Shown: one piece after another, positions 1-64,000 of the stretch
Layout of the letters: each line of letters begins with the position of its first letter
Numbering within the stretch: position 1 is the first letter of the stretch
Assembly (NCBI GenBank): GCA_038314665.1
Contig: GCA_038314665.1_3677.1
Length of the DNA stretch: 64,000 bases
Direction: 5' to 3' (one strand)
Source of the DNA: a phage
Notes under the pieces: model-generated
Told to the model about the DNA's origin: nothing
Seen by the model: only the letters and a program-made list of their open reading frames with translations
Databases searched by the model: none
Program-made: the position numbers and the translations under genes

Positions 1-10
1 AAAAAAATTA

Positions 11-38
11 TTGACACGCTGCAAAATTAAAGTAAACT
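11..38 (+). promoter_or_regulatory. sigma70-like promoter (TTGACA-N16-TAAACT)
   Basis: TTGACA at 11-16, TAAACT at 33-38, followed by GC hairpin 49-67 and RBS before the ATG at 87. Confidence 0.5.
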
Positions 39-86
39 AGACACAAAAGGCGGGAATGTTTCCCGCCAACACAAAGGAAAAAGATC

Positions 87-482
87 ATGAATAAGAACGT
101 ACGCCGCATCATGAACGAACTGGCAAACGATGAAAAAATTATTGATATGCATTTGGTCAACATTTGCCGCCGTTGTGTAACATATAACAACCGCGCCGCA
201 AAAGCGCGTGAGATGAACGCAAAAGGCACCTTAAAGCCCTTTCAGGTGGTTGTAAAATCTATAGCTAATGCAGCAGGCCAGGCGCATGACCACAACAACG
301 AGAGCACTAATATTGATCCGTCTTACGTAATGAAACGGATCCGGACTTGCAAGAATAAAGAGCAGGTGTATAACGTCATAGATTGGCTGGACTCCATGGG
401 CGATGTGGTTTATAATAGGTTTTCTGCAGCTATCGAGATCCAGCTTGACAGACTGGACGGGAAAGTACTGAAAACTTACTGA
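87..482 (+). CDS. hypothetical early protein (131 aa)
   Basis: ORF with upstream promoter and AAAGGAAAAAG RBS; no recognisable domain. Confidence 0.6.
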   Translation: MNKNVRRIMNELANDEKIIDMHLVNICRRCVTYNNRAAKAREMNAKGTLKPFQVVVKSIANAAGQAHDHNNESTNIDPSYVMKRIRTCKNKEQVYNVIDWLDSMGDVVYNRFSAAIEIQLDRLDGKVLKTY

Positions 483-530
483 GTTTATTTTTAGATGGCC
501 TTGACTCCAGGGCCATCAATAAAGTAAACT
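483..530 (+). repeat. recurrent 48-bp intergenic element, copy 1 (palindrome GATGGCC-N10-GGCCATC around TTGACT, then TAAACT)
   Basis: near-identical copies at 1102-1149 and 4816-4866, degenerate copy at 1437-1487; each starts right after a stop codon. Confidence 0.7.
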
Positions 531-561
531 AACCACAGTTGAGCGGAAAGGGGGCTTAAAG

Positions 562-681
562 ATGAGTACTACACGCCAGCACACAAAGGTAACTATTATC
601 GTTTGCATCATTGGTTACATCCTGGCGCAAATGTTGATGGGTAGCGCCAACGGTATCGCAAAATTTTTCTTAAACTTTTAA
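562..681 (+). CDS. small hydrophobic peptide (39 aa)
   Basis: ATG at 562 after AAGGGGG RBS; hydrophobic core IIVCIIGYILAQMLMG; below the ORF-track size cutoff. Confidence 0.35.
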   Translation: MSTTRQHTKVTIIVCIIGYILAQMLMGSANGIAKFFLNF

Positions 682-709
682 TTGACAAGCTAACTTAGAT
701 CAGTATACT
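682..709 (+). promoter_or_regulatory. sigma70-like promoter (TTGACA-N16-TATACT)
   Basis: TTGACA 682-687, TATACT 704-709, hairpin GGGAAAACTTCCC and RBS before ATG 760. Confidence 0.6.
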
Positions 710-759
710 AAACACATAAACGGGAAAACTTCCCAGAACACACAAAAGGAGAAAACACC

Positions 760-1101
760 ATGACTACTATGACCGCCGCAGAAAAAGCTATGCAGATCGC
801 CGCGCTGAAAAAACAGATCGCAGACCTTGAGAACAAGATCGATAACTTTGAAATCGACGAGGACAAGTACGACGAAAACTATGATGAATGGTTAGACGAG
901 ATCTACGGCGAAATTATGATCGGAAACATTTCTTTTCTTCCGTCGCGTATCCTCAAGGAGCTAGATCCTATCGCTTACCGCTGCGGATTTAGCGACTACA
1001 TCGACAGCCTGGATATTGAGGACGATGAAGAATACCAGGAATTGCAGACAGAGCTTGAAGAAGTGAAAGAAGAGCTTTCAGAGCTGGAAGAAAACGAGTA
1101 A
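760..1101 (+). CDS. hypothetical highly acidic early protein (113 aa)
   Basis: ORF with RBS AAAGGAGAAAAC; Asp/Glu-rich, coiled-coil-like N-terminus. Confidence 0.6.
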   Translation: MTTMTAAEKAMQIAALKKQIADLENKIDNFEIDEDKYDENYDEWLDEIYGEIMIGNISFLPSRILKELDPIAYRCGFSDYIDSLDIEDDEEYQELQTELEEVKEELSELEENE

Positions 1102-1149
1102 ATTTATTTTTAGATGGCCTTGACTCCAGGGCCATCAATAAAGTAAACT
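1102..1149 (+). repeat. recurrent 48-bp intergenic element, copy 2
   Basis: AATTTATTTTTAGATGGCCTTGACTCCAGGGCCATCAATAAAGTAAACT. Confidence 0.7.
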
Positions 1150-1190
1150 TTATACCGTTAACACTGAACTAATACAGAGGAGTTAAAACC

Positions 1191-1436
1191 ATGGCAGCAC
1201 TAATCACCAAATATTACGCCCCTACCAACACCAAAAGCGCCCGTATCATGGTAAAAGGCTTCGGACGTAAAAAGGTTTACACCTGGGATTATTCCCTAGA
1301 CATGGAAGACAACTACACCAACGCGATGACCGATTTTATTAATGAACTAAATAAGCAGATCTTGACAAATTATAAAGTGACAGATATTGCTTATATAGGT
1401 GAAGGCGGGATCTGTTTTGTAGGCATTGTGAAATAG
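1191..1436 (+). CDS. hypothetical protein (81 aa)
   Basis: ORF with GAGGAG RBS. Confidence 0.55.
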   Translation: MAALITKYYAPTNTKSARIMVKGFGRKKVYTWDYSLDMEDNYTNAMTDFINELNKQILTNYKVTDIAYIGEGGICFVGIVK

Positions 1437-1487
1437 TTATTTTTTCGGTGGCCCTGGCTGCAGGACCATCTATAAAGATAATTTACT
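1437..1487 (+). repeat. degenerate copy of the recurrent intergenic element
   Basis: TTATTTTTTCGGTGGCCCTGGCTGCAGGACCATCTATAAAGATAATTTACT; same position after a stop codon, palindrome altered. Confidence 0.45.
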
Positions 1488-1511
1488 AACACCATGAAAG
1501 GAGAAAGTAAC

Positions 1512-1865
1512 ATGATCAGCGGGGCTAGTTTTATTATTGGCGCTATTGCTACGGCTTTAATTGTAAACAAGATCCAGGATAAAAAGGAAAGAGGAAGTAC
1601 CGCCCTTGCAGAATATCCATTTTGGACATTCAACGATAACGAAGATTATATTATAAAGTATAAAAATAAAGAAGGTGACCAAGTAACACCGCGACCGATC
1701 CCGGCTTACAAGATGCAGGAAACACTATACCGCCTGGAAGCGGGTGGCGCAAAAATTGTAGACTTTTGGGGATACGATCACACAGATCAGGAAGCTATAA
1801 AGCGACGTATCAGGGCTATTCAGGCCAATATTGAAGTTAGCAAGGGGGGAATATATGAAGATTAA
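1512..1865 (+). CDS. hypothetical protein with N-terminal transmembrane segment (117 aa)
   Basis: start moved to the ATG at 1512, which has an AAAGGAGA RBS 7 nt upstream (ORF track starts at 1494); N-terminus ISGASFIIGAIATALIV. Confidence 0.5.
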   Translation: MISGASFIIGAIATALIVNKIQDKKERGSTALAEYPFWTFNDNEDYIIKYKNKEGDQVTPRPIPAYKMQETLYRLEAGGAKIVDFWGYDHTDQEAIKRRIRAIQANIEVSKGGIYED

Positions 1866-2052
1866 TTTTGAGAAAATTGTAAAGCGATCTCATGATTCCG
1901 AAGAGCTGCCGGAACGCCGCCAGCGTAACAATAAACTGAATAAGCCAAAAAGATTTGGGAAGATCTGGCGGAATCATTATGATCGTAAATTGCCGGGCCT
2001 CCTTTTGGAACGTGAACGGCAGGCGGAACGATACCGCCACAAAGGCAACTAA
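1855..2052 (+). CDS. hypothetical basic protein (65 aa)
   Basis: ATG at 1855 after GGGGGGAA; ORF track gives a TTG start at 1831; followed by a terminator. Confidence 0.4.
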   Translation: MKINFEKIVKRSHDSEELPERRQRNNKLNKPKRFGKIWRNHYDRKLPGLLLERERQAERYRHKGN

Positions 2053-2062
2053 CAACCACAAC

Positions 2063-2091
2063 GCCCCGCCATCGTGCGGGGCTTTTTATTT
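2063..2091 (+). terminator. rho-independent terminator
   Basis: GCCCCGCC-ATCGT-GCGGGGC hairpin followed by TTTTTATTT. Confidence 0.7.
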
Positions 2092-2212
2092 CTACCGTAC
2101 GAATAGCGCCCCTGGTTGGCCCCACAACGCCCTAAAAGCCCCCTACCCATGCAATCCCATTTCTTAACCTGAAAACATCGTCAAAGGCTGTTTTAAAGCG
2201 TTAAAAATATTG

Positions 2213-2240
2213 TTGACATCTAAAATATTCTAGATATACT
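2213..2240 (+). promoter_or_regulatory. sigma70-like promoter (TTGACA-N16-TATACT)
   Basis: hexamers at 2213-2218 and 2235-2240, upstream of the CDS at 2276. Confidence 0.6.
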
Positions 2241-2275
2241 AATCACATCAAAGCGAGAAGTAAGGAGTAAACGAC

Positions 2276-2536
2276 ATGCGTAAATTGAAAAATTTTGATA
2301 AAGTCGATGTTGTCCTAAATAGTTTTTACTACTGCAATAATAAAGCCGTTTGGTGGCGTGATAGTTCCACCGATAAGGTTAAGGCGCGCTTTCTCCAGGG
2401 GCACTGGCAAGGCCGCCCAGTGATTAAAATCATGGGGCAATTGGTAGCGTTTAAAAATTGCCGCCGTGTTGATGACGTTGAGGAGATTTTAAACATTTTG
2501 CGCCACAATAATTTAAAAAATAGTGTTGACAAGTAA
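2276..2536 (+). CDS. hypothetical protein (86 aa)
   Basis: ORF with AAGGAG RBS. Confidence 0.55.
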   Translation: MRKLKNFDKVDVVLNSFYYCNNKAVWWRDSSTDKVKARFLQGHWQGRPVIKIMGQLVAFKNCRRVDDVEEILNILRHNNLKNSVDK

Positions 2537-2553
2537 ATCTCAATAAGTATAAT
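2526..2553 (+). promoter_or_regulatory. sigma70-like promoter (TTGACA-N16-TATAAT)
   Basis: consensus hexamers; followed by hairpin GGCGGGAAAACTTCCCGCC (2564-2582) and RBS. Confidence 0.65.
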
Positions 2554-2610
2554 TAAACACACAGGCGGGAAAACTTCCCGCCACTAACAAAGAAAACAGG
2601 AGAAAATATC

Positions 2611-3234
2611 ATGACCACCGTTAACATTACCACAGGTTACAATTTATCTTTCGACGTGCTGACCGACGAACAAAAAGAAAAAGCCATTGAAATGGTCCGC
2701 GAAAGAGAAGAACACAGCGGGGATGACTTTTTTGCAGAAAGTGTAATTGAACACTACAAAGAACAAGTTTTTCCAGAGTACGGCCTTGAAGATACCGAAG
2801 TACGTTGGTCCGGCTTTTGGTGCCAGGGTGACGGCGCGTCAATCAGTGCTGAAAACGTGGATTTAGAAAAATTCTTGCGTAAAGTCAAGGCCCTGACCAA
2901 GTTCCGATCAATTCGTCACTTGTTCGGTACAATGCGCGATGGCGAACTATCAGCCAGTGTTGAACGTATCCCGTTTAGCCATTATCACCACGAAAACACA
3001 ATAGGAGGGTGCATCGATACTAATTGGCTAGACCTGACCACCAAGCAAGAGGACAAAGTTGAAGAGCTGGAAGAGCTGATCACCGAGACGGTACGGGAGC
3101 TATCCCGCAAGGTTTACGTAGACCTGGAGGAGGCCTATCTAGAACAGTTCACTACCGAAAACCTGATCGGCCTTATTGAGGCCAATGATTGGCGGTTTGA
3201 TGTGGATGAATATGGGGAGATGAGTTTTTCATAA
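2611..3234 (+). CDS. hypothetical acidic protein (207 aa)
   Basis: ORF with RBS ACAGGAGAAAA; acidic; no confident family assignment. Confidence 0.6.
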   Translation: MTTVNITTGYNLSFDVLTDEQKEKAIEMVREREEHSGDDFFAESVIEHYKEQVFPEYGLEDTEVRWSGFWCQGDGASISAENVDLEKFLRKVKALTKFRSIRHLFGTMRDGELSASVERIPFSHYHHENTIGGCIDTNWLDLTTKQEDKVEELEELITETVRELSRKVYVDLEEAYLEQFTTENLIGLIEANDWRFDVDEYGEMSFS

Positions 3235-3241
3235 ATAAAGT

Positions 3242-3269
3242 GTTGCAATAATCTAAAAACCTGCTATAT
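3242..3269 (+). promoter_or_regulatory. sigma70-like promoter (TTGCAA-N16-TATATT)
   Basis: followed by hairpin GGGGCAAACGTCTTGCCCC and RBS. Confidence 0.5.
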
Positions 3270-3323
3270 TAAAAACTCAAGGGGCAAACGTCTTGCCCCA
3301 CACAAAACAAAGAGGATAACATC

Positions 3324-3704
3324 ATGAAAAACACTACCAAGGCTATTGACACCGTTATGTTTAACCTGGTTACATTCCGTGAAGATATGAAAGATCTTCC
3401 GCGTGAAACAGTGTGCGACCATATCGAAAACTATCGCAAACTGATCAAAGAGTTGCCTTTAAAACGTGATCAATATGCGGCTAACGCCATGCTTAATGCC
3501 ATGATCAAAAAGATGATCCAGTGTGATTTAACTCTGGCCTATGACTATGCGGGTGGTCGTTTTGCAGTATACAATCAGCCCGTGCCCGGTATGGGCACCA
3601 CCGAAGAATTGCACGCGCTCAATCTAAAACAAGACGTGTGGGATAGTATGCCCCGCGTGGTGGTGTGGGCAGAAAGCGGAAAGATTTACGGCGATAATTT
3701 TTAA
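3324..3704 (+). CDS. hypothetical protein (126 aa)
   Basis: ORF with AAGAGGA RBS. Confidence 0.6.
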   Translation: MKNTTKAIDTVMFNLVTFREDMKDLPRETVCDHIENYRKLIKELPLKRDQYAANAMLNAMIKKMIQCDLTLAYDYAGGRFAVYNQPVPGMGTTEELHALNLKQDVWDSMPRVVVWAESGKIYGDNF

Positions 3705-3768
3705 TCAGGTAACAGGCGGCATATTTGCCGCCTTATTGTTAAACAGAACTGCAAAAGAGGTACATAGA

Positions 3769-4140
3769 ATGGAATTTATTATTTTGGCTGTATTGGTTGC
3801 CTTGTTTAACGCCTGGATCGCTGGCAAGATGGGCAGGTCCGCCTTTTTATGGTTTATTATATCTATTTTCCTGGGGGTGGTTGCAACTATTGTATTGGTT
3901 ATCCTTGCAATTGTTGACAAGGGGAATAATAGAAAGGGTAAAGTATTTTCAGACCTGTACGACGCTCAAACGTTTGTCAACGCCTATTATAGTGATCTTC
4001 CAGTCTCCCTACGCTGCAGCCTGGCACAACAGGTTTTTGATGAGGCTAAAACCAGAGATCAAGCCCATGAGATATGTTTAACTGAGGCGGATCGCCTATT
4101 TGAGAGGAATAGAAAATATGTGGGCCAACCGTTTAAATAA
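3769..4140 (+). CDS. small membrane protein, two predicted TM helices (123 aa)
   Basis: start taken at the ATG with AGAGG RBS (MEFIILAVLVALF...); ORF track begins at 3736. Confidence 0.5.
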   Translation: MEFIILAVLVALFNAWIAGKMGRSAFLWFIISIFLGVVATIVLVILAIVDKGNNRKGKVFSDLYDAQTFVNAYYSDLPVSLRCSLAQQVFDEAKTRDQAHEICLTEADRLFERNRKYVGQPFK

Positions 4141-4363
4141 TGCCACGTTAATTAATCCCTTTAGTGAAGATTTGAAGCCAGCCGCCTGGCGTGACGGATT
4201 CAATAACGAACGCTTTATTTTCAGGCCTGATCTTGAGGAATTTTATAACAATGGATCGAACAACAGCGGAGATAATTTTTCTTGTGGTGTGTGTCGTGAT
4301 AGGACTCCTGGGGGCCATTGTAAACCACGTCACTACTACCAGAAGGAAAGGGGGAGACGATGA
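4118..4363 (+). CDS. hypothetical Asn-rich protein (81 aa), frame uncertain
   Basis: ATG after GAGAGGAATAG; an alternative overlapping frame (4251-4376) encodes a TM peptide; cannot be resolved by eye. Confidence 0.3.
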   Translation: MWANRLNNATLINPFSEDLKPAAWRDGFNNERFIFRPDLEEFYNNGSNNSGDNFSCGVCRDRTPGGHCKPRHYYQKERGRR

Positions 4364-4479
4364 CAACCAAGGATAAGCCCAGCACCGATAAGGTGCGCCG
4401 GGTTATGGTATGGCTGGAGATCATCGCCCTTGAAATATTGTTAGGCGTAGGGATGTACTTTATCGCTGTAAGTAACTAA
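4360..4479 (+). CDS. small membrane peptide (39 aa)
   Basis: ATG after AGGAAAGGGGGAG; hydrophobic WLEIIALEILLGVGMYFIAV; followed by a terminator. Confidence 0.4.
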   Translation: MTTKDKPSTDKVRRVMVWLEIIALEILLGVGMYFIAVSN

Positions 4480-4484
4480 GAACG

Positions 4485-4512
4485 GCCCCCGATCATGGGG
4501 GCTTATCTTTTT
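4485..4512 (+). terminator. rho-independent terminator
   Basis: GCCCCCGATCATGGGGGC hairpin followed by TTATCTTTTT. Confidence 0.7.
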
Positions 4513-4614
4513 AAAAATTTTTCTTCCGTGGTGTTGCAATCCGGTCCGGAATGTGGATAATAACAATCAACGGGGAGCTAATCCCCACCACAAAAACCAG
4601 AAAGGAGAAACAAA

Positions 4615-4815
4615 ATGAGCAACAATATCCGCGTTATTAACTTCAAAAAAGAAGAAAAAATTGCCGTGCTGATTGACGGTCAAGAAATCTTCAAGGGCGA
4701 CTATGAAGATCATCAAACGGCGATTAGTATCACTCGCGTGATTGGTTACCATAATTTTTACCCCCAAGGCGCTGAGGCAGCGGTTAAACGAATCAAAGAG
4801 ATTGTAGGCCTGTAA
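4615..4815 (+). CDS. hypothetical protein (66 aa)
   Basis: ORF with AAAGGAGAAAC RBS. Confidence 0.55.
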   Translation: MSNNIRVINFKKEEKIAVLIDGQEIFKGDYEDHQTAISITRVIGYHNFYPQGAEAAVKRIKEIVGL

Positions 4816-4866
4816 AATTTATTTTTAGATGGCCTTGACTCCAGGGCCATCAATAAAGTAAATTTA
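4816..4866 (+). repeat. recurrent 48-bp intergenic element, copy 4
   Basis: AATTTATTTTTAGATGGCCTTGACTCCAGGGCCATCAATAAAGTAAAT. Confidence 0.7.
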
Positions 4867-4899
4867 AACCCTGTTAAAATACCACGCAGTTAACAAGGA

Positions 4900-5208
4900 G
4901 TGATAGACATGTTTATCCAGGCTAATAATCTTTATTTCTTTGATGGTCAGATCGTAGATGGTGTGGAAGTGGAGATCACCGGGTGCCCTGGCGGTCAGGC
5001 TATGACTTTTCGGAATAATGCCTTTAATGATTCTCATATCGTTATGAGAATGGAAGTTACGAAGCTGGATGACAAGAAAACACTTATTGACTATTCTGTG
5101 AAAGATCATCCAGACTACCACATGATCTATGGTGATTTGTGCATTGTTGACCGTGACAAGGTGAGCGGCATTGTGATCGCTATTGTGAACGATGTTTTCT
5201 CAAACTAA
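4900..5208 (+). CDS. hypothetical protein (102 aa)
   Basis: ORF with AAGGAG RBS. Confidence 0.55.
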   Translation: MIDMFIQANNLYFFDGQIVDGVEVEITGCPGGQAMTFRNNAFNDSHIVMRMEVTKLDDKKTLIDYSVKDHPDYHMIYGDLCIVDRDKVSGIVIAIVNDVFSN

Positions 5209-5225
5209 TTTCAACAGGTGATTTT

Positions 5226-5576
5226 ATGAAAGTTAAATTATATTACCTTAATGAGCTTAACCCCCTTGCCCAGGTCCACGCCCTAGCTAATACCTTGATT
5301 TGTGAGAAATCTGTATATTGTGTTGAGCTTAACGCCATGCGTGAACGTCTCAAAGGTGGTTACTTTAACATCCATGCTGCAATCAACGGCCTGAATATGG
5401 AATTTATCCGTTTACGTAACAGCCGCCGGAATCTGGCAAGAATGGAACAAGATCCGGCCCACCTTCGTAAGCTGGTTATTGAAAATCATCTGATGTTTAA
5501 TGCCGAGGGTGATTATTACCATTTTCACCGCAAACGCTGGTACCGTGGCGGCAATACAGGCAAGAATGCAAAATAA
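5226..5576 (+). CDS. hypothetical basic protein (116 aa)
   Basis: ORF 18 nt after the previous stop. Confidence 0.5.
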   Translation: MKVKLYYLNELNPLAQVHALANTLICEKSVYCVELNAMRERLKGGYFNIHAAINGLNMEFIRLRNSRRNLARMEQDPAHLRKLVIENHLMFNAEGDYYHFHRKRWYRGGNTGKNAK

Positions 5577-5613
5577 GGCCCCAGGCAGGGCCTACAGCGA
5601 CCTAAACACTAGC

Positions 5614-5645
5614 AGGCTATGCGATTGCATAGCCTTTATTGTTTT
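5614..5645 (+). terminator. rho-independent terminator
   Basis: AGGCTATGC-GATT-GCATAGCCT hairpin followed by TTATTGTTTT. Confidence 0.6.
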
Positions 5646-5777
5646 GACGTTACAACGGCCCTAAGGCGCTTAAAAAATTTTTAAAGAAGTACTTGCATCA
5701 TTCCCGACAATATGGATAATAAGAGTTGTCGAGGGGGAGGCCCCCAATCATTGACCAGATAGATAGGAGTTAAAATC

Positions 5778-6062
5778 ATGGCTATTGTTACCGCTGGCGA
5801 TGTAGTAGAAATGGAAGCAAAATACTTAAAAGCGGGTATGCATATCCTACGGAATGATCAAGAGTTATTATTAACGATGGTTGACTATAATCCCGGCCAG
5901 GATTATCCAAGCATCGACTACTTTTTTGAGTATGTTAATGAAGAGTTGAAAGAGGATGAGGCCTACTGCGGTGAGTTCTGCAACTTCTTTTGTCCTGATG
6001 AGGTTGTAAAGGTTATTTATCAACCTGGCGTAGCTTTCCCGCTGCACGCTATCAATAAATAA
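5778..6062 (+). CDS. hypothetical protein (94 aa)
   Basis: ORF with TAGGAG RBS; promoter-like TTGCAT...TATGGATAAT upstream. Confidence 0.55.
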   Translation: MAIVTAGDVVEMEAKYLKAGMHILRNDQELLLTMVDYNPGQDYPSIDYFFEYVNEELKEDEAYCGEFCNFFCPDEVVKVIYQPGVAFPLHAINK

Positions 6063-6126
6063 ACCTGGCGGGGCCGAAAAGGCCCCTACAGCATAAAATT
6101 ATGAAAGTAAAGAGAGGTAAATCATC

Positions 6127-6360
6127 ATGATGGAACAAATTAAACGCACCGAGGCTATTAATGGCAATGTGATCTATTTTGTTAGCAATAACGAGAAAGG
6201 CGTACCATATGCGGCGGTAATAGTACAGCCTGACGGTGATTATTGGTTTACTGTATACGGATCTTATTCTTTCGGGCGTCCGGTGCATGATAGAATTTTG
6301 AAAGTAGCGAACCCTACCGGGAAGAATATCACAGCAGAAAAATTTTTTGAAAATAGTTGA
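6127..6360 (+). CDS. hypothetical protein (77 aa)
   Basis: ORF with AGAGAGG RBS. Confidence 0.5.
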   Translation: MMEQIKRTEAINGNVIYFVSNNEKGVPYAAVIVQPDGDYWFTVYGSYSFGRPVHDRILKVANPTGKNITAEKFFENS

Positions 6361-6384
6361 CATGACCATATAAAACTGTAATAT
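6357..6384 (+). promoter_or_regulatory. sigma70-like promoter (TTGACA-N16-TAATAT)
   Basis: followed by hairpin GGGGCCCAAGCCCC and RBS before the ATG at 6436. Confidence 0.55.
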
Positions 6385-6435
6385 ATAAATCAAAGAGGGG
6401 CCCAAGCCCCACCAACCACAAAGAGGATAAAAATC

Positions 6436-6615
6436 ATGGCTATTATTGCAAAGACCGAGATCGTAGGCTTAGATTCTATTCTCCTCGCATATGAGGAAGC
6501 TATAGAAATGTATGTGGTTTCCTATGGTGAGTATATCCGTGAATATGAATCTATTGATCTAGCTTTTGAATGTTATATTCGCCAGGTTAATAAAGCGTAC
6601 GATGATTATCGTTAA
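6436..6615 (+). CDS. hypothetical protein (59 aa)
   Basis: ATG at 6436 with the same leader architecture (CACAAAGAGGATAAAAATC-ATG); below the ORF-track cutoff. Confidence 0.5.
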   Translation: MAIIAKTEIVGLDSILLAYEEAIEMYVVSYGEYIREYESIDLAFECYIRQVNKAYDDYR

Positions 6616-6707
6616 AATAGTTTGACAACAAACAACCATCTAACAAAGCATAATACATAAGGTGGTAGAATGATCCGCCACCCCGGAACAAAGAAGAGGT
6701 AAACACC

Positions 6708-6953
6708 ATGAAAAGCAATAAAGGTTATAACGGTTACAAAAACAAAACTCATTGGAATGTAAGCCTTTGGATTAATAACGATGAGTCATTGTACCGGTTG
6801 GCCCAAGGCTTTATTAACGCTAATGCTAATCGTAATGATGCGGCGCGGGATATGATGCTTTTTCTGGAGCTAACCGGACAAGATAAGACCCCGGACGGCT
6901 TCAAGTACAGCACTACGGCGATCCGTGCCGCGATGGTTGGAATGAAACACTAA
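6708..6953 (+). CDS. hypothetical protein (81 aa)
   Basis: ORF with promoter TTGACA...CATAAT, hairpin GGTGG...CCACC and RBS. Confidence 0.55.
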   Translation: MKSNKGYNGYKNKTHWNVSLWINNDESLYRLAQGFINANANRNDAARDMMLFLELTGQDKTPDGFKYSTTAIRAAMVGMKH

Positions 6954-7144
6954 AAGCACATAGCCGCCTTACCCTGGGGCTGTGGTAGCGGCCCCATGAA
7001 TAAGGTTACTAACAGAAGAGAATAAACACCATAAAACAGAAATTAATCGATGCAGTGATCTTGATTATTGCCCTGGGTATTGGCCTGATTGCAACCATGT
7101 CTAATATGATCTTGTCTTCCAACGGTATCGGGTGAGGTTGGCAA

Positions 7145-7360
7145 ATGATCACTAACAAAACGGGCAAAACAGAATTTTTACGCAACTTACAGATCGGCAA
7201 GCCTGAGATCTGGTACTGCACTAAAACACCGCGTGACGAAATGAAAGACTTCACCGCCACGCTGCAACGGGTAAAGATATCTATCACGCAGAAAAAGGCC
7301 TTACTAGTGGTGGAAGGGGAGATCCCCCAAACCGTTGTTATAGTTGAGCGTACAGCATAG
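7145..7360 (+). CDS. hypothetical protein (71 aa)
   Basis: ORF only; weak RBS. Confidence 0.4.
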   Translation: MITNKTGKTEFLRNLQIGKPEIWYCTKTPRDEMKDFTATLQRVKISITQKKALLVVEGEIPQTVVIVERTA

Positions 7361-7451
7361 TTTAATTTATACCGATACCCGAAAATTAACCAACAAATCA
7401 TAAACAGGCGGTTACCGCCGCCTTAAACGTAGCAGAAAGAGGATAGACACA

Positions 7452-7742
7452 ATGAAAAAGATGATCGCAGTGGTTGCCCTGGTTGTTGGACTTAGTGCGC
7501 CTGCAATGGCTAATGAGCTGGCAAAAGAGGTTAATCTAACGGATATTCATGCCGTCAATCGAATCGGGGTTACTTATCGCTTATGCCTTGCCACTAAAAC
7601 TTTTAATGACGGTACAACAGAGTACTACGGATTCGAGGGTATCCGGTGCGGTGAACTTGCTCGCGACCTTAAGGAAGATCCAGACCTGGAAGATTTGCCG
7701 ATGACGGTAAACGGTAAAGCTTACGTAAACCGCCAACAATAA
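7452..7742 (+). CDS. small secreted protein with Sec-type signal peptide (96 aa)
   Basis: MKKMIAVVALVVGLSAPAMA-NE signal peptide; RBS AGAAAGAGGA. Confidence 0.6.
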   Translation: MKKMIAVVALVVGLSAPAMANELAKEVNLTDIHAVNRIGVTYRLCLATKTFNDGTTEYYGFEGIRCGELARDLKEDPDLEDLPMTVNGKAYVNRQQ

Positions 7743-7758
7743 GTAAGGGCGATGTAAA

Positions 7759-7950
7759 ATGAATACTGAACAAGTTAGAAAGGTATTGGCGGTACTGCGT
7801 TATCATAATCATAAAAAGGTGATAGACGATCCTGATTATGTAGATTCCAGCCTGGAAGAAGACACGCTACAAGCTATAGGCCATATGCAAGAATTGCTTA
7901 AACGCATGACAGAGAAAAACCGACCGGACTACATAGGGGGTAAAATATGA
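7759..7950 (+). CDS. hypothetical protein (63 aa)
   Basis: ORF with RBS. Confidence 0.5.
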   Translation: MNTEQVRKVLAVLRYHNHKKVIDDPDYVDSSLEEDTLQAIGHMQELLKRMTEKNRPDYIGGKI

Positions 7951-8258
7951 TCGCTATTACGCCAACCGTTTTAGATTGGTATCGGCAACGCATAGCGCCT
8001 CCACTGGCTATCTTCAAAGATGCGGAAGCAAAACAACGCCGGATCTCAATACATGAGATCATCAACCTTAACGCTGGAGGCACACCATACCGCCCAGGAC
8101 CTGGCCGTGAGATGGACAATACATTGGCGATCCTGAAGATACGCCGTAAACGGTCCTCCCTTACGCTGGATTCATTACACACAATGCAGTCTCCGTTCCA
8201 GGTGACTGGGAAACGGATCGCCAGGTCCTGGACAAAGGCCAATGACCGGACCGTATAA
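7947..8258 (+). CDS. hypothetical protein (103 aa)
   Basis: ATGA start/stop overlap with the upstream ORF. Confidence 0.5.
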   Translation: MIAITPTVLDWYRQRIAPPLAIFKDAEAKQRRISIHEIINLNAGGTPYRPGPGREMDNTLAILKIRRKRSSLTLDSLHTMQSPFQVTGKRIARSWTKANDRTV

Positions 8259-8476
8259 ATAAAAAGTGTTTTGGTACTGATTTTGGGGTTGACTTGTTCG
8301 GCCCCTTTTGCTATTCTTATTAAACGGGCGGCACTTGGAAACAGGTGGAGACAATCACCGGGCCTGCCTGTCATATAAGAACTATAAAAACCGTTGACAT
8401 CTGCCATGGGGTGGGGTAACATTTATCTTGAAGGGGCAAAGGTGCCCACACAACAACCAGAAGAGAGGAAAACACT

Positions 8477-8749
8477 ATGTCAAGCTGGATTAATCAAGAA
8501 GTCGAATCACGTTTTAATGCTATTTGGGATCTCATCGAAAAAGAAGACGGCACATCAAGCCCCTACCTCAACAATTTGGAATTCCATTTTGTGGAAGCGA
8601 TGAACGCAGAACATGATCACGAAGGTGGTGCGGACGAGTTCGCTAAAGGGTATGGCTTCAACAATGCCAACGAAATGATCGAGGCGGTTGTACTCCAGGC
8701 TGAGGAAGATTATCAATTAAAAACGCTTGAATTCTGCCGCCGTAAGTAA
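8477..8749 (+). CDS. hypothetical acidic protein (90 aa)
   Basis: promoter TTGACA (8395) and RBS AGAGAGGAAAAC; preferred over the overlapping ORF 8394-8603. Confidence 0.55.
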   Translation: MSSWINQEVESRFNAIWDLIEKEDGTSSPYLNNLEFHFVEAMNAEHDHEGGADEFAKGYGFNNANEMIEAVVLQAEEDYQLKTLEFCRRK

Positions 8750-8809
8750 TAAGATAATGACACGGGCCGGGAGGCCCACTAATCAGAACCACACAAAGAG
8801 GTAAACATC

Positions 8810-9073
8810 ATGAAACGTCTTGATCAGCTTAAACTAGTTCAGTACATGGCCTACAAAGTTCTTGAAGTCCAAAAAGGTAGCAAAAAAGAGGTTTGCGAGA
8901 AAGCATATAAGATCTTTACCCGTAAAAAAGATGATTGGATGTTACGCCAGACTAAAAAAGCCGATATCCTGGGGTACCTGGAAGAAGAGATCCGACTTGA
9001 AGAGCAAGAAGAGATCCGCCGCAGTGAGGCAGATTATCAGGCAGCCTGGGAAAACTGGATGAGTAACAAATAA
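8810..9073 (+). CDS. hypothetical protein (87 aa)
   Basis: ORF with RBS AAAGAGGTAAAC and hairpin GGGCCGGGAGGCCC in the leader. Confidence 0.55.
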   Translation: MKRLDQLKLVQYMAYKVLEVQKGSKKEVCEKAYKIFTRKKDDWMLRQTKKADILGYLEEEIRLEEQEEIRRSEADYQAAWENWMSNK

Positions 9074-9140
9074 TACAACAAGTTGCACGATCAGGGGGCA
9101 ATAAAGCCCCTTGATCACATAAAAATTATGCTATCCTTGG

Positions 9141-9169
9141 TTGACAAGGATCGGCAGTTTTGCTATATT
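9141..9169 (+). promoter_or_regulatory. sigma70-like promoter (TTGACA-N17-TATATT)
   Basis: upstream of the CDS at 9219. Confidence 0.6.
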
Positions 9170-9218
9170 CTTTTTTGAAGGGAAGTTGTAAGAAAATTAA
9201 CTAAGAGGTAAAAACACC

Positions 9219-9638
9219 ATGAACATTAAATCTAATAATCCGGCATATAGCTTTGATAACGCTTTTTGTCACGGTCCGGCGGCGAAAGGATTCGAAATCG
9301 ATGGTAAACTAATTATTGTCAATGTTGACGGGGAAGAGGTTGCAGTATATCCGGTGGCAGACGTAAAAAGCCGTTTACAATGCCGCATTGATGTTACCGC
9401 CTATCAGCTTGATCCGGTCCGCATAGTTGCCCTGGTCCTGGAAGAAGAAATTAAAGCCATGCACCATAGCAACAGGTTTATTGGTGACGCTCAGGATAAT
9501 ATGAAGGTGTGCCGCCATAAAGTTAATGAAGTGCTTAAAGAGTACGGTTATAAAGATCTGATGATCAAACGTGAGGAAAAATTCCGCTACCGTAACGACC
9601 TGGCAAATCGAATCTATGAAATATACGAATCATTATAA
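9219..9638 (+). CDS. hypothetical protein (139 aa)
   Basis: ORF with AAGAGG RBS; last gene of the plus-strand early block. Confidence 0.6.
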   Translation: MNIKSNNPAYSFDNAFCHGPAAKGFEIDGKLIIVNVDGEEVAVYPVADVKSRLQCRIDVTAYQLDPVRIVALVLEEEIKAMHHSNRFIGDAQDNMKVCRHKVNEVLKEYGYKDLMIKREEKFRYRNDLANRIYEIYESL

Positions 9639-9656
9639 TTTCTTAACTAAACTATC

Positions 9657-9685
9657 AGGGGCTTTAAAAGGCCCCTTTCTTTTTG
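9657..9685 (+). terminator. rho-independent terminator
   Basis: GGGGC-TTTAAAAG-GCCCC hairpin followed by TTTCTTTTTG. Confidence 0.7.
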
Positions 9686-10292
9686 TCTGTATTTCTCCTA
9701 CCACAAACGGCCCCACCTGGCAAGTGGAATAATTGACTAGCCATCAATCCCACACACTGTACAAACATACATGTAAAATAACTATTGCATAATTTTTCAT
9801 TGTGTGGTAGCAGGGCCATTTTTACCCGTTTTCTCTCTCAAAATTGCACGTAATGCCGCTATTGCACAAAATTTAACCTGATGCATATCTTCAATAGCTT
9901 GTCAACAACTAAAAATCTTTATAAGTCATACACTTACACACTCACAAAAGCGTGTTCTACGTGAAAAATCGAGTATAACTATAGCCGCCAGATCTCAGAA
10001 TTTACGTACGTTCACCATTCTATAGTCTGCTAAGTATTTATTCCAACCATAGAATAATGGAATAGTCAATACCTGCATAAAATAATTATTCGTATAAACT
10101 GCATAACATAAATCAGCTTAGGTGTCAACATTTTTCGTAAACAGCCTGAAATTATCACGGTGAGTTATCATAAACAGAGAAATCTTTAGTCGTCTAATGT
10201 TTACTGTACATTACTATACTTACTGGAATCATTAGATGACTAAGAGAAAGATAAGAAATAATTAACAATACAATTATTTTATATGTAACAAT

Positions 10293-10483
10293 AAGGCAAC
10301 TATGCAAACGAATGGCATGGCGCGACGGAGTCGCGACATAATATAAAAGCAGTAACCATCACCCCCGTGATAGTTTGTCTGCAATCTATTAATCAGATCA
10401 TAGTTGCCTTGTATTTAGTTAATCATGACATAACAAGCAAGGCAACTATAGATCTGCTAATAGTTGCCCTGCTTTTATATTAT
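10293..10483. repeat. nested inverted-repeat / hairpin cluster
   Basis: GGCAACTAT and ATAGTTGCC alternate four times; 15-bp inverted repeat ATAATATAAAAGCAG / CTGCTTTTATATTAT; palindromes CGCGAC..GTCGCG and GTGACTAAAGGTCAC; flanked by 20-bp direct repeats ATGCAAACGAATGGCATGGC (10303) and ATGCAAACGAATGTCATGGC (10609). Confidence 0.6.
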
Positions 10484-10629
10484 GTCATAGAAACACCCGA
10501 AGGGGTGACTAAAGGTCACCTGGCATAGCCAGTGAAAGATTATTAACCTGCTAATTGTCAGCTTATTGGCTGTTAGCTTGTCAATTGTTAACTTGTTAAT
10601 TGTTATCATGCAAACGAATGTCATGGCTT

Positions 10630-10800
10630 ATCATTTTTGTGTAAACAGTCAATCATGTAAATGATAAGTATGTGAACAGTTATCCATGTAAACTATTAGA
10701 TATGTAAACTATCGGTTATGTAAACAGTAAGAGCGTGAACAGTAAAGGGAGTGAATAGTAATAGCGTGAATAGTGACAGCGTAAACAGTCAGGCATGTCA
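10630..10800. repeat. tandem degenerate short repeats (ATGTAAAC / GTGAACAGT / GTGAATAGT units)
   Basis: at least ten units, roughly 11-14 bp period, visible by eye; non-coding. Confidence 0.6.
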
Positions 10801-11363
10801 ATTATGTTTAATGTGCCCAGTATGTCAAAGGTGTCATGTTATGTCACTATTGTGTCAGACAAGTTTTTCTCCTCTTTGTCAAGTGCTGCATGAAAAATTT
10901 ACAATCTGGTATGGTAGCATTTTTGCGGCCCTGTTTACATTCAGTTGTGTATGTATAATCCTTGTTGTGCGGGCGTTTGGACGTCTAGATGGTTGGAAGT
11001 CTGCAGGTCAATATCTAATCTATCGGCTGTTAACTATATCCCACACAAATAGTAAGAAATATAATTGTTATATGCGTAAACAGTAACTCATGTTATCAAT
11101 CCCTGTATGTATCGCCAGTGGTGCGCATAATGGGTATTATGTTAAATTGCCCGTAATGATAACTATTCTCACAATGATAGGTATTCTCATTCAATCCCAC
11201 AAGATAGGTTGCAAATGTTGTGCCACTGTGTGAACGGCCTCACCTATTAATTTGCCACACTGCCCCGATATTTGAGAATTGTTATAAGAATGAGAAGTAT
11301 TCCCATTTCGTCCGCCTGGCAGCACTCCAGTCGCTACCGCTTATGACAGGGCAGAGCTAGACC

Positions 11364-11512
11364 CTCTTCAGATATTTCTGGCTGACTCTTCAGGTCTGTG
11401 TGGGAAAAGCCAATCTCTCCGGCGGCGGGGAGGGGGTCAATTAAAAAATTTATGTGGTGTATGAAGCGCTCTTCAGGTAAGGCATGTATTATGGGATGAA
11501 ACCCTCTTCAGG
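11364..11512. repeat. cluster of CTCTTCAGG motifs
   Basis: copies at 11364, 11386, 11469 and 11504, with further copies at 11894 and 12544; interleaved G-rich GGCGGGGAGGGGGT (11421) and CCCGGCGGGGCAGGGG (11566). Confidence 0.5.
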
Positions 11513-12253
11513 TGATGATATTTGTGGGTGTGATATTTGCTGGAAAGTCAGATATGACGGGACTCCCGGCGGGGCAGGGGTAGTACAGACAGGGAAAATA
11601 TGGGGATGTAGTTGGGGAAATTGATCAGACAGGTGGAGTATAGTATATGTTACAAGTATGTTAAATAGAGAGGTTTAATATCTGTAAGATTTGTGTGTAA
11701 AATCAAAGACTTAAGTGGTGTTGTGGTATTTTCTATAAATAATTCAAGTTTAATAGGGAATATTTGTCAGAAAGGCAGGTTCAGGTTATTTAAAGTGGTA
11801 TTTCAGATGCATGTTTACAGAAGCAGGTAACCCCCCTCCCCCTTCGGCTACCATTCACCTTTTCCTCTGACTGGTACTTAAACACTTATTCAGACTCTTC
11901 AGGTTATCACCCATATATCATATGGCAGTGACTGGTGTCCTCCGGCCCCTCTTTCGTCACCCGTCCGCTTCGCCATGCTAATGCCATAGCCAGTGGTTCG
12001 GTTGTTCACCCTGTTCACTCAGGTGTATCTCCATACCCCTTCAAACCGAAGAGAACAGAAAACCCGAATTACTCGGTAAAAGAAAAGAGAAGAACTTAAT
12101 TTTATCAGGATAGGCAAGAATGTCAAGGCATGACTGCTCACTAAACAAGCAAACAGTCATGTGTGGGAGGTAAGTGATTGTGGTGGTAGGAAATTTAGTT
12201 GAAAGATGTGTTATGGGTGCTCCCAGCACTTTAGCCGGGCAATTAATTGTGTG

Positions 12254-12469
12254 TCAGTCCAGTGGTTCATCCCCTACTTCACTGAAATCGATGTTCATGG
12301 TCTCCTCCCAACCATCAATCTCAGCACCAGAGTAGAGATCTTTAGGACTTACTCCCAAAGCCTCAGCAACAGAGTCCATATTTAACACCTCTGGCAGGTA
12401 TGATTCATCGAATTCAAGGTAAATCAGGCCACGAGTGTTGTCAGCTCCACCAAATATTTCTATCTTCAT
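12254..12469 (-). CDS. hypothetical small acidic protein (71 aa)
   Basis: last ORF of the minus-strand array; acidic C-terminus. Confidence 0.5.
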   Translation of the reverse strand: MKIEIFGGADNTRGLIYLEFDESYLPEVLNMDSVAEALGVSPKDLYSGAEIDGWEETMNIDFSEVGDEPLD

Positions 12470-12590
12470 GAAATCTCCTCTGGAAATGAGAGTGTGAACA
12501 GGGTTTTATACGTCCCAATGCACAGGAATTATGCACGTTTGCCTCTTCAGGCCATGCTTTAGCATGAGGAACCTGTGTGGGCTCGGTGCT

Positions 12591-12896
12591 TCATAGTCTA
12601 CCACCCCTGAACTCTTCGTGCTCAGGCATAATAGAGAACCAGATAACTACGATGTCTTCCCACGTTAGGTCATCAGCCTCAGGATCTACCTGGAGTGAAG
12701 ATGGAGAATCTTCAGAATCGAAGTTTTCCTCTTGCACTGGCTCAGTCAAGGGACATACAGTCACTCCTTTGGATGTCTCTTCAGATGCATGTGTGTTTAT
12801 CATGTTCCACCCGTGAGTATTCCGGCAACAGCCGCTATGGACATAATGATCATCAGGATCACCACAAAAACCTCTGACAATGTTCTCATTGTGCAC
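12591..12896 (-). CDS. hypothetical acidic protein (101 aa)
   Basis: ORF only; start uncertain. Confidence 0.3.
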   Translation of the reverse strand: MHNENIVRGFCGDPDDHYVHSGCCRNTHGWNMINTHASEETSKGVTVCPLTEPVQEENFDSEDSPSSLQVDPEADDLTWEDIVVIWFSIMPEHEEFRGGRL

Positions 12897-13162
12897 TCCA
12901 TATTCTTCAGACTATGTGTGGATACTATCACTGGAGCGGTAATGTGTCAACAGAAACGCCGCGAGGGTTTGGTTAAAATCCGAGCGTATGGTGATTTGGG
13001 TCAAAACGGACGTGCGTTCTCGCTACGCTCGAAATAGAGAGTTGTTTGTAGAAAGCTCTTAAACGCTCTGTAATGAGATTATCTGTCCAAGGTATGCAAT
13101 CGTGCACCAGATAAAGAAAAGGACGCCACAGAGCGTCCTAGGTGTCTTAAATTTGATATTTT

Positions 13163-13474
13163 CTATACCCATGAGGGCTTATCAAGGTTGGAGTAGCTGA
13201 AAGGTGTCAAAAGGTGACTGTCAAAATCCCTCAAACTATCCAAATCTTTTTCCTCGTCCTGACACCATCTGTGCCTACATTTATTGTTGTAGTGCATGGA
13301 ATGCATAGCGTTCTGCAACTTAACAGGCACAAGTGATTCAGGAGTAGATAGTATTGCAGGGTATGCCAGAACCACCTCAAACAGTGGAAACACATCGAAA
13401 CTAAAGTCTACCTCTGCAGAGGTTGATGGCATGTAGGAGTATTTAGCCGCCTTTGTAGACATAATCCACCTCAC
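13163..13474 (-). CDS. hypothetical protein (103 aa)
   Basis: ORF overlapping the upstream stop. Confidence 0.4.
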   Translation of the reverse strand: MRWIMSTKAAKYSYMPSTSAEVDFSFDVFPLFEVVLAYPAILSTPESLVPVKLQNAMHSMHYNNKCRHRWCQDEEKDLDSLRDFDSHLLTPFSYSNLDKPSWV

Positions 13475-13797
13475 ACAGGTTTGATAATACCTTTACCGAA
13501 TAATTCTTCGTATCTAATCTTATCCGGATCCCACTCCTGGATAATTTCGAAGACAATATCCAACCCAGGGATAATCACTTCTCCAGTGTCAAGTTTGGCA
13601 AGAACAAAACCAGAAGGCTGAATGGTTTCCCAGTTGCGACGATTGGAATAGAAGACCTCGAAAATATCACCGACCTTGATCTGTTGATCAAGATGTTCAA
13701 GATTCTCTTTCATATAGACGCAGCGGATTTTTCGTGCAGGCCATAGACCACCTGCATCACGTTCATTCAATTCTTTTACAGTGATCGGCATACCCAT
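13471..13797 (-). CDS. hypothetical protein (108 aa)
   Basis: ORF with RBS; no domain recognised. Confidence 0.5.
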   Translation of the reverse strand: MGMPITVKELNERDAGGLWPARKIRCVYMKENLEHLDQQIKVGDIFEVFYSNRRNWETIQPSGFVLAKLDTGEVIIPGLDIVFEIIQEWDPDKIRYEELFGKGIIKPV

Positions 13798-13850
13798 CTC
13801 AAGTCTCCTTCATAGATAGTAAAAAGAGGGGCCCAAGCCCCTCTTTGTCA

Positions 13851-14156
13851 TTATTCTACAGAGCGTTTGAACAGAATGTCTGCCTCAGACATGTGCTCAA
13901 CCTCTTCTTCGATTTTAGCTCGACGTTTTTCCGCCTCATAGCGAATATCGAACTCGGTAGCCACCAGAGATTTGATGAATTTAGGAGAATACAGATGATC
14001 CTGCTTCTCAACGAGAATGATATCCTTAATGGCATCTTTCAGATCTTTAATCTGAAGTTGGAGTTCCACCAGTTCTTCGATTGTTTTGCGAAGGCGATCA
14101 CGCTCTGCAGTGTCAGAAGGAAGAGAGGTGAACAGTTCAACTTTAGATTTAGCCAT
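13851..14156 (-). CDS. hypothetical coiled-coil protein (101 aa)
   Basis: AAGGAGA RBS; heptad-like EELVELQLQIKDLKDAIKD. Confidence 0.55.
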   Translation of the reverse strand: MAKSKVELFTSLPSDTAERDRLRKTIEELVELQLQIKDLKDAIKDIILVEKQDHLYSPKFIKSLVATEFDIRYEAEKRRAKIEEEVEHMSEADILFKRSVE

Positions 14157-14184
14157 AGTAAGAGTCTCCTTATGTTGTTTTAAA

Positions 14185-14436
14185 TTAACGTTCTACAAAA
14201 ATACCGTTCAGTTCAATAACCAGGAATTTCTGGTCTTCACTATCGTCTCGTGCCAGCACCTCACAGACGTATCGGTCATCTCCATCATCATCGCAGTCAA
14301 ATACAAGACTGAGGACTTTATCATGATAAACCTTCGCCACTACCGCCTCGTAAGTATTGCCGATTGTGAATCCAAGATAATCTCCAATGCATTTGACAAC
14401 AACATGATCGCCAGCATTCAAGTCAATCTTCGTCAT
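14185..14436 (-). CDS. hypothetical acidic protein (83 aa)
   Basis: start taken at the internal ATG (MTKIDLNAG...) which has an AAGGAGCG RBS; ORF track extends to 14502. Confidence 0.5.
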   Translation of the reverse strand: MTKIDLNAGDHVVVKCIGDYLGFTIGNTYEAVVAKVYHDKVLSLVFDCDDDGDDRYVCEVLARDDSEDQKFLVIELNGIFVER

Positions 14437-14591
14437 TACTGCGCTCCTTGGGTAATAATACTGTATGTAAAACTTTAACCAGAGATGTGAATAACGCCCC
14501 AAAACACACCGATAGCGCTAAAACAGACAAGGCCATCATTAAAGCTTCAGTAAAATCAGTCACTCCTCACCTCTTGTTAGTCACTATACTG

Positions 14592-14855
14592 TCATTTATC
14601 CTTGCCGTCAAGAACTTTTTTAAATCTTTCAGGGATATCGCCTGTTCTTAGATAGCTCATGACCTCACAAGGTTCCCACTTGAATTTCTTACAAAGCAGG
14701 GCGGCTGAGATTGTTTCATTGCGAAAAGAAAGGATATTAATATCCCATTCTGAGAACCCCAACTTCCGAAGGGTAGCTACAGAAATCCTCACCGCAACCC
14801 AGCAGCAAAAACATGCAACAAACGCCACTGCTATAACCCACATCAGGATGTTCAT
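14592..14855 (-). CDS. small membrane protein (87 aa)
   Basis: N-terminal TM helix ILMWVIAVAFVACFCCWVAV. Confidence 0.5.
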   Translation of the reverse strand: MNILMWVIAVAFVACFCCWVAVRISVATLRKLGFSEWDINILSFRNETISAALLCKKFKWEPCEVMSYLRTGDIPERFKKVLDGKDK

Positions 14856-14944
14856 ACAAGCACCTCACTGAAATACAAGACACAGTGTTAAGGTTACAGA
14901 CCAGCAAATAATTAACAGTGCCGTTGCAACCTTGGCAAGATTTA

Positions 14945-15232
14945 TCATAGTGCCTCTAAGATTTCATATCCTTCGGGTCGGAATACAAGCCACTCCGTGG
15001 ATCCGTTTGGTCGATACGCTTTATACAGAACAACCTGATCTCGGCACATGCACATAGCTACATAGTTTTCATCCACACCTGCAGCCTGCATTGCAGCTTC
15101 TTCTCCGGCAACTGCTTTGCTTACAACCTCCTTAGTAGGCAGGTGTGCGATCAGCTCGTCACCATCATTAATTCCAAAATGGCTGAGTTCTCCATTGGTA
15201 TCTTTAATCTTAATCTTAACCAGATCTTTCAT
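14945..15232 (-). CDS. hypothetical small acidic protein (95 aa)
   Basis: overlapping stop/start with neighbours. Confidence 0.55.
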   Translation of the reverse strand: MKDLVKIKIKDTNGELSHFGINDGDELIAHLPTKEVVSKAVAGEEAAMQAAGVDENYVAMCMCRDQVVLYKAYRPNGSTEWLVFRPEGYEILEAL

Positions 15233-15561
15233 TAGTCTTCCTCCAGGTTCAAAGGCCCTAAGATTTCATATGCCAGATTAGAAGTTACCAAAGGATCTTC
15301 TGCATCTTTAGTATTGTACCACCCATGAATAACCAGGGTCCCACTTTGTTTCATGTCCAACTGGAACTCTTCTGCCGTTTCCTCATCCAGCTCCAAGATT
15401 TCCATAAGGTATTTGATGTTAGGAAGGTATGCAGCTGTTACAGTTCCCTCCACCAAACCTTCGGGCCAACCTACATCCGGATGACAAGTAGGAACCAAGT
15501 TGGTCAGCTTAATGGTGTACGCTTTTTCTGCACGAGCTTTCAGTAACTGGTCAATCTTCAT
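15232..15561 (-). CDS. hypothetical small acidic protein (109 aa)
   Basis: translationally coupled ORF. Confidence 0.55.
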   Translation of the reverse strand: MKIDQLLKARAEKAYTIKLTNLVPTCHPDVGWPEGLVEGTVTAAYLPNIKYLMEILELDEETAEEFQLDMKQSGTLVIHGWYNTKDAEDPLVTSNLAYEILGPLNLEED

Positions 15562-15911
15562 TATTCGTCCTCCTCTTCGGTGCCTGCTTCCAGTAATAAG
15601 TTAAGAATATCTTCTGCACAAGGCTCATAAAACTCTTGGCCTTCATTATCGATGATTTTGTAGTCATCTCCACGAATAATCAGGGGATCACTCTCAAAAT
15701 TATCAAGACCTTTAACAACGACAACACGATCGATTGCCATCATTGTAAGAACTTTATCGACATCTTCCTCTGCTACACCGTACTGCAGCAGAATGTCTTT
15801 GGTAGGAGGAACAGCATCCACCACAACACCGTTACCAAAACCTTCCGGAAGATTAGCTAAAATATCTTCCGGAACCACATTAACATCAAAACCAGTAATT
15901 TCTACTTTCAT
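15561..15911 (-). CDS. hypothetical small acidic protein (116 aa), C-terminal EEEDE tail
   Basis: translationally coupled ORF. Confidence 0.55.
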   Translation of the reverse strand: MKVEITGFDVNVVPEDILANLPEGFGNGVVVDAVPPTKDILLQYGVAEEDVDKVLTMMAIDRVVVVKGLDNFESDPLIIRGDDYKIIDNEGQEFYEPCAEDILNLLLEAGTEEEDE

Positions 15912-16172
15912 TTACAGCACCTCTTCGTCAACTACTTCATAAAAATGGCCTGGGATTGCAATAGCGTTCTCACCTTCACCTACAAACACAGTTCCGTCAA
16001 GAATCAACATCATAAGAATTTCTGGAATATCCTCTTCCGGAACGTTGCCAAAACCTTTAATCAGCTTGTAGGTTGGAAGATTTACCTCTAAGATGTCACC
16101 ATCTTTAGAGCGGAAATCAACACCATCCTGAATCTCTGCCATTTCAAGGTTTTTCAGTTTAATCTTCATCAA
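15912..16172 (-). CDS. hypothetical small acidic protein (86 aa)
   Basis: ORF with RBS. Confidence 0.55.
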   Translation of the reverse strand: MMKIKLKNLEMAEIQDGVDFRSKDGDILEVNLPTYKLIKGFGNVPEEDIPEILMMLILDGTVFVGEGENAIAIPGHFYEVVDEEVL

Positions 16173-16248
16173 TCAGTCTCCTGTCTTGTTAAGATGAAGG
16201 TATTATTTCACACAGGGTTGGTGTTGTCAACACCTGTGTGCAAGAAAA

Positions 16249-16644
16249 TTACTGAAACAGTGCGGATAAATTACCTTCTGGTGGGAACTTATCTGCCAAA
16301 AACGGTGTTAGCACAGTAGCCTTCTGAAGATCTGGGGTCCACTCGTTGTTCAGAACATCCCAGTAGTACGCAATGTTGCTGTGTGGGTGCCGCATTACGA
16401 ACTTTTTCCCTTCGTAATCATCTGAAACCTCTACAGAAGAAATAACAACAGAATCTTCAAGGGTTTCTTCATAGAAAGATCCGCCTTCAAATTTCCAACG
16501 AGATGCAAGAGCTCCTGCCTTGAACGCTGCAGATAAAGGACTGTCGGCAAGAACATACATTTCTTGCACTCTGTCGCTGCGATCTTTGCTTCTTACGTTG
16601 TATACAGTATCTGAGCTATACTCGACACGGTATAGGCTTATCAT
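16249..16644 (-). CDS. hypothetical protein, paralog family B (131 aa)
   Basis: shares FVMRHPHS..YYW....WTP with the ORF at 18457-18855. Confidence 0.55.
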   Translation of the reverse strand: MISLYRVEYSSDTVYNVRSKDRSDRVQEMYVLADSPLSAAFKAGALASRWKFEGGSFYEETLEDSVVISSVEVSDDYEGKKFVMRHPHSNIAYYWDVLNNEWTPDLQKATVLTPFLADKFPPEGNLSALFQ

Positions 16645-16976
16645 TACCGCACCTCCTCAATAACTTCCACATCTGAACCAACAACAAATGCAAAAGGACA
16701 GGTTTCATGAAAGACATCCGGATCGCCGCCAAGCTTGCTAACAATTTCTCCACCATTAATAAACACAAGCTCACCAATATTCATCAGATTGCTGAAATAG
16801 TATCCATAATGATTAAAGAATGCAGCGGGGTCAGGTAGACTAGTGGCCTCAAGTTCTACATCGGTTGAGATTACTTTCTTATCATAACCTCTCGCCTTCT
16901 GAGATGCAAGATCTGCAGAATCTTCAGGCGACCGGAGATGCACAGGAATTGTTTCACCAATAAAGCGTACTTTCAT
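16644..16976 (-). CDS. hypothetical protein (110 aa)
   Basis: start taken at the ATG (MKVRFIG...) 4 nt after the upstream stop; ORF track uses a TTG at 17003. Confidence 0.5.
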   Translation of the reverse strand: MKVRFIGETIPVHLRSPEDSADLASQKARGYDKKVISTDVELEATSLPDPAAFFNHYGYYFSNLMNIGELVFINGGEIVSKLGGDPDVFHETCPFAFVVGSDVEVIEEVR

Positions 16977-16980
16977 ATTA

Positions 16981-17244
16981 TCACCCAACAACCATAGCTT
17001 CAAAAGGGGTCATGAACGAATAAACGGCATCATCATCTGCTTCAGGGAATGCTCCCAAAGACTTCATGTCTGAGCCCTTGACAAATACAAGGTTTTGATC
17101 AAAAGCTTCTTGGGGGTCAATCCGATACATATTTCGTAGAATATCACCTACCTCTTCATCAAGAGGTGAGTATGCTGTGCACGTTTTTCCGATCAAGCTT
17201 TGAGAATCAGGGTATCCACCTGAAGTTTTAAAATAAACAATCAT
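16981..17244 (-). CDS. hypothetical small acidic protein (87 aa)
   Basis: ORF only. Confidence 0.5.
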   Translation of the reverse strand: MIVYFKTSGGYPDSQSLIGKTCTAYSPLDEEVGDILRNMYRIDPQEAFDQNLVFVKGSDMKSLGAFPEADDDAVYSFMTPFEAMVVG

Positions 17245-17338
17245 ATAGTATCACCTCTGGTAAGAGATTGGGATTCCTTTCCCACAAATAATTACAAACT
17301 TCTCTTTTTATTGAGGAAGCATGCTAATCCAAGCAGGA

Positions 17339-17608
17339 TTACTCTTCTACAATCTCATACACATCAGGGGTTACAATCAACTCTTCTCCGTTACCCGGTG
17401 CAACAAACACCACCATGCCTTCAGGTGTGTGCTTTTTAGCCATCTCGATAACATCTTCTCGCAGAGCTGGTTCCATCAGATCAAAACCTTCACCCAAGGC
17501 ATCACGAACTACCTTCATGTAGTCTACTGGTTGTGCTTCAACGATCATGCCTTCAACCAGTCCACAGTTTTTGTCTGCCAGCTCGGTTTTGAATAATTTA
17601 ATTTTCAT
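17339..17608 (-). CDS. hypothetical small acidic protein (89 aa)
   Basis: ORF with GGAGACC RBS; C-terminal EIVEE. Confidence 0.55.
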   Translation of the reverse strand: MKIKLFKTELADKNCGLVEGMIVEAQPVDYMKVVRDALGEGFDLMEPALREDVIEMAKKHTPEGMVVFVAPGNGEELIVTPDVYEIVEE

Positions 17609-17745
17609 TTAGAGGTCTCCTCAATTATTTGATATTAATAGCCGTAACCTAACACATTAACTACAACTGCGATTGCAAACATAATTTCAAAGCATGCAAT
17701 CTCTACACTTGGGACTAATTTCTTAATCACGCCCATTGTAGCACC

Positions 17746-18063
17746 TCATTCTCCAAAGTCAATCTTTACTTTTCCTTTCCCTTTACCTTTCTTTCCACCG
17801 CATTTAGCCAGTTGACGTGCTGCAACATCTACCATACGGTCAGTTGCCTCGTAAGCATCACTGCCTTTAGCCTTGGCAATAACTTCTTTTCCAGAATTGT
17901 CAAAAATGAACGCCATAACTTCCTGGTGATCATTTTCAACTTTTACACTCACACGTGCATAGTTGGCAGAGGGGTGCAAACGCTCCAGCTTGGACATTTT
18001 GTGGGAAATGAAAGACACCATACCTTCAGTGATTTCTACGTTGCCAGTGATTTCAATTTGCAT
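17746..18063 (-). CDS. hpf: ribosome hibernation promoting factor / RaiA (YfiA) family homolog with Lys/Gly-rich C-terminal tail (105 aa)
   Basis: MQIEITGNVEITEGM...KLERL...ARVSVKVE...AKAKGSDAYEATDRMVDVAARQLAK matches the HPF/YhbH pattern MQLNITGxNVEITEAL..F..KLE..V.LKVEK...A.G.DMYAAID.L.DKL.RQL.K, recalled from memory. Confidence 0.7.
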   Translation of the reverse strand: MQIEITGNVEITEGMVSFISHKMSKLERLHPSANYARVSVKVENDHQEVMAFIFDNSGKEVIAKAKGSDAYEATDRMVDVAARQLAKCGGKKGKGKGKVKIDFGE

Positions 18064-18148
18064 AACGTGCTCCTTTTAAGGAAGAGAGTAACAACCATCT
18101 CTCTTTGAAAACAATAATACTACAGCTGAAGCATTGTGTCAACAGTTT

Positions 18149-18439
18149 TTACAGATTGTTGTCGATAGTATTTAAAATATCTACAGCAAGATCTGCCATT
18201 TTTCGAACATACTCTGCAAACTCAACAGGATCCTTGATCAAAGAATTCACAGGGTCGTACCCTAGAGCGTTCAAAATGGCTGCAGCATCTACAACCTTTT
18301 CATCGTTTGCAGAGATCTCTCCGTCAAACTTATATGTCCATTTTGAGTCAATCTTGGCAGGGCATGGTTTGTCTATGCTTGTTACACCATCGTCTTTAAC
18401 CTCTCCTGCGTTATCAATATTCAGAACTAAATCCATCAT
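18149..18439 (-). CDS. hypothetical acidic protein (96 aa)
   Basis: ORF with RBS. Confidence 0.5.
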   Translation of the reverse strand: MMDLVLNIDNAGEVKDDGVTSIDKPCPAKIDSKWTYKFDGEISANDEKVVDAAAILNALGYDPVNSLIKDPVEFAEYVRKMADLAVDILNTIDNNL

Positions 18440-18456
18440 AGTGGAACCTCACTGTT

Positions 18457-18855
18457 TCAGTTTAGCTTTTCTTCAACAACCCCATAGCTCGGGGCAGAGT
18501 CAAGAGCTTTTTGGTTTAAAAGTGGTGTAGCAGAATCTGCAAACGGTGTCCAAGTTTTTGTTCTGGCATTCCAATAATGCTTCACTCTGGAATCTGGATG
18601 CACTATAACAAAAACTTTTTCACTTGTCAACACATTAATCTCTTCTACACCCTTGCTGATAATTTCTCCGTCATAGCCCCCAGTCTGGTATCCTTCGTAC
18701 CAGGTTCTTGCATAGGCATAGCCAGCCTGCCAGCATGCAGCCTCCTCCGAGGTGGAGACTACGTAGAAGTGTTTCTCAAATTCTGGGATACGCCCTTGCT
18801 TTACGCTCCAAGCTCCGCGAATTTTCATTGTAACTTTGAACAGTTTATTTTTCAC
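18457..18855 (-). CDS. hypothetical protein, paralog family B (132 aa)
   Basis: FVIVHPDSRVKHYWNARTKTWTP aligns with the ORF at 16249-16644. Confidence 0.55.
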   Translation of the reverse strand: MKNKLFKVTMKIRGAWSVKQGRIPEFEKHFYVVSTSEEAACWQAGYAYARTWYEGYQTGGYDGEIISKGVEEINVLTSEKVFVIVHPDSRVKHYWNARTKTWTPFADSATPLLNQKALDSAPSYGVVEEKLN

Positions 18856-18867
18856 AACGGTTACCCA

Positions 18868-19122
18868 TCACAGCTCTACAATATCTGCATCTGACCCTGC
18901 CCCAAAGGCATAATATGAGTCCTCTCCGAAATAATACTCCGGGGCACCAGCCGCGATCAGGTCTGATCCCAAGATGAACACCACATTGTGGCCTACATAG
19001 CTGTGATTTTGCCGCACAGGATCATCCCACGGCAACCCTTCGAAGTATACAGCAGGTACTACCTTTCCTTTCAGGAAGGATTGTCCCAAGTAGACATTAG
19101 AATCAAGAATTTTAACCTTCAT
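18868..19122 (-). CDS. hypothetical protein, paralog family A (84 aa)
   Basis: MKVKILD...Y.GQ..L.GKV...DLIAAGA shared with the ORFs at 19112 and 22765. Confidence 0.55.
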   Translation of the reverse strand: MKVKILDSNVYLGQSFLKGKVVPAVYFEGLPWDDPVRQNHSYVGHNVVFILGSDLIAAGAPEYYFGEDSYYAFGAGSDADIVEL

Positions 19123-19339
19123 GATCGTCCTCCACTATCTCTACATCCTCACCTAGGGCAAAGTTGTAGGTCCACTGACTGTCAAAGCATTCCTGAGATG
19201 CACCAGCGGCAATAAGATCTGCCCCTTTTATTTTTAAAAGGTCAGGGTAATCTTCGTTAGGGACAGCAGTAAACACTTTCCCTACTAAAGGCTCCTGACC
19301 AATATAGAAGCTTGAATCTAAAACTTTAACTTTCATCAA
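19112..19339 (-). CDS. hypothetical protein, paralog family A (75 aa)
   Basis: MMKVKVLDSSFYIGQEPLVGKV...GADLIAAGA; overlaps the downstream start. Confidence 0.55.
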   Translation of the reverse strand: MMKVKVLDSSFYIGQEPLVGKVFTAVPNEDYPDLLKIKGADLIAAGASQECFDSQWTYNFALGEDVEIVEDDHEG

Positions 19340-19623
19340 CGGTCTCCATCAGGTGGTTGTGGGACGTAAACACTGTTACGAATATCGTCCGCAGTATAGT
19401 AATAAGTGTCTCCAACCCTATCTCTGGCTGCAATGTACTCTGCTATACCAATAAGTGCCATTGATTTGGTGGCGTATCTTCCCAACTCGTTAGCTCCCCA
19501 ATAGAATTTAGACCAATAGGGAATAAGACCGAACAAATATACCTTTTGACGAACTTCCCAGTAAGTGCCTTTCCCGACAAGTTTAAACTCGACTTCACCA
19601 CTGTTAATCTTTTTCATTATCAA
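19336..19623 (-). CDS. hypothetical protein (95 aa)
   Basis: ATGA-coupled ORF. Confidence 0.5.
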   Translation of the reverse strand: MIMKKINSGEVEFKLVGKGTYWEVRQKVYLFGLIPYWSKFYWGANELGRYATKSMALIGIAEYIAARDRVGDTYYYTADDIRNSVYVPQPPDGDR

Positions 19624-19916
19624 TCTCCCTCCACCGTGGTCGGATTGTCAGTAAGAAATTGAGCATTAGCTGGAGGCACACCTGACATTTTCCACACAAC
19701 CATAAGTTTGTAACCAGGCACTCTATTAAGTGCAGATCGAGTAGAGTTTGTGCACGTATACTTTCGCTTTCCAAACCCGTTCTCCATCATAATCCAGTAC
19801 CCAGTATCTTTGTCACCAGGTATTGGTAGACCACCTTCATCAACCCACTGAATGGACCACGGCACGATGGCTACAGCTTTATATTTAAACTTTTTAAACC
19901 ACTCAAAAAGTTTCAT
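19620..19916 (-). CDS. hypothetical protein (98 aa)
   Basis: ATGA-coupled ORF. Confidence 0.5.
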   Translation of the reverse strand: MKLFEWFKKFKYKAVAIVPWSIQWVDEGGLPIPGDKDTGYWIMMENGFGKRKYTCTNSTRSALNRVPGYKLMVVWKMSGVPPANAQFLTDNPTTVEGD

Positions 19917-20011
19917 AATTCAGCCTCGCATAGACATAATCACTATAAACAGGCAAACAATGAATCCGAATGCCACGCCACCCATAAACGTTAATATTGA
20001 TGCAATCATAG

Positions 20012-20197
20012 TCAATCAGCCTCGCTTGGCAACTCTTCTACCTTAACATGCCGAAAAGTGTTACCGTAATGGTTGATCCATGACATCAGCTCGCTTTCTT
20101 GCTCTTTCTCTGGGATGCACTCTCGAATGCTGACAAGTTTTAAGAAAACCCAATCACAATCTGCACCCATTCTACCAGATAGACAATAGTGCTTCAT
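20012..20197 (-). CDS. hypothetical protein (61 aa)
   Basis: ORF only. Confidence 0.4.
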   Translation of the reverse strand: MKHYCLSGRMGADCDWVFLKLVSIRECIPEKEQESELMSWINHYGNTFRHVKVEELPSEAD

Positions 20198-20215
20198 AAA
20201 ACCCTCTACCTTGGT

Positions 20216-20416
20216 TTAGAATACTGCCTCTTTTAATGATCCAAGGAGCAGTAGGTGTGAAATCTGATCCACATTCATGGTAGATTCAATCTCCTCTTTT
20301 TTGAAAGGTTCTCTGCAAAACAGTACTACATTTGGGTTTTCGCTACGCACTATATAATACAGATCGTTCAAATCATTCTCATAGTAGGTATTAAATTTAA
20401 GAATTTTGTCACTCAT
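20216..20416 (-). CDS. hypothetical protein (66 aa)
   Basis: ORF only. Confidence 0.45.
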   Translation of the reverse strand: MSDKILKFNTYYENDLNDLYYIVRSENPNVVLFCREPFKKEEIESTMNVDQISHLLLLGSLKEAVF

Positions 20417-20700
20417 TTTTTGGTCCTCTTCTTAGATTTTTGGGAAGAAACGCTTTCTGCAATACGAGACAAACGTTCTTCTGAAGCCTTACCTATCCCA
20501 GGTTTTTTGAGTGGATTATCTTTATGACCACAATCCAGCTGGATATTGGATACCTCTCCAACTTTGTAAGTCAATTCTAGCAAAAGGTTGTCGTCCTTGT
20601 CAAATGTTTTTACGATAAATTTTTTATCGTCCTCCTGAACTTCATACCTGGTACCTGCAGTATACAGCATGGTGCCATCAGCATAGGATATCCAGATCAT
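20413..20700 (-). CDS. hypothetical protein with basic C-terminal tail (95 aa)
   Basis: coupled ORF. Confidence 0.5.
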   Translation of the reverse strand: MIWISYADGTMLYTAGTRYEVQEDDKKFIVKTFDKDDNLLLELTYKVGEVSNIQLDCGHKDNPLKKPGIGKASEERLSRIAESVSSQKSKKRTKK

Positions 20701-21044
20701 TGATCCTCCTTCTGCTGCAACAGCATTAACTCTTTGTTAGAGATCTTTACTGCTGTTTTTATTGTTCCATCTTCACGGAACCACGACCAGAACTCTACAG
20801 TGTCACCACTGTCAAGCAAAGCATGCCCATGGTAAAAATCTTTGTCCTTAGACAGTTTCTCATCTATATCTGCATCAACACATTCGTGATCCATAGCGTT
20901 TTGCCTGAACGCATCGGTTATGCCAATGCACGCCTTGCTCTCAAGACTGGTATATCCGATATCTTTTAATTCAGTTTCCCAAGTCCAGTACCCTATAAAA
21001 GCCACAACAGCTACCCACATTAATATCGATTTAATCTTTGGCAT
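20697..21044 (-). CDS. membrane-anchored or secreted protein (115 aa)
   Basis: N-terminal hydrophobic segment ILMWVAVVAFIGYWTW. Confidence 0.5.
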   Translation of the reverse strand: MPKIKSILMWVAVVAFIGYWTWETELKDIGYTSLESKACIGITDAFRQNAMDHECVDADIDEKLSKDKDFYHGHALLDSGDTVEFWSWFREDGTIKTAVKISNKELMLLQQKEDQ

Positions 21045-21104
21045 TCTCTCTACCTCTTTCTTAGTTTATTTAGTTATGGCACATCCTCTGTGCCTTATTG
21101 CACA

Positions 21105-21566
21105 CTACTTAAACAACAGTTCAAGATAGTGCAAAATTAACAGAAGTTGAATTACGCCCAGCACAACGGCAAGTATGTTAATCTTAGAATCAAAAAACTT
21201 CTTAACTTTTACCCTAAAAGGTTCCTTAATGTCCTTTACGATCCTATCTATAGATGACCTCATATCTCTGATTACCATCCTGAACATTAAAGACGGATGC
21301 TCACTCTCTGTAACGGAATCGAAAACATACTCTCTTCGGTCATAAGGGCCGCCAGCTCTGCGTATTAACCTCTCCACAGATACCTCGAACGTCACACCTG
21401 TAACGTAATCATCTATAACAAGTAGTGACGGATCTTTACTGTCAAGAGGTATCAAAGTTATCTTTCCAGATTTTGTTAAAATTTCTCCTTTTTCAAGCAA
21501 GGTGTACCAATGCTCTCTGCCAAGGCTGTTGAGGCACGTTTTTACATATTTAACAAACATCGTCAC
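21105..21566 (-). CDS. hypothetical protein with C-terminal TM anchor (153 aa)
   Basis: C-terminus ILAVVLGVIQLLLILHYL. Confidence 0.5.
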   Translation of the reverse strand: MTMFVKYVKTCLNSLGREHWYTLLEKGEILTKSGKITLIPLDSKDPSLLVIDDYVTGVTFEVSVERLIRRAGGPYDRREYVFDSVTESEHPSLMFRMVIRDMRSSIDRIVKDIKEPFRVKVKKFFDSKINILAVVLGVIQLLLILHYLELLFK

Positions 21567-21766
21567 CCCTCATCGCACGTCTGATATAACCACTCTATAA
21601 AATCTTGATACCATTCACCCTCTGAGCGCTCCGTAGGCCAATAATCTTCACCCTCTCGTGCATTAAAATCTGAGTATTCAACTTTCCACTCCTTTACCAG
21701 CTCGTGGAGAAGGTTTTCAGCCTGCTCTAAAGATTTATTTTTTACCATTGCTGTCTCCTTTTTCAA
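21563..21766 (-). CDS. hypothetical acidic protein (67 aa)
   Basis: coupled ORF. Confidence 0.45.
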   Translation of the reverse strand: MKKETAMVKNKSLEQAENLLHELVKEWKVEYSDFNAREGEDYWPTERSEGEWYQDFIEWLYQTCDEG

Positions 21767-21967
21767 GATAGTTATACATCAGAACTGCACCACCTAAGAT
21801 GGCTACCAGTAACAATACCCCGGATAGCATTTCAATAAACATGGCTTGAAACACTGGAAGATCTCCCTAAATTAATGCACCATTTTAAATACATGCTCTT
21901 TTCCCATAAAGGTGCCTGGCTAAGATCTGCGTAGAACGCAATCTCTTTAAGAACAGTATAAACAGTT

Positions 21968-22204
21968 TTAGGTGCGGTCTCCATCCCTGCTCTCCTTTTT
22001 CTCCTTACGGGTATTCTTGTAGTAATCAACTAGGCACATTATTACGATGAAGATAACAACAGGCCAAAAAGGTGCAGCAGTGATGATGGTGATAAAATCA
22101 TCAAACTTCACCCTTCGTCTGGACACGATGCATACACCTGTCAAGAATACTGCCGTTATAACGGCTATTACCAGGTAACCTATTAGCGCAACATCTATAC
22201 TCAT
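21968..22204 (-). CDS. small membrane protein, two TM helices (78 aa)
   Basis: hydrophobic segments IGYLVIAVITAVFLTGVCIV and FWPVVIFIVIMCLV. Confidence 0.45.
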   Translation of the reverse strand: MSIDVALIGYLVIAVITAVFLTGVCIVSRRRVKFDDFITIITAAPFWPVVIFIVIMCLVDYYKNTRKEKKESRDGDRT

Positions 22205-22234
22205 TAGTCCTCCCTTTGTAGGTTAAATTATATA

Positions 22235-22768
22235 CTACAGATGGTTGCTGATGGTGTCAAGAAAATTATCTCGTTCTTTCTCGGAGTTTTCACGGGTGTA
22301 GTTGAAAAACATATCTAGAATAACCTTATTGATATATTCCAGCTCCTCTGTGTTCAGGTATTTAGCAGGATCTACAATGACATCCCAAGTCTCATACAGA
22401 CCACACTCATGATACCCCCAACGCTGCTCAATTGTCAAACTGATCGGCAAAGCTTTACCGTCACAAACAACCTTCCATCTGCAAATGCTGGTATCTGGGC
22501 GTACCTGTGCACGGTATACCTGCACAAAATCCAATTTGAATTTGAGATACTCGTCATACAATTTAAGTACAAAGCTCTCGATTTGTGGAGACACTTTTGC
22601 AGAAAACTGTGCGTATTTGTACTTGCACTGGATAATCTTTCTGCGTTTCGCAGTTAAATTTTTTGCAGCCAGTTGTTCTTCAGTATATCTCCATCTACGA
22701 TCAACAAACGCAACAGGGTCTTTGTCCCCATAGAGATCTTCCCAGTTAATAAGAAGCATACCTGTCAC
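22235..22768 (-). CDS. hypothetical protein (177 aa)
   Basis: ORF; no domain recognised. Confidence 0.55.
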   Translation of the reverse strand: MTGMLLINWEDLYGDKDPVAFVDRRWRYTEEQLAAKNLTAKRRKIIQCKYKYAQFSAKVSPQIESFVLKLYDEYLKFKLDFVQVYRAQVRPDTSICRWKVVCDGKALPISLTIEQRWGYHECGLYETWDVIVDPAKYLNTEELEYINKVILDMFFNYTRENSEKERDNFLDTISNHL

Positions 22769-22998
22769 TCCTCCACAACTTCAAGGCCTTTGCCGCCTCG
22801 TTCTGGTAGATTACTTAAAGATAGGTAATATGTATAGTCAGGAGAGATCCTGCCAGACTCTGCACCTGCGGCTAGTAAATCCTTTCCCTTAACCAGGACA
22901 ACATTCTCGTTTGCAGATAGCCGTTTTGCTTCCACAATTTTACCAACGCAGTCAACCAAGGAAGGGTACCCTAAATCTGTAAGAAATTTAACTTTCAT
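22765..22998 (-). CDS. hypothetical protein, paralog family A (77 aa)
   Basis: start taken at the ATG (MKVKFLTDLGY...) preceded by an AGGAGG RBS; ...GKDLLAAGA...EVVEE. Confidence 0.55.
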   Translation of the reverse strand: MKVKFLTDLGYPSLVDCVGKIVEAKRLSANENVVLVKGKDLLAAGAESGRISPDYTYYLSLSNLPERGGKGLEVVEE

Positions 22999-23037
22999 GC
23001 TACCTCCTGCTTCTACCGTCCCTGGCAAGATAAATTA

Positions 23038-23436
23038 TTACTGAACAGAGCGTGGGGCTGGGAAGGATAACTCTTCTAAGGAGAAGATTTCATTTCCTAC
23101 CACCCAAGTTGCTGGATCATCTGGATCAACAGGTTTAATAATCATTACCTCATCCGCCTCGCACACACGTTTCCCACCTGTAGTGTGGTCAGCCACCAGC
23201 ATGCGCGGTTCTTCAGAAATGCACAGGTAGCCTCCTCGGCCCACTGTTCCTTCCACGGGATCCTGCCCTTTGACCACAATGAATACCTTCTCTCCTGTGG
23301 AGATATTACTTTTCACACTAACAGTTTGACCAACTTTAGATGTACCGATCTTGGTGGCTTCAAACATTAAATCCCGAATTACTGTTGCATAGCTGCCGGA
23401 CACTTTCTTACCTTCTTTAGTAATCTCAATCTTCAT
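23038..23436 (-). CDS. hypothetical protein (132 aa)
   Basis: ORF with AAGGAG RBS. Confidence 0.55.
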   Translation of the reverse strand: MKIEITKEGKKVSGSYATVIRDLMFEATKIGTSKVGQTVSVKSNISTGEKVFIVVKGQDPVEGTVGRGGYLCISEEPRMLVADHTTGGKRVCEADEVMIIKPVDPDDPATWVVGNEIFSLEELSFPAPRSVQ

Positions 23437-23708
23437 AATCTAGGCTCCTTAAATGAATCTATGTAATCAATTAAATCCCAAGCATCGCGATGGGCTGTCA
23501 GAGGGTATACTTCTCCGAGGGGGATCATAGCAATAAGTCTATCAAAAACCCAGTCTGGACGCAACATTTTATGGTGATATTCCCACTCACCTTCCACAGA
23601 TTTTTTCTGAGTGATCAGGATCTCTGTGTAGTGTTTCGCCTGTCTTGAGTAGATTGAAAATGACTTGTACATAAATGACCCCCTCTTGTTGAAAACAACA
23701 ATACACAA
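23433..23708 (-). CDS. hypothetical protein (91 aa)
   Basis: coupled ORF. Confidence 0.5.
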   Translation of the reverse strand: MCIVVFNKRGSFMYKSFSIYSRQAKHYTEILITQKKSVEGEWEYHHKMLRPDWVFDRLIAMIPLGEVYPLTAHRDAWDLIDYIDSFKEPRL

Positions 23709-24023
23709 CTACCAAGTTACTGTCAAGTAGGCAACCGTATTATTTTTCTCTGGGGAGATGCCAACAACATCTACCTGCAGACCTCCTGCCCTTAAATCTC
23801 CAACAATGTGCGGGAAGTAATCTGAGAGATGCGAGGGTAGATTTATCGAAAATCCGCACCCCAGAAAGCCTGCTAACGCTTTATTTTGTATCTCCCCTAC
23901 AATCGCATCATAAATGGAGTTAAGCTCGTCAGGGAGCGTTACAGGGCGTTTTAGCGCTAGCTGGTGTAATTTGTCCTTAGCACTCATTTTCATTTCAGGT
24001 CTACCTCTGGGGGTGCCAACCAC
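23709..24023 (-). CDS. hypothetical protein (104 aa)
   Basis: ORF only. Confidence 0.45.
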   Translation of the reverse strand: MVGTPRGRPEMKMSAKDKLHQLALKRPVTLPDELNSIYDAIVGEIQNKALAGFLGCGFSINLPSHLSDYFPHIVGDLRAGGLQVDVVGISPEKNNTVAYLTVTW

Positions 24024-24523
24024 ATAAACGGCGGCAAGTCTAAACGGTTTTTCTTATCCCACACAAAATATGCATATGCTTGCCCGTCAGTTCTGCCGTT
24101 TGATTGAAATGATGGACGCTTAGATATTGTGATCACAGTAGTAGGTGCATTATCAAGCCACCATTCAAATCTGGCTTTGCTTTCCAGAAAATTAAGACGC
24201 AAAAGCATAATAACTACGTCAGCATCTTTCAACGCCTTGTCTACAAACTCACGAGCCAGGCTGTATGGTGGGTTGGTGATAATACAGTCAACATGGTTGT
24301 ATTCTGTATTCAGATAGTCAACACCTTCTTGTATTTCTCCCCATGCAGATCCTAACGGCATACGGGAGTAGAACACACCTGAGGCACTATTCCTGCAAGG
24401 CTCTAAGTAGGTCCAGTCTTCTGGGAACGGAATAAGGTCATACAGCCCTTCTGCACACCACTCCGGTGTCACATACTCATCGTAGGCGTTACGTTGTTCA
24501 TCAGGTTTTCTAGCACAAGTCAT
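23990..24523 (-). CDS. DNA N6-adenine (or N4-cytosine) methyltransferase, small NPPY type (177 aa)
   Basis: catalytic motif IV ITNPPY. Confidence 0.65.
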   Translation of the reverse strand: MTCARKPDEQRNAYDEYVTPEWCAEGLYDLIPFPEDWTYLEPCRNSASGVFYSRMPLGSAWGEIQEGVDYLNTEYNHVDCIITNPPYSLAREFVDKALKDADVVIMLLRLNFLESKARFEWWLDNAPTTVITISKRPSFQSNGRTDGQAYAYFVWDKKNRLDLPPFMWLAPPEVDLK

Positions 24524-24574
24524 GCAAATCTCCAGATCATAAAAGCCCTCCGAAGAGGGCTTTAGAATTAATGT

Positions 24575-25624
24575 TTAAGCTTCTTCGACAATTCCTGCAC
24601 CCAGGATTTTTTCATTGAGCTCTTTTGCTGTTTTAATAATATTGTCCACCAGACGCTTGCGAGTCTTATCTTTCACCTTAACCTCTTCACCGCCGTTCAG
24701 AGTAGTCTTCAATTGAGACAGAATATCCTGAAGTTCGACGACAGAGAATCGCTGCAGATCTTCTAAAGTAATTTCACCCAGGGCGATCCGGACGGTCTCG
24801 CCACTTTCCATCTGCAGATTCAGGAACACAGTGTGAACATCGCCTTTCATACCATTTGCTTTTGCAGACTCAACAGCATGAACCAGCTCGTCCAGAGATG
24901 TGCATTGGTGAATCTCTGGCAGGCCTGCTTCGCCTAGCACACCTTCTTCATCACTTTTTGCCAAAAGCTTTTTCGGTTTCTGTCCATTCTGAATGCGATG
25001 AATGTTTTCATCGTCCAGAATGATAGCACCAGTTCTAGATGCCAGCTCTTCTCCATCTAACCACACTTCACCGCCAGCTGTGATGGATGCTATCTCATCT
25101 TCTGTTAACACCCCACCGTAGTATTTTTCGATCAGGCGTTCAAAACGTTTCTTCCAGTAGTTGATCTGGGTATTCATGTTCACACCGTTACCATAGGTGC
25201 CACCTTGGTAGTAGTGGAACATAAACTCTGTGTCCGGAGCAACAGTGCGCTCTTTGCAACCCAGCCATAAGATTGTTCCAGCAGAGCAGCACATCCCTTC
25301 AGCATGTGCAACAACGCTTGCCTGAGACTCACGGAATGCCTGCAGATAAGCCATTGCAATGTGCACGCAACCCCCAGGGCTATTGATGATCACTCGAATG
25401 CTTTCTTCCGGCTGAGCCATACGGATCGTCTGCAGACGAGACATATGATCTTGTAAGTCTTCCAAATCGTCGATATAAAGAACGTGGTCAACAACTGGTG
25501 TTGGGTAGCTGTATGTTTCCATAATACCACCTGGCATACCAAACATTTTATTACTCATAGGTTCGAAACCGTTCTGTTTTTCTTTCATGCCGTGTACCAT
25601 GGTGCTGCGAGGTGTTAAATTCAT
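24575..25624 (-). CDS. ClpP-family (S14-like) serine peptidase with ~150-aa C-terminal extension (349 aa)
   Basis: RVIINSPGG and GMCCSAG resemble ClpP INSPGG and the catalytic Ser motif. Confidence 0.65.
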   Translation of the reverse strand: MNLTPRSTMVHGMKEKQNGFEPMSNKMFGMPGGIMETYSYPTPVVDHVLYIDDLEDLQDHMSRLQTIRMAQPEESIRVIINSPGGCVHIAMAYLQAFRESQASVVAHAEGMCCSAGTILWLGCKERTVAPDTEFMFHYYQGGTYGNGVNMNTQINYWKKRFERLIEKYYGGVLTEDEIASITAGGEVWLDGEELASRTGAIILDDENIHRIQNGQKPKKLLAKSDEEGVLGEAGLPEIHQCTSLDELVHAVESAKANGMKGDVHTVFLNLQMESGETVRIALGEITLEDLQRFSVVELQDILSQLKTTLNGGEEVKVKDKTRKRLVDNIIKTAKELNEKILGAGIVEEA

Positions 25625-25683
25625 GAGAAATCCTTAATATTGGAAGTTGAAAGCTATTTATTAAACCTGATTCACATTTACCT

Positions 25684-25995
25684 TTATTTAGCAATCACTA
25701 TAGAATACTTACGATTGTCAGAAGCATCACAACTCAATGATTGCCAGTCTACCACATACCACGTATCATTGTCAACAATTACTTTATCGCCTGTTCTGTA
25801 GCAGGTGCTGCTTTCAATAATCCGAGACTCGATAAAGAATCTGTGTCGGCGCTCACGTAGCAACGCTAAGTTGATTATATTACCACCACTGTCCTTGATC
25901 CATACATTCTTGGATCCTTTATATGCCAGAATTGTCTCGCCGTTATAGACAAACAGGCAGTATATTTTATTCAGTTTCTCTTGTACTGTAGCCAT
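25684..25995 (-). CDS. hypothetical protein (103 aa)
   Basis: ORF only. Confidence 0.5.
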   Translation of the reverse strand: MATVQEKLNKIYCLFVYNGETILAYKGSKNVWIKDSGGNIINLALLRERRHRFFIESRIIESSTCYRTGDKVIVDNDTWYVVDWQSLSCDASDNRKYSIVIAK

Positions 25996-26093
25996 ACTAT
26001 CTCCTTCTCCTTGTCCGATAATAATATCTAAAGCTTACCTGTTTGTCAACAAATGTTTTAGATATCTAAGGGTGGAATAACCACCCTTCTGTG

Positions 26094-26882
26094 TTACTCG
26101 GAAACAGGGGTCCAAATATGATTTGCACGATCCTCAATAAGATTGAGTGCAATCTGACGACCCAATCCGGAACGAACGACATCGTCTGGACTATCAAAGC
26201 TGATCATTCCAACCTCAGGATCTGGATGACGAGTAAAGAAATCCGTCACCCATGCAAGTCCAGATTTACCAGGGATGTCACGTTGGCTATTATCGCCCAT
26301 GATTACAAGGGTGGCCTGATCAGAGATCCTTGTGATAATTGACAACATTTCTTCAGGGTTAGTTTGCTGTGCCTCGTCAATCAGGACAAAGCACCGCTCA
26401 TCGAAACTACGACCACGAATGCTTTCAACCTCACAAATCTCGATACGGCTGTTCTGACCATCTCCCAGCATTGCGGCAAAAGCACCTTTGCCAACACGAC
26501 GACAAATAGTGTCCATCATGCTTCGAAGATAAGGCCACAGTTTCTGCATTGCATTACCGGGTTTAAATCCTGAAGTCTTTCCTGTCTGAACGTAAGGACG
26601 TGCAACAATGATCTTATCAATCTCGTTCTTACGCAGAAGATCACCTGCATATGCAGATGCCATGAATGTCTTACCGGATCCAAACACACCGTTTACAATA
26701 ATAATCTTACGTGACCCTAGATAATCAAGATACTTTTGCTGCTTCTTATTCATTGGTCGGAGAGCTGGAGCGGTGTGCTCTCGTTCGTCAGCAAATTTCT
26801 CAGCAGCCTTACGCAGGCGATCAGATTTGCGAGCCTCTCTAGCTTCATCACGCATGCGTTTTGTTTCTTTAGCTCGACCCAT
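26094..26882 (-). CDS. phoH: PhoH-like ATPase (262 aa)
   Basis: P-loop GVFGSGKT and Walker B LIDEAQ in a PhoH-like arrangement. Confidence 0.7.
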   Translation of the reverse strand: MGRAKETKRMRDEAREARKSDRLRKAAEKFADEREHTAPALRPMNKKQQKYLDYLGSRKIIIVNGVFGSGKTFMASAYAGDLLRKNEIDKIIVARPYVQTGKTSGFKPGNAMQKLWPYLRSMMDTICRRVGKGAFAAMLGDGQNSRIEICEVESIRGRSFDERCFVLIDEAQQTNPEEMLSIITRISDQATLVIMGDNSQRDIPGKSGLAWVTDFFTRHPDPEVGMISFDSPDDVVRSGLGRQIALNLIEDRANHIWTPVSE

Positions 26883-26920
26883 GTTGGGACTCCTTTCAGA
26901 TTGAGATGTGCCAAGTACTT

Positions 26921-27271
26921 TTACTGCAACAGTTTTTCAATAGCCGCCTCCATGCTGCTTGCAACAGCCTGAACTCGGATATTCATCTCTTCTTGGTGGA
27001 TCAGCTCCTTAAGCTCTTTAATGGTAAATTCTTTAGAGAAACCTTCCACCATAATCTTGTGTAAGGCTTCTTGCGTGCCTACTTGCAAGAACTTTTCCAG
27101 TTTGTTGGCAGAGGCTTCTAAATCAGCCCGAATACGAGGGTCATCTGTGCGATTCAGCATTAGGCGTAAGCCATCAAGATTAGTAGAAATAGCGTCTGCA
27201 TGTTGAGTAACTAACCGTGGCAAAATGAGATCTACAAACTTATTAGCCAAATCGATACGTTCTTGTGTCAC
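26921..27271 (-). CDS. hypothetical protein (116 aa), GTG start
   Basis: GTG start overlaps the stop of a small upstream ORF (GTGA). Confidence 0.5.
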   Translation of the reverse strand: MTQERIDLANKFVDLILPRLVTQHADAISTNLDGLRLMLNRTDDPRIRADLEASANKLEKFLQVGTQEALHKIMVEGFSKEFTIKELKELIHQEEMNIRVQAVASSMEAAIEKLLQ

Positions 27272-27381
27272 TGTTGCACCCCCTCTTCATCCTCATGATA
27301 TTTCTTTTCACGCTTGTGTTTTTTCTTAAGCTCAAGCGCAATTTCTTTTTTGTACGCCTTCTTCAAGGCTTTTTTAGCCAT
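27268..27381 (-). CDS. small highly basic protein (37 aa)
   Basis: strong RBS GGAGGTG; Lys-rich; coupled to the downstream gene; below the ORF-track cutoff. Confidence 0.4.
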   Translation of the reverse strand: MAKKALKKAYKKEIALELKKKHKREKKYHEDEEGVQQ

Positions 27382-27445
27382 TTGGCACCTCCTCCGCTTT
27401 CATTTTACGATAATTATACCTATCTAAACAAAACTTTGTCAACAA

Positions 27446-27919
27446 CTAGTCTACCTGAACCCAACCGCCTGGTACTTTTTTAAACATTCTTTGGTTATCA
27501 CTGCCTCGGAACGGTTTCTTGGTTGGTAAATCTTTTACATACTTACCGTCAATGATGATATCAGCCAGTTTAAGAACATCACTAGAGATATGGTCAAATG
27601 TGAACCCAGTATATACAAGAATAGTTTTCTTGTCACCAAATTTTTCCTTAATTTTCTCCATCAAGCTAATAATATCTGGCTCATTATAGTATGCTAAGGG
27701 TTCTCCCCCCAGCAGAGAGATACCGCACACAGATGGGTTATCTAAATCTGACAAGATTTTTTGTAAATCTTCTTCAGTGAACTCTCTCCCCTTATCTTTT
27801 GACCAAAATGCCTGATTAAAGCAACCAGGGCAAGCGTGTGGGCACCCAGATACCCACAAGGCAGTTCTAATACCTGGCCCTTCGGTGTAAGATATTTCTG
27901 CGTATCCGACAATATTCAT
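27446..27919 (-). CDS. nrdG: anaerobic ribonucleotide reductase activating protein (radical SAM), 157 aa
   Basis: CPHACPGC cluster; start taken at MNIVGY (ATGA overlap with the small upstream ORF). Confidence 0.8.
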   Translation of the reverse strand: MNIVGYAEISYTEGPGIRTALWVSGCPHACPGCFNQAFWSKDKGREFTEEDLQKILSDLDNPSVCGISLLGGEPLAYYNEPDIISLMEKIKEKFGDKKTILVYTGFTFDHISSDVLKLADIIIDGKYVKDLPTKKPFRGSDNQRMFKKVPGGWVQVD

Positions 27920-28032
27920 AGATACTCCGCATCGCATTCAGGGCAATGCCAAATAAAATCGTCCAGTGCCTTGCACCAACGAAGATTGCAACGACAACCG
28001 CACTTGCAAATTTTATAAATACCTGTAGACAT
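27916..28032 (-). CDS. small Cys-rich putative zinc-ribbon protein (38 aa)
   Basis: strong RBS AGGAGG; KICKCGCRC...HCPEC; coupled to nrdG. Confidence 0.4.
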   Translation of the reverse strand: MSTGIYKICKCGCRCNLRWCKALDDFIWHCPECDAEYL

Positions 28033-28093
28033 ACTGTACCTCCTAACTCGCTGTGCCAACAATATGCCACATCCTTGTGGATTTTGTCAAGTA

Positions 28094-29356
28094 TCAGCAA
28101 CCACAACTTCCGTAGTGCTTAACCCGTTCTATAACTTCCGCTTGCTTACCTTTATTGTAAGGACGGGAGTTTGGACTAGACAGGTACCCGGATACACGTC
28201 TGATCACACTGATCGTTCCCTCTTCATGGTTTCCACACTCTGGGCATACAAAGCCTTTAGCTGTTGCACTAAACTCACCAGAGAAACCACACTTGAGACA
28301 TTTATCCACAGGTTGGTTAATACCAAAATACATAATGTGTTTATACCCGAAGTCAACAAGAGCCTCTAAAGCATCTAAATTGTTTTTCAGATTTGGTGTC
28401 TCTACGTATCCGATGTTGCCGCCAGAGGAGATCATAGCAAAACCCTCCTCATACTCCCACTTATCAAAAGGAGAACTATTGATCCACACTGGCTGATGGA
28501 AACTGTTGGTGAGATATTCATGCTCGTGCTTCAACACTTCAGGATATTCACGATCCAGACAGGTTGCAGCTTTATAGCATAGACTCTCAGAAGGGGTGCC
28601 GTACAAGCTAAACGCTAGTCTACTTTCCTTCTTGTATCGCTCACAAGCATCTCTCATGTGCTGGAGTATTCCAAGAGCTAAAGCCTTGTCACCCTCCCTG
28701 CCCAAAATCTGACAGGTTTCATACACACCAATATACCCAATACTGATGGAAGCGTACCCGTCATAGAAGAGTTTATCAATACTCTCTTCAGGATCCAGGC
28801 GAGCAAGAGCGCCTTCACACCACATGATAGGGTTCTGCCCTGCTTTGGTGCCTTTCAGACGGTTAACCCTTACAAGGTGAGCTTCATATGCCAAATCCAG
28901 ATACTCGTCAAGAACGGCAAAGAAATCAACACCTTCCGTCTTAGCTTTTGCCGCAATCATTGGCAGGTTAAGACTAACAACACCCAAGTTGAATCTGCCG
29001 AGGTATTTCTCCTCACCTGTTTCCAAGTCATTGTATTTGCTAAGAAAACTCCGGCAACCCATGCTCGTTACTTTGCCATCTGTCGAGCCTGTCACTTTAC
29101 GATTTAGTGGAACAGAAACAAAGTCAGGATAAATCCTCTCTGCAGAGCATTCCAGAGCTAATCGTTTCAAATCATAGTTAGGATCTCCAGGGTTCATGTT
29201 GACACCCTCTTCTAGGAAGAACAGCACTTTAGGGAACACAGGTGTGATACGTTCTTCACCAAGACCCATTTTGTGGACTTTCAAGTAGTTTTTGGTAATC
29301 ATTCTACCAAAGACTGAGGTATCCAGTCCTAAACTTAATGTGATGAATGGAGTCTG
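28094..29356 (-). CDS. nrdD: anaerobic ribonucleoside-triphosphate reductase, exon 2 (C-terminal part)
   Basis: TPFITLSLGLDTS...EGVNMNPGDPNYDL and C-terminal CxxC..CPEC zinc ribbon plus RVSGY Gly-radical region; exon start inferred from frame, preceding G and alignment to NrdD. Confidence 0.75.
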   Translation of the reverse strand, partial: QTPFITLSLGLDTSVFGRMITKNYLKVHKMGLGEERITPVFPKVLFFLEEGVNMNPGDPNYDLKRLALECSAERIYPDFVSVPLNRKVTGSTDGKVTSMGCRSFLSKYNDLETGEEKYLGRFNLGVVSLNLPMIAAKAKTEGVDFFAVLDEYLDLAYEAHLVRVNRLKGTKAGQNPIMWCEGALARLDPEESIDKLFYDGYASISIGYIGVYETCQILGREGDKALALGILQHMRDACERYKKESRLAFSLYGTPSESLCYKAATCLDREYPEVLKHEHEYLTNSFHQPVWINSSPFDKWEYEEGFAMISSGGNIGYVETPNLKNNLDALEALVDFGYKHIMYFGINQPVDKCLKCGFSGEFSATAKGFVCPECGNHEEGTISVIRRVSGYLSSPNSRPYNKGKQAEVIERVKHYGSCGC

Positions 29357-30154
29357 CTGTCTCCTCCCCTGTGTTTCCACAGGGCCAGACTATCTCTTAC
29401 TCTACTTCAATAAGATAATAACCCTTTATTGTGAGATGCTTACCTTCGGCATTTCCTTCGATAGCCCTATGAACGTTACCTACGTTCAAATTTAAGGCTT
29501 TTGCACAGGCATAGAGTGAAGGATATTCACCCACCAAGGTTTTCCCTTTGTATGCCTGTACTTTCCTATAGCACTTACCTGGACAAAGTCCTGTTCGGAA
29601 AGCATGTCTCTTATTATCTTCCGGCAAAACCCACTCTAGGTTAGACGGATGATCATTCAATGTATTGCCATCTTTATGATTCACTTCCCAGTTTTCAGGG
29701 TCTTCTGGGACATCTGGCAAACAATACAAGGCAACAATCCTTGAGGTTTGGATTCGAATCTTTTTACCTTTGTGGTTGAAAGAGTACATATAACGGCGTT
29801 TAACATGCTTGTTACCTTTTCCATAACCTCCCCACAATATTGGGTGTAGCATTCCACGTTTTCCGTATACGTTTCCGACCTCATCAATCACATAGTTTGA
29901 TTCTTCACCATTAAGAATGATCTTTTTCATAGAGCCTCTCCATTTCGAAGTTAGTATTTCAACTAACCCCTACACTACTTGGTTCAGAAATGTTTGTCAA
30001 GCATCTCTGCCTTTCGTTAGTCGTTACAACCGTTCCAACTCCTGTAAGAACTAGTCACGGGATTGGCATAGCTTTCGCCTTAGCGTTCCCCGTTAGCCGG
30101 ATTTACCGACCCCTCTTATGAGGTTAGGAGAGTTTTACAACGGCCAGTTTGTTA
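29357..30154 (-). other. group I self-splicing intron (IA-like) in nrdD, carrying an HNH homing endonuclease ORF
   Basis: 5' exon ends in U then UAA; guide GCCGUUG complementary to exon end CAACGGU; R-like GTTGTAACGACTAACGAAAG (30011-30030); S-like AAGAGATAGTCTGG (29385-29398); GNRA hairpin CCCTGTG-GAAA-CACAGGG. Confidence 0.75.
29397..29930 (-). CDS. intron-encoded HNH homing endonuclease (177 aa)
   Basis: HNH motif EVNHKDGNTLNDHPSNLEWVLPEDNKRHA; sits between the two halves of nrdD. Confidence 0.75.
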   Translation of the reverse strand: MKKIILNGEESNYVIDEVGNVYGKRGMLHPILWGGYGKGNKHVKRRYMYSFNHKGKKIRIQTSRIVALYCLPDVPEDPENWEVNHKDGNTLNDHPSNLEWVLPEDNKRHAFRTGLCPGKCYRKVQAYKGKTLVGEYPSLYACAKALNLNVGNVHRAIEGNAEGKHLTIKGYYLIEVE

Positions 30155-31015
30155 ACCGTTGACAGAGGTTAACGTATTGATTTGATAGAGCAACGTCTGC
30201 ATGCTGTCAAACACGTCTTTATCTGTCATTTGCATTGCAACAGTCTCAGCATCTGGCAACCAGTGCTCCTGGCAAAATTTAAGATTCTTCTCATAGGTCG
30301 CCTCAGCATACTGTGCCAGATAATGATCAATATGGCTCATAGTCTGACCTCCATATTGAGCACTAGCTACTGCACTAGAGATTTGGCTAAGGATTGTTGT
30401 TGCAACCCCTATTGACTTCGGCTTACTGACATGGGCGTTGCCAATGTTGAATCCGTTTTCCAACATATCTGGATAATTTACCAAACAACAGTTTGTTAAC
30501 GGACTGATCAAGTAGTCAAGATCATGCACATGGATGAAGCCTTTATTGTGCTCTTCTGAGACACGGTCTGGCAGGATCTGTGTTGATGCAAGGTGTTTGC
30601 TAAGGATGCCTGCAAGCAGGTCACGATGAGTGTGTACATGATTGGTAGGCTTATTTGCGTTTTCTTTTGTAAATTCATCACAAGTGCGATCCAAGAAGCC
30701 ACTAATATCTGCAAGCAGTTTTCCACCTGCCTCTCTGTTATTATCTCTTGTCTGCCTATACTGGATGTATTCTCTGGCTGCACATTTTAAACCCATATCC
30801 ATAAGAGCGTCTTCAACAAGGATATGGATATTTTTTACAGAGATCGTGCACTGGTCGGTTGGTAGATTGTTAGCAACAACTTCATTAACCGCGCAGGCGA
30901 TCCGGTAAGCTTCTTCTTCAGTATGTCCAGACTCAAGTAAGGCGGACTCTGCCGCCTTGATCACCTTAATTCCGTTATAGACCTCTTCTCTACCGTCCCG
31001 TTTTACAACTTTCAC
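30155..31015 (-). CDS. nrdD: anaerobic ribonucleoside-triphosphate reductase, exon 1 (ATP-cone N-terminal part)
   Basis: VVKRDGREEVYNGIKV ATP-cone start; ORF ends at the UAA that begins the intron. Confidence 0.75.
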
Positions 31016-31290
31016 TTTTTCTCTCCAAAATCATTCTTAACAAAAGAGATGAAATCGTCGGCACCACCTACATGGACACTATCAAGATCGCTTTCTAAGA
31101 AGATCTGCGGTAACGTTCTTGGGACGATTGGACTACACTTCTCAATAAGCTCTTCTTTTGTGTATCCCTCTCCAAGTGTCTTATATACAAAAGGCAGACC
31201 TTTACTGACTGCAAATTCTTTTGCTCTTACACAATGTGGGCAGTTATCTTTACCGTAAATAATAAAGAAAAAAGATTTTTCACAGCTCAT
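31012..31290 (-). CDS. glutaredoxin / NrdH-like redoxin (92 aa)
   Basis: CPHC active site in a thioredoxin-fold context, adjacent to nrdB. Confidence 0.7.
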   Translation of the reverse strand: MSCEKSFFFIIYGKDNCPHCVRAKEFAVSKGLPFVYKTLGEGYTKEELIEKCSPIVPRTLPQIFLESDLDSVHVGGADDFISFVKNDFGEKK

Positions 31291-31293
31291 ATA

Positions 31294-32382
31294 TTAAAAC
31301 TCCCAAATTTCTTCTTCAGCGTCGTTAACAGTTGTGTTGACTCGGTAGTCGGTGTTCGACATTTCCTGGTTAGCCGTCTGTTGCAATGAAGGTTTCATCC
31401 ACACCTGCATAAACGGTAGCGGGTCCTTTGTTGGCGGCACAAAATCTTTGTCGATGTCGTAGTAATCATAAATCGGTGAGCAGTTATAGTCAACCCATTC
31501 TTTAAGCAACGGTGAGTTAAGACCTATAATCGCTCTTCCTTCGCTGAAAATATAGTCACTCCAACCGTACTCCTTGGTTCGTACTTCATCAAGAATCTCT
31601 TTTAACTCTCCCTTTATCTCAAGGAAGCTTTTCTCCCATGCTGGATCATTAAGCAGGATATCAATGATGGCAAAATCACCTTTCGAATGCAGCATTTCGT
31701 CAAGCATGATTTTTTGAACAAGCTGCGCCACCTGAACAAAAATACCCTGTTCAGCTACTGCGAAAGTGCATGCAAAACTTGCAATAAACTCAATACTCTC
31801 TAGAGCTAAAAGTGCAAAAAGCGCTCTAAGAATGCATTTCCGCACAGTATCTTCTTCAACACTAGAAGGATCCAGTCGATATTTTGCACCAATAATCTCA
31901 AGCTCTTGCATGTATTTGACAATAACTCCAGATCTGCTCAGTACGTTCTGGTTTTCCTGAATCTCTTCTATAATCTCCCGAGCATTAGGAAGGCATTGTC
32001 TAACAATCTCTGAGTAGGTTAGTGCGTGAAGAACTTCAATCTCTGACTGTTTCATCAATAGAGTGAAAAGCTCACTATTAGTGATGAATGGTGAAAAGAG
32101 GCAGATGATCGATCTTGCCGCAACGCTATCAGCCTCCCATTGCCACATCAAGGTCTGCACCATCACGTCATAAGTTGACTTGGAGCATGTTACAAAATCT
32201 GAAATAGATTGCGACAAATCCACTTCATCCTCTGCCCAGTCTTGTTCTTTTTGTTTTTTGTACAGTTCGAACAGTTGTGGATATTTTTTGTTAATAGAGT
32301 CGTACATACCCATTTGCTGTCCTAAAAACAGCGGATAGTCACCAGTTTTATGAGCAGTGTTCTCAGCATTAAATACAGCCAT
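31294..32382 (-). CDS. nrdB: ribonucleotide reductase class Ia beta subunit (362 aa)
   Basis: di-iron/tyrosyl radical region SFACTFAVAEQG...DEMLH resembling NrdB. Confidence 0.85.
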   Translation of the reverse strand: MAVFNAENTAHKTGDYPLFLGQQMGMYDSINKKYPQLFELYKKQKEQDWAEDEVDLSQSISDFVTCSKSTYDVMVQTLMWQWEADSVAARSIICLFSPFITNSELFTLLMKQSEIEVLHALTYSEIVRQCLPNAREIIEEIQENQNVLSRSGVIVKYMQELEIIGAKYRLDPSSVEEDTVRKCILRALFALLALESIEFIASFACTFAVAEQGIFVQVAQLVQKIMLDEMLHSKGDFAIIDILLNDPAWEKSFLEIKGELKEILDEVRTKEYGWSDYIFSEGRAIIGLNSPLLKEWVDYNCSPIYDYYDIDKDFVPPTKDPLPFMQVWMKPSLQQTANQEMSNTDYRVNTTVNDAEEEIWEF

Positions 32383-32421
32383 TATTCTACCTCTAAGACA
32401 GGGGCCGAAGCCCCTTTAAAA

Positions 32422-34737
32422 TTACAGTGCACAGCTTTCGCAATACGGATCTTCAACTGAACTATCTGCAATCAAAGGATAGTTCTTTCTGGTTTCATCT
32501 TCAGCCTGTTTCTTGGCATGAAGTTCCTCTGCCAAGGAGTCACCAGCACCAACCCTGGAGTTTAAATAATACCATGTCTTCATCCCGAATTTAGTGGCAC
32601 GGATAAGGTACCCTAGCTGCTCCTTCATTGAAATTTTACCATCTTTCAACTTGGTGTAGTCTATGTATAAATCCGCGCTGATTGCCTGGCCTGTGAATTT
32701 TTGAATCACAGCATACATATCGATCATGTCGTTAGTATCAACGTCCCAAGCCGAAGTGTAATACTCTTTCAGCTCATCGTATTCAGGAACGATAAACAGC
32801 ACCTGCCCTTGTGGCGATTTTTTAAAGATAATGTGCTCACGGACAGGATAAACACCGTTAGTGGTGTTTGTTGCCAGCGAAGAGCTTTCATTAGGCATAT
32901 ATGCTTCAAGAACGCTATTACGTAGCCCACCATTTTCAATGATTTCTTTACGTAACCCTTCCCAATCCTGTTTAAGAGAAGGATCTTTCACCACGCTATC
33001 GACCTCTTTGTTATAGGTGTCGATTGGTAACCAACCTTCTGGATATTTTGTTTTATGCATCCACTCGCAGACACCACGCTCTTTTGCCAACCGTAAACTT
33101 GCCTTATGCAAGCTGTAGCTGTGAAGTTCTGCAAGATCGTGAACAAGCTGTTTACTTTCAGGAGATCCGTAAGTAACCTTGTGGCTGGCAATAAAATGTG
33201 CAACATTGGTAAGGCCAACCCCGATGGATCTGCGTTTTTTAACAGTACTCTCCATATTTTCATATGGATATGTCATGATTTCCATAACATTGTCAATCAT
33301 AAGCACCGTATAGTATGCAACATCCTCATACTCCTCTGGGGTAACCCTTCCAGCTACAAGAGATGACAGGAAGCACAATGCAACCTCACCATCATCAACA
33401 TCGTACTTGAAGATATTACGCATATCTGAATAGCCTTTTGTCGGGAGGGCTATTTCTGCACACAGGTTACTTGAATAGATCACATCTTTAAAAGGTGTAT
33501 GTCTATTCATCTCATCTGTCCAGTATACGTACAGCCTTCCCACTTCGGTACGCTGTGTGATCAGCTCAACAGCAAGATCTCTAGCTCGGATCCATGTTTT
33601 AGGAATACTGTCATCTTTAGCGATACGATCAACCTCTGCATCAAACTCCTCCATAGACATGGTGAAGATACCTTCATGCAGTTGAGGCGCGTGCTTATAA
33701 GAAACAAGCATCCAATCTAAATTCTTAGCCACACGGTTGATAAACGACCTGTTAATACCTATAGAGTAATCCATGGTGTTGATTCTTTTTGAAGCAACAG
33801 TCATAGGGTTTCTCAAACGGATTAGCTCATCAATCTGCGGGTCTAGTGCAAGGAATGATACTGTTGCAGAACCGCCACGTGATTGTTGTCTGTTCTCCTT
33901 AACCCCAGCATCAATACCTCGATAATATGGAATCTTACCCATGTGTTTAATAGTGTTACCACGAACACCATCGCCTGCAGATCTTGACGATAAATAGTAG
34001 CCGATACCTGCTTGGTTAACCGTCATTGTGTACGCAACTTCACGTGCCACACCAATAGATTTTGCTGTATCGTCAGCTTTTATTACACAACAAGATGCAT
34101 ACCCTGTCTTACCTGTGCGCAGCCCGTTTAAGTACGGTGTCGGAGCATTGATCTTTAAGTCGGACAGATAATTGTATAATTTTACAACATCGTTGATACG
34201 ACGTTCTTTCGGCATATTCTTCATGACAGCCATTGCTATCCCCATAAACATCATCTGGGGAGATTCAAACAGGGTGTCTTTAAGAGTATCCTTGATCCCG
34301 TATTTGTCGCGAAACTGTTTAAGGACTGCATAGCCGTAACCGAGATCTTTACTGTGGTCAATAACAGCGCCTAAAGTATTTAGCTCGGTAAAGCTATAAC
34401 CCATATCCTCCCAATACCCTTTCTCAACCATGGTATTGTAAAATGATGGTAATGAAGGGATCTTTGTAAACCCTCCAAAAGCCTCCTTATAAATCTGACC
34501 AATAAGAACACGACCAGCCATACGGGAATGTGCTTCGTCTTTACGGCTAACACAGGAGTCTATGATAGCTTGGTTAACTTCTTTGGTCGTACATCCATCA
34601 TACAGTCGTTTGTATGCATCCAGTGCAATGTGTGACCAATTGCCGTTACCGTCGTCACCGAAAATAGCTGCCTTATTTAAACGTTCTGGATCGAATGCCA
34701 CTTCACATCCGTTGCTTTTAATTACCTTGGTGATCAA
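32422..34737 (-). CDS. nrdA: ribonucleotide reductase class Ia alpha subunit (771 aa)
   Basis: ATP-cone N-terminus and active-site region SNLCAEIALPT. Confidence 0.9.
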   Translation of the reverse strand: MITKVIKSNGCEVAFDPERLNKAAIFGDDGNGNWSHIALDAYKRLYDGCTTKEVNQAIIDSCVSRKDEAHSRMAGRVLIGQIYKEAFGGFTKIPSLPSFYNTMVEKGYWEDMGYSFTELNTLGAVIDHSKDLGYGYAVLKQFRDKYGIKDTLKDTLFESPQMMFMGIAMAVMKNMPKERRINDVVKLYNYLSDLKINAPTPYLNGLRTGKTGYASCCVIKADDTAKSIGVAREVAYTMTVNQAGIGYYLSSRSAGDGVRGNTIKHMGKIPYYRGIDAGVKENRQQSRGGSATVSFLALDPQIDELIRLRNPMTVASKRINTMDYSIGINRSFINRVAKNLDWMLVSYKHAPQLHEGIFTMSMEEFDAEVDRIAKDDSIPKTWIRARDLAVELITQRTEVGRLYVYWTDEMNRHTPFKDVIYSSNLCAEIALPTKGYSDMRNIFKYDVDDGEVALCFLSSLVAGRVTPEEYEDVAYYTVLMIDNVMEIMTYPYENMESTVKKRRSIGVGLTNVAHFIASHKVTYGSPESKQLVHDLAELHSYSLHKASLRLAKERGVCEWMHKTKYPEGWLPIDTYNKEVDSVVKDPSLKQDWEGLRKEIIENGGLRNSVLEAYMPNESSSLATNTTNGVYPVREHIIFKKSPQGQVLFIVPEYDELKEYYTSAWDVDTNDMIDMYAVIQKFTGQAISADLYIDYTKLKDGKISMKEQLGYLIRATKFGMKTWYYLNSRVGAGDSLAEELHAKKQAEDETRKNYPLIADSSVEDPYCESCAL

Positions 34738-34985
34738 TTTGCTTCCTCCACTTCATTAACGTATTTATCAAGGCAGGTATCAGTATCTTGCTGGATAAAG
34801 GTATCCTCTTCTACAGAGATATTTATAATTTTACCTGTATACTCGTCATAATAAACATCATCATACATTTTAATATCGTTTGTCAGACCGTTGAACCAAA
34901 GCCAACCAACATACTCTGCCCGACTTGCAAAACCAAGATCCTTCCACTTGGAGCTATGACTCATCTTCACCACCTTAGCTTTCAA
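34734..34985 (-). CDS. hypothetical protein (83 aa)
   Basis: coupled ORF. Confidence 0.5.
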   Translation of the reverse strand: MKAKVVKMSHSSKWKDLGFASRAEYVGWLWFNGLTNDIKMYDDVYYDEYTGKIINISVEEDTFIQQDTDTCLDKYVNEVEEAN

Positions 34986-35475
34986 TACCGAATAATTTTT
35001 CTAGGCGATGCAGATCTTCAAAATTGAAAGGTTCATCAACAATATGAATATCTTCAGCCTTTTCAGATTGTTTTGTATACTTTCTTACATTAACACGATC
35101 TTCTACTGGGATATCATACGGAAGATCTTGAACAAGCATTGCCTCACCAGGTGCTTTATCTACATCTAAAATATCTACACCGTTATACATTTGTGGGTAT
35201 CTAAAGTCTGCACGCATGACACCAGCAAATACATCTGCCTTTCGATAATGGGTTGGCTTATTTTTGCATCGAACGTTTTTTCCACGGAGAACATCAATAT
35301 TTTTTAAATCAAAGCCTACGGCGAAGAGTGCAGCTCTGAGACCGTTTCGTGTGCGAACGTTAAACCCAGGTACGGTAGATAGGAAATCTAAAGTAACTGA
35401 AATAAATGTCTTTTTAGGAATCATAACATTACTCATATCTGTCTCCATTTCTGGCTCACCAACAAAGTGAGCCAT
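34975..35475 (-). CDS. hypothetical protein (166 aa)
   Basis: ORF; no domain recognised. Confidence 0.5.
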   Translation of the reverse strand: MAHFVGEPEMETDMSNVMIPKKTFISVTLDFLSTVPGFNVRTRNGLRAALFAVGFDLKNIDVLRGKNVRCKNKPTHYRKADVFAGVMRADFRYPQMYNGVDILDVDKAPGEAMLVQDLPYDIPVEDRVNVRKYTKQSEKAEDIHIVDEPFNFEDLHRLEKLFGIES

Positions 35476-35534
35476 TATTATAGATTATCTGATAATATTA
35501 GTCAACACAAAAGTTACCTATCGCTGTGATAGGA

Positions 35535-36518
35535 TTAACCTTTCACGAAGTGGTTATTAAGCAGTTGTCTGTGCTGAACCCACCCACAAAAGTTGGCAGA
35601 CCAGAATTTACCATCACGGTCTTGATGGGTTACACCTTCCTGCCAAACACAGCTGTCTTGTGTGATTTCACATGAAGATAGATAGTAGTTTAAACGTTCC
35701 ATTGCGTTATCGTGATCCATAGGTGTTGCCTGGTGCTCGTAAGGGCTTGCATGAATACGATCCCCACCAATCAATTTTTTAGCCACACTATCTGCCTTTT
35801 CAAACGTGCTGTCAATATTTCGATAAGATACTTGTGCACAGCAACTAGCACTAATAGACAGAGCTTCTTTAGTATCGAGAATACAGAGCTTTCCTTCTGT
35901 GTCACGTACAGCGTAGTTAAACTCTCCGTCCAAATAAACGTGCTCTACATATGGTGTGTGCCATTGACCAGGTTTAAGGATTTCAGGAGTGCTATTCACA
36001 AGAGCCTCCCACATGCAATTAGCCAACATCTGAATAGTAGGGTCAGCATCGTGCCAGCAACGGAGATGGAAGAAATTATTCCACTCTGTGCTTGTTACAA
36101 CTGTTTTCATGCGCTGAAACGGCTCCACTAAGCGGTTACATACTTGCTTATGGTAACCAGCAAGGGCGAACTTCTCTGCATGCCAAGCGGCGTTTTTTGC
36201 AGCTTCTTTCCAAAACTCTTCAGGAGTTAGCTCCATGTCGGTGTACTCTACACGGATCTTTTGATCGTGTTCCCCGCCATCTTCCATCCCCCGCTTATTT
36301 ACACCGAAGCGGGCTGGCATTGCCGGATTCTCCACAATCTGTTGCAGCATCTTGCCGACAGGCACTGCACGGGAAGACATGGCGTTTCGGCTGAACACTC
36401 GGTGCGTCATAAGCTCTGAGTGAATAATTCGAGGATACTCTAGCTCAAAAGTGGTGATACGCTTACCTTTCTCGGAAATGCTGTCAGCAATGATCTTTGC
36501 AGTGCACAGTTTTAGCAT
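35535..36518 (-). CDS. thyX: ThyX-like flavin-dependent thymidylate synthase (327 aa), motif variant
   Basis: THR-X7-S (MTHRVFSRNAMSSR) resembles the ThyX signature RHR-X7-S but with Thr for the first Arg. Confidence 0.55.
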   Translation of the reverse strand: MLKLCTAKIIADSISEKGKRITTFELEYPRIIHSELMTHRVFSRNAMSSRAVPVGKMLQQIVENPAMPARFGVNKRGMEDGGEHDQKIRVEYTDMELTPEEFWKEAAKNAAWHAEKFALAGYHKQVCNRLVEPFQRMKTVVTSTEWNNFFHLRCWHDADPTIQMLANCMWEALVNSTPEILKPGQWHTPYVEHVYLDGEFNYAVRDTEGKLCILDTKEALSISASCCAQVSYRNIDSTFEKADSVAKKLIGGDRIHASPYEHQATPMDHDNAMERLNYYLSSCEITQDSCVWQEGVTHQDRDGKFWSANFCGWVQHRQLLNNHFVKG

Positions 36519-36718
36519 TATTTAGCTCTCCTTGTTTTAATTTTGGAAATTTCGTCTGGGCTTATGTTAGCCTTAAATGCAAGGTATCTGTTAAACATAT
36601 CAGAGCACATGTCTTGGGTGATCCTGGAGGCATACACTAGCTTGCCTCCCAGATCATATACCTCCAGCCAGTCACCGTATCTGACTACAGGATCGCCACC
36701 TTTAGAACATCTGCCCAT
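36518..36718 (-). CDS. hypothetical protein (66 aa)
   Basis: coupled ORF. Confidence 0.4.
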   Translation of the reverse strand: MGRCSKGGDPVVRYGDWLEVYDLGGKLVYASRITQDMCSDMFNRYLAFKANISPDEISKIKTRRAK

Positions 36719-36719
36719 T

Positions 36720-37313
36720 TCAAATACCTTCTAAAAACTTCCCTATTTTATACCAGCTATTAGCGGTATAGTCAACACTGACCTTTAACTCCTCGAATTG
36801 CTCATAAGGTGTGTCTTTTAGGATTTTAATAACTTCAGGTCGTGAAGCGAATTGGTTCAGGTATTCATGCCTGTCGTCAATTATAACATCTACAGCCACA
36901 TTACCTTTGAAATGTGTGGCGTAGAAGCCGTGACCCTGGGTGTGATCATCCAGATCCATAAAATCACTGGTCCAACGCTTTAAGAACCTTGATTTAGATG
37001 CCAGGTGACCTTTCTTGCATACCGAGATAAATGCGAGCTTGTGACCGCGAGCCACCAAATCTTTCATAACCTCAATAGCCCCCTCTTCAGGCTTAAGAAA
37101 GTCGTAGAGGAACGGATCACTCCAGAAATCAAAAGGTCCTATGATGTTTTCTTTGGGGCGATCAGGCCAATACTTTGATAGATCGTAATACATCAGCCCA
37201 TTAGAAGGTTTAACAACTGTCTTACTGGCTGGACCATACAAACGCTCCAACCACTCCCACCATGCTGTTCCTGAATCTACCAGTGTCAAATCTACATCAA
37301 TTCCGATTAACAT
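36720..37313 (-). CDS. HAD-superfamily phosphatase, likely 5'-deoxynucleotidase (197 aa)
   Basis: HAD motif I IGIDVDLT and motif IV VIIDDR. Confidence 0.6.
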   Translation of the reverse strand: MLIGIDVDLTLVDSGTAWWEWLERLYGPASKTVVKPSNGLMYYDLSKYWPDRPKENIIGPFDFWSDPFLYDFLKPEEGAIEVMKDLVARGHKLAFISVCKKGHLASKSRFLKRWTSDFMDLDDHTQGHGFYATHFKGNVAVDVIIDDRHEYLNQFASRPEVIKILKDTPYEQFEELKVSVDYTANSWYKIGKFLEGI

Positions 37314-37924
37314 TCTTCTTGGGCCTCTTTAGCATCAATATACTTGCACACAATCTCCGATGCACATTCCCAAGGTGCACCTTCAGGATTTACAACATCG
37401 AACTCAATCCCTTTTATTCCGTTCTTTTCCAGACTTAGATAGGTTCTGGAATCATTTCCCCAGTCATATCCGACACGGTGAATACGGAACAACAACAGAT
37501 CTCCACCTGTGCTGTATGCGTACTCACTAAGGCACGCCAGCTCCTCTTTAAATCCACCATCGGAGTAAACAACAACCCCTTTACCTTTAGGGAAATCTTT
37601 CTTCAATGATGTGACTGCGGCCTTACCGAAAGCATCTTCACCAAAGATAGGTTTAATCAGATTTTCACTACAATGGATCATCCACTCTCGCGGAGAAACA
37701 TGCTTGCCGTCTATCATTAAGAAAGGGCAAGGCTCTTCTTTGTAGTGGCGGTCATAAAGTGCATTCCAGAGTTGAGGAGTTACACCAGCTGCCTTAATTG
37801 CCACGCTGAAGAGCATCTCCTTAACCTCACGATGGTGTGAGTTAGGAATAGCTTCCAACAAGAGATCTGCAATGTGATCCTTACCACTGCTGGGTGGGGC
37901 GTTAAGAACAATAATATCCATCAA
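37307..37924 (-). CDS. deoxynucleoside monophosphate kinase (205 aa)
   Basis: IVLNAPPSSGKDHIADL resembles the T4 gp1 dNMP kinase N-terminus IFLSGVKRSGKDTTADF. Confidence 0.65.
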   Translation of the reverse strand: MMDIIVLNAPPSSGKDHIADLLLEAIPNSHHREVKEMLFSVAIKAAGVTPQLWNALYDRHYKEEPCPFLMIDGKHVSPREWMIHCSENLIKPIFGEDAFGKAAVTSLKKDFPKGKGVVVYSDGGFKEELACLSEYAYSTGGDLLLFRIHRVGYDWGNDSRTYLSLEKNGIKGIEFDVVNPEGAPWECASEIVCKYIDAKEAQEEC

Positions 37925-38124
37925 AAACCTCCGTGGTATTCTTCAACTGCATCAATAATACTTTTACACTTATCTACTAGCTCGTTAGCCACTACAGCAT
38001 CGTCTTCCCAAACAGCTTCCTCAATCTGATCAAGCAATGATCGCATCTTACCCATCATTTCTGGGATAAAGTTTTCTGAAAATCTGTCTGGAATTGTTAA
38101 CTTTAGTGTCATTGCGGTCTCCAA
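37921..38124 (-). CDS. hypothetical protein (67 aa)
   Basis: coupled ORF. Confidence 0.4.
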   Translation of the reverse strand: METAMTLKLTIPDRFSENFIPEMMGKMRSLLDQIEEAVWEDDAVVANELVDKCKSIIDAVEEYHGGF

Positions 38125-38139
38125 TCATACTATGCGTTA

Positions 38140-38598
38140 TTAGAAGTTTGTTTTTACACGTCCCTTTTCATCAACTTCGTTGTTAGCTAAAAGCGTTACA
38201 AAGTCTGTGAAACGGACATGAAGAACTCTTTTCTTATCAAGGTATCCTAAAGCCACCCCTGAAAAATTTAGCATCAAGGGGGCTAAAGAAGCTCTAGCAC
38301 TGAAATGCTGTTGTTCTACTCTTCCAACACCCTTAGTGTAGGATGGGTTAAGATTGTAAGTTCTGAATCCCAGTTTTGTTGGAGCTTTAGAATTAAAAAC
38401 AACTTTATAGCGTTTCTTACTCAACTTATGCTCCAGGATAAGAATTCCCTTATCACCTTTGATAAGTTGAAAATCTGTAAAGTGCTCTTTTAAGACGAAA
38501 GGTAGTGCCAGTCCCATAGCCTGGCCTCTTTGTACCGCTGTCTCACCAAAAGCTTTTGCATCAGTAAGTTCTTTGGTCAAGTCTATGCTTTTGATCAT
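38140..38598 (-). CDS. hypothetical protein (152 aa)
   Basis: ORF; no domain recognised. Confidence 0.5.
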   Translation of the reverse strand: MIKSIDLTKELTDAKAFGETAVQRGQAMGLALPFVLKEHFTDFQLIKGDKGILILEHKLSKKRYKVVFNSKAPTKLGFRTYNLNPSYTKGVGRVEQQHFSARASLAPLMLNFSGVALGYLDKKRVLHVRFTDFVTLLANNEVDEKGRVKTNF

Positions 38599-39409
38599 AC
38601 CGGGTCTCCAAAATGTATTGTAGTTCTTTCTTGCCTATACTCTTCATTCCAGCAGTCTTACCTGCTTCTTCTTGAAAAGAAGAATAGCATTCAGCAAACA
38701 CTCTGTCAACACCGTCAACTAAAGATTTTATGAAATATGTAGATTCTTCAGATTTTGGATCATCATCGCCCAATACTTTTCCAGCGTTATACCCAACACG
38801 TCTTACACAGAAGTCGTAGTCATCCGGTGTGCTAAAAGAAAATAACTTATTCTCTCCAATCTCTACAGGATCCCTATTGCACGCCTTTTTCTCCCAAATT
38901 TGGAAAACACATGGCACGTCATAAGGTTTGCCATTAAGTAAAAACGAGTTCTTAGGGCACCTTTCGCTGTGGACAAGGTGCATAGACATGTCCAGTTTGT
39001 TTGCAAAAAATATTTTTTCAAATGTCCGTGGCAAGATGAAGGCTATAGCCCCGCCAAGCTCTAGCAACGATGCACAATGGTTAAAGAATTTGCAAGCTAA
39101 AGATGAATTCTTACCAAATGGTGGGTTACCTATGAAGACATCTGCCTTGGGATGAACCTCCAAGAAGTTTGCCTGAATGCATGGTATTGGTCCTTCAAAT
39201 TCAGGATCTGGTACTAGATCGTACGACAGTATCTCTGAAAATAGTTTTGAAAAAGAACCCCTTCCAGCAGAAGGCTCAACGTATGCACAATTCCCATACT
39301 TGTCTTTTACTCTACCAACAAGATATTCTGCATACTCAGGGTTTGTGTAGTATTTGTCGTTAGACTCTTTCTTGCTCAAAGTGCCTCCAAAAGGAAAAGG
39401 GAGGCGCAA
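38561..39409 (-). CDS. DNA N6-adenine methyltransferase, gamma-class-like (282 aa)
   Basis: motif I EPSAGRGSF and motif IV IGNPPFG; N-terminal YYTNPEY. Confidence 0.65.
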   Translation of the reverse strand: MRLPFPFGGTLSKKESNDKYYTNPEYAEYLVGRVKDKYGNCAYVEPSAGRGSFSKLFSEILSYDLVPDPEFEGPIPCIQANFLEVHPKADVFIGNPPFGKNSSLACKFFNHCASLLELGGAIAFILPRTFEKIFFANKLDMSMHLVHSERCPKNSFLLNGKPYDVPCVFQIWEKKACNRDPVEIGENKLFSFSTPDDYDFCVRRVGYNAGKVLGDDDPKSEESTYFIKSLVDGVDRVFAECYSSFQEEAGKTAGMKSIGKKELQYILETRYDQKHRLDQRTY

Positions 39410-39424
39410 GCCTCCCTCTCCTTG

Positions 39425-40408
39425 TTAGATTATCTGAATCAGGGTGTTTTTCATCTCTTCTCTGGTACGGATGTTGTTACGATCACGAACAACAGATCCA
39501 CAACCTTCACAGCGGTATGTTTTAAATGCACTCAGCTGAGTATATGCCAAAGCTTCTTCCTCGTGAAGGTGTTCTCCACCACAGCGTGGGCAACGAACCT
39601 TTGGCTCCTCGTCCTGGTAGTACAATGACATGTTTGGGTGCTGCTTAGCAAACGGGCGAGCCAGCAAATACAGTCCTTCCAGAGACAGGATATCACCAAC
39701 ATTATACTCCCGCATCTGTTTAAATGCCTCAATATCACCATGGACACACTTGATCCACATTTCAAATGTGTGATCAATCAGTTTCTGTCGGGCCAGTTGG
39801 AAGTATTTGCATGCATACTCCAAAGTGTTTGCATTCAAACGGAATGCCTTTTTGATCATTTTAAGGGTGTCAACCTCTTTGTAGGGGCTTGTTGGAGGCA
39901 ACCCGTGAAATGCAAATCGTTGGTTGGCCCACCCGCAGTCAAAACCTGAATTGTGGGCTACTGCGACATCGCATTTATCCAGATAATACCACAAATCCTG
40001 AATCAATTCGAGATCATTGTGAATATCCTCATCCCACATTTTGTAATCGGGAAGAGCGCAGTCAACCACACTAGGGCTGTCTAACCACTTACCTGCGAAA
40101 GTCAGCATATAAGGCATAACTTCAATACCACAGGTTTGAATGTTGGTCTTATAGTGCCCAAAAAACCAGCCGTTTGTTGGGGATGTCTCTGTATCATACA
40201 CCCAAACTTTAGCGCCTTTGTGCTCTTCAAGGAAGCGCTCCGTTGCTTCTCCTACAATCTCTGACATATTCTCTTGTGCACGTTTAAGCTGTAGTCGGAT
40301 CCAGCTCTCACGTGACTCACGGCCTAAAAATTCACGAGCAATTTGTCTATTAGTGTATCCCTGTTGCTTTAGTGTTAAAATTTGCTCAAGAGTTAACTTT
40401 GTCATCAT
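39425..40408 (-). CDS. DEDD-type 3'-5' exonuclease with N-terminal HTH and C-terminal zinc ribbon (327 aa)
   Basis: Exo I VYDTET, Exo II AHNSGFD; CPRCGG...CEGCG. Confidence 0.55.
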   Translation of the reverse strand: MMTKLTLEQILTLKQQGYTNRQIAREFLGRESRESWIRLQLKRAQENMSEIVGEATERFLEEHKGAKVWVYDTETSPTNGWFFGHYKTNIQTCGIEVMPYMLTFAGKWLDSPSVVDCALPDYKMWDEDIHNDLELIQDLWYYLDKCDVAVAHNSGFDCGWANQRFAFHGLPPTSPYKEVDTLKMIKKAFRLNANTLEYACKYFQLARQKLIDHTFEMWIKCVHGDIEAFKQMREYNVGDILSLEGLYLLARPFAKQHPNMSLYYQDEEPKVRCPRCGGEHLHEEEALAYTQLSAFKTYRCEGCGSVVRDRNNIRTREEMKNTLIQII

Positions 40409-40420
40409 CGTTAAGATTCC

Positions 40421-40642
40421 TTAGTAAAACTGAAGAATGTCTTTTAAAGCGAAGTCACGATATTCGCCCTTGTCTACATCGAAGGCACGCATCAACCACT
40501 GCTCTTCTTTATGATACTCTGTAGAGCCAAACCATAAATTAGGCTCAGTAACGCAGCGATCTGCAACAACACCTTTCCAGTTACGGTATTTCATCCTGAT
40601 CAGGACTGAGTCGCAAGGATTGAATACCTTTTTCATCCCCAT
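40421..40642 (-). CDS. hypothetical protein (73 aa)
   Basis: ORF only. Confidence 0.45.
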   Translation of the reverse strand: MGMKKVFNPCDSVLIRMKYRNWKGVVADRCVTEPNLWFGSTEYHKEEQWLMRAFDVDKGEYRDFALKDILQFY

Positions 40643-41060
40643 AGAAATCTCTCTCCTCAGTTTTCTTTATAAACTCCTGCATGTAGAACTCAATAGCCTC
40701 ATGCTTGGTGCACTCCGGATTAATGACAAGATTGAGATCTGATTCTGCTCGTGCAATAATCGTAGCTTTAGAGCATCTCCTCAAGAACTTTGTCATATCA
40801 TCTCTGTAGTTTTTGTGGAGCGGGAAGTCGCTGTAGTCTTTCTCCAAATAGTCAGCCATCCGGCGCAACGCCTCTGATAAACTGCAATCTGTATACTCGT
40901 TACAGTATTTCATCCAGTATTTAAGCACATACCCCTCAAAGGTATTAGTGCACTGAGACAAAACACCCCTGCAACGACCAGTCAGATGATCATGATCTAA
41001 ACAAGGCTTACGAAGTGGCTCGCACAAGATCGGATCAAGACCATCCTGCTCATCTGACAA
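40581..41060 (-). CDS. endonuclease VII-like recombination junction resolvase (159 aa)
   Basis: LDHDHLTGRCRGVLSQCTNTFEG resembles T4 gp49 HLDHDHELNGPKAGKVRGLLCNLCNAAEG. Confidence 0.65.
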   Translation of the reverse strand: MSDEQDGLDPILCEPLRKPCLDHDHLTGRCRGVLSQCTNTFEGYVLKYWMKYCNEYTDCSLSEALRRMADYLEKDYSDFPLHKNYRDDMTKFLRRCSKATIIARAESDLNLVINPECTKHEAIEFYMQEFIKKTEERDFYGDEKGIQSLRLSPDQDEIP

Positions 41061-41137
41061 TTCTTTTCGAAAGTTGGCTATGTCCTTAGAATCTTTTAAC
41101 CACCCGTTATGAACTGGGGCTTTGACAGCTTTCTTTC

Positions 41138-41767
41138 TTATTTTACGCTTTGCGATAATCCCTCCAGATGAGCCCTACCTATCCAATAAGCATCTGCGAG
41201 ATCGGCCTTACCTTGTACCAAATTGATCCCGTCTAGGAACCCAGGTTCAGATACTTCGCAGGCCTTAACCATCAACTTTTTATCCATTGTAACAGGTTTC
41301 TTCACAGTATGCTCTTTACCTGTCTTTTTGTCAAGCTTTTTCTTCTCCTCAAAAGCAAGTTCTTCAGGAAGATGACTACGAGCAAACTTTTTGGCAGTTG
41401 TTGGTGTCACTGTGTGGACCTTAAACAGGCCGTCATTTGCACAATCAGCTAAGGCATCCCAAAGCATAATTTCAAGACCGTAAAACAACCCGGCCAGTTC
41501 ACGTGTGGCATCCCCGCGTGATCCAAAGGAAAGCCCTTCCATAACCACGGTGTCAACTCCGTGCGTGTGGATATAATATCTGACCTGTTTGCAGATCCAG
41601 TCAATACGCTCAGCAGCTGTTGCAAAAGAAACCGTCCCTGGTTTCTTTTCTTTTGCAGATGAGCTTTGAGTTCGTAACACAACCTTATGAACAGGCTTTC
41701 CATCGTCCCATACAACGCAGGCTGTGTGGGTAAGAGACTGATCTATAGACAGCAGTCTTTCTCTCAT
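41138..41767 (-). CDS. RuvC-like Holliday junction resolvase-fold nuclease (209 aa)
   Basis: LLSIDQSLTHTACVV and LADAYWI resemble RuvC catalytic regions. Confidence 0.5.
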   Translation of the reverse strand: MRERLLSIDQSLTHTACVVWDDGKPVHKVVLRTQSSSAKEKKPGTVSFATAAERIDWICKQVRYYIHTHGVDTVVMEGLSFGSRGDATRELAGLFYGLEIMLWDALADCANDGLFKVHTVTPTTAKKFARSHLPEELAFEEKKKLDKKTGKEHTVKKPVTMDKKLMVKACEVSEPGFLDGINLVQGKADLADAYWIGRAHLEGLSQSVK

Positions 41768-42090
41768 ACTGTTTCCTCTTCATCTGGGGAATAAGCTTTG
41801 TCTTTGAACAGCACAAGAGAGCAAAGCTTAACGTCTGTTTCCACGCTGGTAAACATGCATAGCCGCTCGCCCTCAATCAGCTCACAATCCTCTTTTAACA
41901 CAGCAGACCATACACGATCATCTGCGTAATCATCAGTATACAAGATGTATGCAATAGTGTCATCTTCATACAACCGCCACATACCTGTGGCAACAATAAA
42001 TGTATTTTTTGTTTTAAGGGCTCCTGTTGTATGATCATCCTCAAAAACAGCTTCCATAATTGCACTATCTACAGAATTTTTAGTCATCAA
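41764..42090 (-). CDS. hypothetical acidic protein (108 aa)
   Basis: coupled ORF. Confidence 0.5.
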   Translation of the reverse strand: MMTKNSVDSAIMEAVFEDDHTTGALKTKNTFIVATGMWRLYEDDTIAYILYTDDYADDRVWSAVLKEDCELIEGERLCMFTSVETDVKLCSLVLFKDKAYSPDEEETV

Positions 42091-43226
42091 ATTGCTCCAA
42101 CATTTCTAAGAACGTTAACAAGTTTTGTTTGATCATTGAATGTTCTCTTCATATACAAACAGTCAAAAATTATACTCATCCATTGACCTACGGAAATTCT
42201 ACGATCAATACCATTGAAATCAGTATACTTAACAACACCTTTCGGGAACCACTTCTTGTACTGATCAATAATAGCCACCCACATCTCCTTTGGAGTGCTG
42301 CACTGAGACAGTAGGTAGAATGCTGAGGCATCCCCGAACTTACCCTTACCGATAAGTCCTTGATACGGCTTGATATTGTCAGCAGAGTCACCACACAGCA
42401 TTTGGTATCCAAAGAACAGCATTCCGTAACCACCAACCTCTCCATTAGGCTTCATGAAGATGTTCCCCATACCGTTATCGATCAGCATAGGGGTTTCCCT
42501 TACAAAATCTCCCTTATCGTTTCGCATGGGATCGAACACAAGCCCCGGTAGTGTTCTTTGGTCCTTATCAATAGAGATAATAAACTTGTTGAACTTACCT
42601 GTTTTTTGGTAGTGGTTCCAACCTTCAAATTGCTGGATAGCTAACCAGTCGTCAGCCTCGATACCATTGATCACTTGAGCATTATACTGCTTTTGGAGAT
42701 ACTGTCTTGCATCTTCAAGCAGCAGTGGTCGAAGAGTATTGTTACGGTTAGCTTTGTATCTTTCCGGCATTGGAAGATCCAGTCTGAAGTTACCTGTGCC
42801 TCCCAACACCCCGACACATCGCTCTTCCGGAATACCAAGATAGTTAAGAACTGCATTTGCCTTACATTTTATTGTGTGCAAGCAGTTCTCTACAGGGTCA
42901 GGTGTTTGGATATCCAAGACATCAAAATCTTCACGTGTCCACGGAATAAACTCCTTACCAGACTTTTTACATGCGGCTTCACGGTTGGTATTCTCAGCTT
43001 TTAACCAACCACCAACGGTGTTCTTCTGCCTCCCCCAGAACTCTGTTCGTGTTTTAAACATCTTCTTACGTCCGGAGGCTTTGTGTGTTACCTCAATTGT
43101 CCTTTTTTCACAACTTGCCGCAGCTTGATATGCAACCTGGTCGAAGTCATAATAAACTATAGCGTCAGGTTCGAGAAGATCAGCAAGACAATCTACAGAT
43201 TCAATAAGTGGATATTCTCTACTCAA
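42087..43226 (-). CDS. 5'-3' exonuclease / flap endonuclease (379 aa)
   Basis: IEADDWLA and CGDSADNI resemble FEN/T4 RNase H-type motifs. Confidence 0.65.
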   Translation of the reverse strand: MSREYPLIESVDCLADLLEPDAIVYYDFDQVAYQAAASCEKRTIEVTHKASGRKKMFKTRTEFWGRQKNTVGGWLKAENTNREAACKKSGKEFIPWTREDFDVLDIQTPDPVENCLHTIKCKANAVLNYLGIPEERCVGVLGGTGNFRLDLPMPERYKANRNNTLRPLLLEDARQYLQKQYNAQVINGIEADDWLAIQQFEGWNHYQKTGKFNKFIISIDKDQRTLPGLVFDPMRNDKGDFVRETPMLIDNGMGNIFMKPNGEVGGYGMLFFGYQMLCGDSADNIKPYQGLIGKGKFGDASAFYLLSQCSTPKEMWVAIIDQYKKWFPKGVVKYTDFNGIDRRISVGQWMSIIFDCLYMKRTFNDQTKLVNVLRNVGAI

Positions 43227-43527
43227 AGCCCCTCCTGTTAGTTATTCTGCAAGATGGTTGGATGCTGTAATGAAATGCATCATCACTCTCTGCAATAAGT
43301 GACTCAACATCCCAATACTTTTCAAAAAGGAACGGATTAGACCCCCAGTGGTGGGTTATTTTCATCAAGGAGTCTGGTATCATATAACCACAGATCTTAA
43401 TTACATCGCCCGGTTGAATTGTGTTTTCATGAAGGTTTTTTGCCTTCTTCAGAATCATACCTTTGTGATTCTCATTTGCATACAACTGGACAATATCTTT
43501 ATCTTCAACAATAAAAATTTTAAGCAT
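43219..43527 (-). CDS. hypothetical protein (102 aa)
   Basis: coupled ORF. Confidence 0.5.
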   Translation of the reverse strand: MLKIFIVEDKDIVQLYANENHKGMILKKAKNLHENTIQPGDVIKICGYMIPDSLMKITHHWGSNPFLFEKYWDVESLIAESDDAFHYSIQPSCRITNRRGFE

Positions 43528-43586
43528 ACCTAGTTCTCCTAGTTAATAAATAGTTAACTGATAATATCAGATCAGAGACTCATTTG

Positions 43587-43880
43587 TCAAGACTTTTTAG
43601 TCTTTCTTGGAGAGCTTTTTGTTGATCTTTTTCTTTTGTGGTAAATTCCAAGTGCAGCATTTTCTTGGGCACACGTTTTAACGGTTTTTAGATCAGAGCT
43701 TTCAGCTTTAGGTAGATTAAGCTCCCACCAACCCAACCAGTAAAGCTCTGATTCCGACAGCTGCTCAGATTCAGACTTCCGATACAAGGCTTGCATACCT
43801 CTGATGATATCGTCCAAAGGTGTATCGAATACAAAAGCTGTCTTATCAAATTTCTCTTTTACAGGTTTCTTAGCCATCAA
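43587..43880 (-). CDS. hypothetical protein with basic C-terminal tail (97 aa)
   Basis: ORF only. Confidence 0.45.
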   Translation of the reverse strand: MMAKKPVKEKFDKTAFVFDTPLDDIIRGMQALYRKSESEQLSESELYWLGWWELNLPKAESSDLKTVKTCAQENAALGIYHKRKRSTKSSPRKTKKS

Positions 43881-44334
43881 GGTAACCCTCTATCCACGAA
43901 AAGTCAGTCTTCCATTCTGGGACTTTACTAAGCTCACGCCACTCTGCAAAGCAGTCTCGGTAATACGCCTCTGCCATACCCTTGGTGATCTTATTCACCT
44001 TAGCCAACTGATTAACTGCCTGAGCATACTTTCCACGGATATTTGCTAACCCAGGATGCACCGATGTGTGACAATCTGGGCACAACGCTATCAGTCCGAC
44101 AAGCCGGATCACTCCCTCTTCGAAAGTGTAAAGTTCATGACACTCCACCGGATGTTTGCTGCCTTTACCTCCGCACACCTCACAAGTGTAGTTGGCTTCT
44201 CTGTAGCACTTCTTACGGATCTTATCCCACTCACTCTTCTTCACAGCGTTTCGTAGGTTATTATACCAAGCGGTTTCTGGGATCAGTTGCACAATAAGCC
44301 TGCGTTCAGACTTCATTAAACGTCCGTCTTCCAC
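43870..44334 (-). CDS. putative HNH-like zinc-finger nuclease (154 aa)
   Basis: CEVCGG...HPVECHE...LCPDCHTSVH. Confidence 0.4.
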   Translation of the reverse strand: MEDGRLMKSERRLIVQLIPETAWYNNLRNAVKKSEWDKIRKKCYREANYTCEVCGGKGSKHPVECHELYTFEEGVIRLVGLIALCPDCHTSVHPGLANIRGKYAQAVNQLAKVNKITKGMAEAYYRDCFAEWRELSKVPEWKTDFSWIEGYLDG

Positions 44335-44343
44335 GTATTCTCC

Positions 44344-44550
44344 TCATTCAAAGAAATGGGTGCGAGGACAAGATCCAGCCTCGCCTTGTTTCACAAGCTC
44401 GTAGAGCTCACCTTGACTTGTCTCATAAAGGCAAATACGTTTACCATTGTCCCGATATACATCGACAAGATACGCTGTCTCACCTGCAAACACGACACCA
44501 CAGGCCAGACATGCTGCCATGAACAAAATTGCCAACAGAAAATCTTTCAT
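44344..44550 (-). CDS. small membrane or lipoprotein-like protein next to the endolysin (68 aa)
   Basis: N-terminal hydrophobic LLAILFMAACLACGVVFAG. Confidence 0.45.
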   Translation of the reverse strand: MKDFLLAILFMAACLACGVVFAGETAYLVDVYRDNGKRICLYETSQGELYELVKQGEAGSCPRTHFFE

Positions 44551-44613
44551 GGTTAAACCCTCCTAAACGTTTTATGAGGCAACAATACCACGTCCATGTG
44601 GTTATGTCAATGA

Positions 44614-45084
44614 TCAATCAAGGACAACACCGCCTGCCTTTTTAAACACCTCGATCAACTTCTCGATCTTCTGTTCATGCTGACCATATCCAGCACCAGG
44701 TAACGAAGCCCAGCGGGAACGGCATTTATGGATAGCCTCGTGGATACGCCCTTCGTCAATGTCGGAGAGAGCCTTGCACTCACGGATCAGTTGCAACGCA
44801 ATCTTGTCCTGACTGGCAGGGCCAAAATCTGGCAATCCTAACTGTTCCATGTAGTGTTTAGCAAACTTCTCCAAAACCTGGTAACGCCCAGCAGCGGATG
44901 AGGTAAGTTTAGCATTTAGCTTAACGTACACACCTGGATGCTTGCTGTAATCGCTAAACAGCTTGCCACCAACTATGACATCATAGCCCCGATCCTTGGT
45001 GGGTTGTCTACCATTATCTGTACCTTCTGAATATGCGATCATATCCAAGAAAGCTTTTTGTTGAACATTTTTATCAAGTTTCAT
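44614..45084 (-). CDS. endolysin, lambda R-type lytic transglycosylase (156 aa)
   Basis: QQKAFLDMIAYSEGTDNGRQPTKDRGYDVIVGG closely matches lambda R NQRKAFLDMLAWSEGTDNGRQKTRNHGYDVIVGG. Confidence 0.9.
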   Translation of the reverse strand: MKLDKNVQQKAFLDMIAYSEGTDNGRQPTKDRGYDVIVGGKLFSDYSKHPGVYVKLNAKLTSSAAGRYQVLEKFAKHYMEQLGLPDFGPASQDKIALQLIRECKALSDIDEGRIHEAIHKCRSRWASLPGAGYGQHEQKIEKLIEVFKKAGGVVLD

Positions 45085-45208
45085 TTTTCATACTCTCCAG
45101 TTTACTCATAACTAACCAGATCAACAACACTACGCAGTGTGGTTATGTAGGTGCCAATTGAAAAACCATCATTCGATTGGCTACCGTTACCTACTAAACC
45201 TTCCTACA

Positions 45209-46492
45209 TCATTCCAGAACCTCCCAAGTGTCTGGGTTAACATTTCGGACGCAGATACCGACAGGGAATTGGTAGTTGTTGTCTTCTGTCCTTGATTGAT
45301 ATTTGAAGGTGACAAACTTGCCGATCATTTCCTGCATCCTGTCATAGCTACGCTCCTCGTGCGTGCCTTTCATCTTCATTTTAACAATAACACCTTCCTT
45401 GTCAACACAGATAAGAACACCTTCGTCATTCTTATCTTTCTCAACGTCAATAACTTTCACCTCTGCGTCGTTGAACTTTTTCCATTTCAATGCTTCAGAT
45501 GTTCGCTGACCGTACTCGTATTTACCGCAGAAATTACGCATGATAGTACCTTCATATCCTTCGGACATGAATATACCAACAGAGTCTTCGCAATGATCAA
45601 CTGTGTACGCAAGCTCTGCGTCAACAACCTTGATATGATCAAGCATCAGAGTGGTAACGGTATCCTCTGCATCCATAAGATCCTTGCAGCGTCCAGACTC
45701 TGTTTCTGGATCCCACCACACCTTGTCGCTAGGAATATCAAAAATGTGATACTCCAGATCGTAGCTACAGTACCCACCGTAACGCAAATCATCACGAACA
45801 GGCTCAACATCGACAGGAATATCTACCTTGTTGAAGTTTTTATATGTTGATAAGCCTGCCTTAATTGCGGCATGACGGCGTTTTTTATCTGCCTCATAGT
45901 CTTTATCGATCTCGGCCTGAATCTCTTCTTGTGTGCGCCACCGTTTAGCAAGAGATACTATTTTCTGCAAAGGAAGACCATGAATGTATAGTTCCCCATC
46001 AAGTTGTTTAATCCCAGTGGTAGAATGGAAAGAACGAAGTTGCTCTAAAAGCTTTCCTTGAATAGGGTAGGACTTATTACCACGGGAAATAAATTTAGGC
46101 TCACCATTTTGGAAAACAACAAGCAGACGAAGGCCATCTAACTTACGCAAGATCCAGCAAGGTAATTTAAGTGCCTTGCCACGCTTCAGGTAGTCATGCA
46201 CCAGCATGGGTAAAAGGTCAACACCCTGCTCGCAATCTTCCATGTTTTCAACATACCCCAGACGGACTTGTTTTTCCCACTTACTGATCGCTTCCAGCTC
46301 GGCCTGTTGCTCAGCTGTAGTTTCATTGGCACGACCAACGTTCTTAGGTGTGCAGATCGTCTCTTTGTATTGCAGTTTACCATCAAGCTTGCCAAACTCT
46401 ACGATAACCTTATCACCATCCGTGAATACTTTCCACTGTTGGTAGCTGCCATCTTTATTCAGTGCGTACAGTGTTGTTTTGATCTGATGCAT
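45209..46492 (-). CDS. ATP-dependent DNA ligase (427 aa)
   Basis: nucleotidyltransferase motif I KLDGLR. Confidence 0.65.
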   Translation of the reverse strand: MHQIKTTLYALNKDGSYQQWKVFTDGDKVIVEFGKLDGKLQYKETICTPKNVGRANETTAEQQAELEAISKWEKQVRLGYVENMEDCEQGVDLLPMLVHDYLKRGKALKLPCWILRKLDGLRLLVVFQNGEPKFISRGNKSYPIQGKLLEQLRSFHSTTGIKQLDGELYIHGLPLQKIVSLAKRWRTQEEIQAEIDKDYEADKKRRHAAIKAGLSTYKNFNKVDIPVDVEPVRDDLRYGGYCSYDLEYHIFDIPSDKVWWDPETESGRCKDLMDAEDTVTTLMLDHIKVVDAELAYTVDHCEDSVGIFMSEGYEGTIMRNFCGKYEYGQRTSEALKWKKFNDAEVKVIDVEKDKNDEGVLICVDKEGVIVKMKMKGTHEERSYDRMQEMIGKFVTFKYQSRTEDNNYQFPVGICVRNVNPDTWEVLE

Positions 46493-46761
46493 TACTCGGC
46501 CTCTTCCTTAAAAATTTTAAACATCTCTTCTTTACTCATTACCAACCAGTCTCCCATAAAGTCAACTAGCCAATCTCCCTGGTACAAGACAAGGTTACCA
46601 AAAGGCTCGACAAGCTCACACATGCGACGAAGATCTCTGGTCCGAACAGGTGACGATGTAAACACACCTGTATCAATCCACCGTTGCAGATCAGATACTG
46701 ATGAAGAGCTTCCGTCAAACTGGTGGGCTTCTACAGGTTTAGCAAGATTAAATAACGGCAT
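46492..46761 (-). CDS. hypothetical protein (89 aa)
   Basis: coupled ORF. Confidence 0.45.
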   Translation of the reverse strand: MPLFNLAKPVEAHQFDGSSSSVSDLQRWIDTGVFTSSPVRTRDLRRMCELVEPFGNLVLYQGDWLVDFMGDWLVMSKEEMFKIFKEEAE

Positions 46762-47056
46762 TGCAGTCCTCCTTCTGTAGTAGGTCTTTTATAGGATAAA
46801 CAAGTAAGTGTGGATCGGAATAACGTATAGTCCTATTCTGCCACACTATGAACTTTATTACAACCAAATTTACAATATCTTTATCACCATGTAGCCCAAC
46901 ACACACATTTGTCCATATTTTGTGGTTGAAGATCTTGCTATCGATGTAGATTTTAGTGTCAAACTTATCTTCCATTCTACCAATAAGTTTGATCAGCTCC
47001 TTCATCTGGTCGCCAAACACAGCATCTTTTTCAAGATCTCTGGAATGCTTGTACAT
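46748..47056 (-). CDS. hypothetical protein (102 aa)
   Basis: ORF only. Confidence 0.45.
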   Translation of the reverse strand: MYKHSRDLEKDAVFGDQMKELIKLIGRMEDKFDTKIYIDSKIFNHKIWTNVCVGLHGDKDIVNLVVIKFIVWQNRTIRYSDPHLLVYPIKDLLQKEDCNAVI

Positions 47057-47118
47057 AACTAACTACCTCACTGCATACTTTCCATAATAAGTAAAGCCGG
47101 GTAATCCCGGCTATGTTG

Positions 47119-47832
47119 TTAAATATACTCTGTTACATCCTTGAAGCTCGAAGGCTTCATAATCTTACCTTTACTGTCAAGGAATATAATAACTTTATTG
47201 CCGTTGTAGAACTCCTCTTTAGCAACGAAACCTTCGTAGCGACCACCAAAACGACGCTCAAGATCTTTAATCTCCAACTCGATGAGTTGTTCAGCAGGCA
47301 TATCTGCACTGGCACCGTGTGAATGCCGTAGATGGTTGATCCGTGCAAACTTACTGTCATTAGATTTTAGAACCTTCCGCATCATCCCACACACATCCCC
47401 GCTAAGCTGGAACAGCAAAGCTGTTGACAACTCTGCTAAGCGGTAAGCTGACGCTCTTTGCTTGGATGTGTTTTTCGCAGCGATCAGTGTATCATAGAAC
47501 TCACCGATCTTGAACTTAAGACCTCGTGGATTATCAAACAGGTTTGACCACTTTTCGTGATTGTCATTAACAAGATAAGCTGCATAACTTGTGACAACGT
47601 GAAGATCGCAGGCCTCTTTTAGCAGGTGATCTCCACCATCACCTTTCTCCAGCTCTTCCAAAACCTCATTGAACTCTTCCTCAATGAAGCTAAGCTGTAA
47701 TTCGAATGGTGTGTATGATTTCTTCACTTTAGCTGCCACACGGTTCCAGTTTTCCACCCAGTTGGCAGACCAAAGGTAGTTTTCAGGCTGAGACAGTTTT
47801 TCCAGGTTGTCGATCAGTTTAGTATTTAGCAT
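47119..47832 (-). CDS. putative MazG-like NTP pyrophosphohydrolase (237 aa)
   Basis: EExxE-type helix FIEEEFNEVLEELEKGD; weak assignment. Confidence 0.4.
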   Translation of the reverse strand: MLNTKLIDNLEKLSQPENYLWSANWVENWNRVAAKVKKSYTPFELQLSFIEEEFNEVLEELEKGDGGDHLLKEACDLHVVTSYAAYLVNDNHEKWSNLFDNPRGLKFKIGEFYDTLIAAKNTSKQRASAYRLAELSTALLFQLSGDVCGMMRKVLKSNDSKFARINHLRHSHGASADMPAEQLIELEIKDLERRFGGRYEGFVAKEEFYNGNKVIIFLDSKGKIMKPSSFKDVTEYI

Positions 47833-47846
47833 TAAAAGGTCACCTC

Positions 47847-48608
47847 TTACAGTTCCATAAAGTTTTCTACAGTTTCAATAAATTCTTTATCAGAGAAAGC
47901 GTCAACAGCACCGTTAAACCATACAGGGATCCCGCGATCCTCATATTGATAAAGGTCGCTACGTGAAATGCCACTTCCATCTGCACTCTGCGAATCATAC
48001 TTGTTTACAATCAGCAGTTTTGTGCCTTTACAAGTAGCAGGAAACAATTCCCAGTTAAAATTAATAACTGTGTTAGAACAACCTACCAGGATCACCATAT
48101 CATTGCTGGTAAGAGATGTCAACAGGTCATACATGTCTGTATACTTAGGAGCAACCTCACCGAAGAACACTACATTGGGCTTAACCCAGGTATACTTGCC
48201 TGTATCTACCTCAGTGTATCCGATATTTTTAATTACATCATTACCTTCAGCATCTTCGTAGGTGATTTCAGGCAAATACCCGTGGACATGTAAAATATCT
48301 TCATGTTTTACACCAGCACGCTCCAGCAAATCATCTACATTGGTAGTAAGGTTGATTACACGACCAGACCAGCGGGAATACCACTCAGCGATCCGAAGAT
48401 GTGCAAGGTTAGGATCAACACTGCCAAGAGCTACACGACGTGCATTGTAAAAGTCATGCACCTTATAGTAGTTCTTGGCAAAGGTGTGGATATTGCACAC
48501 CTCATCGATGCTGAAATTCTCCCACATTGCAGTGCTACCAGATCGGAAAGTGGGAATACCAGATTCAGCGCTCAAACCAGCACCGGAGATAATAATCAGT
48601 CGTCGCAT
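47847..48608 (-). CDS. Sir2-family NAD-dependent deacylase / ADP-ribosyltransferase-like protein (253 aa)
   Basis: Sir2 motif ISGAGLSAESGIPTFRS. Confidence 0.65.
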   Translation of the reverse strand: MRRLIIISGAGLSAESGIPTFRSGSTAMWENFSIDEVCNIHTFAKNYYKVHDFYNARRVALGSVDPNLAHLRIAEWYSRWSGRVINLTTNVDDLLERAGVKHEDILHVHGYLPEITYEDAEGNDVIKNIGYTEVDTGKYTWVKPNVVFFGEVAPKYTDMYDLLTSLTSNDMVILVGCSNTVINFNWELFPATCKGTKLLIVNKYDSQSADGSGISRSDLYQYEDRGIPVWFNGAVDAFSDKEFIETVENFMEL

Positions 48609-48616
48609 AAGTGTCC

Positions 48617-48967
48617 TCAGTAGATGTTTTGTTTAATCTCTATTCCAAACTTCTTGAATGAGTCAGCAGCAAGCATAAATTTACGAGCTGCCGATGGATT
48701 AGAAGTATGCACGAAAATAATCACGTTGTCAATAAGTGGTGGCTTTCCGAATACAAGTTTCTCCTCTAGCGCAGAGAAGCAGTCGTACCCTTCAAACACT
48801 TCACCTAGATCATTGTCAAAATACCACTCAGATACGCGTCTGTAGAGCTTTCTCTTATCATTAAGAAAATCCATAAACTCAGAAGAATTCTTTAGCCACA
48901 GAGCGTCTGGGAGTCCATAATCTGACGGATCTCTAAAATCATCAAGCCACACAATCCACTTCTTCAT
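48617..48967 (-). CDS. hypothetical protein (116 aa)
   Basis: coupled ORF. Confidence 0.45.
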   Translation of the reverse strand: MKKWIVWLDDFRDPSDYGLPDALWLKNSSEFMDFLNDKRKLYRRVSEWYFDNDLGEVFEGYDCFSALEEKLVFGKPPLIDNVIIFVHTSNPSAARKFMLAADSFKKFGIEIKQNIY

Positions 48968-49899
48968 TGCATATAGTCCTCGTTGTGGAAATAGTAGTCC
49001 AGTATCTCACGACGCTCCTGCTCTAATAAGCAATTCCACACATCTTCTGTATAGTTGCTACGAATAAATTTTACCATACCGTAAAACTCTTCGTCAACAC
49101 GTTTAAAGATATCATCATCCCAAATCTTCCAAGCTTTACCCCTCATTACGGCCTTCCGTGCCAGATAGTATGGAGACTTGATCTTCAGCTGCAGATCATA
49201 AGGGTAGTAAGGCTTACGAATCATATACCCTTCACCTCTTGTTTCTGCAGCTAATTCTTTTGCATAGCTGAACGGAATTTCACGCACAGTGTGAGGACGT
49301 TTTGCACCAAGGTATTTGGCAATCCCATCTAAAGCTGCTTCTGGTAGCATTATTCCAGAATCATTATATCTGCAACCTATCAAATATGCGCCATGATCTT
49401 CCTGAACAATATGCGGATCTGAAGGGTGGCAAATTTCAAACATGAATGTCATGTTTTCATTGCCCATAACCTTCTTGATAAGATCTAAATTACCACATTG
49501 CTCCCTGATGGTTTCTTTTGCGAGGTTACAATATGGGGAATCAAGAGACCCGGTTGTTGAGAACAACAGTTCACCTTTATGAGATGATACCACACCGAGG
49601 AATCCGTTCTTTTTCTCTACCGCAGTAACAAGTTTACTGTCCGGTAGGTTGGTGGAGTTTTCTCCTAAGTTGAATACTTTTGTGAAAGGCCATGCCACAA
49701 CATTCCCCTCATTGCCAACAACAATACCTCGGCACTCCAGTAAACGCGGAGACAAATGCCACAGATTGTTGTAGAATACTTTTCTGGCATATTTATAGAT
49801 CTTTAATCCAAGATCTGGATAATACCGACTGGTTACAAGACCTTTGTCTACTAGGTCATCTGCATTAAAATACTTCATCATACGTTCCTCATTTGTCAT
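48964..49899 (-). CDS. RNA ligase, T4 Rnl1-like (311 aa)
   Basis: LLECRGIVV and EKKNGFLGVV resemble T4 RnlA ALECRGIMF and the KEDGSL adenylation motif. Confidence 0.6.
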   Translation of the reverse strand: MTNEERMMKYFNADDLVDKGLVTSRYYPDLGLKIYKYARKVFYNNLWHLSPRLLECRGIVVGNEGNVVAWPFTKVFNLGENSTNLPDSKLVTAVEKKNGFLGVVSSHKGELLFSTTGSLDSPYCNLAKETIREQCGNLDLIKKVMGNENMTFMFEICHPSDPHIVQEDHGAYLIGCRYNDSGIMLPEAALDGIAKYLGAKRPHTVREIPFSYAKELAAETRGEGYMIRKPYYPYDLQLKIKSPYYLARKAVMRGKAWKIWDDDIFKRVDEEFYGMVKFIRSNYTEDVWNCLLEQERREILDYYFHNEDYMQ

Positions 49900-49999
49900 T
49901 TTGTCAGTCTATCTTGCCACACAAATAACCTAGTGTCAACACTTGAAATTAACAAAACAGTTAGGTATACTATCATTAAAATTAAAACGGAGGATTGCT

Positions 50000-50410
50000 A
50001 TGTCTAAAATGCTATATATCGTGCGTGGTCTGCCAGGGTCTGGCAAATCAACACTGGCAAATGCGCTATCTTTAGAAGGCCTGTATCCACATTTTGAGAA
50101 CGACATGTTCTGGTATGACGATGACGGCAATTACAACTGGGATGCAAGTAAAGTAACACTCGCAGCAAAATGGTGCAAAGATAACGTAGAAGATATGATG
50201 CGTATGGGATACGACCGTATCGTGGTAAGTAATACGTTTACAAAAGAAAAACATGTGCAGGAATATGTTGACATGGCAATCAGTCATGGGTATAGTTATA
50301 CCGTGATCGTGGTTGAAAACCGCCACGGTAATAAAAGCATTCATGATGTTCCAGACAAGATTGTGGATCGTATGGAACGCCAGCTTAAAAACTGCATTAA
50401 ACTTAAATGA
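50000..50410 (+). CDS. polynucleotide 5'-kinase domain protein (136 aa)
   Basis: start taken at the ATG with GGAGG RBS; P-loop GLPGSGKST as in the T4 Pnk kinase domain GCPGSGKST. Confidence 0.65.
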   Translation: MSKMLYIVRGLPGSGKSTLANALSLEGLYPHFENDMFWYDDDGNYNWDASKVTLAAKWCKDNVEDMMRMGYDRIVVSNTFTKEKHVQEYVDMAISHGYSYTVIVVENRHGNKSIHDVPDKIVDRMERQLKNCIKLK

Positions 50411-50417
50411 GGAATGT

Positions 50418-50972
50418 ATGAAATACTTTGTAACAAGCGATACGCACTTTCTCCACCAGCGGGTCATGGAGTTTGAGTCATGTCAAAAACACAGATCTCA
50501 GTATGATCACAATCTTGATAGTATGAATGCTGGAATCATCACCGAGTGGAACTCTGTTGTGTCACCTGCAGACACTGTGTTCCACCTGGGAGATATTGCG
50601 TGCACTAATGATAAGAATATCAACAACTTACTTCCAGATATTCTAAATATGTTGAACGGACATATTATTCTTGTTCGTGGCAACCATGACACAAGAACGA
50701 CTGTCAGAATTATGAAAGAGTTCGGTCATGAGGTTGTAGATTATTACGAGCTTCGCCACAACAAGAATTTGATCTGTATGAGCCATTACCAGTTTGCAAA
50801 GTGGAACAGAAAGCCTCACGGATCAGTCCAACTGTTCGGTCATGCTCACGGAACCACACAACAGTTGTTTGGCAGGCAGCTTGATGTCGGTTGGGATGTG
50901 TGGGGGAGACTCTTACCATTAGAAGAGGCATACCGTATTGCAATGAGTTTTGATATTGACAGCAGGGAGTAA
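50418..50972 (+). CDS. calcineurin-like metallophosphoesterase (184 aa)
   Basis: start taken at the ATG after AGGAA; DxH...GD...GNHD metallophosphatase motifs. Confidence 0.6.
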   Translation: MKYFVTSDTHFLHQRVMEFESCQKHRSQYDHNLDSMNAGIITEWNSVVSPADTVFHLGDIACTNDKNINNLLPDILNMLNGHIILVRGNHDTRTTVRIMKEFGHEVVDYYELRHNKNLICMSHYQFAKWNRKPHGSVQLFGHAHGTTQQLFGRQLDVGWDVWGRLLPLEEAYRIAMSFDIDSRE

Positions 50973-51019
50973 TCCCTGCTATTTTAAAGAAAATTGCCAC
51001 ACAAGGAGAATCAGGAGAT

Positions 51020-51370
51020 ATGAAAGATGGGGATAAGCTGCTATATCTTAAAGTCCCCCTTGAAATACTATCTATGTCAAAAGTTTTGAATGACACAACT
51101 GGGGAGGTTGTTGTTCTTGACTTGTATGACAAGATTGTATACTGCTACCTGCACAACTGGTATAAGCTTGGAGGAAATTCACACTTCACACCAAGCACAA
51201 GGAAAATTGCAGCAGATGTTGGGATAAAGAAAACAAAAGCAGCAGCGTGCGTTAAAACTTTAGAATGTGCAGGAGTTGTTGAAACATCCACACAAGGGAG
51301 AGGTAAAAGATGCACATTTTCCAAAGTTTTGCCACCAGAAGAAGTTATTCGAATGTCAACAACTGGTTAG
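51020..51370 (+). CDS. putative DNA-binding protein (116 aa)
   Basis: helix-turn-helix-like STRKIAADVGIKKTKAAACV; lies just upstream of the iteron array. Confidence 0.45.
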   Translation: MKDGDKLLYLKVPLEILSMSKVLNDTTGEVVVLDLYDKIVYCYLHNWYKLGGNSHFTPSTRKIAADVGIKKTKAAACVKTLECAGVVETSTQGRGKRCTFSKVLPPEEVIRMSTTG

Positions 51371-51444
51371 ACCAGTAAAAACTTAAATATCTGTACTATA
51401 AGTATTTGTATGTTTTATGTTCACCATGGAACAGAAACTATTAA

Positions 51445-51526
51445 CTGTCCGTGATACGGACACTACTGCCCGTCACGCGGACACATCTGTCCGTAATACG
51501 GACACTAACTGTCCGTGATACGGACA
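51445..51526. repeat. four tandem 21-bp palindromic iterons (CTGTCCGT-N3-ACGGACAC)
   Basis: units at 51445, 51466, 51487 and 51508, followed by an AT-rich palindromic stretch to about 51660. Confidence 0.7.
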
Positions 51527-52030
51527 CATAAAGAATATAACTAAAATAACTAAATAATAAAAAATAAAAGATCTAGTACTTATGGTACTAAGTACATATA
51601 CTTAACTTATGTAGAATATACTAGATCCTAAGTACCATGTTTTAAATTTATTACTTTCTATAGGTAGTGTCGGCCCTTCATTGGCACTCGCCTACGAGGG
51701 GCGAGATGCCGGGCCTCCATAGTGCACACAATAACAGAAGTGCATACATGCAGGTCTGTTAACATGTGTGGGAGCGAAGCGATAGCGCAGGCCAAAGGCC
51801 GAGCACTAATGTGGACCACCGACGAAAGCTTGCCAGCGCCGTAAGGAGTCGGTTGAGAGCCTCCAGCGCGAGTTTGGATAAAGTTTATGTGTGGAAACGG
51901 ACAATGAGGCCCCTAAATCGCTCCACAGCCATATAAACTATACCAAGTAAGGCAATCGCACCAGTTTGATAGAAAAGCTCGTTACAAAGCGATACAGTGA
52001 GTTTTTCTATAACTTGAAGAGGAGGCAGCT

Positions 52031-52609
52031 ATGAGTCCACGCAAAGATGACCGTGAAAAGATTGCAAAACGTTATCAGAATGAAGAGCAGATGGAGAAAA
52101 CTTTCAAGTGGAAGCCAGGTTTCCAGCGTAATCATTCTAACGCTCGTGATCGTAAGCATCCGGATAAGTGGTTAACACCGCCAAATGATGGCATGCAGGT
52201 TGGTGATGAGAAGGAGCTGTCACCTGGAAAAGATGGCAACTACATTCGCACTAAGGAAGCAGGTCCAAAGGATGACAGCTATCTTGTAGATAAGGTTCTT
52301 GATGGTATTGATGTAGATGTTGACACTGCACGAAACCTTTTTCTTGGTTGGTATCGTACAGGGTTTTTCGACATCAAGGCTATTCGTCGTGTTTGCGATA
52401 TTAAAAAGTCTGCCTATGATGATGACTCTCTACATCGCACTCTGAGACAATACTCAGAGAGATACGGTCATCCAGTTATCACTCTTGACGATATTAACGA
52501 AGTGATGTATCATGCAGAGGTTGTTGCAGGTAGATTCGGTGATGCATATTTCAGTATTCTTTCTGCAAAAGATGAGGTAATGTTAAATAAGATTTACCAT
52601 GAACGCTGA
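52031..52609 (+). CDS. hypothetical protein (192 aa)
   Basis: ORF with GAGGAGG RBS. Confidence 0.55.
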   Translation: MSPRKDDREKIAKRYQNEEQMEKTFKWKPGFQRNHSNARDRKHPDKWLTPPNDGMQVGDEKELSPGKDGNYIRTKEAGPKDDSYLVDKVLDGIDVDVDTARNLFLGWYRTGFFDIKAIRRVCDIKKSAYDDDSLHRTLRQYSERYGHPVITLDDINEVMYHAEVVAGRFGDAYFSILSAKDEVMLNKIYHER

Positions 52610-52619
52610 GGAGTGCTTA

Positions 52620-52808
52620 ATGAACAACCCGGTAGCAAAGAACTGTAATAAGTTCAACAAGTCTGCAATTCACACTGACAGGAAAAAGAGCTGGTCTCCT
52701 GACATTGACGAGGAGCTTGAGAGTTACTTTGAATACCTGGTCACTAATGCAGATGAGGTTGCGATTAAAGAATACGCAGACAGGAAGGATAAGGCCGGAA
52801 TCTGTTGA
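52620..52808 (+). CDS. hypothetical protein (62 aa)
   Basis: start taken at the ATG after GAGGAGTG. Confidence 0.4.
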   Translation: MNNPVAKNCNKFNKSAIHTDRKKSWSPDIDEELESYFEYLVTNADEVAIKEYADRKDKAGIC

Positions 52809-52884
52809 CAAAAATAGTGTTACCTGATAAGATCTGCAATATGATGTGATGCAATTTTAACTTACGAGGTCTACAGGTAATGCT

Positions 52885-53127
52885 ATGTTTAAGGTTAAGC
52901 TCGTTTTTCGTTCCATGAATGAGGATTATTTAGAAGATGAAGGTGAATTTCGTGCACTGGATGATGCAATAGATTTTGCCAACGACTTAGCTTGTATGAA
53001 TACAGGTTATGGGCTATGCTGTTGGGATGGTGGTGTTCAGATCGGTGATAGCAAGATCTTCTACTTCTACCCTGAGCCTGATAACAAACAAATTAAGTAT
53101 GTTTTATTTATTTGTGCTTTACAATGA
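52885..53127 (+). CDS. hypothetical acidic protein (80 aa)
   Basis: ORF with RBS. Confidence 0.5.
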   Translation: MFKVKLVFRSMNEDYLEDEGEFRALDDAIDFANDLACMNTGYGLCCWDGGVQIGDSKIFYFYPEPDNKQIKYVLFICALQ

Positions 53128-53416
53128 GGTTGTTTTCGTGTATCATGATGAATATCCAATTTAAAGATGAATTTGATGGCTTTATCTCCGGATGCTTTGA
53201 AACAGGGTTCGGAGAAGACTGAGTTCCCCTTAGAGGGCTTGATAGTGCACCACACTTAAAATGGTAGGGGCAGCCAGCACATGACGATGTGACCCCAGCC
53301 AACCTGTAACAAGGTCGAGCCGAAGCGCGGGTAATAGGCCTCTGGTAACCCACTTGTTGGGTCTTGCTGGTCCAGGACGCTGGACAAGTCGCAGGGAATA
53401 CCACCCTGCGGCGAAC

Positions 53417-53445
53417 TTGACAATCAGTATTTGCTATGATAAAAT
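53417..53445 (+). promoter_or_regulatory. sigma70-like promoter (TTGACA-N17-TAAAAT) with palindrome TATCACGTGATA downstream
   Basis: upstream of the CDS at 53474. Confidence 0.55.
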
Positions 53446-53473
53446 CCACCTATCACGTGATAATGGAGGAAAC

Positions 53474-53812
53474 ATGGCGGATACAACTAAAAAGCGTCGC
53501 CGTAGAGGCAGACCTCTGAAAGAGGAGTCCAACGCCATTCAGCTAGAGAAGAACATCCTTGATATGAAGGAATCTTTTATAGCGATGGTTCCAGAAGCTC
53601 ACAAAGTTTTAAGAGAGCTGATGTTGGACCCGAAAACCAAACAAAATATTCGTCAAAGCATTGCAGAGTATGTTCTTGATAAGGCAGACCGAATGCAGGA
53701 AGAATATGATGAGATGTTTGGTGAAGAGGAAGAGGTGGTAGTAGAAGAGGCTGAAAAACCAGCACCTTTTATGCCATTTACCACAGAAATACAGCCTGTT
53801 AGCAATAGCTAA
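53474..53812 (+). CDS. hypothetical protein with N-terminal basic patch KKRRRRGRP (112 aa)
   Basis: ATG after GGAGGAAAC; ORF track extends upstream to 53354. Confidence 0.5.
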   Translation: MADTTKKRRRRGRPLKEESNAIQLEKNILDMKESFIAMVPEAHKVLRELMLDPKTKQNIRQSIAEYVLDKADRMQEEYDEMFGEEEEVVVEEAEKPAPFMPFTTEIQPVSNS

Positions 53813-53821
53813 AATATTTTC

Positions 53822-53850
53822 TTGACAAACTTTGCTTAACAGTGTAATAT
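53822..53850 (+). promoter_or_regulatory. sigma70-like promoter (TTGACA-N17-TAATAT) for the tRNA cluster
   Basis: about 60 nt upstream of the first tRNA. Confidence 0.6.
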
Positions 53851-53908
53851 TGTAAACATGGTCTCCCACCTTTTCTGGCGGCTAAGGTGTAAAAGAAAGC
53901 CACCCAGT

Positions 53909-53983
53909 GCCCTGTTAGCTTAGTGGATAAAGCAGCGGCCTTCTAAGCCGTTGACACTGGTTCGAGTCCAGTACGGGGTGCCA
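53909..53983 (+). tRNA. tRNA-Arg (anticodon TCT)
   Basis: manual cloverleaf: acceptor GCCCTGT/ACGGGGT, anticodon loop CTTCTAA, T-loop TTCGAGT, encoded CCA. Confidence 0.75.
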
Positions 53984-54113
53984 AGTTCTTTTTAATGTAG
54001 CTTACTTTAGCAGAGTAAATCTTCGGCAAGTGGCGGTAACCACTTTACCGATACCTCATAGTTAGTGGTGAGAACACTAGCTATTTTAAAAAGAATTTAA
54101 ATATTAGTATTTA

Positions 54114-54201
54114 GGTGAGTTAATTCCGTAGGGGTAGCGGGGCAGACTGTAAATCTGTTATCATTGCGATTCGGGTGGTTCGACTCCATCACTCACCACC
54201 A
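54114..54201 (+). tRNA. tRNA-Tyr (anticodon GTA)
   Basis: acceptor GGTGAGT/ACTCACC, anticodon loop CTGTAAA, long variable arm, CCA. Confidence 0.8.
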
Positions 54202-54315
54202 AATTTATATTTTTAAATGCATAAATCATACAGATAATGGCATTGATATTTATCGTCGTTTATACTAGTCACTAACTGCTCGAAAATCAGTGTCATTATC
54301 AGTATAATTTATAAA

Positions 54316-54406
54316 GGAGGGTAGGGAGCAATGGTGCTCAAGCGGTCTTGAAAACCGTCCCATTGAGGATGACTCGATGATGGTTCGATTCCATTACTCT
54401 CCGCCA
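54316..54406 (+). tRNA. tRNA-Ser (anticodon TGA)
   Basis: acceptor GGAGGGT/ACTCTCC, anticodon loop CTTGAAA, long variable arm, CCA. Confidence 0.75.
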
Positions 54407-54504
54407 CATTGTTGACCTTGTAATTAAGCGAAAGCCGGAAGCAGAACCGGATTATCAAATGTTACAGTCGTCATCGCCGACTAGCAACATGGTCAACATA
54501 CTGA

Positions 54505-54603
54505 GCTAGGTAAGCCCTTTGGCAAGGGCGAGGATTTTTAATCCTGAAAATAGACGAGGTAGTCGTTGAATACATAGGTGGTTCGATTCCACCGCCTAGC
54601 ACC
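54505..54603 (+). tRNA. atypical tRNA-like gene (99 nt), anticodon possibly TTT
   Basis: acceptor GCTAGGT/GCCTAGC and T-arm GGTGG-TTCGATT-CCACC are clear; loop TTTTTAA on a short stem; about 30 nt between anticodon arm and T-arm. Confidence 0.4.
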
Positions 54604-54608
54604 TTTTT

Positions 54609-54684
54609 GCTGATGTAGCACAATTGGCAGTGCAATTGATTTGTAATCAATAGGTTGCAGGTTCAAGTCCTGCCATCAGCACCA
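54609..54684 (+). tRNA. tRNA-Thr (anticodon TGT)
   Basis: acceptor GCTGATG/CATCAGC, anticodon loop TTTGTAA, T-loop TTCAAGT, CCA. Confidence 0.8.
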
Positions 54685-54685
54685 A

Positions 54686-54760
54686 GGCCCTGTAGCTGGA
54701 AGGTTCAAGCAAGCGACTCATAATCGCCAGACGGTGGTTCAATTCCACCCAGGGCCACCA
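54686..54760 (+). tRNA. tRNA-Met (anticodon CAT; elongator Met or Ile2 type)
   Basis: acceptor GGCCCTG/CAGGGCC, anticodon loop CTCATAA, CCA. Confidence 0.7.
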
Positions 54761-54771
54761 AATGGTAAATA

Positions 54772-54848
54772 CTCCGCGTAGCTCAGCTTGGTAGAGCGCC
54801 TGATTTGGGATCAGGAGGTCGAGTGTTCGAATCACTCCGTGGAGACCA
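54772..54848 (+). tRNA. tRNA-Pro (anticodon TGG)
   Basis: acceptor CTCCGCG/CGTGGAG with C1-G72, anticodon loop TTTGGGA, T-loop TTCGAAT, CCA. Confidence 0.8.
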
Positions 54849-54894
54849 CTTTCAGTTATACTTTAAACATATACACACAAAAGGAACCTTTAAA

Positions 54895-55164
54895 ATGTAT
54901 ACACTTAAAATTGTAGAGCGTGTAAATCCAACAAATACTGTAGATTTTCGTGACGATTTCAATCCTCTGGCTGTAAATCTTCGAGAGTCATATCATGAAC
55001 TCAGCTGCGATGCAGTGGTGGTCTTTTTTGAAGACAACTCTGAAGGGGCGGTAGCTTGTGTTGTTGATAGTGAGCAGAAGTTTTATATTTACAGAGATGT
55101 AGATGCATACTTGATGAATGAAAATGCAGTTACTGTTAGAATCATCCACCGAGTGCCTCGATAA
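54895..55164 (+). CDS. hypothetical protein (89 aa)
   Basis: ATG after AAAAGGAACC; followed by a strong terminator. Confidence 0.5.
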   Translation: MYTLKIVERVNPTNTVDFRDDFNPLAVNLRESYHELSCDAVVVFFEDNSEGAVACVVDSEQKFYIYRDVDAYLMNENAVTVRIIHRVPR

Positions 55165-55216
55165 GTATTAGTCTCCTTTTAGTTAGTTTCGATCTATTTA
55201 GGTTACTAAATTTTAA

Positions 55217-55252
55217 CCCGCCCCGTTAGCTGTATAGCTGCGGGGTTTTTTC
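55217..55252 (+). terminator. rho-independent terminator
   Basis: CCCGCCCCG...CGGGG hairpin followed by TTTTTT. Confidence 0.75.
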
Positions 55253-55269
55253 GTTTCTGGAGCCTTAAA

Positions 55270-55668
55270 ATGATTTCAGGTTTAACATGGCTTAGTAGGT
55301 ATAGAGGGATCATAAAAGGTTTAGTTTTTGCAGCGGCTATAGGTACAGCTTATCTTGGGGCCGTGTATTGGTTTAACTCTAAGCTTAATGATGCCTACCA
55401 AGAGGGTGTGTCAGCAACAGAGTTAAAGTGGGAACGGATCCTTGATCAGCAACAAAAGCAGGCCGACAAAATTAAAATGGGCCACGCAGAGGAGGTTAAA
55501 AACCTTGAAAAATCTCTTTCTGATCTGCAGGATAAATTAAATATAGCTGAGAGGGCAGGTAGAGAAAAGCAGATTATCTACCTCCAATCATCTGAAGGTA
55601 AGAAGTCAACACTTCCTGATCAGCTTATAGATATTTATAATGAGAGTATCAATCAGGAGGATCGATGA
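55270..55668 (+). CDS. i-spanin (Rz-like), 132 aa
   Basis: N-terminal TM helix followed by a coiled-coil periplasmic domain; immediately upstream of a lipoprotein ORF. Confidence 0.65.
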   Translation: MISGLTWLSRYRGIIKGLVFAAAIGTAYLGAVYWFNSKLNDAYQEGVSATELKWERILDQQQKQADKIKMGHAEEVKNLEKSLSDLQDKLNIAERAGREKQIIYLQSSEGKKSTLPDQLIDIYNESINQEDR

Positions 55669-55952
55669 GAGTTGCTACACTGTTTATTGTGTGCTTGTTA
55701 TTATGTGGGTGTGCAACCAGCGTTGAGAGAGAATACAGGATTGACACTCCAGATGTAGGAAGGTTGATTGTTAAACCCCCAGAAGGTGCCATGAAACCAC
55801 CTGCTAGAGCTATGCCTTTGAAGAAAGGTGCGCCAGATGCGGTGAATTCTGGCATTATGAGGGATAATAATCTGTCTTGTAGCAATGATAGAGCTAAATT
55901 GATCATTTTGCAAGACTATATTAGAACACTGTTTCCAAAGGAGAGAGGTTAA
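55665..55952 (+). CDS. o-spanin (Rz1-like outer-membrane lipoprotein), 95 aa
   Basis: lipoprotein signal FIVCLLLCGC, Pro-rich mature part; ATGA overlap with the i-spanin. Confidence 0.65.
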   Translation: MRVATLFIVCLLLCGCATSVEREYRIDTPDVGRLIVKPPEGAMKPPARAMPLKKGAPDAVNSGIMRDNNLSCSNDRAKLIILQDYIRTLFPKERG

Positions 55953-56377
55953 TGTCTAAGATTTACGGACCGTGTTCTGAAAAGCAGAAGATGATCCTAG
56001 AAAACGATGCAGATATTTTGGTAATCGGAGGTGCCGCAGGGTCTGGCAAGTCGTTCCTCTTGCAGTTGATGCCACTTAAAATTATTGATGACCCCCACAG
56101 CTCTGTGGTTATGTTCCGAAGAACAACCCCACAGTTGGAAGGTGAGGGTGGACTATGGCCTAAAGCAGTAGCTATTTATAGTGATCTGCCTGAAAACATT
56201 AAGCCAAAGTTCAGAGAGAAGGATCATAAGTTCATTTTTCCACGGTTTGATCCGAACACTGGTAAGTGGGATAGAAGCAAAAAGGGGGCTGTTGTAAAAT
56301 ACTGCCACATGGAGTATGTACAAGATAAGCTTAACCACCAGGGGCTTGAGTACACCATGGTTTGCTTCGATGAGGGT
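55952..56377 (+). CDS. terL: terminase large subunit, exon 1 (ATPase N-terminal part)
   Basis: Walker A GGAAGSGKS and Walker B MVCFDE; ORF ends at the UAA that begins the intron. Confidence 0.8.
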
Positions 56378-56696
56378 TAATTTGTAGCTCTCGTAAAACC
56401 TCCCTAATTGCGGGGAAATCTTTATTATTGACACCACCAACCTGTTATGGTAACATAATAGAGGCTTCGAAGAGAGATCGAAGGTATGGTAACAGTGTGT
56501 TAATTTAGATAATCCGCAGCGAAGCATCCGATAGGATGAACGTTCAACGACTAGTCGAAAGACGTAGAATCAAGCGATTCGAAACGGGAGGGTAAGCGGT
56601 TGTTGTCGCTTATAAGATATAGTCTGGTCTGCATGGAGACATGCAGCTGCCTGAAAATGGCGGGGCAAGACTAGCGACCTTGCCCGAACATAAACG
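56378..56696 (+). other. group I self-splicing intron (IA-like, no ORF) in the terminase large-subunit gene
   Basis: P-like AATTGCGGGGAAA 56406-56418, Q-like AATCCGCAGC 56511-56520, R-like GTTCAACGACTAGTCGAAAG 56542-56561, S-like AAGATATAGTCTGG 56614-56627; guide GCTCTC 56387-56392; ends in G. Confidence 0.8.
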
Positions 56697-57818
56697 ACAC
56701 AATTCGAATGGGAGCAGATAGACTATCTGATGTCTCGTCTGCGATCTCAGTCAAAGTATCCATCAAGGATGGTTATCAGCTGTAACCCCGATTCAGAACA
56801 CATGCTTGCCAAACTGGTTAGATGGTGGTTGGACGATGAAGGGTATCCAGATCCGGAGAAGTGCGGTAAGAAAAGATATTTTATCCGACGCGACGGTGAA
56901 TTTATTTGGGGAGACTCTAAGGAAGAGTTGATAGAGAAATACACCACGGTTAACGGACTGGGTGTAGAGATCAAGCCAAGACCGTTGTCATTCTCGTTCA
57001 TAGGCGCAACAATATTCGATAATCCTGTCTGTTTGAGAGACAACCCAGAATACCTTGCTTTCCTCGAAGGTCTACCAGAGCTGGAAAAAGCTCAGCTTCT
57101 CCATGGTAACTGGTTTGCAAAGCCTGAGGGTGCAAACTATTTTCAAAGATCTTTCCTTCGTGATGCCGATAGAGTACCCCTTGGATCAGTATCTTGCAGG
57201 GCATGGGATAAGGCAGGAACCGAGAGAACTTCTGGCAATAAATTTCCTGACTTTACTGCCAGTATTAAGGTAAGTAAAGATAGCGACGGCTTTTATTACC
57301 TGTCAGGGGATTATTGTCCTGAAAACGTGGATGACGGGAGGTATTCCACAGGTCTGGAAGGCAAGTTCTGTAAAAAGGCTGGTGAACGAGATGTGATCAT
57401 CAGGAAACAGGCGCAGTTTGATGGTGATGATTGCATAATCGTATTCTCTGTGGACCCTGGTCAGGCAGGTAAGAGTGAGTTCTTAACCTCATCCAGATCC
57501 TTGCTCGCAGAAGGGTTCAGGGTTGAAGAAGACCCAATGCCTTCCAACAAGTCTAAACTGACAAGGTTCTCACCTTTTGCCAATCTTGCCCAACAAGGGA
57601 TGGTGAGGATTGTAAAATCCAGTTTCCATCCTGATACTCTGGAAGCATTTCTGACCGAACTTGAAAAATTCAACGGGGAAAGATCAACATTTAACAGAAA
57701 AGACGACTGGGCTGACTGTGTAGCTTCTGCAATTAATTTCCTGGAGAAAGAGGAGGTAGCACTTCCTTGTGTGATTCCATCAATCTCATCACCTTCTATG
57801 TTCAAGCGTTTTATCTAA
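56697..57818 (+). CDS. terL: terminase large subunit, exon 2 (ATPase coupling motif plus nuclease domain)
   Basis: ISCNP coupling-type motif and nuclease-domain-sized C-terminus; exon 2 start inferred from frame, preceding G and continuity after Walker B. Confidence 0.75.
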   Translation, partial: TQFEWEQIDYLMSRLRSQSKYPSRMVISCNPDSEHMLAKLVRWWLDDEGYPDPEKCGKKRYFIRRDGEFIWGDSKEELIEKYTTVNGLGVEIKPRPLSFSFIGATIFDNPVCLRDNPEYLAFLEGLPELEKAQLLHGNWFAKPEGANYFQRSFLRDADRVPLGSVSCRAWDKAGTERTSGNKFPDFTASIKVSKDSDGFYYLSGDYCPENVDDGRYSTGLEGKFCKKAGERDVIIRKQAQFDGDDCIIVFSVDPGQAGKSEFLTSSRSLLAEGFRVEEDPMPSNKSKLTRFSPFANLAQQGMVRIVKSSFHPDTLEAFLTELEKFNGERSTFNRKDDWADCVASAINFLEKEEVALPCVIPSISSPSMFKRFI

Positions 57819-57920
57819 GTGTTGCCAATCTTAATTAGATGTGGTAGAATAGATTAATCGGAGATACTAGCCCTCTAACACGAGGGCTATTTTGTTATAC
57901 TGTTTTGAGGGGTAAAGCTT

Positions 57921-59477
57921 GTGTCCAAAAAGAACCGCAGGAAACACAACGCCACAGCCAAAACTGTGAATAAATCTGGGAACGCAGGCGCACCAACTCA
58001 TAATGTTCGTATGAGTGAGATCGGTTCTGGCGCACTTTCCCAAATTATGGCAGAATCGCAATCTATGATGGTTGAGGAATTGCGTTGGCCTCAGCTGATT
58101 GCTACAGTGGAGACTATGAAATGTGATTCCACAGTTGCTACTGCCTTAGATACAAAATATGTTTTCATCACGAAAGCATTTAATGATTTTAAGATCCTTT
58201 ATAATGTTAAAAGTGAAGACTCTAAGAAAGCTGCCGAGCTTATAGAGTATTCTTTGCGTAATTTGGCAAACCAACAAACCCTTCGGGATATTGCAAGAAG
58301 CGCAGCTACCTTTAACGAGTATGGTTTTTCACTGTTTGAGAAAGTATACCGCAGAGAGAAAGAAGGTAAATATGCCGGGATGCTTCTTATTGATAAAATT
58401 GCATTCCGACCTCAGGCCAGTCTGTCCAGATCAGAGCCGTTTGTCTTTGACAAGAATAGTAGAACACTGACAGGTATTTATCAGTCACCTAATGCATTTC
58501 TAAACACTCAGAATGCACGCTGGGCTGGACCTCTTGCTGCAATGCCTTCAAAAGGCTTTAATGAGCCTGAAATTTTCATCCCTGCTAAAAAGCTTATGCT
58601 CATGACCCTGTCAGGAACAGAATCTAACCCTGCAGGTGTGTCACCTATGATAGGTTGCTACAGATCTTTCCGTGAGAAAGTTCTGATTGAAAACCTTGAG
58701 GTTGTTGGCTGTTCCAAAGACCTTGGTGGTGTGCTTGAGCTGAAAATTCCTTCCAATATTTTGAACAAGGCCAGCATTGACCCGAATTCAATGGAAGGGA
58801 GAATGGTTGCAGATCTTATGCTTGACGCAGCAAACGCCCATAGTGGTGAGCAAAGTTTCTTTATACTTCCGTCTGATAGAGATAAGTCTGGTAAAGAGCT
58901 TTACTCCATGACCCTGAAGGGGGTTGACGGTATGGGTAAGCAGTATTCCACTAAAGATTTGATTGATGCCCGTAAGAAGGCGATTCTTGACCGTTTCGGT
59001 GCTGGCTTTATTAACCTCGGTAACGATAACGTTGGATCCTTCTCTCTGTCTGAGTCAAAACAGTCTATCCATGGTCATTTTGTTCAGCGTGATATAGATA
59101 TTATCACTGAAGCCTTCAATAAAGATCTTATTCCACAGCTTCTGGCATTGAATGGTATCATCCTTGAAGATGATGATATGCCTAAACTGAAACCTGGTCT
59201 GATTGAAGAGGTGGACATGGAGAGCTTCTCCAAGTTTGTCCAGAGGATCGGTGCTGTAGGTTACTTGCCAAAAACTCCTGCAGTAATTAATAAGATTCTT
59301 GAAGTAGGTGGGTTTGATGAAAGATTTGACGAGGACATGGATCAGGAAGAGCTGATGAAGCTCTTGGGCCAGGACATTAGTAGAGCTGGTGATGGAATGG
59401 CTGCAGGATCCACTGGTAACGGCACTTCTAAGATGTCATCAACCAGAGATAATTCCATATCCAACATGGAAAATTAA
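57921..59477 (+). CDS. putative portal protein (518 aa), GTG start
   Basis: size and position directly downstream of terL; no motif confirmed by eye. Confidence 0.5.
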   Translation: MSKKNRRKHNATAKTVNKSGNAGAPTHNVRMSEIGSGALSQIMAESQSMMVEELRWPQLIATVETMKCDSTVATALDTKYVFITKAFNDFKILYNVKSEDSKKAAELIEYSLRNLANQQTLRDIARSAATFNEYGFSLFEKVYRREKEGKYAGMLLIDKIAFRPQASLSRSEPFVFDKNSRTLTGIYQSPNAFLNTQNARWAGPLAAMPSKGFNEPEIFIPAKKLMLMTLSGTESNPAGVSPMIGCYRSFREKVLIENLEVVGCSKDLGGVLELKIPSNILNKASIDPNSMEGRMVADLMLDAANAHSGEQSFFILPSDRDKSGKELYSMTLKGVDGMGKQYSTKDLIDARKKAILDRFGAGFINLGNDNVGSFSLSESKQSIHGHFVQRDIDIITEAFNKDLIPQLLALNGIILEDDDMPKLKPGLIEEVDMESFSKFVQRIGAVGYLPKTPAVINKILEVGGFDERFDEDMDQEELMKLLGQDISRAGDGMAAGSTGNGTSKMSSTRDNSISNMEN

Positions 59478-59544
59478 AAATTATCAACACAGGGGGTTGC
59501 AAAACCTCCTTTGGCGTGATAAAATAATCCACATGGGGAATAAG

Positions 59545-59964
59545 ATGCCACAGGAAGAAATGATTTCCTACGAAATCATCTACGAGCCTGACACTAAAGA
59601 TGCTCACGGTGAGTGGATGAGTAAAGACACCATCAAAAAGGCTAAAGATAACTGGGACGCAGCATACGCCGCAGGACTAGTTTCTGAAAACCTTTTTCAC
59701 TTGACCTCTACAGATGCTTTCACTATTGAAAAGACGTGGATTCAAGAAGAGTTTGATGTTGTAGTAATTGGCACTGAGCAGGTCATCAAGGCTGGCTCTT
59801 GGGTTGCTAAAGTTAAATACAATAATCCTGAATTATGGGAAGCTAAGAAGGCTGGTATTGTTGGTGGCCTAAGCATTCAGGCAACTGGTAATGTTGATGA
59901 AGAGACTGGTGAAATTACCAACGTAAACTTCGGGATCAGTGTTGTAGAAGAGGGCAATGAATAA
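59545..59964 (+). CDS. putative head maturation protease-like protein (about 139 aa)
   Basis: motif YEIIYEPDTKDAHGEWM resembles XkdF/S78-type prohead proteases; start uncertain (in-frame ATGs at 59533, 59545, 59560). Confidence 0.35.
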   Translation: MPQEEMISYEIIYEPDTKDAHGEWMSKDTIKKAKDNWDAAYAAGLVSENLFHLTSTDAFTIEKTWIQEEFDVVVIGTEQVIKAGSWVAKVKYNNPELWEAKKAGIVGGLSIQATGNVDEETGEITNVNFGISVVEEGNE

Positions 59965-60941
59965 TGTCTGAAAAAACGATTACTATTAAAGAGAAGGGGA
60001 TTGCCCTGTGCCATAAGGCTCAAGGCTATAGCGCTAACAACAGACCTGTATCCCTTCTGATGAAGAGTGATCTTCGGCCTGAGCAATTAACAGAGGATAT
60101 TGTTAAGGCACTTCGCCAAGTTACTGTGGAGCTTAGTTTTGAAGAATACCTGCGTCGTTTCTTCGATATGTGGTATGATGATGCTAAAGCACTTGCACAC
60201 ATGCTTGGCTTTGAGATTGAAGAAGAGGCTTGGGCTAAAGAGCATCCTGATTGGGAATGGGCGCAAGCTGACGCAGAGTCTTGTATTGCATGGCTGGAAG
60301 AGCGTTGTGATAACGTGACCATTCATAAAGCTGCAAAAGAAGGCAAGCAGCTTAGTGTGGTAGATCAATACAGTCTGTTAAAAACACAACAGATTTTTGA
60401 ACAAGTAACCGCTGATCTCTTCGATAAAGAAGGGAACCTGATTAAGGCGGTACAGGAACCTGCTGAGGTGGATAAAACTACCGAGGCGGATGATATTGAA
60501 AAATCCGCAAATACCGAGGAGAATCCGGTGGACGTAACCAAAACCAAAGAGTACCTGGACCTGCTGAAGCAAGTAGAAGAGCTGAAAGCGACCCAGAGTA
60601 AAGCTGAAGAAATTATTAAGGCCCAGGTTGAAGTTGAAAAAGCTAAAATGCTGACTAAGGCTCAAGCTTTAAGCTTTGTTGGTGAAGAAGATCATGCAAC
60701 CTTGGTTGACTTCATGCTGGAAAAAGCTAACGAACCTATCGTAGCTATGCTGGAGAAAGCTCAAGCAAAAATTGAAGAGCTGGAAGCAGAGGTGCATAAA
60801 ACTAAAGAAGAGTTTGCCACCACTGAACATGGTAATGATGGCGAACCTGTTGTGGATGATATTGCAAAATCCGCAGAAGAAATTCTTGCTGAAAACGTTG
60901 CAAAAGCACTTGCTCGTGCACGTGCAGAATCTAACAAATAA
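59964..60941 (+). CDS. putative scaffolding protein (325 aa)
   Basis: acidic, long predicted coiled-coil; located between the portal and capsid genes. Confidence 0.5.
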   Translation: MSEKTITIKEKGIALCHKAQGYSANNRPVSLLMKSDLRPEQLTEDIVKALRQVTVELSFEEYLRRFFDMWYDDAKALAHMLGFEIEEEAWAKEHPDWEWAQADAESCIAWLEERCDNVTIHKAAKEGKQLSVVDQYSLLKTQQIFEQVTADLFDKEGNLIKAVQEPAEVDKTTEADDIEKSANTEENPVDVTKTKEYLDLLKQVEELKATQSKAEEIIKAQVEVEKAKMLTKAQALSFVGEEDHATLVDFMLEKANEPIVAMLEKAQAKIEELEAEVHKTKEEFATTEHGNDGEPVVDDIAKSAEEILAENVAKALARARAESNK

Positions 60942-60961
60942 GACATTAACGGGGGAAATAA

Positions 60962-61351
60962 ATGATTACCGCTCAATATTCTGATATCGTGCTCGGCAAA
61001 GTTGATTCTAGCGATGCTGGCTACAATTTTAAAGAGATGGAAATTACACTGACAGAGCACCATCATGCTGGCACGGTTGTGACCAAAGATGGTAGCATTG
61101 CCAATCAGGACGGTTCAGACGCCTATGGCGTTCTGGTGGATCGTGCTTTAATTCCGGACGCTGCTGGTAAAGTACATATCGCTGAACCTCTTGGCACAAA
61201 GAAATATAAACTGGTTGTTGCTGTGCGTGGTGTTACTTTTGCCAAGGATAAATTGCTGGCAACTGGTGGTGCTAAAGCAGAACAGGCTGTGTTAGACAAG
61301 CTTGAGGCTCTGGGTAACAAGGTTCAGGTCCAGACTCTTGGTGAAGAGTAA
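60962..61351 (+). CDS. putative head decoration or accessory head protein (129 aa)
   Basis: immediately upstream of the major capsid gene, as in lambda D-E order; no sequence match confirmed. Confidence 0.4.
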   Translation: MITAQYSDIVLGKVDSSDAGYNFKEMEITLTEHHHAGTVVTKDGSIANQDGSDAYGVLVDRALIPDAAGKVHIAEPLGTKKYKLVVAVRGVTFAKDKLLATGGAKAEQAVLDKLEALGNKVQVQTLGEE

Positions 61352-61399
61352 GCCCTAAATTGTTCGGGAAAATATTTAAGTTTTACTTTGGAGAAATAA

Positions 61400-62410
61400 A
61401 TGATTACTCGTAAAGATGAATTTGGCATTGTTGATTTAGGTGCTACTCTGGACCTTGTTCCGCGTCAATTCCGACTGATTACTGGTATGGATCTGTTCGA
61501 AACCCGTCTCGGCACCTCAACGATTGCTCAGATCGAGCGTGTTGATGAAGTTGTAACCGACATTCCGGCACGCCGTCGTGGTGGTGAGCGTAACTACGTT
61601 GGTAATGAACGTGCTCAGGTTAAAAACCTGAACATCCCGTTCTTCCCTCTGGACAAAGGCATCACCGCCGCAGATGTTCAGAACTTCCGTCGTTACTTCA
61701 CCCCTGATGCTCCGAAAACTGTTCAGGACGTAGTAACCCGCGTTGTTCGTCGTATCCGTGTTTCCCATGAAGCACTGCGTGAGAAAGCGCTGTTCCAGGC
61801 TATTCTTGGTAAATCCTATGCACCTGGTGACGCTACCTGCCAGTATGATTACTACACTCTGTGGGGCGTAGAGCAGAAATCTGTAGAAATCGATCCTGCA
61901 AAAGCAGATCAGGACCCGATGGAAGTTCTGGAAGACGCTCGTCTGCATATCGCCCTGCAAGCTGGTGACAACGCTGCTGGCTACCGTATCGTGGCTCTGT
62001 GCTCTCCTGAGTTCTTCAGTGCAGTCACTCACCACCCGCTGGTAGAGCTGGCATACACCTACTACGGCTCTGCTCAGGAACCTCTGCGTCGTCGTCTGGG
62101 TGCTGGCGGTCAGGACAGCGTTTATCGTGTGTTCGAACATAAAGGTATCACCTTTATCGAAGATATCTCTGGCAATATTCCTAAGAAAGAAGCTCGCATT
62201 CTGCCGATGGGTATTGATCAGATGTTCCAGCTGCACTTTGCTCCGGCAGATGATGTTAACGAAGCAAATACCCCGGCACAGGAACTGTATATGTGGTATA
62301 AACACTCTGCATACCTGCGTGAAGAGAAGATTGAATCTGAAACTTCTATGCTGGCAGTTAACACCCGTCCAGAGCTGGTTGTTAAAGCAACTCTGAAAGG
62401 TGGTGAATAA
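61400..62410 (+). CDS. putative major capsid protein (336 aa)
   Basis: size and position in the head module, strong RBS GGAGAAATAA, strong terminator immediately downstream. Confidence 0.6.
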   Translation: MITRKDEFGIVDLGATLDLVPRQFRLITGMDLFETRLGTSTIAQIERVDEVVTDIPARRRGGERNYVGNERAQVKNLNIPFFPLDKGITAADVQNFRRYFTPDAPKTVQDVVTRVVRRIRVSHEALREKALFQAILGKSYAPGDATCQYDYYTLWGVEQKSVEIDPAKADQDPMEVLEDARLHIALQAGDNAAGYRIVALCSPEFFSAVTHHPLVELAYTYYGSAQEPLRRRLGAGGQDSVYRVFEHKGITFIEDISGNIPKKEARILPMGIDQMFQLHFAPADDVNEANTPAQELYMWYKHSAYLREEKIESETSMLAVNTRPELVVKATLKGGE

Positions 62411-62434
62411 TCACTGAGGTGATTCATCCCATAT

Positions 62435-62467
62435 GGGGAGGGGGTTCTCCCCCTCCCCTTTTTATTT
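62435..62467 (+). terminator. rho-independent terminator
   Basis: GGGGAGGGGG-TTCT-CCCCCTCCCC hairpin followed by TTTTTATTT. Confidence 0.8.
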
Positions 62468-62491
62468 ATTAGGGTTTAACAGGAGTGCCCC

Positions 62492-63316
62492 GTGAAGAGA
62501 GCCGTATATCCAGTTGAGTATGATCCTCTATTAAGAGTTTTCAACAATCAGTTAAGTTTTTATCAATTTTTAGCACAATATAATCCAGAAATCAATGTTG
62601 GTTTATCAGCCCTTCTGCCACCAACAGAATTCGTTATTGGCAGTGTTCACTATCCATGTAGAACGATTGTAGACTTCTTCGAGAAGATTGCAAAACATAC
62701 AGGTCTGCCAATTGATACTGGTATTTCAACTATCCGTATGGGTGTTATTCTTCTGTTCTTCACAGAAAACCTTGATGAAAGCACTTTAACACTTCAAAGT
62801 GGTGATGTCAACATTACACTTACCCCTTCAGTGTTTAAAGAGGTAGATGCTGCTTTCAAGGTTTCCGTGGCAGAGGGCCATCTATGGGACCCTGCAGGAA
62901 TGCCTAAAAAAGTGACCATAAACGATGAGCAATGCAACATTGTTTATGAAGAAGATACCCAAACTTTCACCATTGAGTGGCCTAAGAAACGTTCTCAGGT
63001 TATAAATCTGGGTTTGACTTCTACAGTAGCACCTGAACCAGAACCTGAGCCTGAACCAGAGCCTGAGCCGCCTGGAGAGGGTGACGGTGAAGGTCCTGCA
63101 GCAGATCCACAAGATGTGGCTGTAGCCTCTTTCGCATCTGCAGCTGTTGAGAATAAGGATGAAATCCTTAAACAGGCCGCAGCTCTTAACAACGAAGATG
63201 ACAAAAGTGGTTCAAAAGATGCACTCCAAACCTTCGCTAAAGAGTACGGTGTTACCTTAAGTAAGGCAAAAACTTTCCAAAATATGATGAAAGATTTTGA
63301 GGCTGCACTGGCATAA
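62492..63316 (+). CDS. hypothetical head-associated protein with (Pro-Glu)7 linker (274 aa), GTG start
   Basis: PEPEPEPEPEPEPP encoded by a tandem hexanucleotide repeat at 63032-63070. Confidence 0.5.
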   Translation: MKRAVYPVEYDPLLRVFNNQLSFYQFLAQYNPEINVGLSALLPPTEFVIGSVHYPCRTIVDFFEKIAKHTGLPIDTGISTIRMGVILLFFTENLDESTLTLQSGDVNITLTPSVFKEVDAAFKVSVAEGHLWDPAGMPKKVTINDEQCNIVYEEDTQTFTIEWPKKRSQVINLGLTSTVAPEPEPEPEPEPEPPGEGDGEGPAADPQDVAVASFASAAVENKDEILKQAAALNNEDDKSGSKDALQTFAKEYGVTLSKAKTFQNMMKDFEAALA

Positions 63317-63325
63317 TTTTGTTAA

Positions 63326-63360
63326 GGCCCCTTCCAAATCAGGAATGGGGCTTTATTTTT
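63326..63360 (+). terminator. rho-independent terminator
   Basis: GCCCCTTCC...GGAATGGGGC hairpin followed by TTTATTTTT. Confidence 0.6.
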
Positions 63361-63375
63361 ACGAGGTATTTTCAA

Positions 63376-63996
63376 ATGGCATGGTATGAAGATGAAGAGA
63401 TTATCCCGTCCCCGCCTAACCATGATGGTGTAGTCGATACCCCAGCAGAGCCACCAAAAGAAGATCCTGTACCTCCGGAACCTGATCCAGACCAACCTCT
63501 TATTAATATTATGAGGTTGTTGCTTGGCAATGTTGATGAGGAAACCCTCCCTGATGAGGTAATTAAAACATTCCTTGACATGGAGAAGTTAAAACTAAAT
63601 TATCCGGCAGATCCTGATAAGCTTCCCCTACTTAAGTACAATGTGCTTGTGCAGCTTGTGCGGTGGCTGATGATGCAGGAAGTGTCCAGCGGTAATGCAA
63701 GTATAACTTCCCGTCTGGAAAAAATAGGTGATGAGACCATAGAGATTCGTGGTGGATCTTCCTACGCCCAATGGAAAGATTTCCTTGATTGGCTGCTGGC
63801 ACACCCAGACTATGTAGATTCTGAGCTAGATGCTTACAGCAGAATGATTATCATTGGTGGTGTTCGTGTAGATGAAGGAATTCGGGTTAAATTTAATGAA
63901 AACAGCAACGGGCCGTTCGATGTCCAGGGTATTACACCTATCAGTGGTCTAAATAACCAACCTCCTCGCCACCCAAGACGCAAACGCAGTTTTTAA
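63376..63996 (+). CDS. hypothetical structural-module protein (206 aa)
   Basis: start taken at the ATG downstream of the terminator; ORF track extends to 63319. Confidence 0.5.
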   Translation: MAWYEDEEIIPSPPNHDGVVDTPAEPPKEDPVPPEPDPDQPLINIMRLLLGNVDEETLPDEVIKTFLDMEKLKLNYPADPDKLPLLKYNVLVQLVRWLMMQEVSSGNASITSRLEKIGDETIEIRGGSSYAQWKDFLDWLLAHPDYVDSELDAYSRMIIIGGVRVDEGIRVKFNENSNGPFDVQGITPISGLNNQPPRHPRRKRSF

Positions 63997-64000
63997 AAAT

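What the first reader, a model, noticed from the sequence alone, without database searches (positions are those of the whole stretch)
10630..10800. Array of ATGTAAAC / GTGAACAGT short tandem repeats
At least ten degenerate units (TGTAAACAGT, TGTGAACAGT, ATGTAAACTAT, CGTGAATAGT and similar) lie head to tail with a period of about 11-14 bp, roughly one helical turn. This pattern suggests cooperative binding of a DNA-binding protein, as at iterons, pac sites or partition sites.
Basis: seen in the sequence. Interest (0 to 1): 0.5.

Follow-up and report, generated by a model that had tools for sequence, protein, structure and literature searches.

The report
Repeat array beside phage genome end
The repeats are real: ten phased 9-bp motifs sit 68 bp outside the 459-bp terminal repeat of an rV5-like coliphage, so they are probably accessory protein-binding sites for processing the chromosome end, like the short-repeat arrays beside the terminal repeat of phage T7.

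Summary
The array exists and is far beyond chance, but its period is 15-16 bp (about 1.5 helical turns), not 11-14 bp. There are ten same-strand cores GTRAAYWRT at 10641-10789.

The window is an rV5-like coliphage (Vequintavirus). The array lies in the known 2.6-kb "non-coding" region of rV5, which has no assigned function. Published terminal repeats of phages EdH4 and Gotham map the 459-bp direct terminal repeat (DTR) to window 10858-11316. The array is therefore unique DNA 68 bp outside one physical genome boundary. A second array (RTGTCA, about 10-bp period) fills the gap and abuts the cut site.

Across 18 relatives the core, strand, register and 15/16-bp phase are kept and the spacers are free. 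Unit number runs from 0 to about 11, so the array is constrained but dispensable.

It shows no RNA structure, no coding frame and no origin-like or partition-like context.

The closest known analogue is the T7 SRL/SRR arrays beside its terminal repeat, which also vary in copy number among close relatives.

Best reading (confidence about 0.45): accessory binding sites for a terminase or end-processing protein. It is a new member of a known kind, of moderate interest.

The parts
10641..10789 (+). Array A: ten direct GTRAAYWRT cores, period 15-16 bp. This is the finding itself.
   Evidence: The same array has 0 to about 11 units in 17 relatives, always on the same strand and in 15/16 phase. Core information is 0.7-2.1 bits per position; spacer information is 0.02-0.6.
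10795..10857 (+). Array B: five RTGTCA units at 10795, 10822, 10831, 10841 and 10852. The last three are about 10 bp apart, and the last unit ends exactly at the genome terminus.
   Evidence: 5 copies against 0.04 expected. The number and spacing of units vary among relatives, but the final TGTCA|GACAAG junction is invariant.
10858..11316 (.). The 459-bp direct terminal repeat (DTR) of the virion chromosome. The physical ends fall at 10857|10858 and 11316|11317.
   Evidence: The record ends of EdH4 and Gotham are exact 459-bp repeats and map to 11316->10858. Published values are 458 bp (PMC6563267) and 459 bp with the same start in all virions (PMC7471380). The YN3 record starts at 11316 and the ECP2303 record ends at 10858. 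The boundaries are homologous to the PhageTerm-derived DTR boundaries of KPP-1.
10608..10634 (+). Conserved box ATGCAAACGAATGTCATGGCTTATCAT. The first array unit always starts 13 nt after its 20-nt core. A second copy of that core lies at 10302-10321.
   Evidence: family D12. Nearly invariant in alignment A1, where only the G/T at 10621 varies. Fixed register in all the relatives that keep this copy of the box.
10570..10606 (+). Short TTGTYAATTGTTA-type repeats (period 7/15) just upstream of the box.
   Evidence: family D6.
10335..10486 (.). Large branched palindrome with an 18-nt perfect closing stem (10335-10352 / 10469-10486), 372 bp from the DTR boundary.
   Evidence: I1, I8, I19. Fold z = -9.0 (+ strand) and -9.8 (- strand). 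Present in all 18 relatives, including V18. An element of unrelated sequence occupies the equivalent position in KPP-1.
11076..11084 (+). Isolated perfect core GTAAACAGT inside the DTR. A near-perfect inverted copy, GTAAACAGG, lies at 10930-10938 on the - strand.
   Evidence: PWM hits outside the array run at 4.3 per kb in the non-coding region, against 1.3 per kb elsewhere.
10876..10905 (+). Sigma-70-like promoter TTGTCA-18-TACAAT inside the DTR, pointing inward from the 10858 end.
   Evidence: Nearly invariant among relatives in alignment A1. A similar TTGTCA...TACAAA is seen at the equivalent place in KPP-1 (read by eye).
11364..11513 (+). Four CTCTTCAG(G) motifs on the other flank of the DTR, irregularly spaced (22, 83 and 35 bp).
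   Evidence: D3, D14, D17. Conserved in sequence and not variable in copy number.

Best explanation
Array A is a set of tandem binding sites for a sequence-specific DNA-binding protein that acts at the end of the phage chromosome. It is one module of a composite end-control region: large palindrome, conserved box, array A (15.6-bp phase), array B (RTGTCA, about 10-bp phase), cut site, then the 459-bp DTR.

The proposed mechanism is as follows. During processing of replicated concatemers, the terminase small subunit or another end-processing factor loads on the repeats next to the junction. This helps to position or time the cut at 10857|10858 and the duplication of the DTR.

The array is accessory and its dose is tunable. 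It is not essential, because natural isolates carry from 0 to about 11 units.

Shown: the array, its statistics, its position relative to the mapped termini, the contrast between core and spacer conservation, and the copy-number variation. Inferred: that a protein binds it. Speculative: which protein binds, and the link to packaging.
For: (1) The array is real and non-random.

(2) It lies in unique DNA 68 bp outside a DTR boundary. That boundary was mapped from two published, independently determined terminal repeats and from four record ends. It is homologous to the PhageTerm-derived boundaries of KPP-1 in another genus.

(3) Among 58 distinct units from 17 array-bearing phages (the window and 16 relatives), the 9-bp core carries 0.7-2.1 bits per position and the spacer 0.02-0.6 bits. 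Strand, register to the conserved box and the 15/16 phase are always kept. This is the signature of selection for a recognition sequence, not of slippage alone.

(4) Extra copies of the core are enriched in the surrounding end region, including two inside the DTR.

(5) T7 has the same layout. Its terminal repeat spans 1-160 (my recollection of Dunn and Studier 1983). About 12 CCTAAAG cores with a period of about 13 bp follow at 174-340, with copies of the core inside the repeat and a second array before the right repeat.

(6) In T7-like fPS phages the arrays beside the terminal repeats vary from 11 to 34 copies among genomes that are 90-97% identical (PMC5923468). This parallels the 0-11 range found here.

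(7) The array predicts no RNA structure (z +1.7 and +0.7). Its 15/16-bp indels cannot keep a reading frame.
Against: No binding protein has been identified. The neighbouring genes have no Pfam domains and only unknown-function PHROGs.

The array is dispensable. The V18 record lacks it entirely and navn keeps only one clear unit.

KPP-1, in another genus of the same subfamily, has homologous termini but no tandem array.

The phAPEC8-like phages show only three weak units of period 15.

As far as I know, the function of the T7 arrays themselves was never established, so the analogy transfers architecture and not a proven mechanism.

The other DTR flank has no comparable phased array.
Confidence: 0.45

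Rival explanations
1. The array is a set of binding sites for a host nucleoid protein or a phage regulator that controls transcription or DNA entry at the chromosome end. Examples would be a roadblock that insulates the DTR from the converging + strand operon, or control of the conserved promoter in the DTR.
For: The array sits between the end of the + strand gene block (terminator at 9657-9676) and the DTR, which carries a conserved sigma-70-like promoter. A transcriptional-regulator gene (phrog_639) lies at 13854-14156, and one perfect core lies inside it at 14128. The evidence for conserved cores over free spacers fits any DNA-binding protein.
Against: The core is otherwise absent from promoter regions of the 64-kb window. 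An intrinsic terminator already follows the last gene, about 1 kb upstream. Copy number down to zero is tolerated.
Confidence: 0.15
2. The array is a selectively neutral minisatellite that grows and shrinks by slippage or unequal recombination in a non-coding region, with no function.
For: Unit number ranges from 0 to about 11 among phages that are about 90-96% identical in the flanks. The array is the most variable part of the region. It is absent in KPP-1.
Against: Spacers have diverged to near-random, while cores stay at up to 2.1 bits per position across 58 distinct units. Slippage would copy core and spacer alike. The register to the conserved box, the strand and the 15/16 phase are kept in every array-bearing phage examined. 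Dispersed core copies are enriched in the same region.
Confidence: 0.13
3. The repeats are iterons of a replication origin, bound by an initiator to open nearby AT-rich DNA.
For: They are direct repeats in non-coding DNA. G+C falls to about 35% in 9500-11000, the stretch that includes the array. The rV5 authors noted a skew change at this locus while searching for the origin (PMC3606486). From memory, the phage P4 origin iteron TGTTCACC (reverse complement GGTGAACA) resembles the core.
Against: The locus is a point of convergent transcription and the cumulative GC-skew maximum, as expected for a replication terminus or chromosome end and not an origin. The rV5 authors themselves attributed the skew changes to transcription orientation. 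No initiator-like gene is adjacent. Copy number is not conserved, and V18 lacks the array. The rV5 replisome genes are T7-like (PolA, gp4-type primase-helicase), and such systems do not use iteron-binding initiators (established knowledge).
Confidence: 0.12
4. The array is transcribed from the - strand into a repeat-containing non-coding RNA, for example a protein sponge or antitoxin-like RNA.
For: A strong promoter-like site, TTGACA-16-CATAAT, on the - strand at 10828-10801 points into the array. Terminator-like hairpins on the - strand follow at 10507-10494 and 10375-10354. An rV5-related phage, PhiTE, is known to carry a functional repeat RNA (pseudo-ToxI; PMC3475682, seen).
Against: The promoter lies in array B, whose sequence and unit number differ among relatives, so it is not conserved. 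Both strands fold worse than shuffled controls. There is no Rfam match. The 15-16-nt units with free spacers are unlike the 36-nt ToxI units.
Confidence: 0.07
5. The array is a partition (centromere-like) site such as parC or sopC.
For: Only the general resemblance of tandem direct repeats.
Against: No ParA-, ParB- or ParR-like gene was found among the eight neighbouring proteins. rV5 is described as a lytic phage (PMC3606486).
Confidence: 0.02

Closest known systems
T7 SRL/SRR short-repeat arrays flanking the terminal repeat (Dunn and Studier 1983, from memory; sequence re-read here)
   Same: The genome has a short exact DTR with fixed ends. The array lies in unique DNA just outside the repeat boundary (T7 14 bp, here 68 bp). 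About 10-12 same-strand short cores occupy about 150-165 bp (T7: 7-bp CCTAAAG, period about 13; here: 9-bp core, period 15.6). Copies of the core also occur inside the repeat. Copy number varies among close relatives (fPS phages 11-34, PMC5923468; here 0-11). The replisome genes are T7-like.
   Different: The host virus is a 137-kb myovirus, not a 40-kb podovirus, and there is no sequence similarity. Here a second, helically phased array (RTGTCA) lies between array A and the cut. The opposite DTR flank lacks a comparable phased array. Genes converge on the end here, whereas early genes are transcribed away from the left end in T7. The function of the T7 arrays is itself not established.
Terminase recognition sites built of repeated motifs (lambda cosB R sites, SPP1 pacL/pacR boxes, P1 pac hexamers; from established knowledge)
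   Same: Repeated short motifs lie next to the terminase cleavage site. Array B abuts the cut and has a period of about one helical turn.
   Different: Those sites are few, essential and conserved in number. Array A is 68-216 bp from the cut, has a 1.5-turn phase and varies from 0 to about 11 units. No terminase gene is adjacent. No binding has been shown.
Plasmid and phage origin iterons (lambda ori, P1 oriR, P4 ori/crr)
   Same: Same-strand direct repeats with a conserved core in non-coding DNA.
   Different: The period is 15.6 bp instead of about 19-22. No initiator gene is nearby. The locus is a point of convergent transcription and the skew maximum. Copy number is unconstrained.

Membership tests
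DTR-flanking short-repeat arrays (T7 SRL/SRR type) | The genome has fixed ends with a short exact direct terminal repeat. | tested here: met
   The 459-bp exact repeats at the EdH4 and Gotham record ends map to window 10858-11316. Published in PMC6563267 and PMC7471380.
DTR-flanking short-repeat arrays (T7 SRL/SRR type) | The array lies in unique DNA directly outside a repeat boundary. | tested here: met
   The last core ends at 10789 and the boundary is at 10858, a gap of 68 bp that is filled by array B. In T7 the array starts at 174, and the repeat ends at 160 by my recollection.
DTR-flanking short-repeat arrays (T7 SRL/SRR type) | About ten or more same-strand short cores at a regular period of 12-16 bp. 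| tested here: met
   Ten cores with spacings of 15 or 16 bp. T7 has a period of about 13.
DTR-flanking short-repeat arrays (T7 SRL/SRR type) | Arrays are present on both flanks of the repeat. | tested here: inconclusive
   The other flank has four CTCTTCAG motifs at irregular spacing, conserved and not variable. This is not a comparable phased array.
DTR-flanking short-repeat arrays (T7 SRL/SRR type) | Copy number varies among close relatives. | tested here: met
   Units range from 0 to about 11 in 18 Vequintavirus sequences. fPS phages have 11-34.
DTR-flanking short-repeat arrays (T7 SRL/SRR type) | A role in concatemer processing or packaging. | not testable with these tools
   This needs binding and deletion experiments. 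As far as I know it is also unproven for T7.
Terminase recognition site (pac/cosB type) | The site is immediately adjacent to the terminase cut site. | tested here: inconclusive
   Array B ends exactly at the cut. Array A lies 68-216 bp away.
Terminase recognition site (pac/cosB type) | The site is essential and conserved in number among relatives. | tested here: not met
   Array A is absent in V18 and has 1-5 units in navn, FFH2, B9-1, ECO111 and FV3. Only the TGTCA|GACAAG junction and the DTR ends are invariant.
Terminase recognition site (pac/cosB type) | The site is bound by the terminase small subunit. | not testable with these tools
   No small-subunit gene was identified near the locus, and there is no binding assay.
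Replication-origin iterons | An adjacent initiator gene and an AT-rich unwinding element. | tested here: not met
   The eight neighbouring proteins have no Pfam domain and no replication PHROG. The low-G+C stretch (about 35%, 9500-11000) includes the array, but no discrete unwinding element was identified.
Replication-origin iterons | The site lies where replication and transcription diverge (skew minimum). | tested here: not met
   Gene blocks converge here and the cumulative GC skew peaks at about 12 kb.
Partition centromere (parC/parS/sopC) | Adjacent ParA/ParB/ParR genes and a plasmid-prophage lifestyle. | tested here: not met
   No such families were found in the neighbours. rV5 is described as a lytic phage.

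The most novel reading that the evidence does not exclude
The rV5 'non-coding' region is a complete cis-acting machine for T7-style end formation in a large myovirus. A conserved branched palindrome would prime or mark DTR duplication. Two differently phased repeat arrays would load a not-yet-identified end-binding protein or terminase small subunit, with array A acting as a copy-number-tunable landing pad that sets packaging efficiency. The same architecture, with a palindrome about 300-370 bp from the DTR and homologous cut sites, extends to other Vequintavirinae genera.
Probability: 0.2. Interest if true: 0.6.

Novelty: new member of a known kind. Interest (0 to 1): 0.4.

Why it matters
Since 2013 the 2.6-kb gene-free block of rV5-like phages has been drawn as an unexplained 'non-coding' box (PMC3606486; PMC4591320). 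These phages are widely used in phage therapy and food biocontrol.

Placing the physical genome ends in the middle of that box gives it a concrete, testable role. The surrounding DNA is an ordered set of conserved and variable repeat modules.

The work gives exact coordinates for opening and annotating these genomes. Many GenBank records are opened arbitrarily near this locus.

It also names candidate cis elements for packaging studies and for engineering, such as what must be kept in synthetic or rebooted genomes.

Finally, it offers a second, experimentally tractable system for asking what terminal-repeat-flanking arrays do. As far as I know, that question was never settled for T7.

Tried and rejected
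- Rfam scan of 9000-13500 at E <= 1: only two sub-threshold chance hits (ceN69 and suhB/mmgR), neither in the array.
- tRNA scan: the six tRNA genes lie at 53.9-54.8 kb, none near the locus.
- RNA folding of the array on both strands: worse than shuffled controls, so a structured RNA was rejected.
- ORF 10751-11086 (+, 111 aa) overlaps the array end and the DTR. It was rejected as a gene because array indels of 15/16 bp do not preserve a frame and most records annotate nothing there.
- Pfam and PHROGs on eight flanking proteins: no DNA-binding, terminase, replication or partition families next to the locus.
- IMG/VR scan with the DTR-boundary pattern: only two contigs, too few for a population survey.
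- Assembly breakpoints as evidence for termini: many records open near here, but at scattered positions. Only the records with determined ends were used.
- The 546-bp duplication in I29 first looked like the DTR, but it maps to 11100-11641 and not to the DTR. It is treated as a probable assembly artefact.
- A search for the same array in other genera found none in KPP-1. The phAPEC8-like phages have only three weak period-15 units, whose cores differ between Schickermooser and ESCO5.
- Matches by eye to host-factor motifs (DnaA box, IHF, LexA, matS, Fis, EcoKI site): none convincing. These were not tested formally.
- Literature searches found no description of this array in rV5-like phages.

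Full report
**Observation**

Reading window 10200-11300 shows ten head-to-tail units on the + strand. Their core G falls at 10641, 10657, 10672, 10688, 10704, 10720, 10735, 10751, 10766 and 10781. Nine match GTRAAYWRT exactly; the second is GTAAATGAT.

In the whole 64-kb window the pattern occurs 18 times on both strands, and 9 of these lie within 150 bp on one strand. Against the background rate this is 0.0105 expected (Poisson 4e-24). None of 100 Markov-simulated windows had more than 2 clustered hits. Tandem Repeats Finder reports periods of 16 and 15.

The spacings are 16, 15, 16, 16, 16, 15, 16, 15, 15, with a mean of 15.6 bp, or 1.48 helical turns.

**What genome this is**

The region is 90-96% identical to about 120 rV5-like coliphages of the genus Vequintavirus. 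It lies in an ORF-poor stretch between the last + strand gene (ending 9638) and the first - strand genes (from about 12254).

This is the 2,604-bp 'non-coding' box of rV5 (PMC3606486). A comparable 2,554-bp region is noted in Murica (PMC4591320). No function has been assigned. The rV5 authors noted a skew change at this locus and attributed it to the change in transcription direction.

**The genome ends are here**

Korf et al. reported 458-bp terminal redundancies for the vequintaviruses EdH4 and HdK5 (PMC6563267). Dias et al. reported 459-bp terminal repeats and an identical start in all virions for Gotham (PMC7471380).

I fetched both ends of the EdH4 and Gotham records. In each, the first and last 459 bases are identical, and they map to window 11316->10858. 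Independently, the YN3 record begins exactly at window 11316 and the ECP2303 record ends exactly at 10858.

The two boundaries are ..TGTGTCA|GACAAGTTTTTC.. and ..CGTCCGCC|TGGCAGC... They are invariant in the genus. They align with the PhageTerm-derived DTR boundaries of Klebsiella phage KPP-1 in a different genus, GTCCGTC|TAGCACC and GAGAGAGAATTGTGT|.

The DTR is therefore 10858-11316. Array A (10641-10789) is unique DNA that ends 68 bp outside one physical boundary, about 530-680 bp from one end of the virion DNA.

**Anatomy of the end region, left to right**

- A branched palindrome at 10335-10486, with an 18-nt perfect closing stem and fold z of -9.0 and -9.8 on the two strands.
- Short TTGTYAATTGTTA repeats at 10570-10606.
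- A near-invariant box ATGCAAACGAATGKCATGGCTTATCAT at 10608-10634. Its 20-nt core also occurs at 10302.
- Array A.
- Array B: five RTGTCA units at 10795-10857. The last three are about 10 bp apart and the last ends at the cut (0.04 expected).
- The DTR. It carries a near-invariant sigma-70-like promoter (10876-10905, +) and two isolated copies of the array-A core (10930 on the - strand, 11076 on the + strand).
- Four conserved CTCTTCAG motifs at irregular spacing at 11364-11513.

**Comparative behaviour of array A**

I parsed the box-to-DTR interval in the window and 17 relatives. In every phage that keeps the box next to the array, the first unit starts 13 nt after the box core. All units are on the same strand, and spacing is 15 or 16 bp (rarely 14).

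The number of good units varies widely:
- 0 in V18, where the array and the second box are deleted;
- 1 in navn;
- 2-5 in FFH2, B9-1, ECO111, FV3, EdH4, Gotham and phiWec193;
- 7-8 in I29, A141 and Murica;
- about 8-11 in YN3, the window, rV5, JES2013 and the two IMG/VR contigs.

Over 58 distinct units, core positions 1-9 carry 2.07, 1.42, 0.92, 1.59, 1.67, 1.19, 0.70, 1.08 and 1.81 bits. Spacer positions 10-15 carry 0.02, 0.59, 0.33, 0.10, 0.16 and 0.32 bits.

A recognition sequence is thus maintained while the spacers drift, which argues for protein recognition. Unit number is free, including loss, which argues that the array is accessory. Array B also varies in unit number, but its last unit and the cut site never change.

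**Other genera**

KPP-1 (Mydovirus) has homologous termini. It also has a 206-bp branched palindrome of unrelated sequence, with a 21-nt perfect stem and z of -9.6, 309 bp from the equivalent boundary. It has no tandem array.

Schickermooser and ESCO5 are phAPEC8-like phages of another subfamily, with a 328-bp DTR. They share with the window an 89%-identical 139-aa gene that is the last gene before the same genome end. They have only three weak period-15 units whose cores are not conserved.

Array A is therefore specific to Vequintavirus. The end architecture of cut sites and palindrome is older.

**Alternatives tested**

- Structured RNA: both strands fold worse than shuffles and there is no Rfam hit. 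A - strand promoter-like site at 10828-10801 points into the array. It lies in the variable array B and is not conserved.
- Coding: unit indels of 15/16 bp cannot keep a frame.
- Origin iterons: genes converge here, the cumulative GC skew peaks here, no initiator gene is adjacent and copy number is unconstrained.
- Partition site: there are no par genes nearby, and rV5 is described as a lytic phage.
- Neutral minisatellite: contradicted by the core/spacer contrast and the fixed register, although the dispensability keeps it alive as a rival.

**Closest known**

I re-read T7. Its terminal repeat spans 1-160 (from memory). Then about 12 CCTAAAG-type cores with a period of about 13 bp occupy 174-340 (the SRL of Dunn and Studier, name from memory). 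Copies of the same core lie inside the repeat, and a further set lies before the right repeat.

In T7-like Yersinia fPS phages the repeats between the left terminal repeat and the first phage promoter number 11-34 among genomes that are 90-97% identical, and repeats also flank the right repeat (PMC5923468).

The present array shares these features: a short exact DTR, a position just outside it, about ten same-strand cores over about 150 bp, core copies inside the DTR, and copy-number plasticity. The phage also has T7-like replication genes.

It differs in several ways. It belongs to a large myovirus. It has a 15.6-bp phase and a second, helically phased array at the cut. It lacks a matching array on the other flank. 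Its gene blocks converge on the end.

**Mechanism proposed**

A sequence-specific protein binds the cores. Successive sites are about 170 degrees apart around the helix, and alternate sites 31 bp apart lie on the same face. Binding would build a nucleoprotein complex next to the concatemer junction that assists recognition or timing of the cut at 10857|10858 and duplication of the DTR. The candidates are the terminase small subunit or another end-processing factor.

The architecture, the constraint on the core and the position are shown. Binding is inferred. The identity of the protein and the link to packaging are speculative, and the function of the T7 arrays is itself unproven. I put this at about 0.45. 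The rivals are a transcription or entry regulator (0.15), a neutral minisatellite (0.13), origin iterons (0.12), a repeat RNA (0.07) and a partition site (0.02).

**Novelty and verdict**

I found no description of this array, or of the placement of the termini inside the 'non-coding' box, in the literature searches. The DTR itself is published and annotated in at least one record.

The finding is a new member of a known kind, a terminal-repeat-flanking short-repeat array. It has useful consequences for annotating and engineering rV5-like phages. Interest 0.4.

Noticed in passing
window 10335-10486 (also L019 2839-3044 in KPP-1; L016 2522-2667 in Schickermooser): A large branched palindrome with an 18-nt perfect closing stem and fold z of about -9 on both strands. 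It lies 372 bp from the DTR boundary and is kept in all 18 vequintaviruses examined, including V18, which lacks the array. KPP-1 has a 206-bp element of unrelated sequence (21-nt perfect stem, z -9.6) 309 bp from its equivalent boundary. This conserved architecture without conserved sequence suggests a function at the genome end, such as a hairpin or cruciform, or a structured RNA.
   Followed up: partly
window 9219-9638 (+): This 139-aa protein of unknown function (phrog_12277, no Pfam hit) is about 89% identical in phAPEC8-like phages (Stephanstirmvirinae, a different subfamily). Apart from this gene and its terminator, the end region compared (L016/L017) shows almost no DNA similarity to the window. 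In both groups it is the last gene before the same genome end.
   Followed up: partly
window 10876-10905 (+), inside the DTR: A near-invariant sigma-70-like promoter, TTGTCA-18-TACAAT, lies about 20-50 bp from the physical end at 10858 and points inward. A similar element sits at the same place in KPP-1. It would transcribe about 1.3 kb that holds no conserved gene.
   Followed up: partly
window 10857|10858 and 11316|11317; L019 2017 and 2530: The sequences at both terminase cut sites are conserved between Vequintavirus and Mydovirus: GTCCGYC|TRGCA at one end and CTTGACAA-purine-rich-TTGT at the other.
   Followed up: partly
L009 (phage I29, ON286975) 1837-2976 = window 11100-11641: The I29 assembly contains an exact 546-bp tandem duplication, with a 60-nt inverted copy at the junction. 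It does not coincide with the DTR (10858-11316). It is probably an assembly artefact, but it remains unexplained.
   Followed up: partly
L021 (phage V18, KY683736): V18 lacks about 275 bp (window about 10525-10800), comprising the TTGTTAA repeats, the second conserved box and all of array A. A T12 run stands in their place. If the record is correct, this is a natural deletion mutant of the array.
   Followed up: partly
window 11364-11513, also 11895 and 12543: The motif CTCTTCAG(G) recurs six times on the + strand on the far side of the DTR. Four copies lie within 150 bp. The sequence is conserved among relatives, and the spacing is irregular.
   Followed up: partly
GenBank MG0656xx records: Nineteen 'Campylobacter phage' records, at least one marked UNVERIFIED and unannotated, are 91-96% identical to this coliphage region. 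They are probably mislabelled rV5-like coliphages.
   Followed up: no
window 54505-54603: ARAGORN calls a 99-nt tRNA-like gene with a four-base anticodon (atcc) inside the tRNA cluster at 53909-54848.
   Followed up: no
window 14128-14136 (+): The only perfect array core (GTGAACAGT) outside the end region lies near the 5' end of the gene for a predicted transcriptional regulator (13854-14156, - strand, phrog_639).
   Followed up: no

Follow-up and report, generated by a model that had tools for sequence, protein, structure and literature searches.

A conserved, one-orientation motif beside the 459-bp terminal repeat of an rV5-like coliphage

Lambda and P1 carry several copies of a short element (R1-R3 of lambda cosB and the hexamers of P1 pac) within ~50-200 bp of the packaging cut, and binding of the small terminase subunit to these compact arrays is documented. 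In T7, CCTAAAG occurs 12 times at 175-340, in one orientation and directly internal to the 160-bp terminal repeat. It forms a regular 13-bp tandem, related repeats are found at both ends (SRL and SRR), and nearby promoters point into the repeat (the leftward E. coli promoter A0 at 224 and the phage promoter phiOR at 39229). To our knowledge, the function of SRL and SRR is itself unproven. The middle promoters of T4 combine a MotA box at -30 with a sigma-70 -10 element. The boxB hairpin of lambda nutL, GCCCUGAAGAAGGGC, belongs to the N antitermination system. The PeSL cassettes of T4-type phages, each comprised of a stem-loop and a sigma-70 promoter, are similar to one another, lie between small genes and are spread through hyperplastic regions.

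The locus described here lies in a 64,000-nucleotide stretch of DNA (the window) from a Vequintavirus, an rV5-like coliphage with a genome of ~137 kb. It carries a real, conserved motif, CTCTTCAGG, which is present in one orientation beside a 459-bp direct terminal repeat (DTR). Most likely it serves genome-end events, as a local site of regulation or recognition; mechanistically, it is probably a local variant of known themes. As in T7, a short one-orientation repeat is directly internal to a short DTR and adjacent promoters point into the repeat. The two have no sequence similarity, however, and here 5-9 irregular copies are spread over 0.15-1.5 kb at one end, with a different motif set at the other. 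Like the cos and pac arrays, several copies are close to the cut, but they reach out to 1.2 kb, and several are in promoter or terminator contexts. Copies 4 and 6 resemble T4 middle promoters in that the motif replaces a good -35 element, 9-10 bp upstream of the -10; only two such sites exist in the genome, so they do not define a temporal gene class, and the motif differs from the MotA box. The core CCUGAAGAGG is similar in sequence to lambda boxB and is presented on a stem in other genera. Its loop, GAAG closed by U-A, has one base less, however, and the stems are 2-4 bp in this phage; the strong hairpins of other genera are followed by U-runs and are hence terminator-like, boxA is absent from the right place and no N-like protein is identified. 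PeSL cassettes share the arrangement of stem-loop and sigma-70 promoter modules between small genes, whereas the present core is confined to one genome end.

The terminal region and the copies of the motif

The ORF-poor zone holding the motif cluster was drawn as an unexplained "non-coding" box in the rV5 paper. This zone contains the physical ends of the genome. According to the Gotham paper, the terminal repeats are 459 bp long and packaging has a single start for all virions. In our own mapping, window position 10858 is the start or end of five independent records, and both DTR boundaries coincide with sequence conserved at the independently determined DTR ends of the Klebsiella phage KPP-1. 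The boundary motifs of the region are GGCGGAC (Table 1) and CTTGTC. G[AG]CGGAC also begins at the PhageTerm-derived DTR start of KPP-1 (L017 3017) and is present in the terminal zones of phages 4MG and SPLA5a. The far DTR boundary has its own repeat sets, namely four TGTCA in exact 10-bp phase, which end at the cut, and GTAAACAGT iterons. In the literature, no transcript or terminus study of the region was found beyond the rV5, Gotham and KPP-1 papers.

Table 1. Coordinates of features in the terminal region of the window
Feature	Position	Strand	Remarks
DTR equivalent (459 bp), with the physical ends and the concatemer junction	10858..11316	.	Gotham repeat_region, ungapped alignment, 93.9%
Boundary motif GGCGGAC, DTR edge nearest the array	11310..11316	-	G[AG]CGGAC starts precisely at the DTR boundary of the window
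Copy 1, near-copy CTCTTCAGA	11364..11372	+	47 bp from the DTR boundary; spelling specific to this phage
Copy 2, GACTCTTCAGGTC then TGTGTGGG; minus-strand reading CCCACACAGACCTGAAGAGTCAGCC	11386..11394	+	exact in 13/13 genomes
Companion motif TGTGTGG	11397..11403; further copies 12160, 12574, 12915	+	
G-tract 1, local hairpin CTCTCC-loop-GGAGGG	11415..11438 (tract 11424-11437)	+	
Copy 3, CTCTTCAGG	11469..11477	+	exact in 12/13 genomes
-10-like hexamer CATAAT, 10 nt downstream of CCTGAAGAG of copy 4	11488..11493	-	kept in 9/10 genomes shown
Copy 4, CTCTTCAGG	11504..11512	+	exact in 11/13 genomes; CTCTTCAGA in the other two
G-tract 2	11562-11582 (tract 11565-11580)	+	
C-tract ACCCCCCTCCCCC (minus strand G5AG6), edge of the ultra-conserved block	11830..11842	+	
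Ultra-conserved non-coding block (~270 nt)	11839..12107	-	possibly a ~265-nt minus-strand transcript or a DNA site
Copy 5, CTCTTCAGG, within the ultra-conserved block	11895..11903	+	exact in 12/13 genomes
Sigma-70 promoter TTGACA-16-(TG)TAAAAT, facing the block and the DTR	12099..12126	-	score 11/12
71-aa gene, conserved (phrog_12108), between copies 5 and 6	12254..12469	-	
-10 hexamer CATAAT, 9 nt downstream of CCTGAAGAG of copy 6	12528..12533	-	TATAAT in several relatives
Copy 6, CTCTTCAGG, 74 nt upstream of the 71-aa gene	12543..12551	+	exact in 12/13 genomes
Three weaker copies TCTTCAGA, among small ORFs	12709, 12778, 12904 (12709..12911)	+	

The sequence-only reading of this DNA had counted six copies in non-coding sequence. 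Five are exact, all on the plus strand, and the sixth, at 11364, is the near-copy CTCTTCAGA. The extended consensus [AC]CTCTTCAGGT holds for three of the five exact copies, copy 3 being preceded by G and copy 6 followed by C. The term non-coding is appropriate in part, as the conserved 71-aa gene lies on the minus strand within the region; 9-12 genes are annotated there by some records. The last copy is placed correctly relative to this gene, 74 nt from its ATG compared with the ~75 nt given before.

The frequency of the motif is not that expected from base composition: the window contains 8 copies of CTCTTCAGG versus 0.68 expected, and none of 100 shuffles reached 8. By our arithmetic from the window rate, ~0.013 copies are expected per 1.2 kb. 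The looser pattern TCTTCAG[AG] has nine matches on the plus strand in 11365-12904 and none on the minus strand there, and the cluster thus extends ~350 bp past the end first assigned to it. A bipartite pattern formed with the companion motif, CTTCAGR-N0-14-TGTG[TG], is found five times in the window (0.45 expected), four times within 11388-12905. KPP-1 has four matches to it, on one strand and beside its DTR; among the matches listed from an IMG/VR scan, those in unrelated contigs are single.

Each of copies 2-6 is kept, at the orthologous position, in 11-13 of 13 diverse genomes. The mean conservation of copies 2-4 is 0.984 versus 0.909 for the non-coding background (permutation p = 0.026), in a genus so shallow (~86-99% identity) that conservation within it is weak evidence. 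The array itself has 1-nt indels among the relatives, which speaks against protein coding. At the position of copy 1, 12 relatives have CTGTTCAGA, CTATTCAGA, CCCTTCAGA or CCCTTGGGA. Copies 3 and 4 are parts of an 18-nt direct repeat (family D13), and the 12-mer ACCTGAAGAGTC is common to copy 5, copy 2 and position 1743 of KPP-1. BLAST found no match to 11317-12250 in 5,426 E. coli genomes.

The motif is not a general or gene-start phage promoter, as the sequence-only reading had suggested it could be. In a complete 137-kb genome of a relative, five of nine copies sit within 1.2 kb next to the terminal repeat, and four are scattered; the three scattered copies of the window are inside long ORFs of 428, 327 and 197 aa, and other intergenic regions are unmarked. 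A local promoter role survives, on the opposite strand, at copies 4 and 6 with their CATAAT hexamers. The other suggestion, a recognition element, gains support from the enrichment, the strand bias and the conservation at orthologous positions, and from the recurrence of the core at the same genome end in two other genera.

The core in other genera and its promoter and hairpin contexts

The minus-strand reading of the motif, CCTGAAGAG, recurs at the same genome end and in the same orientation in Mydovirus and Seunavirus, although the surrounding DNA is no longer alignable. Profiles of four sub-regions gave no significant nhmmer alignment with KPP-1 and three mid-genome loci. CCTGAAG[AT]G is found 11 times in 21 kb of terminal loci (KPP-1, 4MG, SPLA5a), 10 times in gene orientation, versus none in 42 kb of mid-genome loci (KB57, SSE121, TH18). 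Copy 2 resembles TTGACCTGAAG[AT]GTCAGCCC of KPP-1 and SPLA5a, which sits just past the last annotated gene before the terminal region in both phages. Synteny could not be established via the phrog_639 regulator, the gene of which is not near the genome end in other genera.

In these genera the core has two kinds of context. It either follows a sigma-70-type -35 hexamer directly (TTGACC and then TGAAG...), as in TTGACC-17-TATACT and TTGACC-17-TATTCT of KPP-1 and at the TTGACC of SPLA5a, or forms the loop of terminator-type hairpins. Two hairpins that hold the core are GGGAGCCU-GAAG-AGGCUCC with a U-run (-16.2 kcal/mol, z = -2.9) and GGGUUGAC-CUGAAGU-GUCAGCCC (-12.5 kcal/mol, z = -3.8); the hairpin GGGAGCCUGAAGAGGCUCC with U4CU4, common to KPP-1, 4MG and SPLA5a, qualifies as an intrinsic terminator. 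The arms flanking the terminal copies are longer than those at 148 control CTGAAG sites (mean 4.2 versus 2.2 bp, p = 3e-8), a statistic in which orthologous hairpins are counted more than once and which is aided by the CU/AG self-complementarity of the motif itself.

Copies 4 and 6 of the window are the only sites in both genomes scanned where an exact CCTGAAGAG is followed by CATAAT at 9-10 nt. A -10 hexamer (A2 and T6) at a fixed distance is present at these two copies and at two KPP-1 copies, and absent at copies 2, 3 and 5. The -35 regions are poor (ATCACC and ATGGCC, with 3/6 and 2/6 matches), and a sigma-70 consensus scan of the window did not list copies 4 and 6, which have no -35 near TTGACA. 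Copy 2 lacks both hexamers borne by its counterparts in other genera, yet is invariant, and copy 5 has neither hexamers nor a stem. The position of the core relative to promoter parts is inconsistent: ~-30 in some cases, +3 to +11 at 12904 and, elsewhere, within the loop of a terminator. On the minus strand copy 6 can form a 4-bp hairpin, GCCU-GAAG-AGGC. The folds of the window copies have energies of -2.0 to -6.1 kcal/mol (z +0.1 to -1.75) and stems of 2-4 bp, and most are no better than shuffles. No window copy shows the stable ~5-bp stem and conserved purine-rich loop of a boxB-type structure, strong stems being confined to the other genera, and none qualifies as an intrinsic terminator (GC-rich hairpin and U-run).

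Proposed control of transcription toward the repeat, and its alternatives

The explanation that we tentatively prefer, at somewhat less than even chances, is that the motif serves as the site of a factor by which transcription toward the repeat is controlled. The cluster copies, all oriented as transcription toward the repeat, have the last small genes on one side and the DTR on the other. CTCTTCAGG/CCTGAAGAG would be the core conserved in a small cis-element family of the last outward-reading transcription units, toward one genome end, and a phage-encoded factor would recognise it. Recognition might take place on DNA, at ~-30 of promoters with a weak -35, which suits copies 4 and 6, the copy 6 promoter driving the 71-aa gene; alternatively, the core might be recognised as a hairpin loop, in RNA or DNA. 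Such a factor would control transcription that leaves the terminal gene cluster and enters the terminal repeat, the concatemer junction. Another outward-facing sigma-70 promoter, 12126->12099, which is conserved hexamer by hexamer, also favours this explanation. Against it, only two of the five exact copies have a -10 hexamer, the -35 regions are poor and the stems in this phage are short. As to a candidate factor, six neighbouring proteins have no Pfam domain, and PHROGs assigns the neighbouring proteins to families without assigned function except phrog_639 ('transcriptional regulator'), which is 1.3 kb away from the motif and which nothing ties to it.

The main rival to transcription control is recognition by the terminase, for which we see perhaps one chance in a few. 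The copies would then be a packaging recognition array, bound by the terminase (probably its small subunit) and defining the cut at the nearby DTR boundary, by analogy with the R sites of lambda cosB, the P1 pac hexamers and the SRL/SRR heptamers of T7, which flank cleavage sites or terminal repeats. The array starts next to this boundary, with copies 1-4 at 47-195 bp from 11316/11317, so that several copies adjoin the cleavage site. The CCTGAAGAGG copy of the Seunavirus 4MG, in the form GAAAATATCCTGAAGAGG, is 53 nt before its GACGGAC site, and the separate repeat sets at the other boundary would give each boundary its own array, which fits two-site recognition. However, the copy-to-copy spacing is irregular (22, 83, 35, 391 and 648 bp), copies 5 and 6 are 580 and 1230 bp from the cut, and copy 1, the one closest to the boundary, is degenerate in all but one of the 13 Vequintavirus genomes. 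The nearest outside copy of KPP-1 is 200 bp from its cut, and several copies of the other genera are intergenic, over 1 kb away from the repeat, and have a terminator or promoter context.

A further possibility, less probable still, concerns the ultra-conserved block. Together with its own promoter and copy 5, the block might produce a phage non-coding RNA beside the packaging site, acting in packaging or as a primer for replication or DTR copying, and the CUGAAGA-loop hairpins of the subfamily might be sites for an RNA-binding regulator resembling an antiterminator of the N/boxB type. A query with 11828-12165 gave at least 97.6% identity in 118 records, and the block has only ~11 variable columns across 13 genomes. 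The hexamers of the 12126->12099 promoter are invariant, and variation is found at three spacer positions and at three bases upstream of the -35. The block ends at G5AG6 and is followed by T-rich sequence in most relatives. Coding of a protein (a 54-aa plus-strand ORF, 11935-12099) was rejected on our reading that the substitutions are mostly non-synonymous. Searches for a known or structured RNA were negative: Rfam 15 over 9000-13500 (E <= 1) gave two chance-level matches far below gathering scores and none in 11300-12600, no tRNA was found in the region, and the folding of the block is not significant against shuffles on either strand (z = -1.55 and -1.14). RNAalifold with 13 genomes gave no compensatory changes among 94 predicted pairs, a set with too little variation. 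A metagenome scan with the 71-aa protein found only five close relatives and therefore no deeper divergence for covariation, and a 21-mer from the block found one IMG/VR contig.

It is improbable, to a somewhat greater degree, that the copies are relics of duplicated terminator-promoter cassettes comparable to the PeSL cassettes of T4-type phages. Common descent and recombination among the cassettes would then account for the shared core, which would not itself be a recognised site. Mydovirus and Seunavirus do have an orthologous cassette of stem-loop plus promoter between small genes, with two CTGAAG copies; in this phage copies 3/4 and 1/2 are local tandem duplicates, and the stems and hexamers are eroded. 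But the core is invariant where the nearby hexamers and stems have decayed, most clearly in copy 2, it persists across genera without flanking alignment, and the motif positions are more conserved than the background.

We consider a replication origin or primer quite unlikely. The outward promoters, chiefly 12126->12099, would make a purine-rich transcript that ends at G5AG6 and the T-rich stretch and forms an R-loop or primer, with the cores and G-tracts as initiator or structure-forming sites. The conserved promoter indeed faces the near-invariant block with this end, the strand composition flips at 11830, and the rV5 authors were unable to locate the origin. The skew change near 11830 simply tracks gene orientation, however, the cores have no regular iteron spacing, identified initiator or AT-rich unwinding element beside them, the array region is G-rich, and a better iteron array is formed by GTAAACAGT across the DTR.

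The G- and C-rich tracts of the sequence-only reading exist, within 3 nt of where it had placed them, and we regard as very improbable its proposal that the G-tracts at 11424 and 11565 pair with the C-tract at 11830 in a long-range stem, or form a G-quadruplex. The complementarity is one perfect 10-mer, GGGGAGGGGG (11427/11832), and the duplex is calculated at -19 to -31 kcal/mol in each of the 13 genomes; five G-runs in 11570-11618, on our reading, are in favour of a quadruplex. The pairing is nevertheless no more than chance, since one or more such complementary pairs arise in 32% of block shuffles of the region. The interiors of the G-tracts vary (A, CA, AT, GT, CAT) and the C-tract does not change to match, its own length changes being likewise uncompensated, 11825-12095 folds no better than shuffles on either strand, and the G-tracts have partners in local hairpins. 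As equivalents of the G-tracts, 4MG and SPLA5a have ACCCCTCCCCCGCCCGGAGGG and KPP-1 has TTCCCCCGTGGGGAA, and on our reading hairpins of different sequence occupy the place of the G-tract hairpins in other genera.

Several known sites were compared with the motif by eye and were rejected. TGTGGATAC at 12917 matches a DnaA box at 8/9 positions and the other copies do not; the spacer is too short for sigma-32 -35/-10 elements; Pho boxes have an 11-bp period versus the 10-bp phase of TGTCA; only copy 3 has the CGCTCTT of boxA; and Chi, CsrA GGA sites and Eco57I/EarI sites inside the motif fit poorly.

With these results, the "non-coding" box of the rV5 type genome gains a concrete identity as a terminal control region holding the physical genome ends. 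Its anatomy is testable and comprises boundary motifs, two different flanking repeat sets, outward promoters, the near-invariant 270-nt block and the CCTGAAGAG family, which is shared by three or more Vequintavirinae genera. The RNA of the block, if it is made, would be a phage non-coding RNA not described before. Vequintaviruses are coliphages in wide use for therapy and biocontrol. Knowledge of their cis-acting packaging and regulatory sites matters for correct record starts and annotation, and it also helps to avoid over-called ORFs and to choose safe engineering sites.

The motif array beside the terminal repeat

Region 10800-12600 matched 122 phage records at 86-99% identity, and every one of them is a Vequintavirus, the rV5-like myoviruses with a genome of ~137 kb. 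The motif array lies in an ORF-poor zone of ~2.6 kb, on which genes converge, a plus-strand set on the left and a minus-strand set on the right. In the rV5 genome paper the zone appears as a grey "non-coding" box, in which the authors had expected bidirectional terminators but found none; nor did they locate an origin. The description of the interval 11364-12552 as non-coding, made from the sequence only, holds only in part, since it overlooks a 71-aa gene conserved in 118 genomes. Four records (OR449013, PP925834, PP554575 and PQ511146) have 9-14 'hypothetical proteins' annotated in the terminal zone, compared with 0-3 in curated records, which is probably over-calling. Nineteen GenBank MG0656xx records under the name 'Campylobacter phage' contain nearly identical genomes of Vequintavirus coliphages, and their host labels look unreliable.

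The 459-bp repeat annotated at both genome ends of the relative Gotham aligns without gaps with window 10858-11316, and by our mapping position 10858 is the start or end of five independent records (Pr121LW, Aya, ECP2303, EdH4 and Gotham). In the Klebsiella phage KPP-1 (Mydovirus), a 514-bp direct terminal repeat (DTR) was established by coverage and PhageTerm. The boundary sequence G[AG]CGGAC (GGCGGAC/GACGGAC) begins at window 11316 (minus strand) and at 3017 of the KPP-1 locus, and the far boundary reads CTTGACAA-GAG-AGA-TTGT in both. The placement of the DTR equivalent, as judged from these sequence comparisons, is therefore solid, and the source record consequently runs through a collapsed terminal repeat. 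The array begins 47 bp inside the DTR boundary.

CTCTTCAGG occurs eight times in the window against 0.68 expected, on the plus strand only, a count reached by none of 100 shuffles. Of the six copies initially counted in 11364-12552, five are exact, but copy 1 reads CTCTTCAGA, a spelling unique to the present phage among the 13 diverse genomes of the conservation alignment. The looser TCTTCAG[AG] is found nine times in 11365-12904, each time on the plus strand. At orthologous positions, copies 2-6 keep the exact sequence in 11-13 of the 13 genomes, and copies 2-4 have a mean conservation of 0.984, compared with 0.909 for the non-coding positions around them (permutation p = 0.026). TGTGTGG follows many of the copies; as a bipartite pattern, CTTCAGR-N0-14-TGTG[TG] was found five times against 0.45 expected. 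The original observation holds up for the most part, and the motif is real.

Features of the terminal region and one distant tRNA call (window coordinates)
Position	Strand	Feature	Remarks
9640-12254		ORF-poor zone	
10280-10540		AT-rich, nested inverted repeats	perfect 18-nt inverted pair GACATAATATAAAAGCAG at 10335 and 10469; ATAGTTGCC repeated in both orientations
10375-10354, 10507-10494	minus	two terminator-like hairpins	
10640-10790 (and 11076)		iteron-like GT[AG]AA[CT]AGT	>10 copies, ~15-16 bp apart, just outside far DTR boundary
10823, 10833, 10843, 10853 (10823-10857)		four TGTCA at exact 10-bp phase	last stops at DTR boundary (TGTGTCA|GACAAG); -35-like NTGACA hexamers on minus strand
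10858-11316		DTR equivalent	
11155-11307		three near-palindromes AATGA[TG]A..TATTC[TC]CA within DTR	last 9 bp from boundary; similar AATGAGAATCATTCC inside KPP-1 DTR (L017 3414-3469)
11364	plus	motif copy 1 (near-copy)	
11386, 11469, 11504, 11895, 12543	plus	motif copies 2-6 (exact)	
11734-11741	plus	TATAAATA, T4 late-promoter consensus	in 58-nt stretch invariant in 10 genomes; ~90 nt upstream of conserved block
11839-12126		near-invariant non-coding block	
12126->12099	minus	sigma-70 promoter TTGACA-16-(TG)TAAAAT, one edge of block	invariant hexamers; spacer and upstream bases vary
12254-12469	minus	71-aa gene	
12800-12889	minus	small hydrophobic ORF MRTLSEVFVVILMIIMSIAAVAGILTGGT	GGAG ahead of start; without annotation in many relatives
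12950->12922	minus	promoter TTGACA-17-(TG)TAGTAT	upstream of small ORF
54505-54603		ARAGORN tRNA call, 99 nt, four-base anticodon (atcc)	within tRNA cluster; probably same gene as 97-nt tRNA-Lys annotated in corresponding Gotham cluster

Contexts of the core in this phage and in other genera

In the whole Gotham genome, scanned for exact copies, five of nine lie in a 1.2-kb stretch next to the DTR, with the other four scattered. The three scattered window copies fall inside ORFs of 428, 327 and 197 aa; on the coding strand these three read CCT-GAA-GAG or CTG-AAG, and they are taken to be incidental. No intergenic region outside the DTR flank carries the motif. The motif is therefore not a gene-start promoter. 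The promoter proposal of the sequence-only reading thus fails genome-wide, but is partly right locally, on the opposite strand. There, copies 4 and 6 have CATAAT 10 and 9 nt beyond CCTGAAGAG, the only exact-box sites with such a hexamer in the window and the Gotham genome; copy 6 lies 74 nt ahead of the 71-aa gene, and several relatives have TATAAT as its hexamer. Copy 2 resembles the TTGACCTGAAG..GTCAGCC element but has itself lost both hexamers, yet its core (the motif as read on the minus strand) is exact in 13/13 genomes; copies 3 and 5 are without hexamers. The copies have little potential to form hairpins (stems of 2-4 bp), and copy 6 alone approaches significance. In these contexts the constant part is the core itself, rather than a full promoter or stem.

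The terminal zones of KPP-1 and of the Seunavirus phages 4MG and SPLA5a share a layout in which genes converge on 1.7-1.9 kb of mostly ORF-free DNA; nhmmer found no alignable similarity between the Vequintavirus and KPP-1 zones. The terminal loci of these three phages (21 kb) contain CCTGAAG[AT]G 11 times, in ten cases with the orientation of the genes transcribed toward the zone; it is absent from 42 kb of mid-genome loci (KB57, SSE121, TH18). The 12-mer ACCTGAAGAGTC is common to window copies 2 and 5 and one KPP-1 site. In these genera, GGGAGCC-TGAAGA-GGCTCC followed by T4CT4 forms a strong terminator-type hairpin (-16.2 kcal/mol, z = -2.9), and GGGTTGAC-CTGAAG[AT]-GTCAGCCC (-12.5 kcal/mol, z = -3.8) follows directly on the last gene annotated ahead of the zone; 4MG keeps the stem of the latter with the loop changed to GTAAACT. 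Two sites read as sigma-70-like promoters, TTGACC|TGAAGAGTCACGTCGAT|TATACT and TTGACC|TGAAGTGTCAGCCCTGC|TATTCT. Arms around terminal CTGAAG copies average 4.2 bp versus 2.2 bp at 148 control sites (p = 3e-8), a figure in which orthologues are counted repeatedly and the core's own CU/AG pairing helps.

G-rich tracts, the conserved block and the far side of the repeat

The G-rich and C-rich tracts noted earlier are present, but their complementarity amounts to a single 10-mer at chance level (32% of block shuffles do as well). Changes in the G-tract interior and in C-tract length are never compensated, and the proposed long-range stem is not supported. Each G-tract has a possible local pairing, CTCTCC...GGAGGG; by our reading, the corresponding place in other genera holds a hairpin of different sequence, ACCCCTCCCCCGCCCGGAGGG in 4MG/SPLA5a and TTCCCCCGTGGGGAA in KPP-1.

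Identity over query 11828-12165 is 97.6% or more in 118/118 genomes and 99% or more in 72/118, whereas the adjoining 71-aa protein mostly shows only 90-95% amino-acid identity; the block is conserved more than the adjacent coding gene. Across 13 genomes 11839-12107 has ~11 variable columns, clustered in a CCATAT...ATATGG hairpin loop and one 5-nt patch. With a promoter at one edge and G5AG6 followed by T-rich sequence at the other, the block looks like a transcription unit of ~265 nt. It could represent a non-coding RNA or else a core cis site; because Rfam gave no match, folding was not significant and covariation was absent, a DNA-level site, e.g. the true pac site, is equally plausible. Late motifs similar to that at 11734-11741 were noted elsewhere in the genome in the rV5 paper.

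Beyond the far boundary, the phased TGTCA set is two 10-bp units shorter in relatives. The iteron-like array, whose word GTAAACAG is enriched 86-fold in the zone and has related words in the KPP-1 and 4MG terminal zones, may be an origin or a second packaging array.

Possible role of the core

We tentatively favor the view that the core is recognized by a phage factor, which would control outward transcription from the last gene cluster into the terminal repeat and concatemer junction. The arrangement is comparable to that of T7, whose terminal repeats have the E. coli promoter A0 and the phage promoter phiOR next to them. Recognition by the terminase, the main rival, is rather unlikely: the array is near the cut, a 4MG copy lies 53 nt ahead of its boundary motif, separate repeat sets occur at the other DTR boundary and the T7 CCTAAAG array, checked directly, is the closest structural precedent, but other genera have copies between genes >1 kb from the repeat, copy spacing is irregular and the boundary-proximal copy has decayed in most Vequintavirus genomes. 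Duplicated terminator-promoter cassettes, of which the copies would be neutral remnants, are an improbable explanation, and an origin or primer function is very doubtful. The element family appears to be undescribed, but its kind is known among cis-elements of terminal regions.

Follow-up and report, generated by a model that had tools for sequence, protein, structure and literature searches.

A block of small genes in an rV5-like Escherichia coli myophage as a probable accessory-gene island with few host-conditional genes

Positions 12254–23708 of the phage DNA analyzed here (the window, a stretch of 64,000 nucleotides from GenBank assembly GCA_038314665.1) are filled with small genes, which raises the question of what kind of locus this is. 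A preliminary description based on the sequence proposed a novel site of host-interaction or anti-defence activities. Our answer is that loci of this type are ordinary and already known in phages, and that this one has a few concrete leads, namely one counter-defence ortholog and a few genes that matter only on particular hosts.

Genome identity and gene content

The window is from a Vequintavirus (rV5-like E. coli myophage); 123 phage records, almost all of them from Vequintavirus, match it at 95–97% nucleotide identity. The region is found in more than 100 sequenced relatives, and where phages with 96% identity have been annotated independently in public records, it is given 33–41 CDSs, nearly all as "hypothetical". 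We called 41 ORFs (g1–g41) between 12254 and 23672, encoding 29–174 aa (median 87 aa) and adding up to 10.6 kb over an 11.4-kb span. All are on the minus strand, in agreement with the dense one-strand block described before. However, the stop/start overlaps said to link nearly all of these ORFs occur at just 14 of the 40 junctions; the others have gaps of 0–10 nt (nine), 11–40 nt (nine), or more than 40 nt (eight). The end coordinate 23708 belongs to a TTG-extended g41, for which 23672 (ATG, GAGG motif) is a likelier start.

Selection on the ORF set is purifying (pooled dN/dS of 0.14 against five relatives), and 35 of the 41 ORFs also occur, with their order unchanged, in L020, a divergent relative (29–95% protein identity). 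Based on these two patterns, the ORFs as a set are real genes, with 39 under purifying selection and two (g2 and g5) that look spurious. The doubtful or weakly constrained ORFs are:

12506..12604, minus: g2, 32-aa GTG ORF, probably not a gene
12973..13107, minus: g5, 44-aa GTG ORF, probably not a gene
12591..12803, minus: g3, 70 aa, acidic, status uncertain (phrog_16356; dN/dS 0.44)
21832..21984, minus: g36, 50 aa, weakly constrained (dN/dS 0.76; 39% identity in L020)

The ORFs g2 and g5 are probably not genes because they have GTG starts, poor Shine-Dalgarno motifs (weak, 3 nt, in g2; none in g5), and dN/dS values of 2.56 (one synonymous and nine non-synonymous changes) and 6.3 (one and 22), and because neither was detected in L020. 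In addition, g2 was not found in genome L009, and g5 is flanked by a terminator and a promoter (see below). For g3, no counterpart was detected in L020 or L009, and its annotation differs between the rV5 and FFH2 records.

Promoters, terminators, and operons

Four sigma-70-type promoters (rV5 names) and two terminators were located:

12922..12950, minus: promoter P162, ahead of g4 (TTGACA-17-TAGTAT, TG extension)
14583..14611, minus: promoter P156, ahead of g10-g9-g8 (TTGACG-17-TATAGT)
16202..16230, minus: promoter P150, ahead of g15 (TTGACA-17-AATAAT, TG extension)
18114..18142, minus: promoter P144, ahead of g21 (TTGACA-17-TATTAT)
13120..13139, minus: intrinsic terminator after g6 (8-bp stem, 5 GC pairs, T-run)
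13823..13846, no strand assigned: GC-rich hairpin terminator after g8 (10-bp stem)

All four promoters are in the rV5 promoter table, and P150 and P144 are also in the rV5 record; the terminators agree with the published rV5 terminator table. P162 lies within the 71 nt that separate g5 from g4, and P156 lies at the end of g11. In L020, P144 and a site equivalent to P150 are kept, a nearly identical hairpin is found at the place of the g6 terminator, and the position of the g8 terminator, which is the "Rho-independent terminator" of the rV5 record, is conserved. What is new here is that this predicted promoter and terminator architecture is conserved in such a divergent relative.

These patterns are consistent with about 39 small genes in several short operons, for which P144, P150, P156, and P162 would serve as consensus host sigma-70 promoters and the intrinsic terminators downstream of g8 and g6 as end points. 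The block lies at the promoter-distal end of a long leftward arm that carries nucleotide-metabolism genes. The promoter sequences suggest early transcription by the unmodified host RNA polymerase. However, sigma-70-like promoters are scattered over the whole genome according to the rV5 authors, so such promoters alone do not mark a gene as early, and no transcriptome of any Vequintavirus was found in the literature.

Paralog families and cassettes

Sequence comparisons within the block point to three paralog families (A, B, and C), which had not been noticed before:

14945..15232, minus: g12, 95 aa, acidic, borderline family B (E 1.4e-3 to the g14/g15 profile; dN/dS 0.09)
15232..15561, minus: g13, 109 aa, acidic, borderline family B (E 9e-3 to the same profile; dN/dS 0.05)
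15561..15911, minus: g14, 116 aa, acidic, family B (phmmer match to g15, E 3.5e-5)
15912..16169, minus: g15, 85 aa, family B, acidic, first gene downstream of P150 (phmmer match to g14)
16249..16644, minus: g16, 131 aa, family C, paralog of g23
16644..16976, minus: g17, 110 aa, family A member carrying a long insert (match to the g24/g25/g39 profile, E 1.4e-5)
16981..17244, minus: g18, 87 aa, family A, modeled as a small beta-barrel with a helical insert
18457..18828, minus: g23, 123 aa, family C, paralog of g16
18868..19122, minus: g24, 84 aa, family A (blastp match to g25, 4.8e-15; phrog_5009)
19112..19336, minus: g25, 74 aa, family A, minimal version (phrog_5009 at 1e-38)
22765..22998, minus: g39, 77 aa, family A (phrog_5009)

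Also new are two cassettes of three genes each, g25-g24-g23 and g18-g17-g16, which parallel each other and both end in a family C gene. The two family C members match each other (blastp 2.8e-10) and are both held by phrog_7379; g16 is confined to Vequintavirus (119 records), and g23 is absent from its slot in L020. Among the genes, g14 diverges fastest (29% identity to its L020 ortholog). Family A has a confident small beta-barrel model, for which a fold search returned no informative structural neighbour. The closest relatives of g39 are copies in lambdoid E. coli prophages, including one with 48% identity between the antiterminator Q and holin genes. The presence of family A in this Q-to-holin accessory slot suggests moron-like mobility. 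We propose that the three families arose by local duplication, followed by divergence under host pressure.

A further internal similarity links g22 and g38, with residues 25–96 of the former aligning to residues 105–174 of the latter (blastp 2e-4):

18149..18439, minus: g22, 96 aa, acidic, last 70 aa similar to the g38 C-terminus (dN/dS 0.26)

Host-dependent requirement and natural deletions

Phenotypes are available from HIDEN-SEQ, a 2025 transposon screen reported in a preprint that is not peer-reviewed (10.1101/2025.11.20.689424); the phage screened was Bas54 (MaxBurger), which is 96% identical to the phage of the window. On K-12, the genes bas54_0135 to bas54_0168 are all non-essential or intermediate, except for bas54_0138 (g4), which has too few TA sites for classification (10.1101/2025.11.20.689424). 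Non-essential genes include the orthologs of g1 (bas54_0135), g21, and g38, whereas those of g10 (bas54_0144) and g19 (bas54_0153; −2.78 on CFE311, not significant) are intermediate (10.1101/2025.11.20.689424). On the uropathogenic clinical isolate CFE311, significant depletion was found for the orthologs of g16 (bas54_0150; log2FC −6.77, adjusted p 0), g17 (bas54_0151; −6.17), g18 (bas54_0152; −7.16), and, more weakly, g23 (bas54_0157; −2.14, adjusted p 0) (10.1101/2025.11.20.689424). The supplementary sheet before "K-12 vs CFE311" repeats identical numbers (10.1101/2025.11.20.689424). The strongly depleted trio is exactly the g18-g17-g16 cassette, and the depletion of g17 and g18 could be a polar effect on g16.

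One lead is g6, which is followed in its transcript by the terminator described above and preceded by g7:

13163..13462, minus: g6, 99 aa, ortholog of bas54_0140 (98% identical, syntenic)
13471..13797, minus: g7, 108 aa (phrog_12418; dN/dS 0.06)

Both bas54_0140 (log2FC −5.48 on CFE311) and a MoxR ATPase encoded elsewhere are required against DS-28, a predicted two-gene defence system on which the bas54_0140 knock-out phage fails (10.1101/2025.11.20.689424). The g6 family is tiny (four close clusters and two distant relatives among 1.84 billion representatives), and its AF2 model is unusable (pLDDT 46). Judging from the 8-nt gap, g7 is co-transcribed with g6, and the order g8-g7-g6 is retained in L009 and L020. 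The flagged genes diverge fast, with identities to L020 orthologs of 33% for g6 and 40% for g16, compared with 64% and 86% for the neighbours g7 and g8.

Two natural deletions, with breakpoints from blastn, fall within the block:

19680..21523, no strand assigned: deletion in Bas54/MaxBurger, from most of g27 to most of g33
18543..22362, no strand assigned: deletion in Bas59/EduardKellenberger, g24–g37 and parts of g23 and g38

The Bas54 junction shares about 12 nt. In Bas59, g23 is truncated and a g38'-'g23 fusion remains (CDS bas59_0152).

Taken as a whole, an accessory-gene island of small operons with few host-conditional genes is probably the best explanation of the block. A few island genes turn essential on a particular wild host, and the g6 ortholog counteracts DS-28 (10.1101/2025.11.20.689424). 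Most products are probably single-domain proteins, small and in the main acidic, which may act stoichiometrically by binding host proteins, presumably defence components or takeover targets. Such binding is extrapolated from the context, charge, and size of the genes. The proposed host-interaction or anti-defence role is thus backed by the published Bas54 data for a minority of the 39 genes (g6, g16–g18, and g23), but not for the other 34 or so, which include the core-like g8. Novelty is partly pre-empted, given that more than 100 deposited genomes hold the locus and Tn-seq has already been done, although routine functions have not been assigned to most of the genes.

A conserved operon with a putative DNA-binding protein

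The three genes downstream of P156 are:

13851..14156, minus: g8, 101 aa, probable T4 DsbA/GapR-like dsDNA-binding protein (phrog_639, Phage_DsbA)
14185..14436, minus: g9, 83 aa, acidic (phrog_12851; 24 synonymous and no non-synonymous changes)
14423..14563, minus: g10, 46-aa predicted single-TM peptide (hydropathy; 41–50% identity in L020 and L009)

Conservation within the block is highest for g8 (35 synonymous and no non-synonymous changes), which matches the phrog_639 "transcriptional regulator" (E 1e-21) and has homologs in 225 phage records across Vequintavirinae genera. One homolog matches Pfam Phage_DsbA at 2.6e-4, and the GapR matches are weak. Homologs adjoin a DNA ligase gene in a Mydovirus and in a Serratia phage, the latter also with RNase H nearby. 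These findings suggest that g8 probably encodes a DsbA/GapR-like DNA-binding protein that is conserved across the subfamily and has a housekeeping-like role. The behaviour of g8, possibly along with the rest of its operon (g10-g9-g8; no non-synonymous changes among the five relatives), is that of a core rather than an accessory function.

Predicted membrane proteins

Nine ORFs of the island have a predicted transmembrane segment, namely g10 and the following:

12800..12901, minus: g4, 33-aa single-TM peptide, first gene after P162 (best 17-aa hydropathy window 2.98)
14592..14855, minus: g11, 87 aa, N-terminal TM anchor (hydropathy 2.59, residues 6–22) and basic soluble domain
17635..17736, minus: g20, 33-aa hydrophobic peptide (hydropathy; phrog_15151)
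19920..20009, minus: g28, 29-aa hydrophobic peptide (hydropathy; annotated in BASEL records)
20697..21044, minus: g32, 115 aa, N-terminal signal-anchor-like segment (hydropathy 1.64–1.76 at positions 6–22)
21105..21560, minus: g33, 151 aa, tail-anchored (C-terminal TM, residues 127–146; phrog_7821)
21735..21842, minus: g35, 35-aa single-TM peptide (hydropathy; 13 synonymous and no non-synonymous changes)
21968..22204, minus: g37, 78 aa, two-TM hairpin (two hydrophobic segments) and basic C-terminal tail

The four ORFs previously flagged as membrane or tail-anchored proteins (g11, g32, g33, and g37) all have a hydrophobic segment, but a tail anchor is found in g33 only. The other five (g4, g10, g20, g28, and g35) are tiny. 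The weaker segment of g32 consists of 17 uncharged residues, followed by a 90-aa acidic domain with two Cys. Both g11 and g32 are annotated as "putative membrane protein" in phage I29. For g33, the "virion structural protein" label is inherited; its relatives are found in 171 records, among them phages of Klebsiella, Salmonella, and Cronobacter whose copies have about 30% identity. Bas54, a viable phage, has lost g32 and g33, which limits the idea that the flagged membrane proteins might act in superinfection exclusion. Identity to relatives is 52–56% for g4 (L020 and L009) and 33% for g37 (L020).

HPF homolog and family searches

17746..18063, minus: g21, 105 aa, short-form HPF homolog with a Lys/Gly-rich tail (Pfam PF02482)
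22235..22759, minus: g38, 174 aa, largest ORF (BASEL label "putative glycosidase")

Among the 41 ORFs, only g21 exceeds a Pfam threshold (PF02482 Ribosomal_S30AE, 1.8e-12, 48.3 bits with a cutoff of 23.7), as expected from the earlier statement that HPF is the sole recognisable family. Residues 1–89 align with E. coli HPF (PDB 2rql, E 5e-12), so this short HPF should bind 30S/70S ribosomes and probably has a housekeeping-like role. PHROG matches are all of "unknown function" except for g8, g21, and g33. Searches of the larger proteins against NCBIfam, PADLOC, and PDB sequences returned nothing, and the "putative glycosidase" label of g38 in the BASEL records is not supported by any match in Pfam, NCBIfam, PADLOC, or the PDB sequences. 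Together with the fold search for one family, these searches did not assign routine functions to most of the genes, the outcome that would have spoken against the earlier view.

Remaining small genes

12254..12469, minus: g1, 71 aa, acidic (phrog_12108; ATG with AGGAG; dN/dS 0.24)
17339..17608, minus: g19, 89 aa, acidic (dN/dS 0.03)
19336..19617, minus: g26, 93 aa, basic (phrog_12340; 82% identity in L020)
19620..19916, minus: g27, 98 aa, basic (phrog_8932; mostly deleted in Bas54)
20012..20197, minus: g29, 61 aa (phrog_2381; 87% identity in L020)
20216..20416, minus: g30, 66 aa, two alleles in the genus (95% identity in L020)
20413..20700, minus: g31, 95 aa, basic C-terminal tail (phrog_11938)
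21563..21748, minus: g34, 61 aa, acidic (phrog_8789; dN/dS 0.06)
23038..23436, minus: g40, 132 aa (phrog_5748; dN/dS 0.20)
23433..23672, minus: g41, 79 aa (phrog_7526)

Orthologs of g1 in L020 and L009 have 60–86% identity. The two alleles of g30 are evident from its 98% identity to the FFH2 copy, compared with about 70% to those of MaxTheCat, I29, and JeffSchatz.

Genomic context and coding content

Over its full length, the block of small genes at window 12254–23708 is 95–97% identical to 116 phage records. The 24–44 kb region of the window matches the same records, nearly all of which are Escherichia phages of the genus Vequintavirus, including rV5, FFH2, APECc02, and phages Bas48–59 of the BASEL collection. 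Based on GC skew and the ORF map, 12.2–50 kb of the window is a single long minus-strand arm, of which the block forms the promoter-distal end. On its left the block adjoins 2.5 kb of non-coding DNA, and its right-hand neighbours encode an N6-adenine methyltransferase and a ClpP-like protease. The MG0656xx records ("Campylobacter phage" C5, C15, A12a, etc.), about 18–21 of which are labelled with the host C. jejuni, are also 96% identical over the block. These records are unannotated and several are fragmentary (e.g., 35 or 75 kb), which suggests mislabelling or contamination.

We called 41 minus-strand ORFs between 12254 and 23672, numbered g1 to g41 with rising coordinate and thus against the direction of transcription. 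Starts were picked by Shine-Dalgarno (SD) motif and agreement with public annotation. The ORFs are 29 to 174 amino acids long (median 87), and 25 of the 41 are acidic (pI below 5.5). In the BASEL, RefSeq, and other annotations, the count of coding sequences here ranges from 33 to 41, nearly all "hypothetical." The preliminary description of a gene-dense run of small ORFs is borne out by these calls, whereas its statement that nearly all junctions overlap is not. Only 14 of the 40 junctions overlap; nine have a gap of 0–10 nt and 17 have a larger one.

It is highly improbable that these ORFs are annotation artefacts in DNA that is largely non-coding or decaying. Some genes do fit such an explanation. 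In comparisons with five relatives (Nei-Gojobori), g2 and g5 have dN/dS values above 2 (2.6 and 6.3, respectively), and both have GTG starts with a poor or absent SD motif. Furthermore, g5 has a terminator on one side and the next promoter on the other, and a search of the divergent relative L020, a metagenomic contig, detected neither g2 nor g5. These two are probably not genes. Constraint is also weak on g3 and g36, and the stretch 12470–13160 is annotated inconsistently among records. Against the artefact explanation, the pooled dN/dS is 0.14 and most genes are at or below 0.2, SD motifs are found at proper spacing in most credible genes (they are missing in a few, e.g., g3, g4, g17, and g23), and every ORF matches a PHROG family end to end. 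L020 retains 35 of the block ORFs in the same order with proteins only 29–95% identical, which provides strong independent evidence that the ORFs are real. In addition, transposon-sequencing phenotypes are available for five orthologs. Except for g2 and g5, the artefact explanation is effectively refuted.

Transcription signals

The block contains four consensus sigma-70 promoters and two intrinsic terminators:

12950..12922, minus strand, promoter P162, ahead of g4
14611..14583, minus strand, promoter P156, ahead of g10
16230..16202, minus strand, promoter P150, ahead of g15
18142..18114, minus strand, promoter P144, ahead of g21
13823–13846, intrinsic terminator following g8
13139..13120, minus strand, intrinsic terminator following g6

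These elements coincide with the published P162, P156, P150, and P144 and a published terminator of rV5 (rV5 record and promoter table), whose authors found sigma-70-like promoters throughout the genome. Despite protein divergence, L020 keeps equivalents of P144, P150, and both terminators. The block may be expressed early, as we infer from sequence only, since a literature search found no transcriptome of any Vequintavirus.

One more consensus promoter (TTGACA-16-TAAAAT with a TG extension) lies just downstream of g1, in an element at 12126..12064 on the minus strand, and is directed into the non-coding region. A hairpin with a T-run follows about 25 nt further on, and both are conserved in L020 (12317–12382). 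This pair could give rise to a very short RNA, for example a primer or a small RNA; the element has no Rfam match, and neither did an Rfam search of window 9000–24000 yield any.

Family assignments

Among the block ORFs, the sole above-threshold match in a Pfam scan is that of g21 to Ribosomal_S30AE. Each ORF falls in a PHROG phage protein family, and functional labels are available only for g8 (phrog_639, "transcriptional regulator"), g21, and g33 ("virion structural protein"). Searches of the larger block proteins against NCBIfam, PADLOC, and PDB sequences found no family or function. Remote homology in Pfam, PHROGs, NCBIfam, PADLOC, and PDB thus does not assign routine functions to most of these genes, the outcome that would have spoken against the block being a site of novel functions.

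The g21 product is a homolog of the short-form hibernation factor HPF. It scores 48.3 bits against PF02482 Ribosomal_S30AE (cutoff 23.7), with residues 3–88 on profile positions 1–83 of 88. Residues 1–89 align to residues 1–89 of E. coli HPF (PDB 2rql/6h4n) with E-values of 5e-12 to 2.5e-11. It therefore resembles the E. coli HPF/YhbH short form in its end-to-end alignment and in passing the Pfam gathering score, but differs in being phage-encoded and in having an extra Lys/Gly-rich C-terminal tail (GGKKGKGKGKVK). From this homology it is predicted to bind 30S/70S ribosomes, and it would inhibit translation or promote 100S formation. The ortholog in phage Bas54 (MaxBurger, MZ501093.1), a close relative, is non-essential, and a literature search found no study of a phage HPF. 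The 5′ leader of g21 (window 18064–18113), about 50 nt between P144 and the SD motif, contains a hairpin (CAAAGAGAGATGGTTGTTACTCTCTT), which may have a regulatory role for g21, the block's only translation-related gene.

The g8 product, helical and about 100 amino acids long, is probably a conserved DNA-binding protein. Relative to five relatives, g8 has 0 amino-acid changes and 35 synonymous ones, and its homologs are found in 225 phage records across Vequintavirinae genera. A g8 homolog adjoins a DNA ligase gene in a Mydovirus and in a Serratia phage; the Serratia phage has RNase H close by as well. T4 DsbA is a dsDNA-binding late-transcription enhancer. Like T4 DsbA (PF11126) and GapR/UPF0335 (PF10073), the g8 product is small and helical and gives weak profile matches; unlike confirmed members, all of its matches fall below curated thresholds, so membership in the DsbA or GapR families is not established. 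Its own score against GapR_DNA-bd is 14 bits (cutoff 22.6), its best E-value to GapR in PDB is 0.3, the family profile meets GapR models and structures weakly, and only one of seven homologs matches Phage_DsbA (E-value 2.6e-4). No curated-threshold profile match to either family was found.

Several labels in public records were examined. The "putative glycosidase" label of g38 (BASEL records) has no match in Pfam, NCBIfam, PADLOC, or PDB sequences, and no support was found for the "HNH endonuclease" and "protease La" labels on block genes in some records. The similarity of rV5 ORF142 (g23) to a Listeria phage A118 protein noted for rV5 was not reproduced (tblastn E-values up to 0.01). The "virion structural protein" label of g33 traces to "possible structural protein" in the rV5 record, and no mention of it was found in the supplementary files of the rV5 paper. 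Because the gene is deleted in the viable phages Bas54 and Bas59 (EduardKellenberger), g33 is not an essential structural component.

Orthologs with host-specific phenotypes

Saturated transposon libraries of Bas54 have been published in the HIDEN-SEQ preprint (10.1101/2025.11.20.689424). The Bas54 block is the same locus, with about 94–96% nucleotide identity and the same gene order; by position and tblastn, bas54_0135–0168 map one-to-one to g1–g26 and g34–g41. All phenotypes below come from the preprint and were measured in Bas54, not in the phage of the window. On E. coli K-12, bas54_0135–0168 are all "non-essential" or "intermediate," except for bas54_0138 (g4), which has too few TA sites (10.1101/2025.11.20.689424). 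In the comparison between K-12 and the uropathogenic strain CFE311, five block genes are significantly depleted (10.1101/2025.11.20.689424):

bas54_0140, ortholog of g6, log2FC −5.48 on CFE311
bas54_0150, ortholog of g16, log2FC −6.77 on CFE311
bas54_0151, ortholog of g17, log2FC −6.17 on CFE311
bas54_0152, ortholog of g18, log2FC −7.16 on CFE311
bas54_0157, ortholog of g23, log2FC −2.14 on CFE311

In Extended Data Table 8 of 10.1101/2025.11.20.689424, the sheet before "Data S7 resampling_K-12_vs_CFE311" has row-for-row identical numbers. That preceding sheet should hold the K-12 versus CFE303 comparison, and the copy used gives no separate CFE303 numbers.

Phage knocked out for either bas54_0140 or bas54_0063 cannot overcome cloned DS-28, a predicted defence system of two genes (10.1101/2025.11.20.689424). 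Based on Bas54 coordinate mapping, bas54_0063, a MoxR ATPase gene, should lie just outside the window. Our g6 is the ortholog of bas54_0140, the anti-DS-28 gene of Bas54, with 98% identity over 99 of 99 amino acids and the same flanks (g7 upstream, a terminator downstream); an anti-DS-28 role in the phage of the window is predicted by this orthology. A literature search found nothing on DS-28 beyond the preprint, and two published accessory-gene screens included no rV5-like phages.

The g6 family is tiny and fast-evolving and has no recognisable fold. A profile search of PDB sequences returned nothing for g6, and an AF2 model from a 7-sequence alignment was unusable (pLDDT 45.6). Among 5.8 billion proteins, g6 and g16 match only close relatives. 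An exhaustive HMMER search of 1.84 billion representatives added two distant relatives of g6, each of which sits in a g8-g7-g6 order like the one here.

The preliminary description singled out the block as a likely site of host-interaction or anti-defence functions. This gains partial support, for a minority of the genes and chiefly from the published Bas54 data: the g6 ortholog is tied to DS-28, and CFE311 depletes four further orthologs, which have no assigned target.

Immediately right of the block, g42 (window 23709–23993) is the gene nearest to essential in this neighbourhood. Its ortholog bas54_0169 is "intermediate" on K-12, with very few transposon reads (mean 1.8) and 42% of TA sites hit.

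Paralog families and a duplicated cassette

We distinguished three paralog families by all-against-all comparison and iterative profile searches. Family A comprises g17, g18, g24, g25, and g39 (the last three in phrog_5009), family B comprises g14 and g15 (with g12, g13, and g19 borderline), and family C comprises g16 and g23 (both phrog_7379). A single superfamily of acidic "MK[IV]K...YE[IV]VEE" proteins was considered and rejected, since hhalign shows no relationship between families A and B (probability 1%).

In transcription order, g25(A)-g24(A)-g23(C) and g18(A)-g17(A)-g16(C) form the same arrangement twice. Each C gene is preceded by two A genes in only 97 of 2,000,000 permutations, in a test devised post hoc. 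The two cassettes include four of the five depleted genes, with g16, g17, g18, and g23 being 96–99% identical to bas54_0150, 0151, 0152, and 0157, respectively. The orthologs of g18-g17-g16 have zero reads on CFE311, and in the other cassette only the g23 ortholog is depleted. The strongest unexplained transposon phenotype thus falls on one cassette copy.

Tentatively, the g18-g17-g16 trio may act as a joint module, consisting of two family A beta-barrels and one family C protein, against a barrier or defence of CFE311, with g25-g24-g23 as a diverged and partly active duplicate. The twofold A-A-C arrangement, the zero reads in the trio next to neutral upstream genes, and the retention of g18-g17-g16 in L020, where g23 is absent, are consistent with this module. 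Possible polarity onto g16, the occurrence of single family A genes in prophages, and the post hoc nature of the permutation test argue against it. No family C neighbour, as expected of an obligate A-C partnership, was found beside the prophage family A genes. If true, the module would represent a new type of counter-defence or host-range system with several components, all drawn from Vequintavirus-only families.

It is similarly doubtful, though possible, that the depletion of g16–g18 and g23 on CFE311 reflects host range or physiology (capsule, O-antigen, envelope, or metabolism), or polarity with only g16 mattering. Tail-fibre genes and a DNA helicase are also conditionally essential on CFE311, so this strain differs from K-12 beyond defence. 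Moreover, bas54_0063 and bas54_0140 are the only genes for which the preprint names a matching cloned defence system, and bas54_0150–0152 are left without discussion (10.1101/2025.11.20.689424). A direct envelope role is unlikely, however, since the products are small, acidic, and cytoplasmic-looking and have no transmembrane (TM) segment. Regarding polarity, the genes of the trio are closely joined (junctions of 4 and −1 nt), the setting in which polar effects are likeliest, and polarity within it, onto g16, is possible. Long-range polarity is disfavoured by neutral insertions on CFE311 in the orthologs of HPF (g21) and g20, which lie upstream in the same promoter unit, and the preprint authors consider polarity generally weak.

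For g18, structure prediction provides a fold class but no function. The AF2 model of g18 (37-sequence alignment; pLDDT 96.6, pTM 0.85) is a small beta-barrel with a helical insert. A Foldseek search of this model against PDB was empty, and each of its viral structural neighbours is a small phage protein that is itself uncharacterised. Judging from the model, family A (g17, g18, g24, g25, and g39) may be set beside the SH3-like small beta-barrels (SH3, PsaE, KOW, and OapB).

Membrane proteins

The preliminary description also listed membrane proteins in the block. A convincing hydrophobic segment is present in nine ORFs:

g11, N-terminal anchor
g32, weaker N-terminal anchor
g33, C-terminal TM segment, tail-anchored
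g37, two-TM hairpin
g4, g10, g20, g28, and g35, TM peptides of 29–46 amino acids

For the proteins flagged as "membrane or tail-anchored," membrane association holds, and a tail anchor applies to g33 only. Small membrane proteins acting in exclusion include Imm and Sp of T4 and Llp of T5. On this precedent of T4 and T5, g11, g32, g33, g37, and the five mini-TM peptides might be superinfection-exclusion or lysis-timing factors, and their dispensability in single infection is as expected of exclusion factors. We consider this improbable. In searches of Pfam and other families, none of the nine resembles a known exclusion, holin/antiholin, or lysis protein. Furthermore, g32 and g33 are missing in Bas54, and g28, g32, g33, g35, and g37 in Bas59, without obvious penalty, and g33 is called a "virion structural protein" in several records, a label that is itself unverified.

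Variation and distribution

Gene content of the block varies among relatives: Bas54 and Bas59 carry deletions, g30 exists as two alleles, and the divergent relatives L020 and L009 have one additional gene in the P150 gap. Bas54 lacks window 19680–21523, a stretch of 1.84 kb that is present here and runs from g27 to g33, including the greater part of both. Bas59 lacks 18543–22362, comprising g24–g37 and parts of g23 and g38, which leaves a g38′–′g23 fusion. The Bas54 deletion is nested in that of Bas59, and the deletion junctions share 12–15 nt. Between them, these viable isolates have lost 14 complete genes and retain g23 and g38 in shortened form.

The genes g6, g16, g23, and g25 are essentially confined to Vequintavirus (117–123 records). 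In L020, g6 and g16 are 33% and 40% identical, respectively, versus 64% and 86% for the neighbours g7 and g8; this divergence fits host-driven diversification. Family A extends further: lambdoid E. coli prophages carry one g39-like gene in the interval from antiterminator Q to the holin, a classic moron slot.

In L020 (8092–8388) and L009 (73–369), an extra 98-amino-acid gene matching PF27050 Phage_P22_Y8K6 occupies the equivalent of window gap 16170–16248. It lies downstream of the g16 ortholog and ahead of the g15 ortholog, and the L020 copy follows right after the P150 equivalent. The P150 gap thus appears to be a moron insertion point. As for g30 (window 20216–20416), the genus has two alleles: our copy is 98% identical to that of FFH2 but only about 70% identical to those of MaxTheCat, I29, and JeffSchatz, although the genes flanking g30 are 95–100% identical. 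In the otherwise divergent L020 the g30 copy is 95% identical. This pattern suggests local allelic replacement by recombination.

Comparison with early regions of other phages

The block is of an ordinary, known kind, namely an accessory small-gene island of a large virulent phage, and the locus itself is already in the literature. Its Bas54 orthologs are all non-essential or intermediate, and the natural deletions were mapped here. Like the T4 early ORFs, the T5 pre-early genes, and the T7 class I genes, it is a dense set of small, mostly acidic ORFs with host-type promoters, singly dispensable in the laboratory and lineage-restricted, with small membrane proteins and a putative enrichment for takeover and anti-defence functions. 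Apart from the remote link between g8 and T4 DsbA, it shares no homology with those clusters. It also differs from them in that its early timing is a prediction and in that it occupies the distal end of a long transcription arm instead of the injected end.

T4, T5, and T7 offer classic examples of takeover factors among their small acidic early proteins. By this precedent, the block may serve mostly in host takeover, shutting off transcription, translation, division, or nucleoid function, with the host-specific phenotypes as exceptions, a possibility that we regard as real but short of probable. The only recognisable products target central host machinery (HPF at ribosomes, the DsbA/GapR-like protein at DNA), and most orthologs are as neutral on CFE311 as on K-12. 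However, loss of takeover genes often costs fitness, and insertions here are tolerated in almost every ortholog, with a large share of the TA sites hit. In addition, the best-documented phenotype in the block is counter-defence, and an arms race accounts better for how quickly g6 and g16 diverge and for their restriction to the genus. The takeover and counter-defence readings are not mutually exclusive.

Blocks of this kind are the "dark matter" of large virulent phages, including the rV5-like phages in biocontrol and therapy cocktails against pathogenic E. coli, and genes that decide growth on a clinical strain are useful for predicting and engineering host range. The published transposon screen already makes the general point that the block is dispensable on K-12 and that a few genes are decisive on a wild host. 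Our analysis adds the reality of the ORFs, the operon limits, the paralogs, the trio phenotype on one copy of a duplicated cassette, and the nature of the g6 family.

Other features of the window

Six tRNA-like genes (Arg, Ser, Thr, Met, and Pro) are located at window 53909–54848; among the calls there, one of 99 nt (54505–54603) has an unassignable four-base anticodon loop, "atcc." The non-coding region left of the block (window 9742–12253) has 31–37% GC, an 18-nt perfect inverted repeat (10335–10352 / 10469–10486), and an iteron-like array. Eight of the nine exact GTRAAYAGT motifs in the window are found in this region, all on one strand (10641–11084), and seven of them are packed into 150 nt, spaced about 15, 31, and 48 nt apart. 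The region looks like a replication origin, which would explain the absence of transposon insertions in the Bas54 equivalent (10.1101/2025.11.20.689424).
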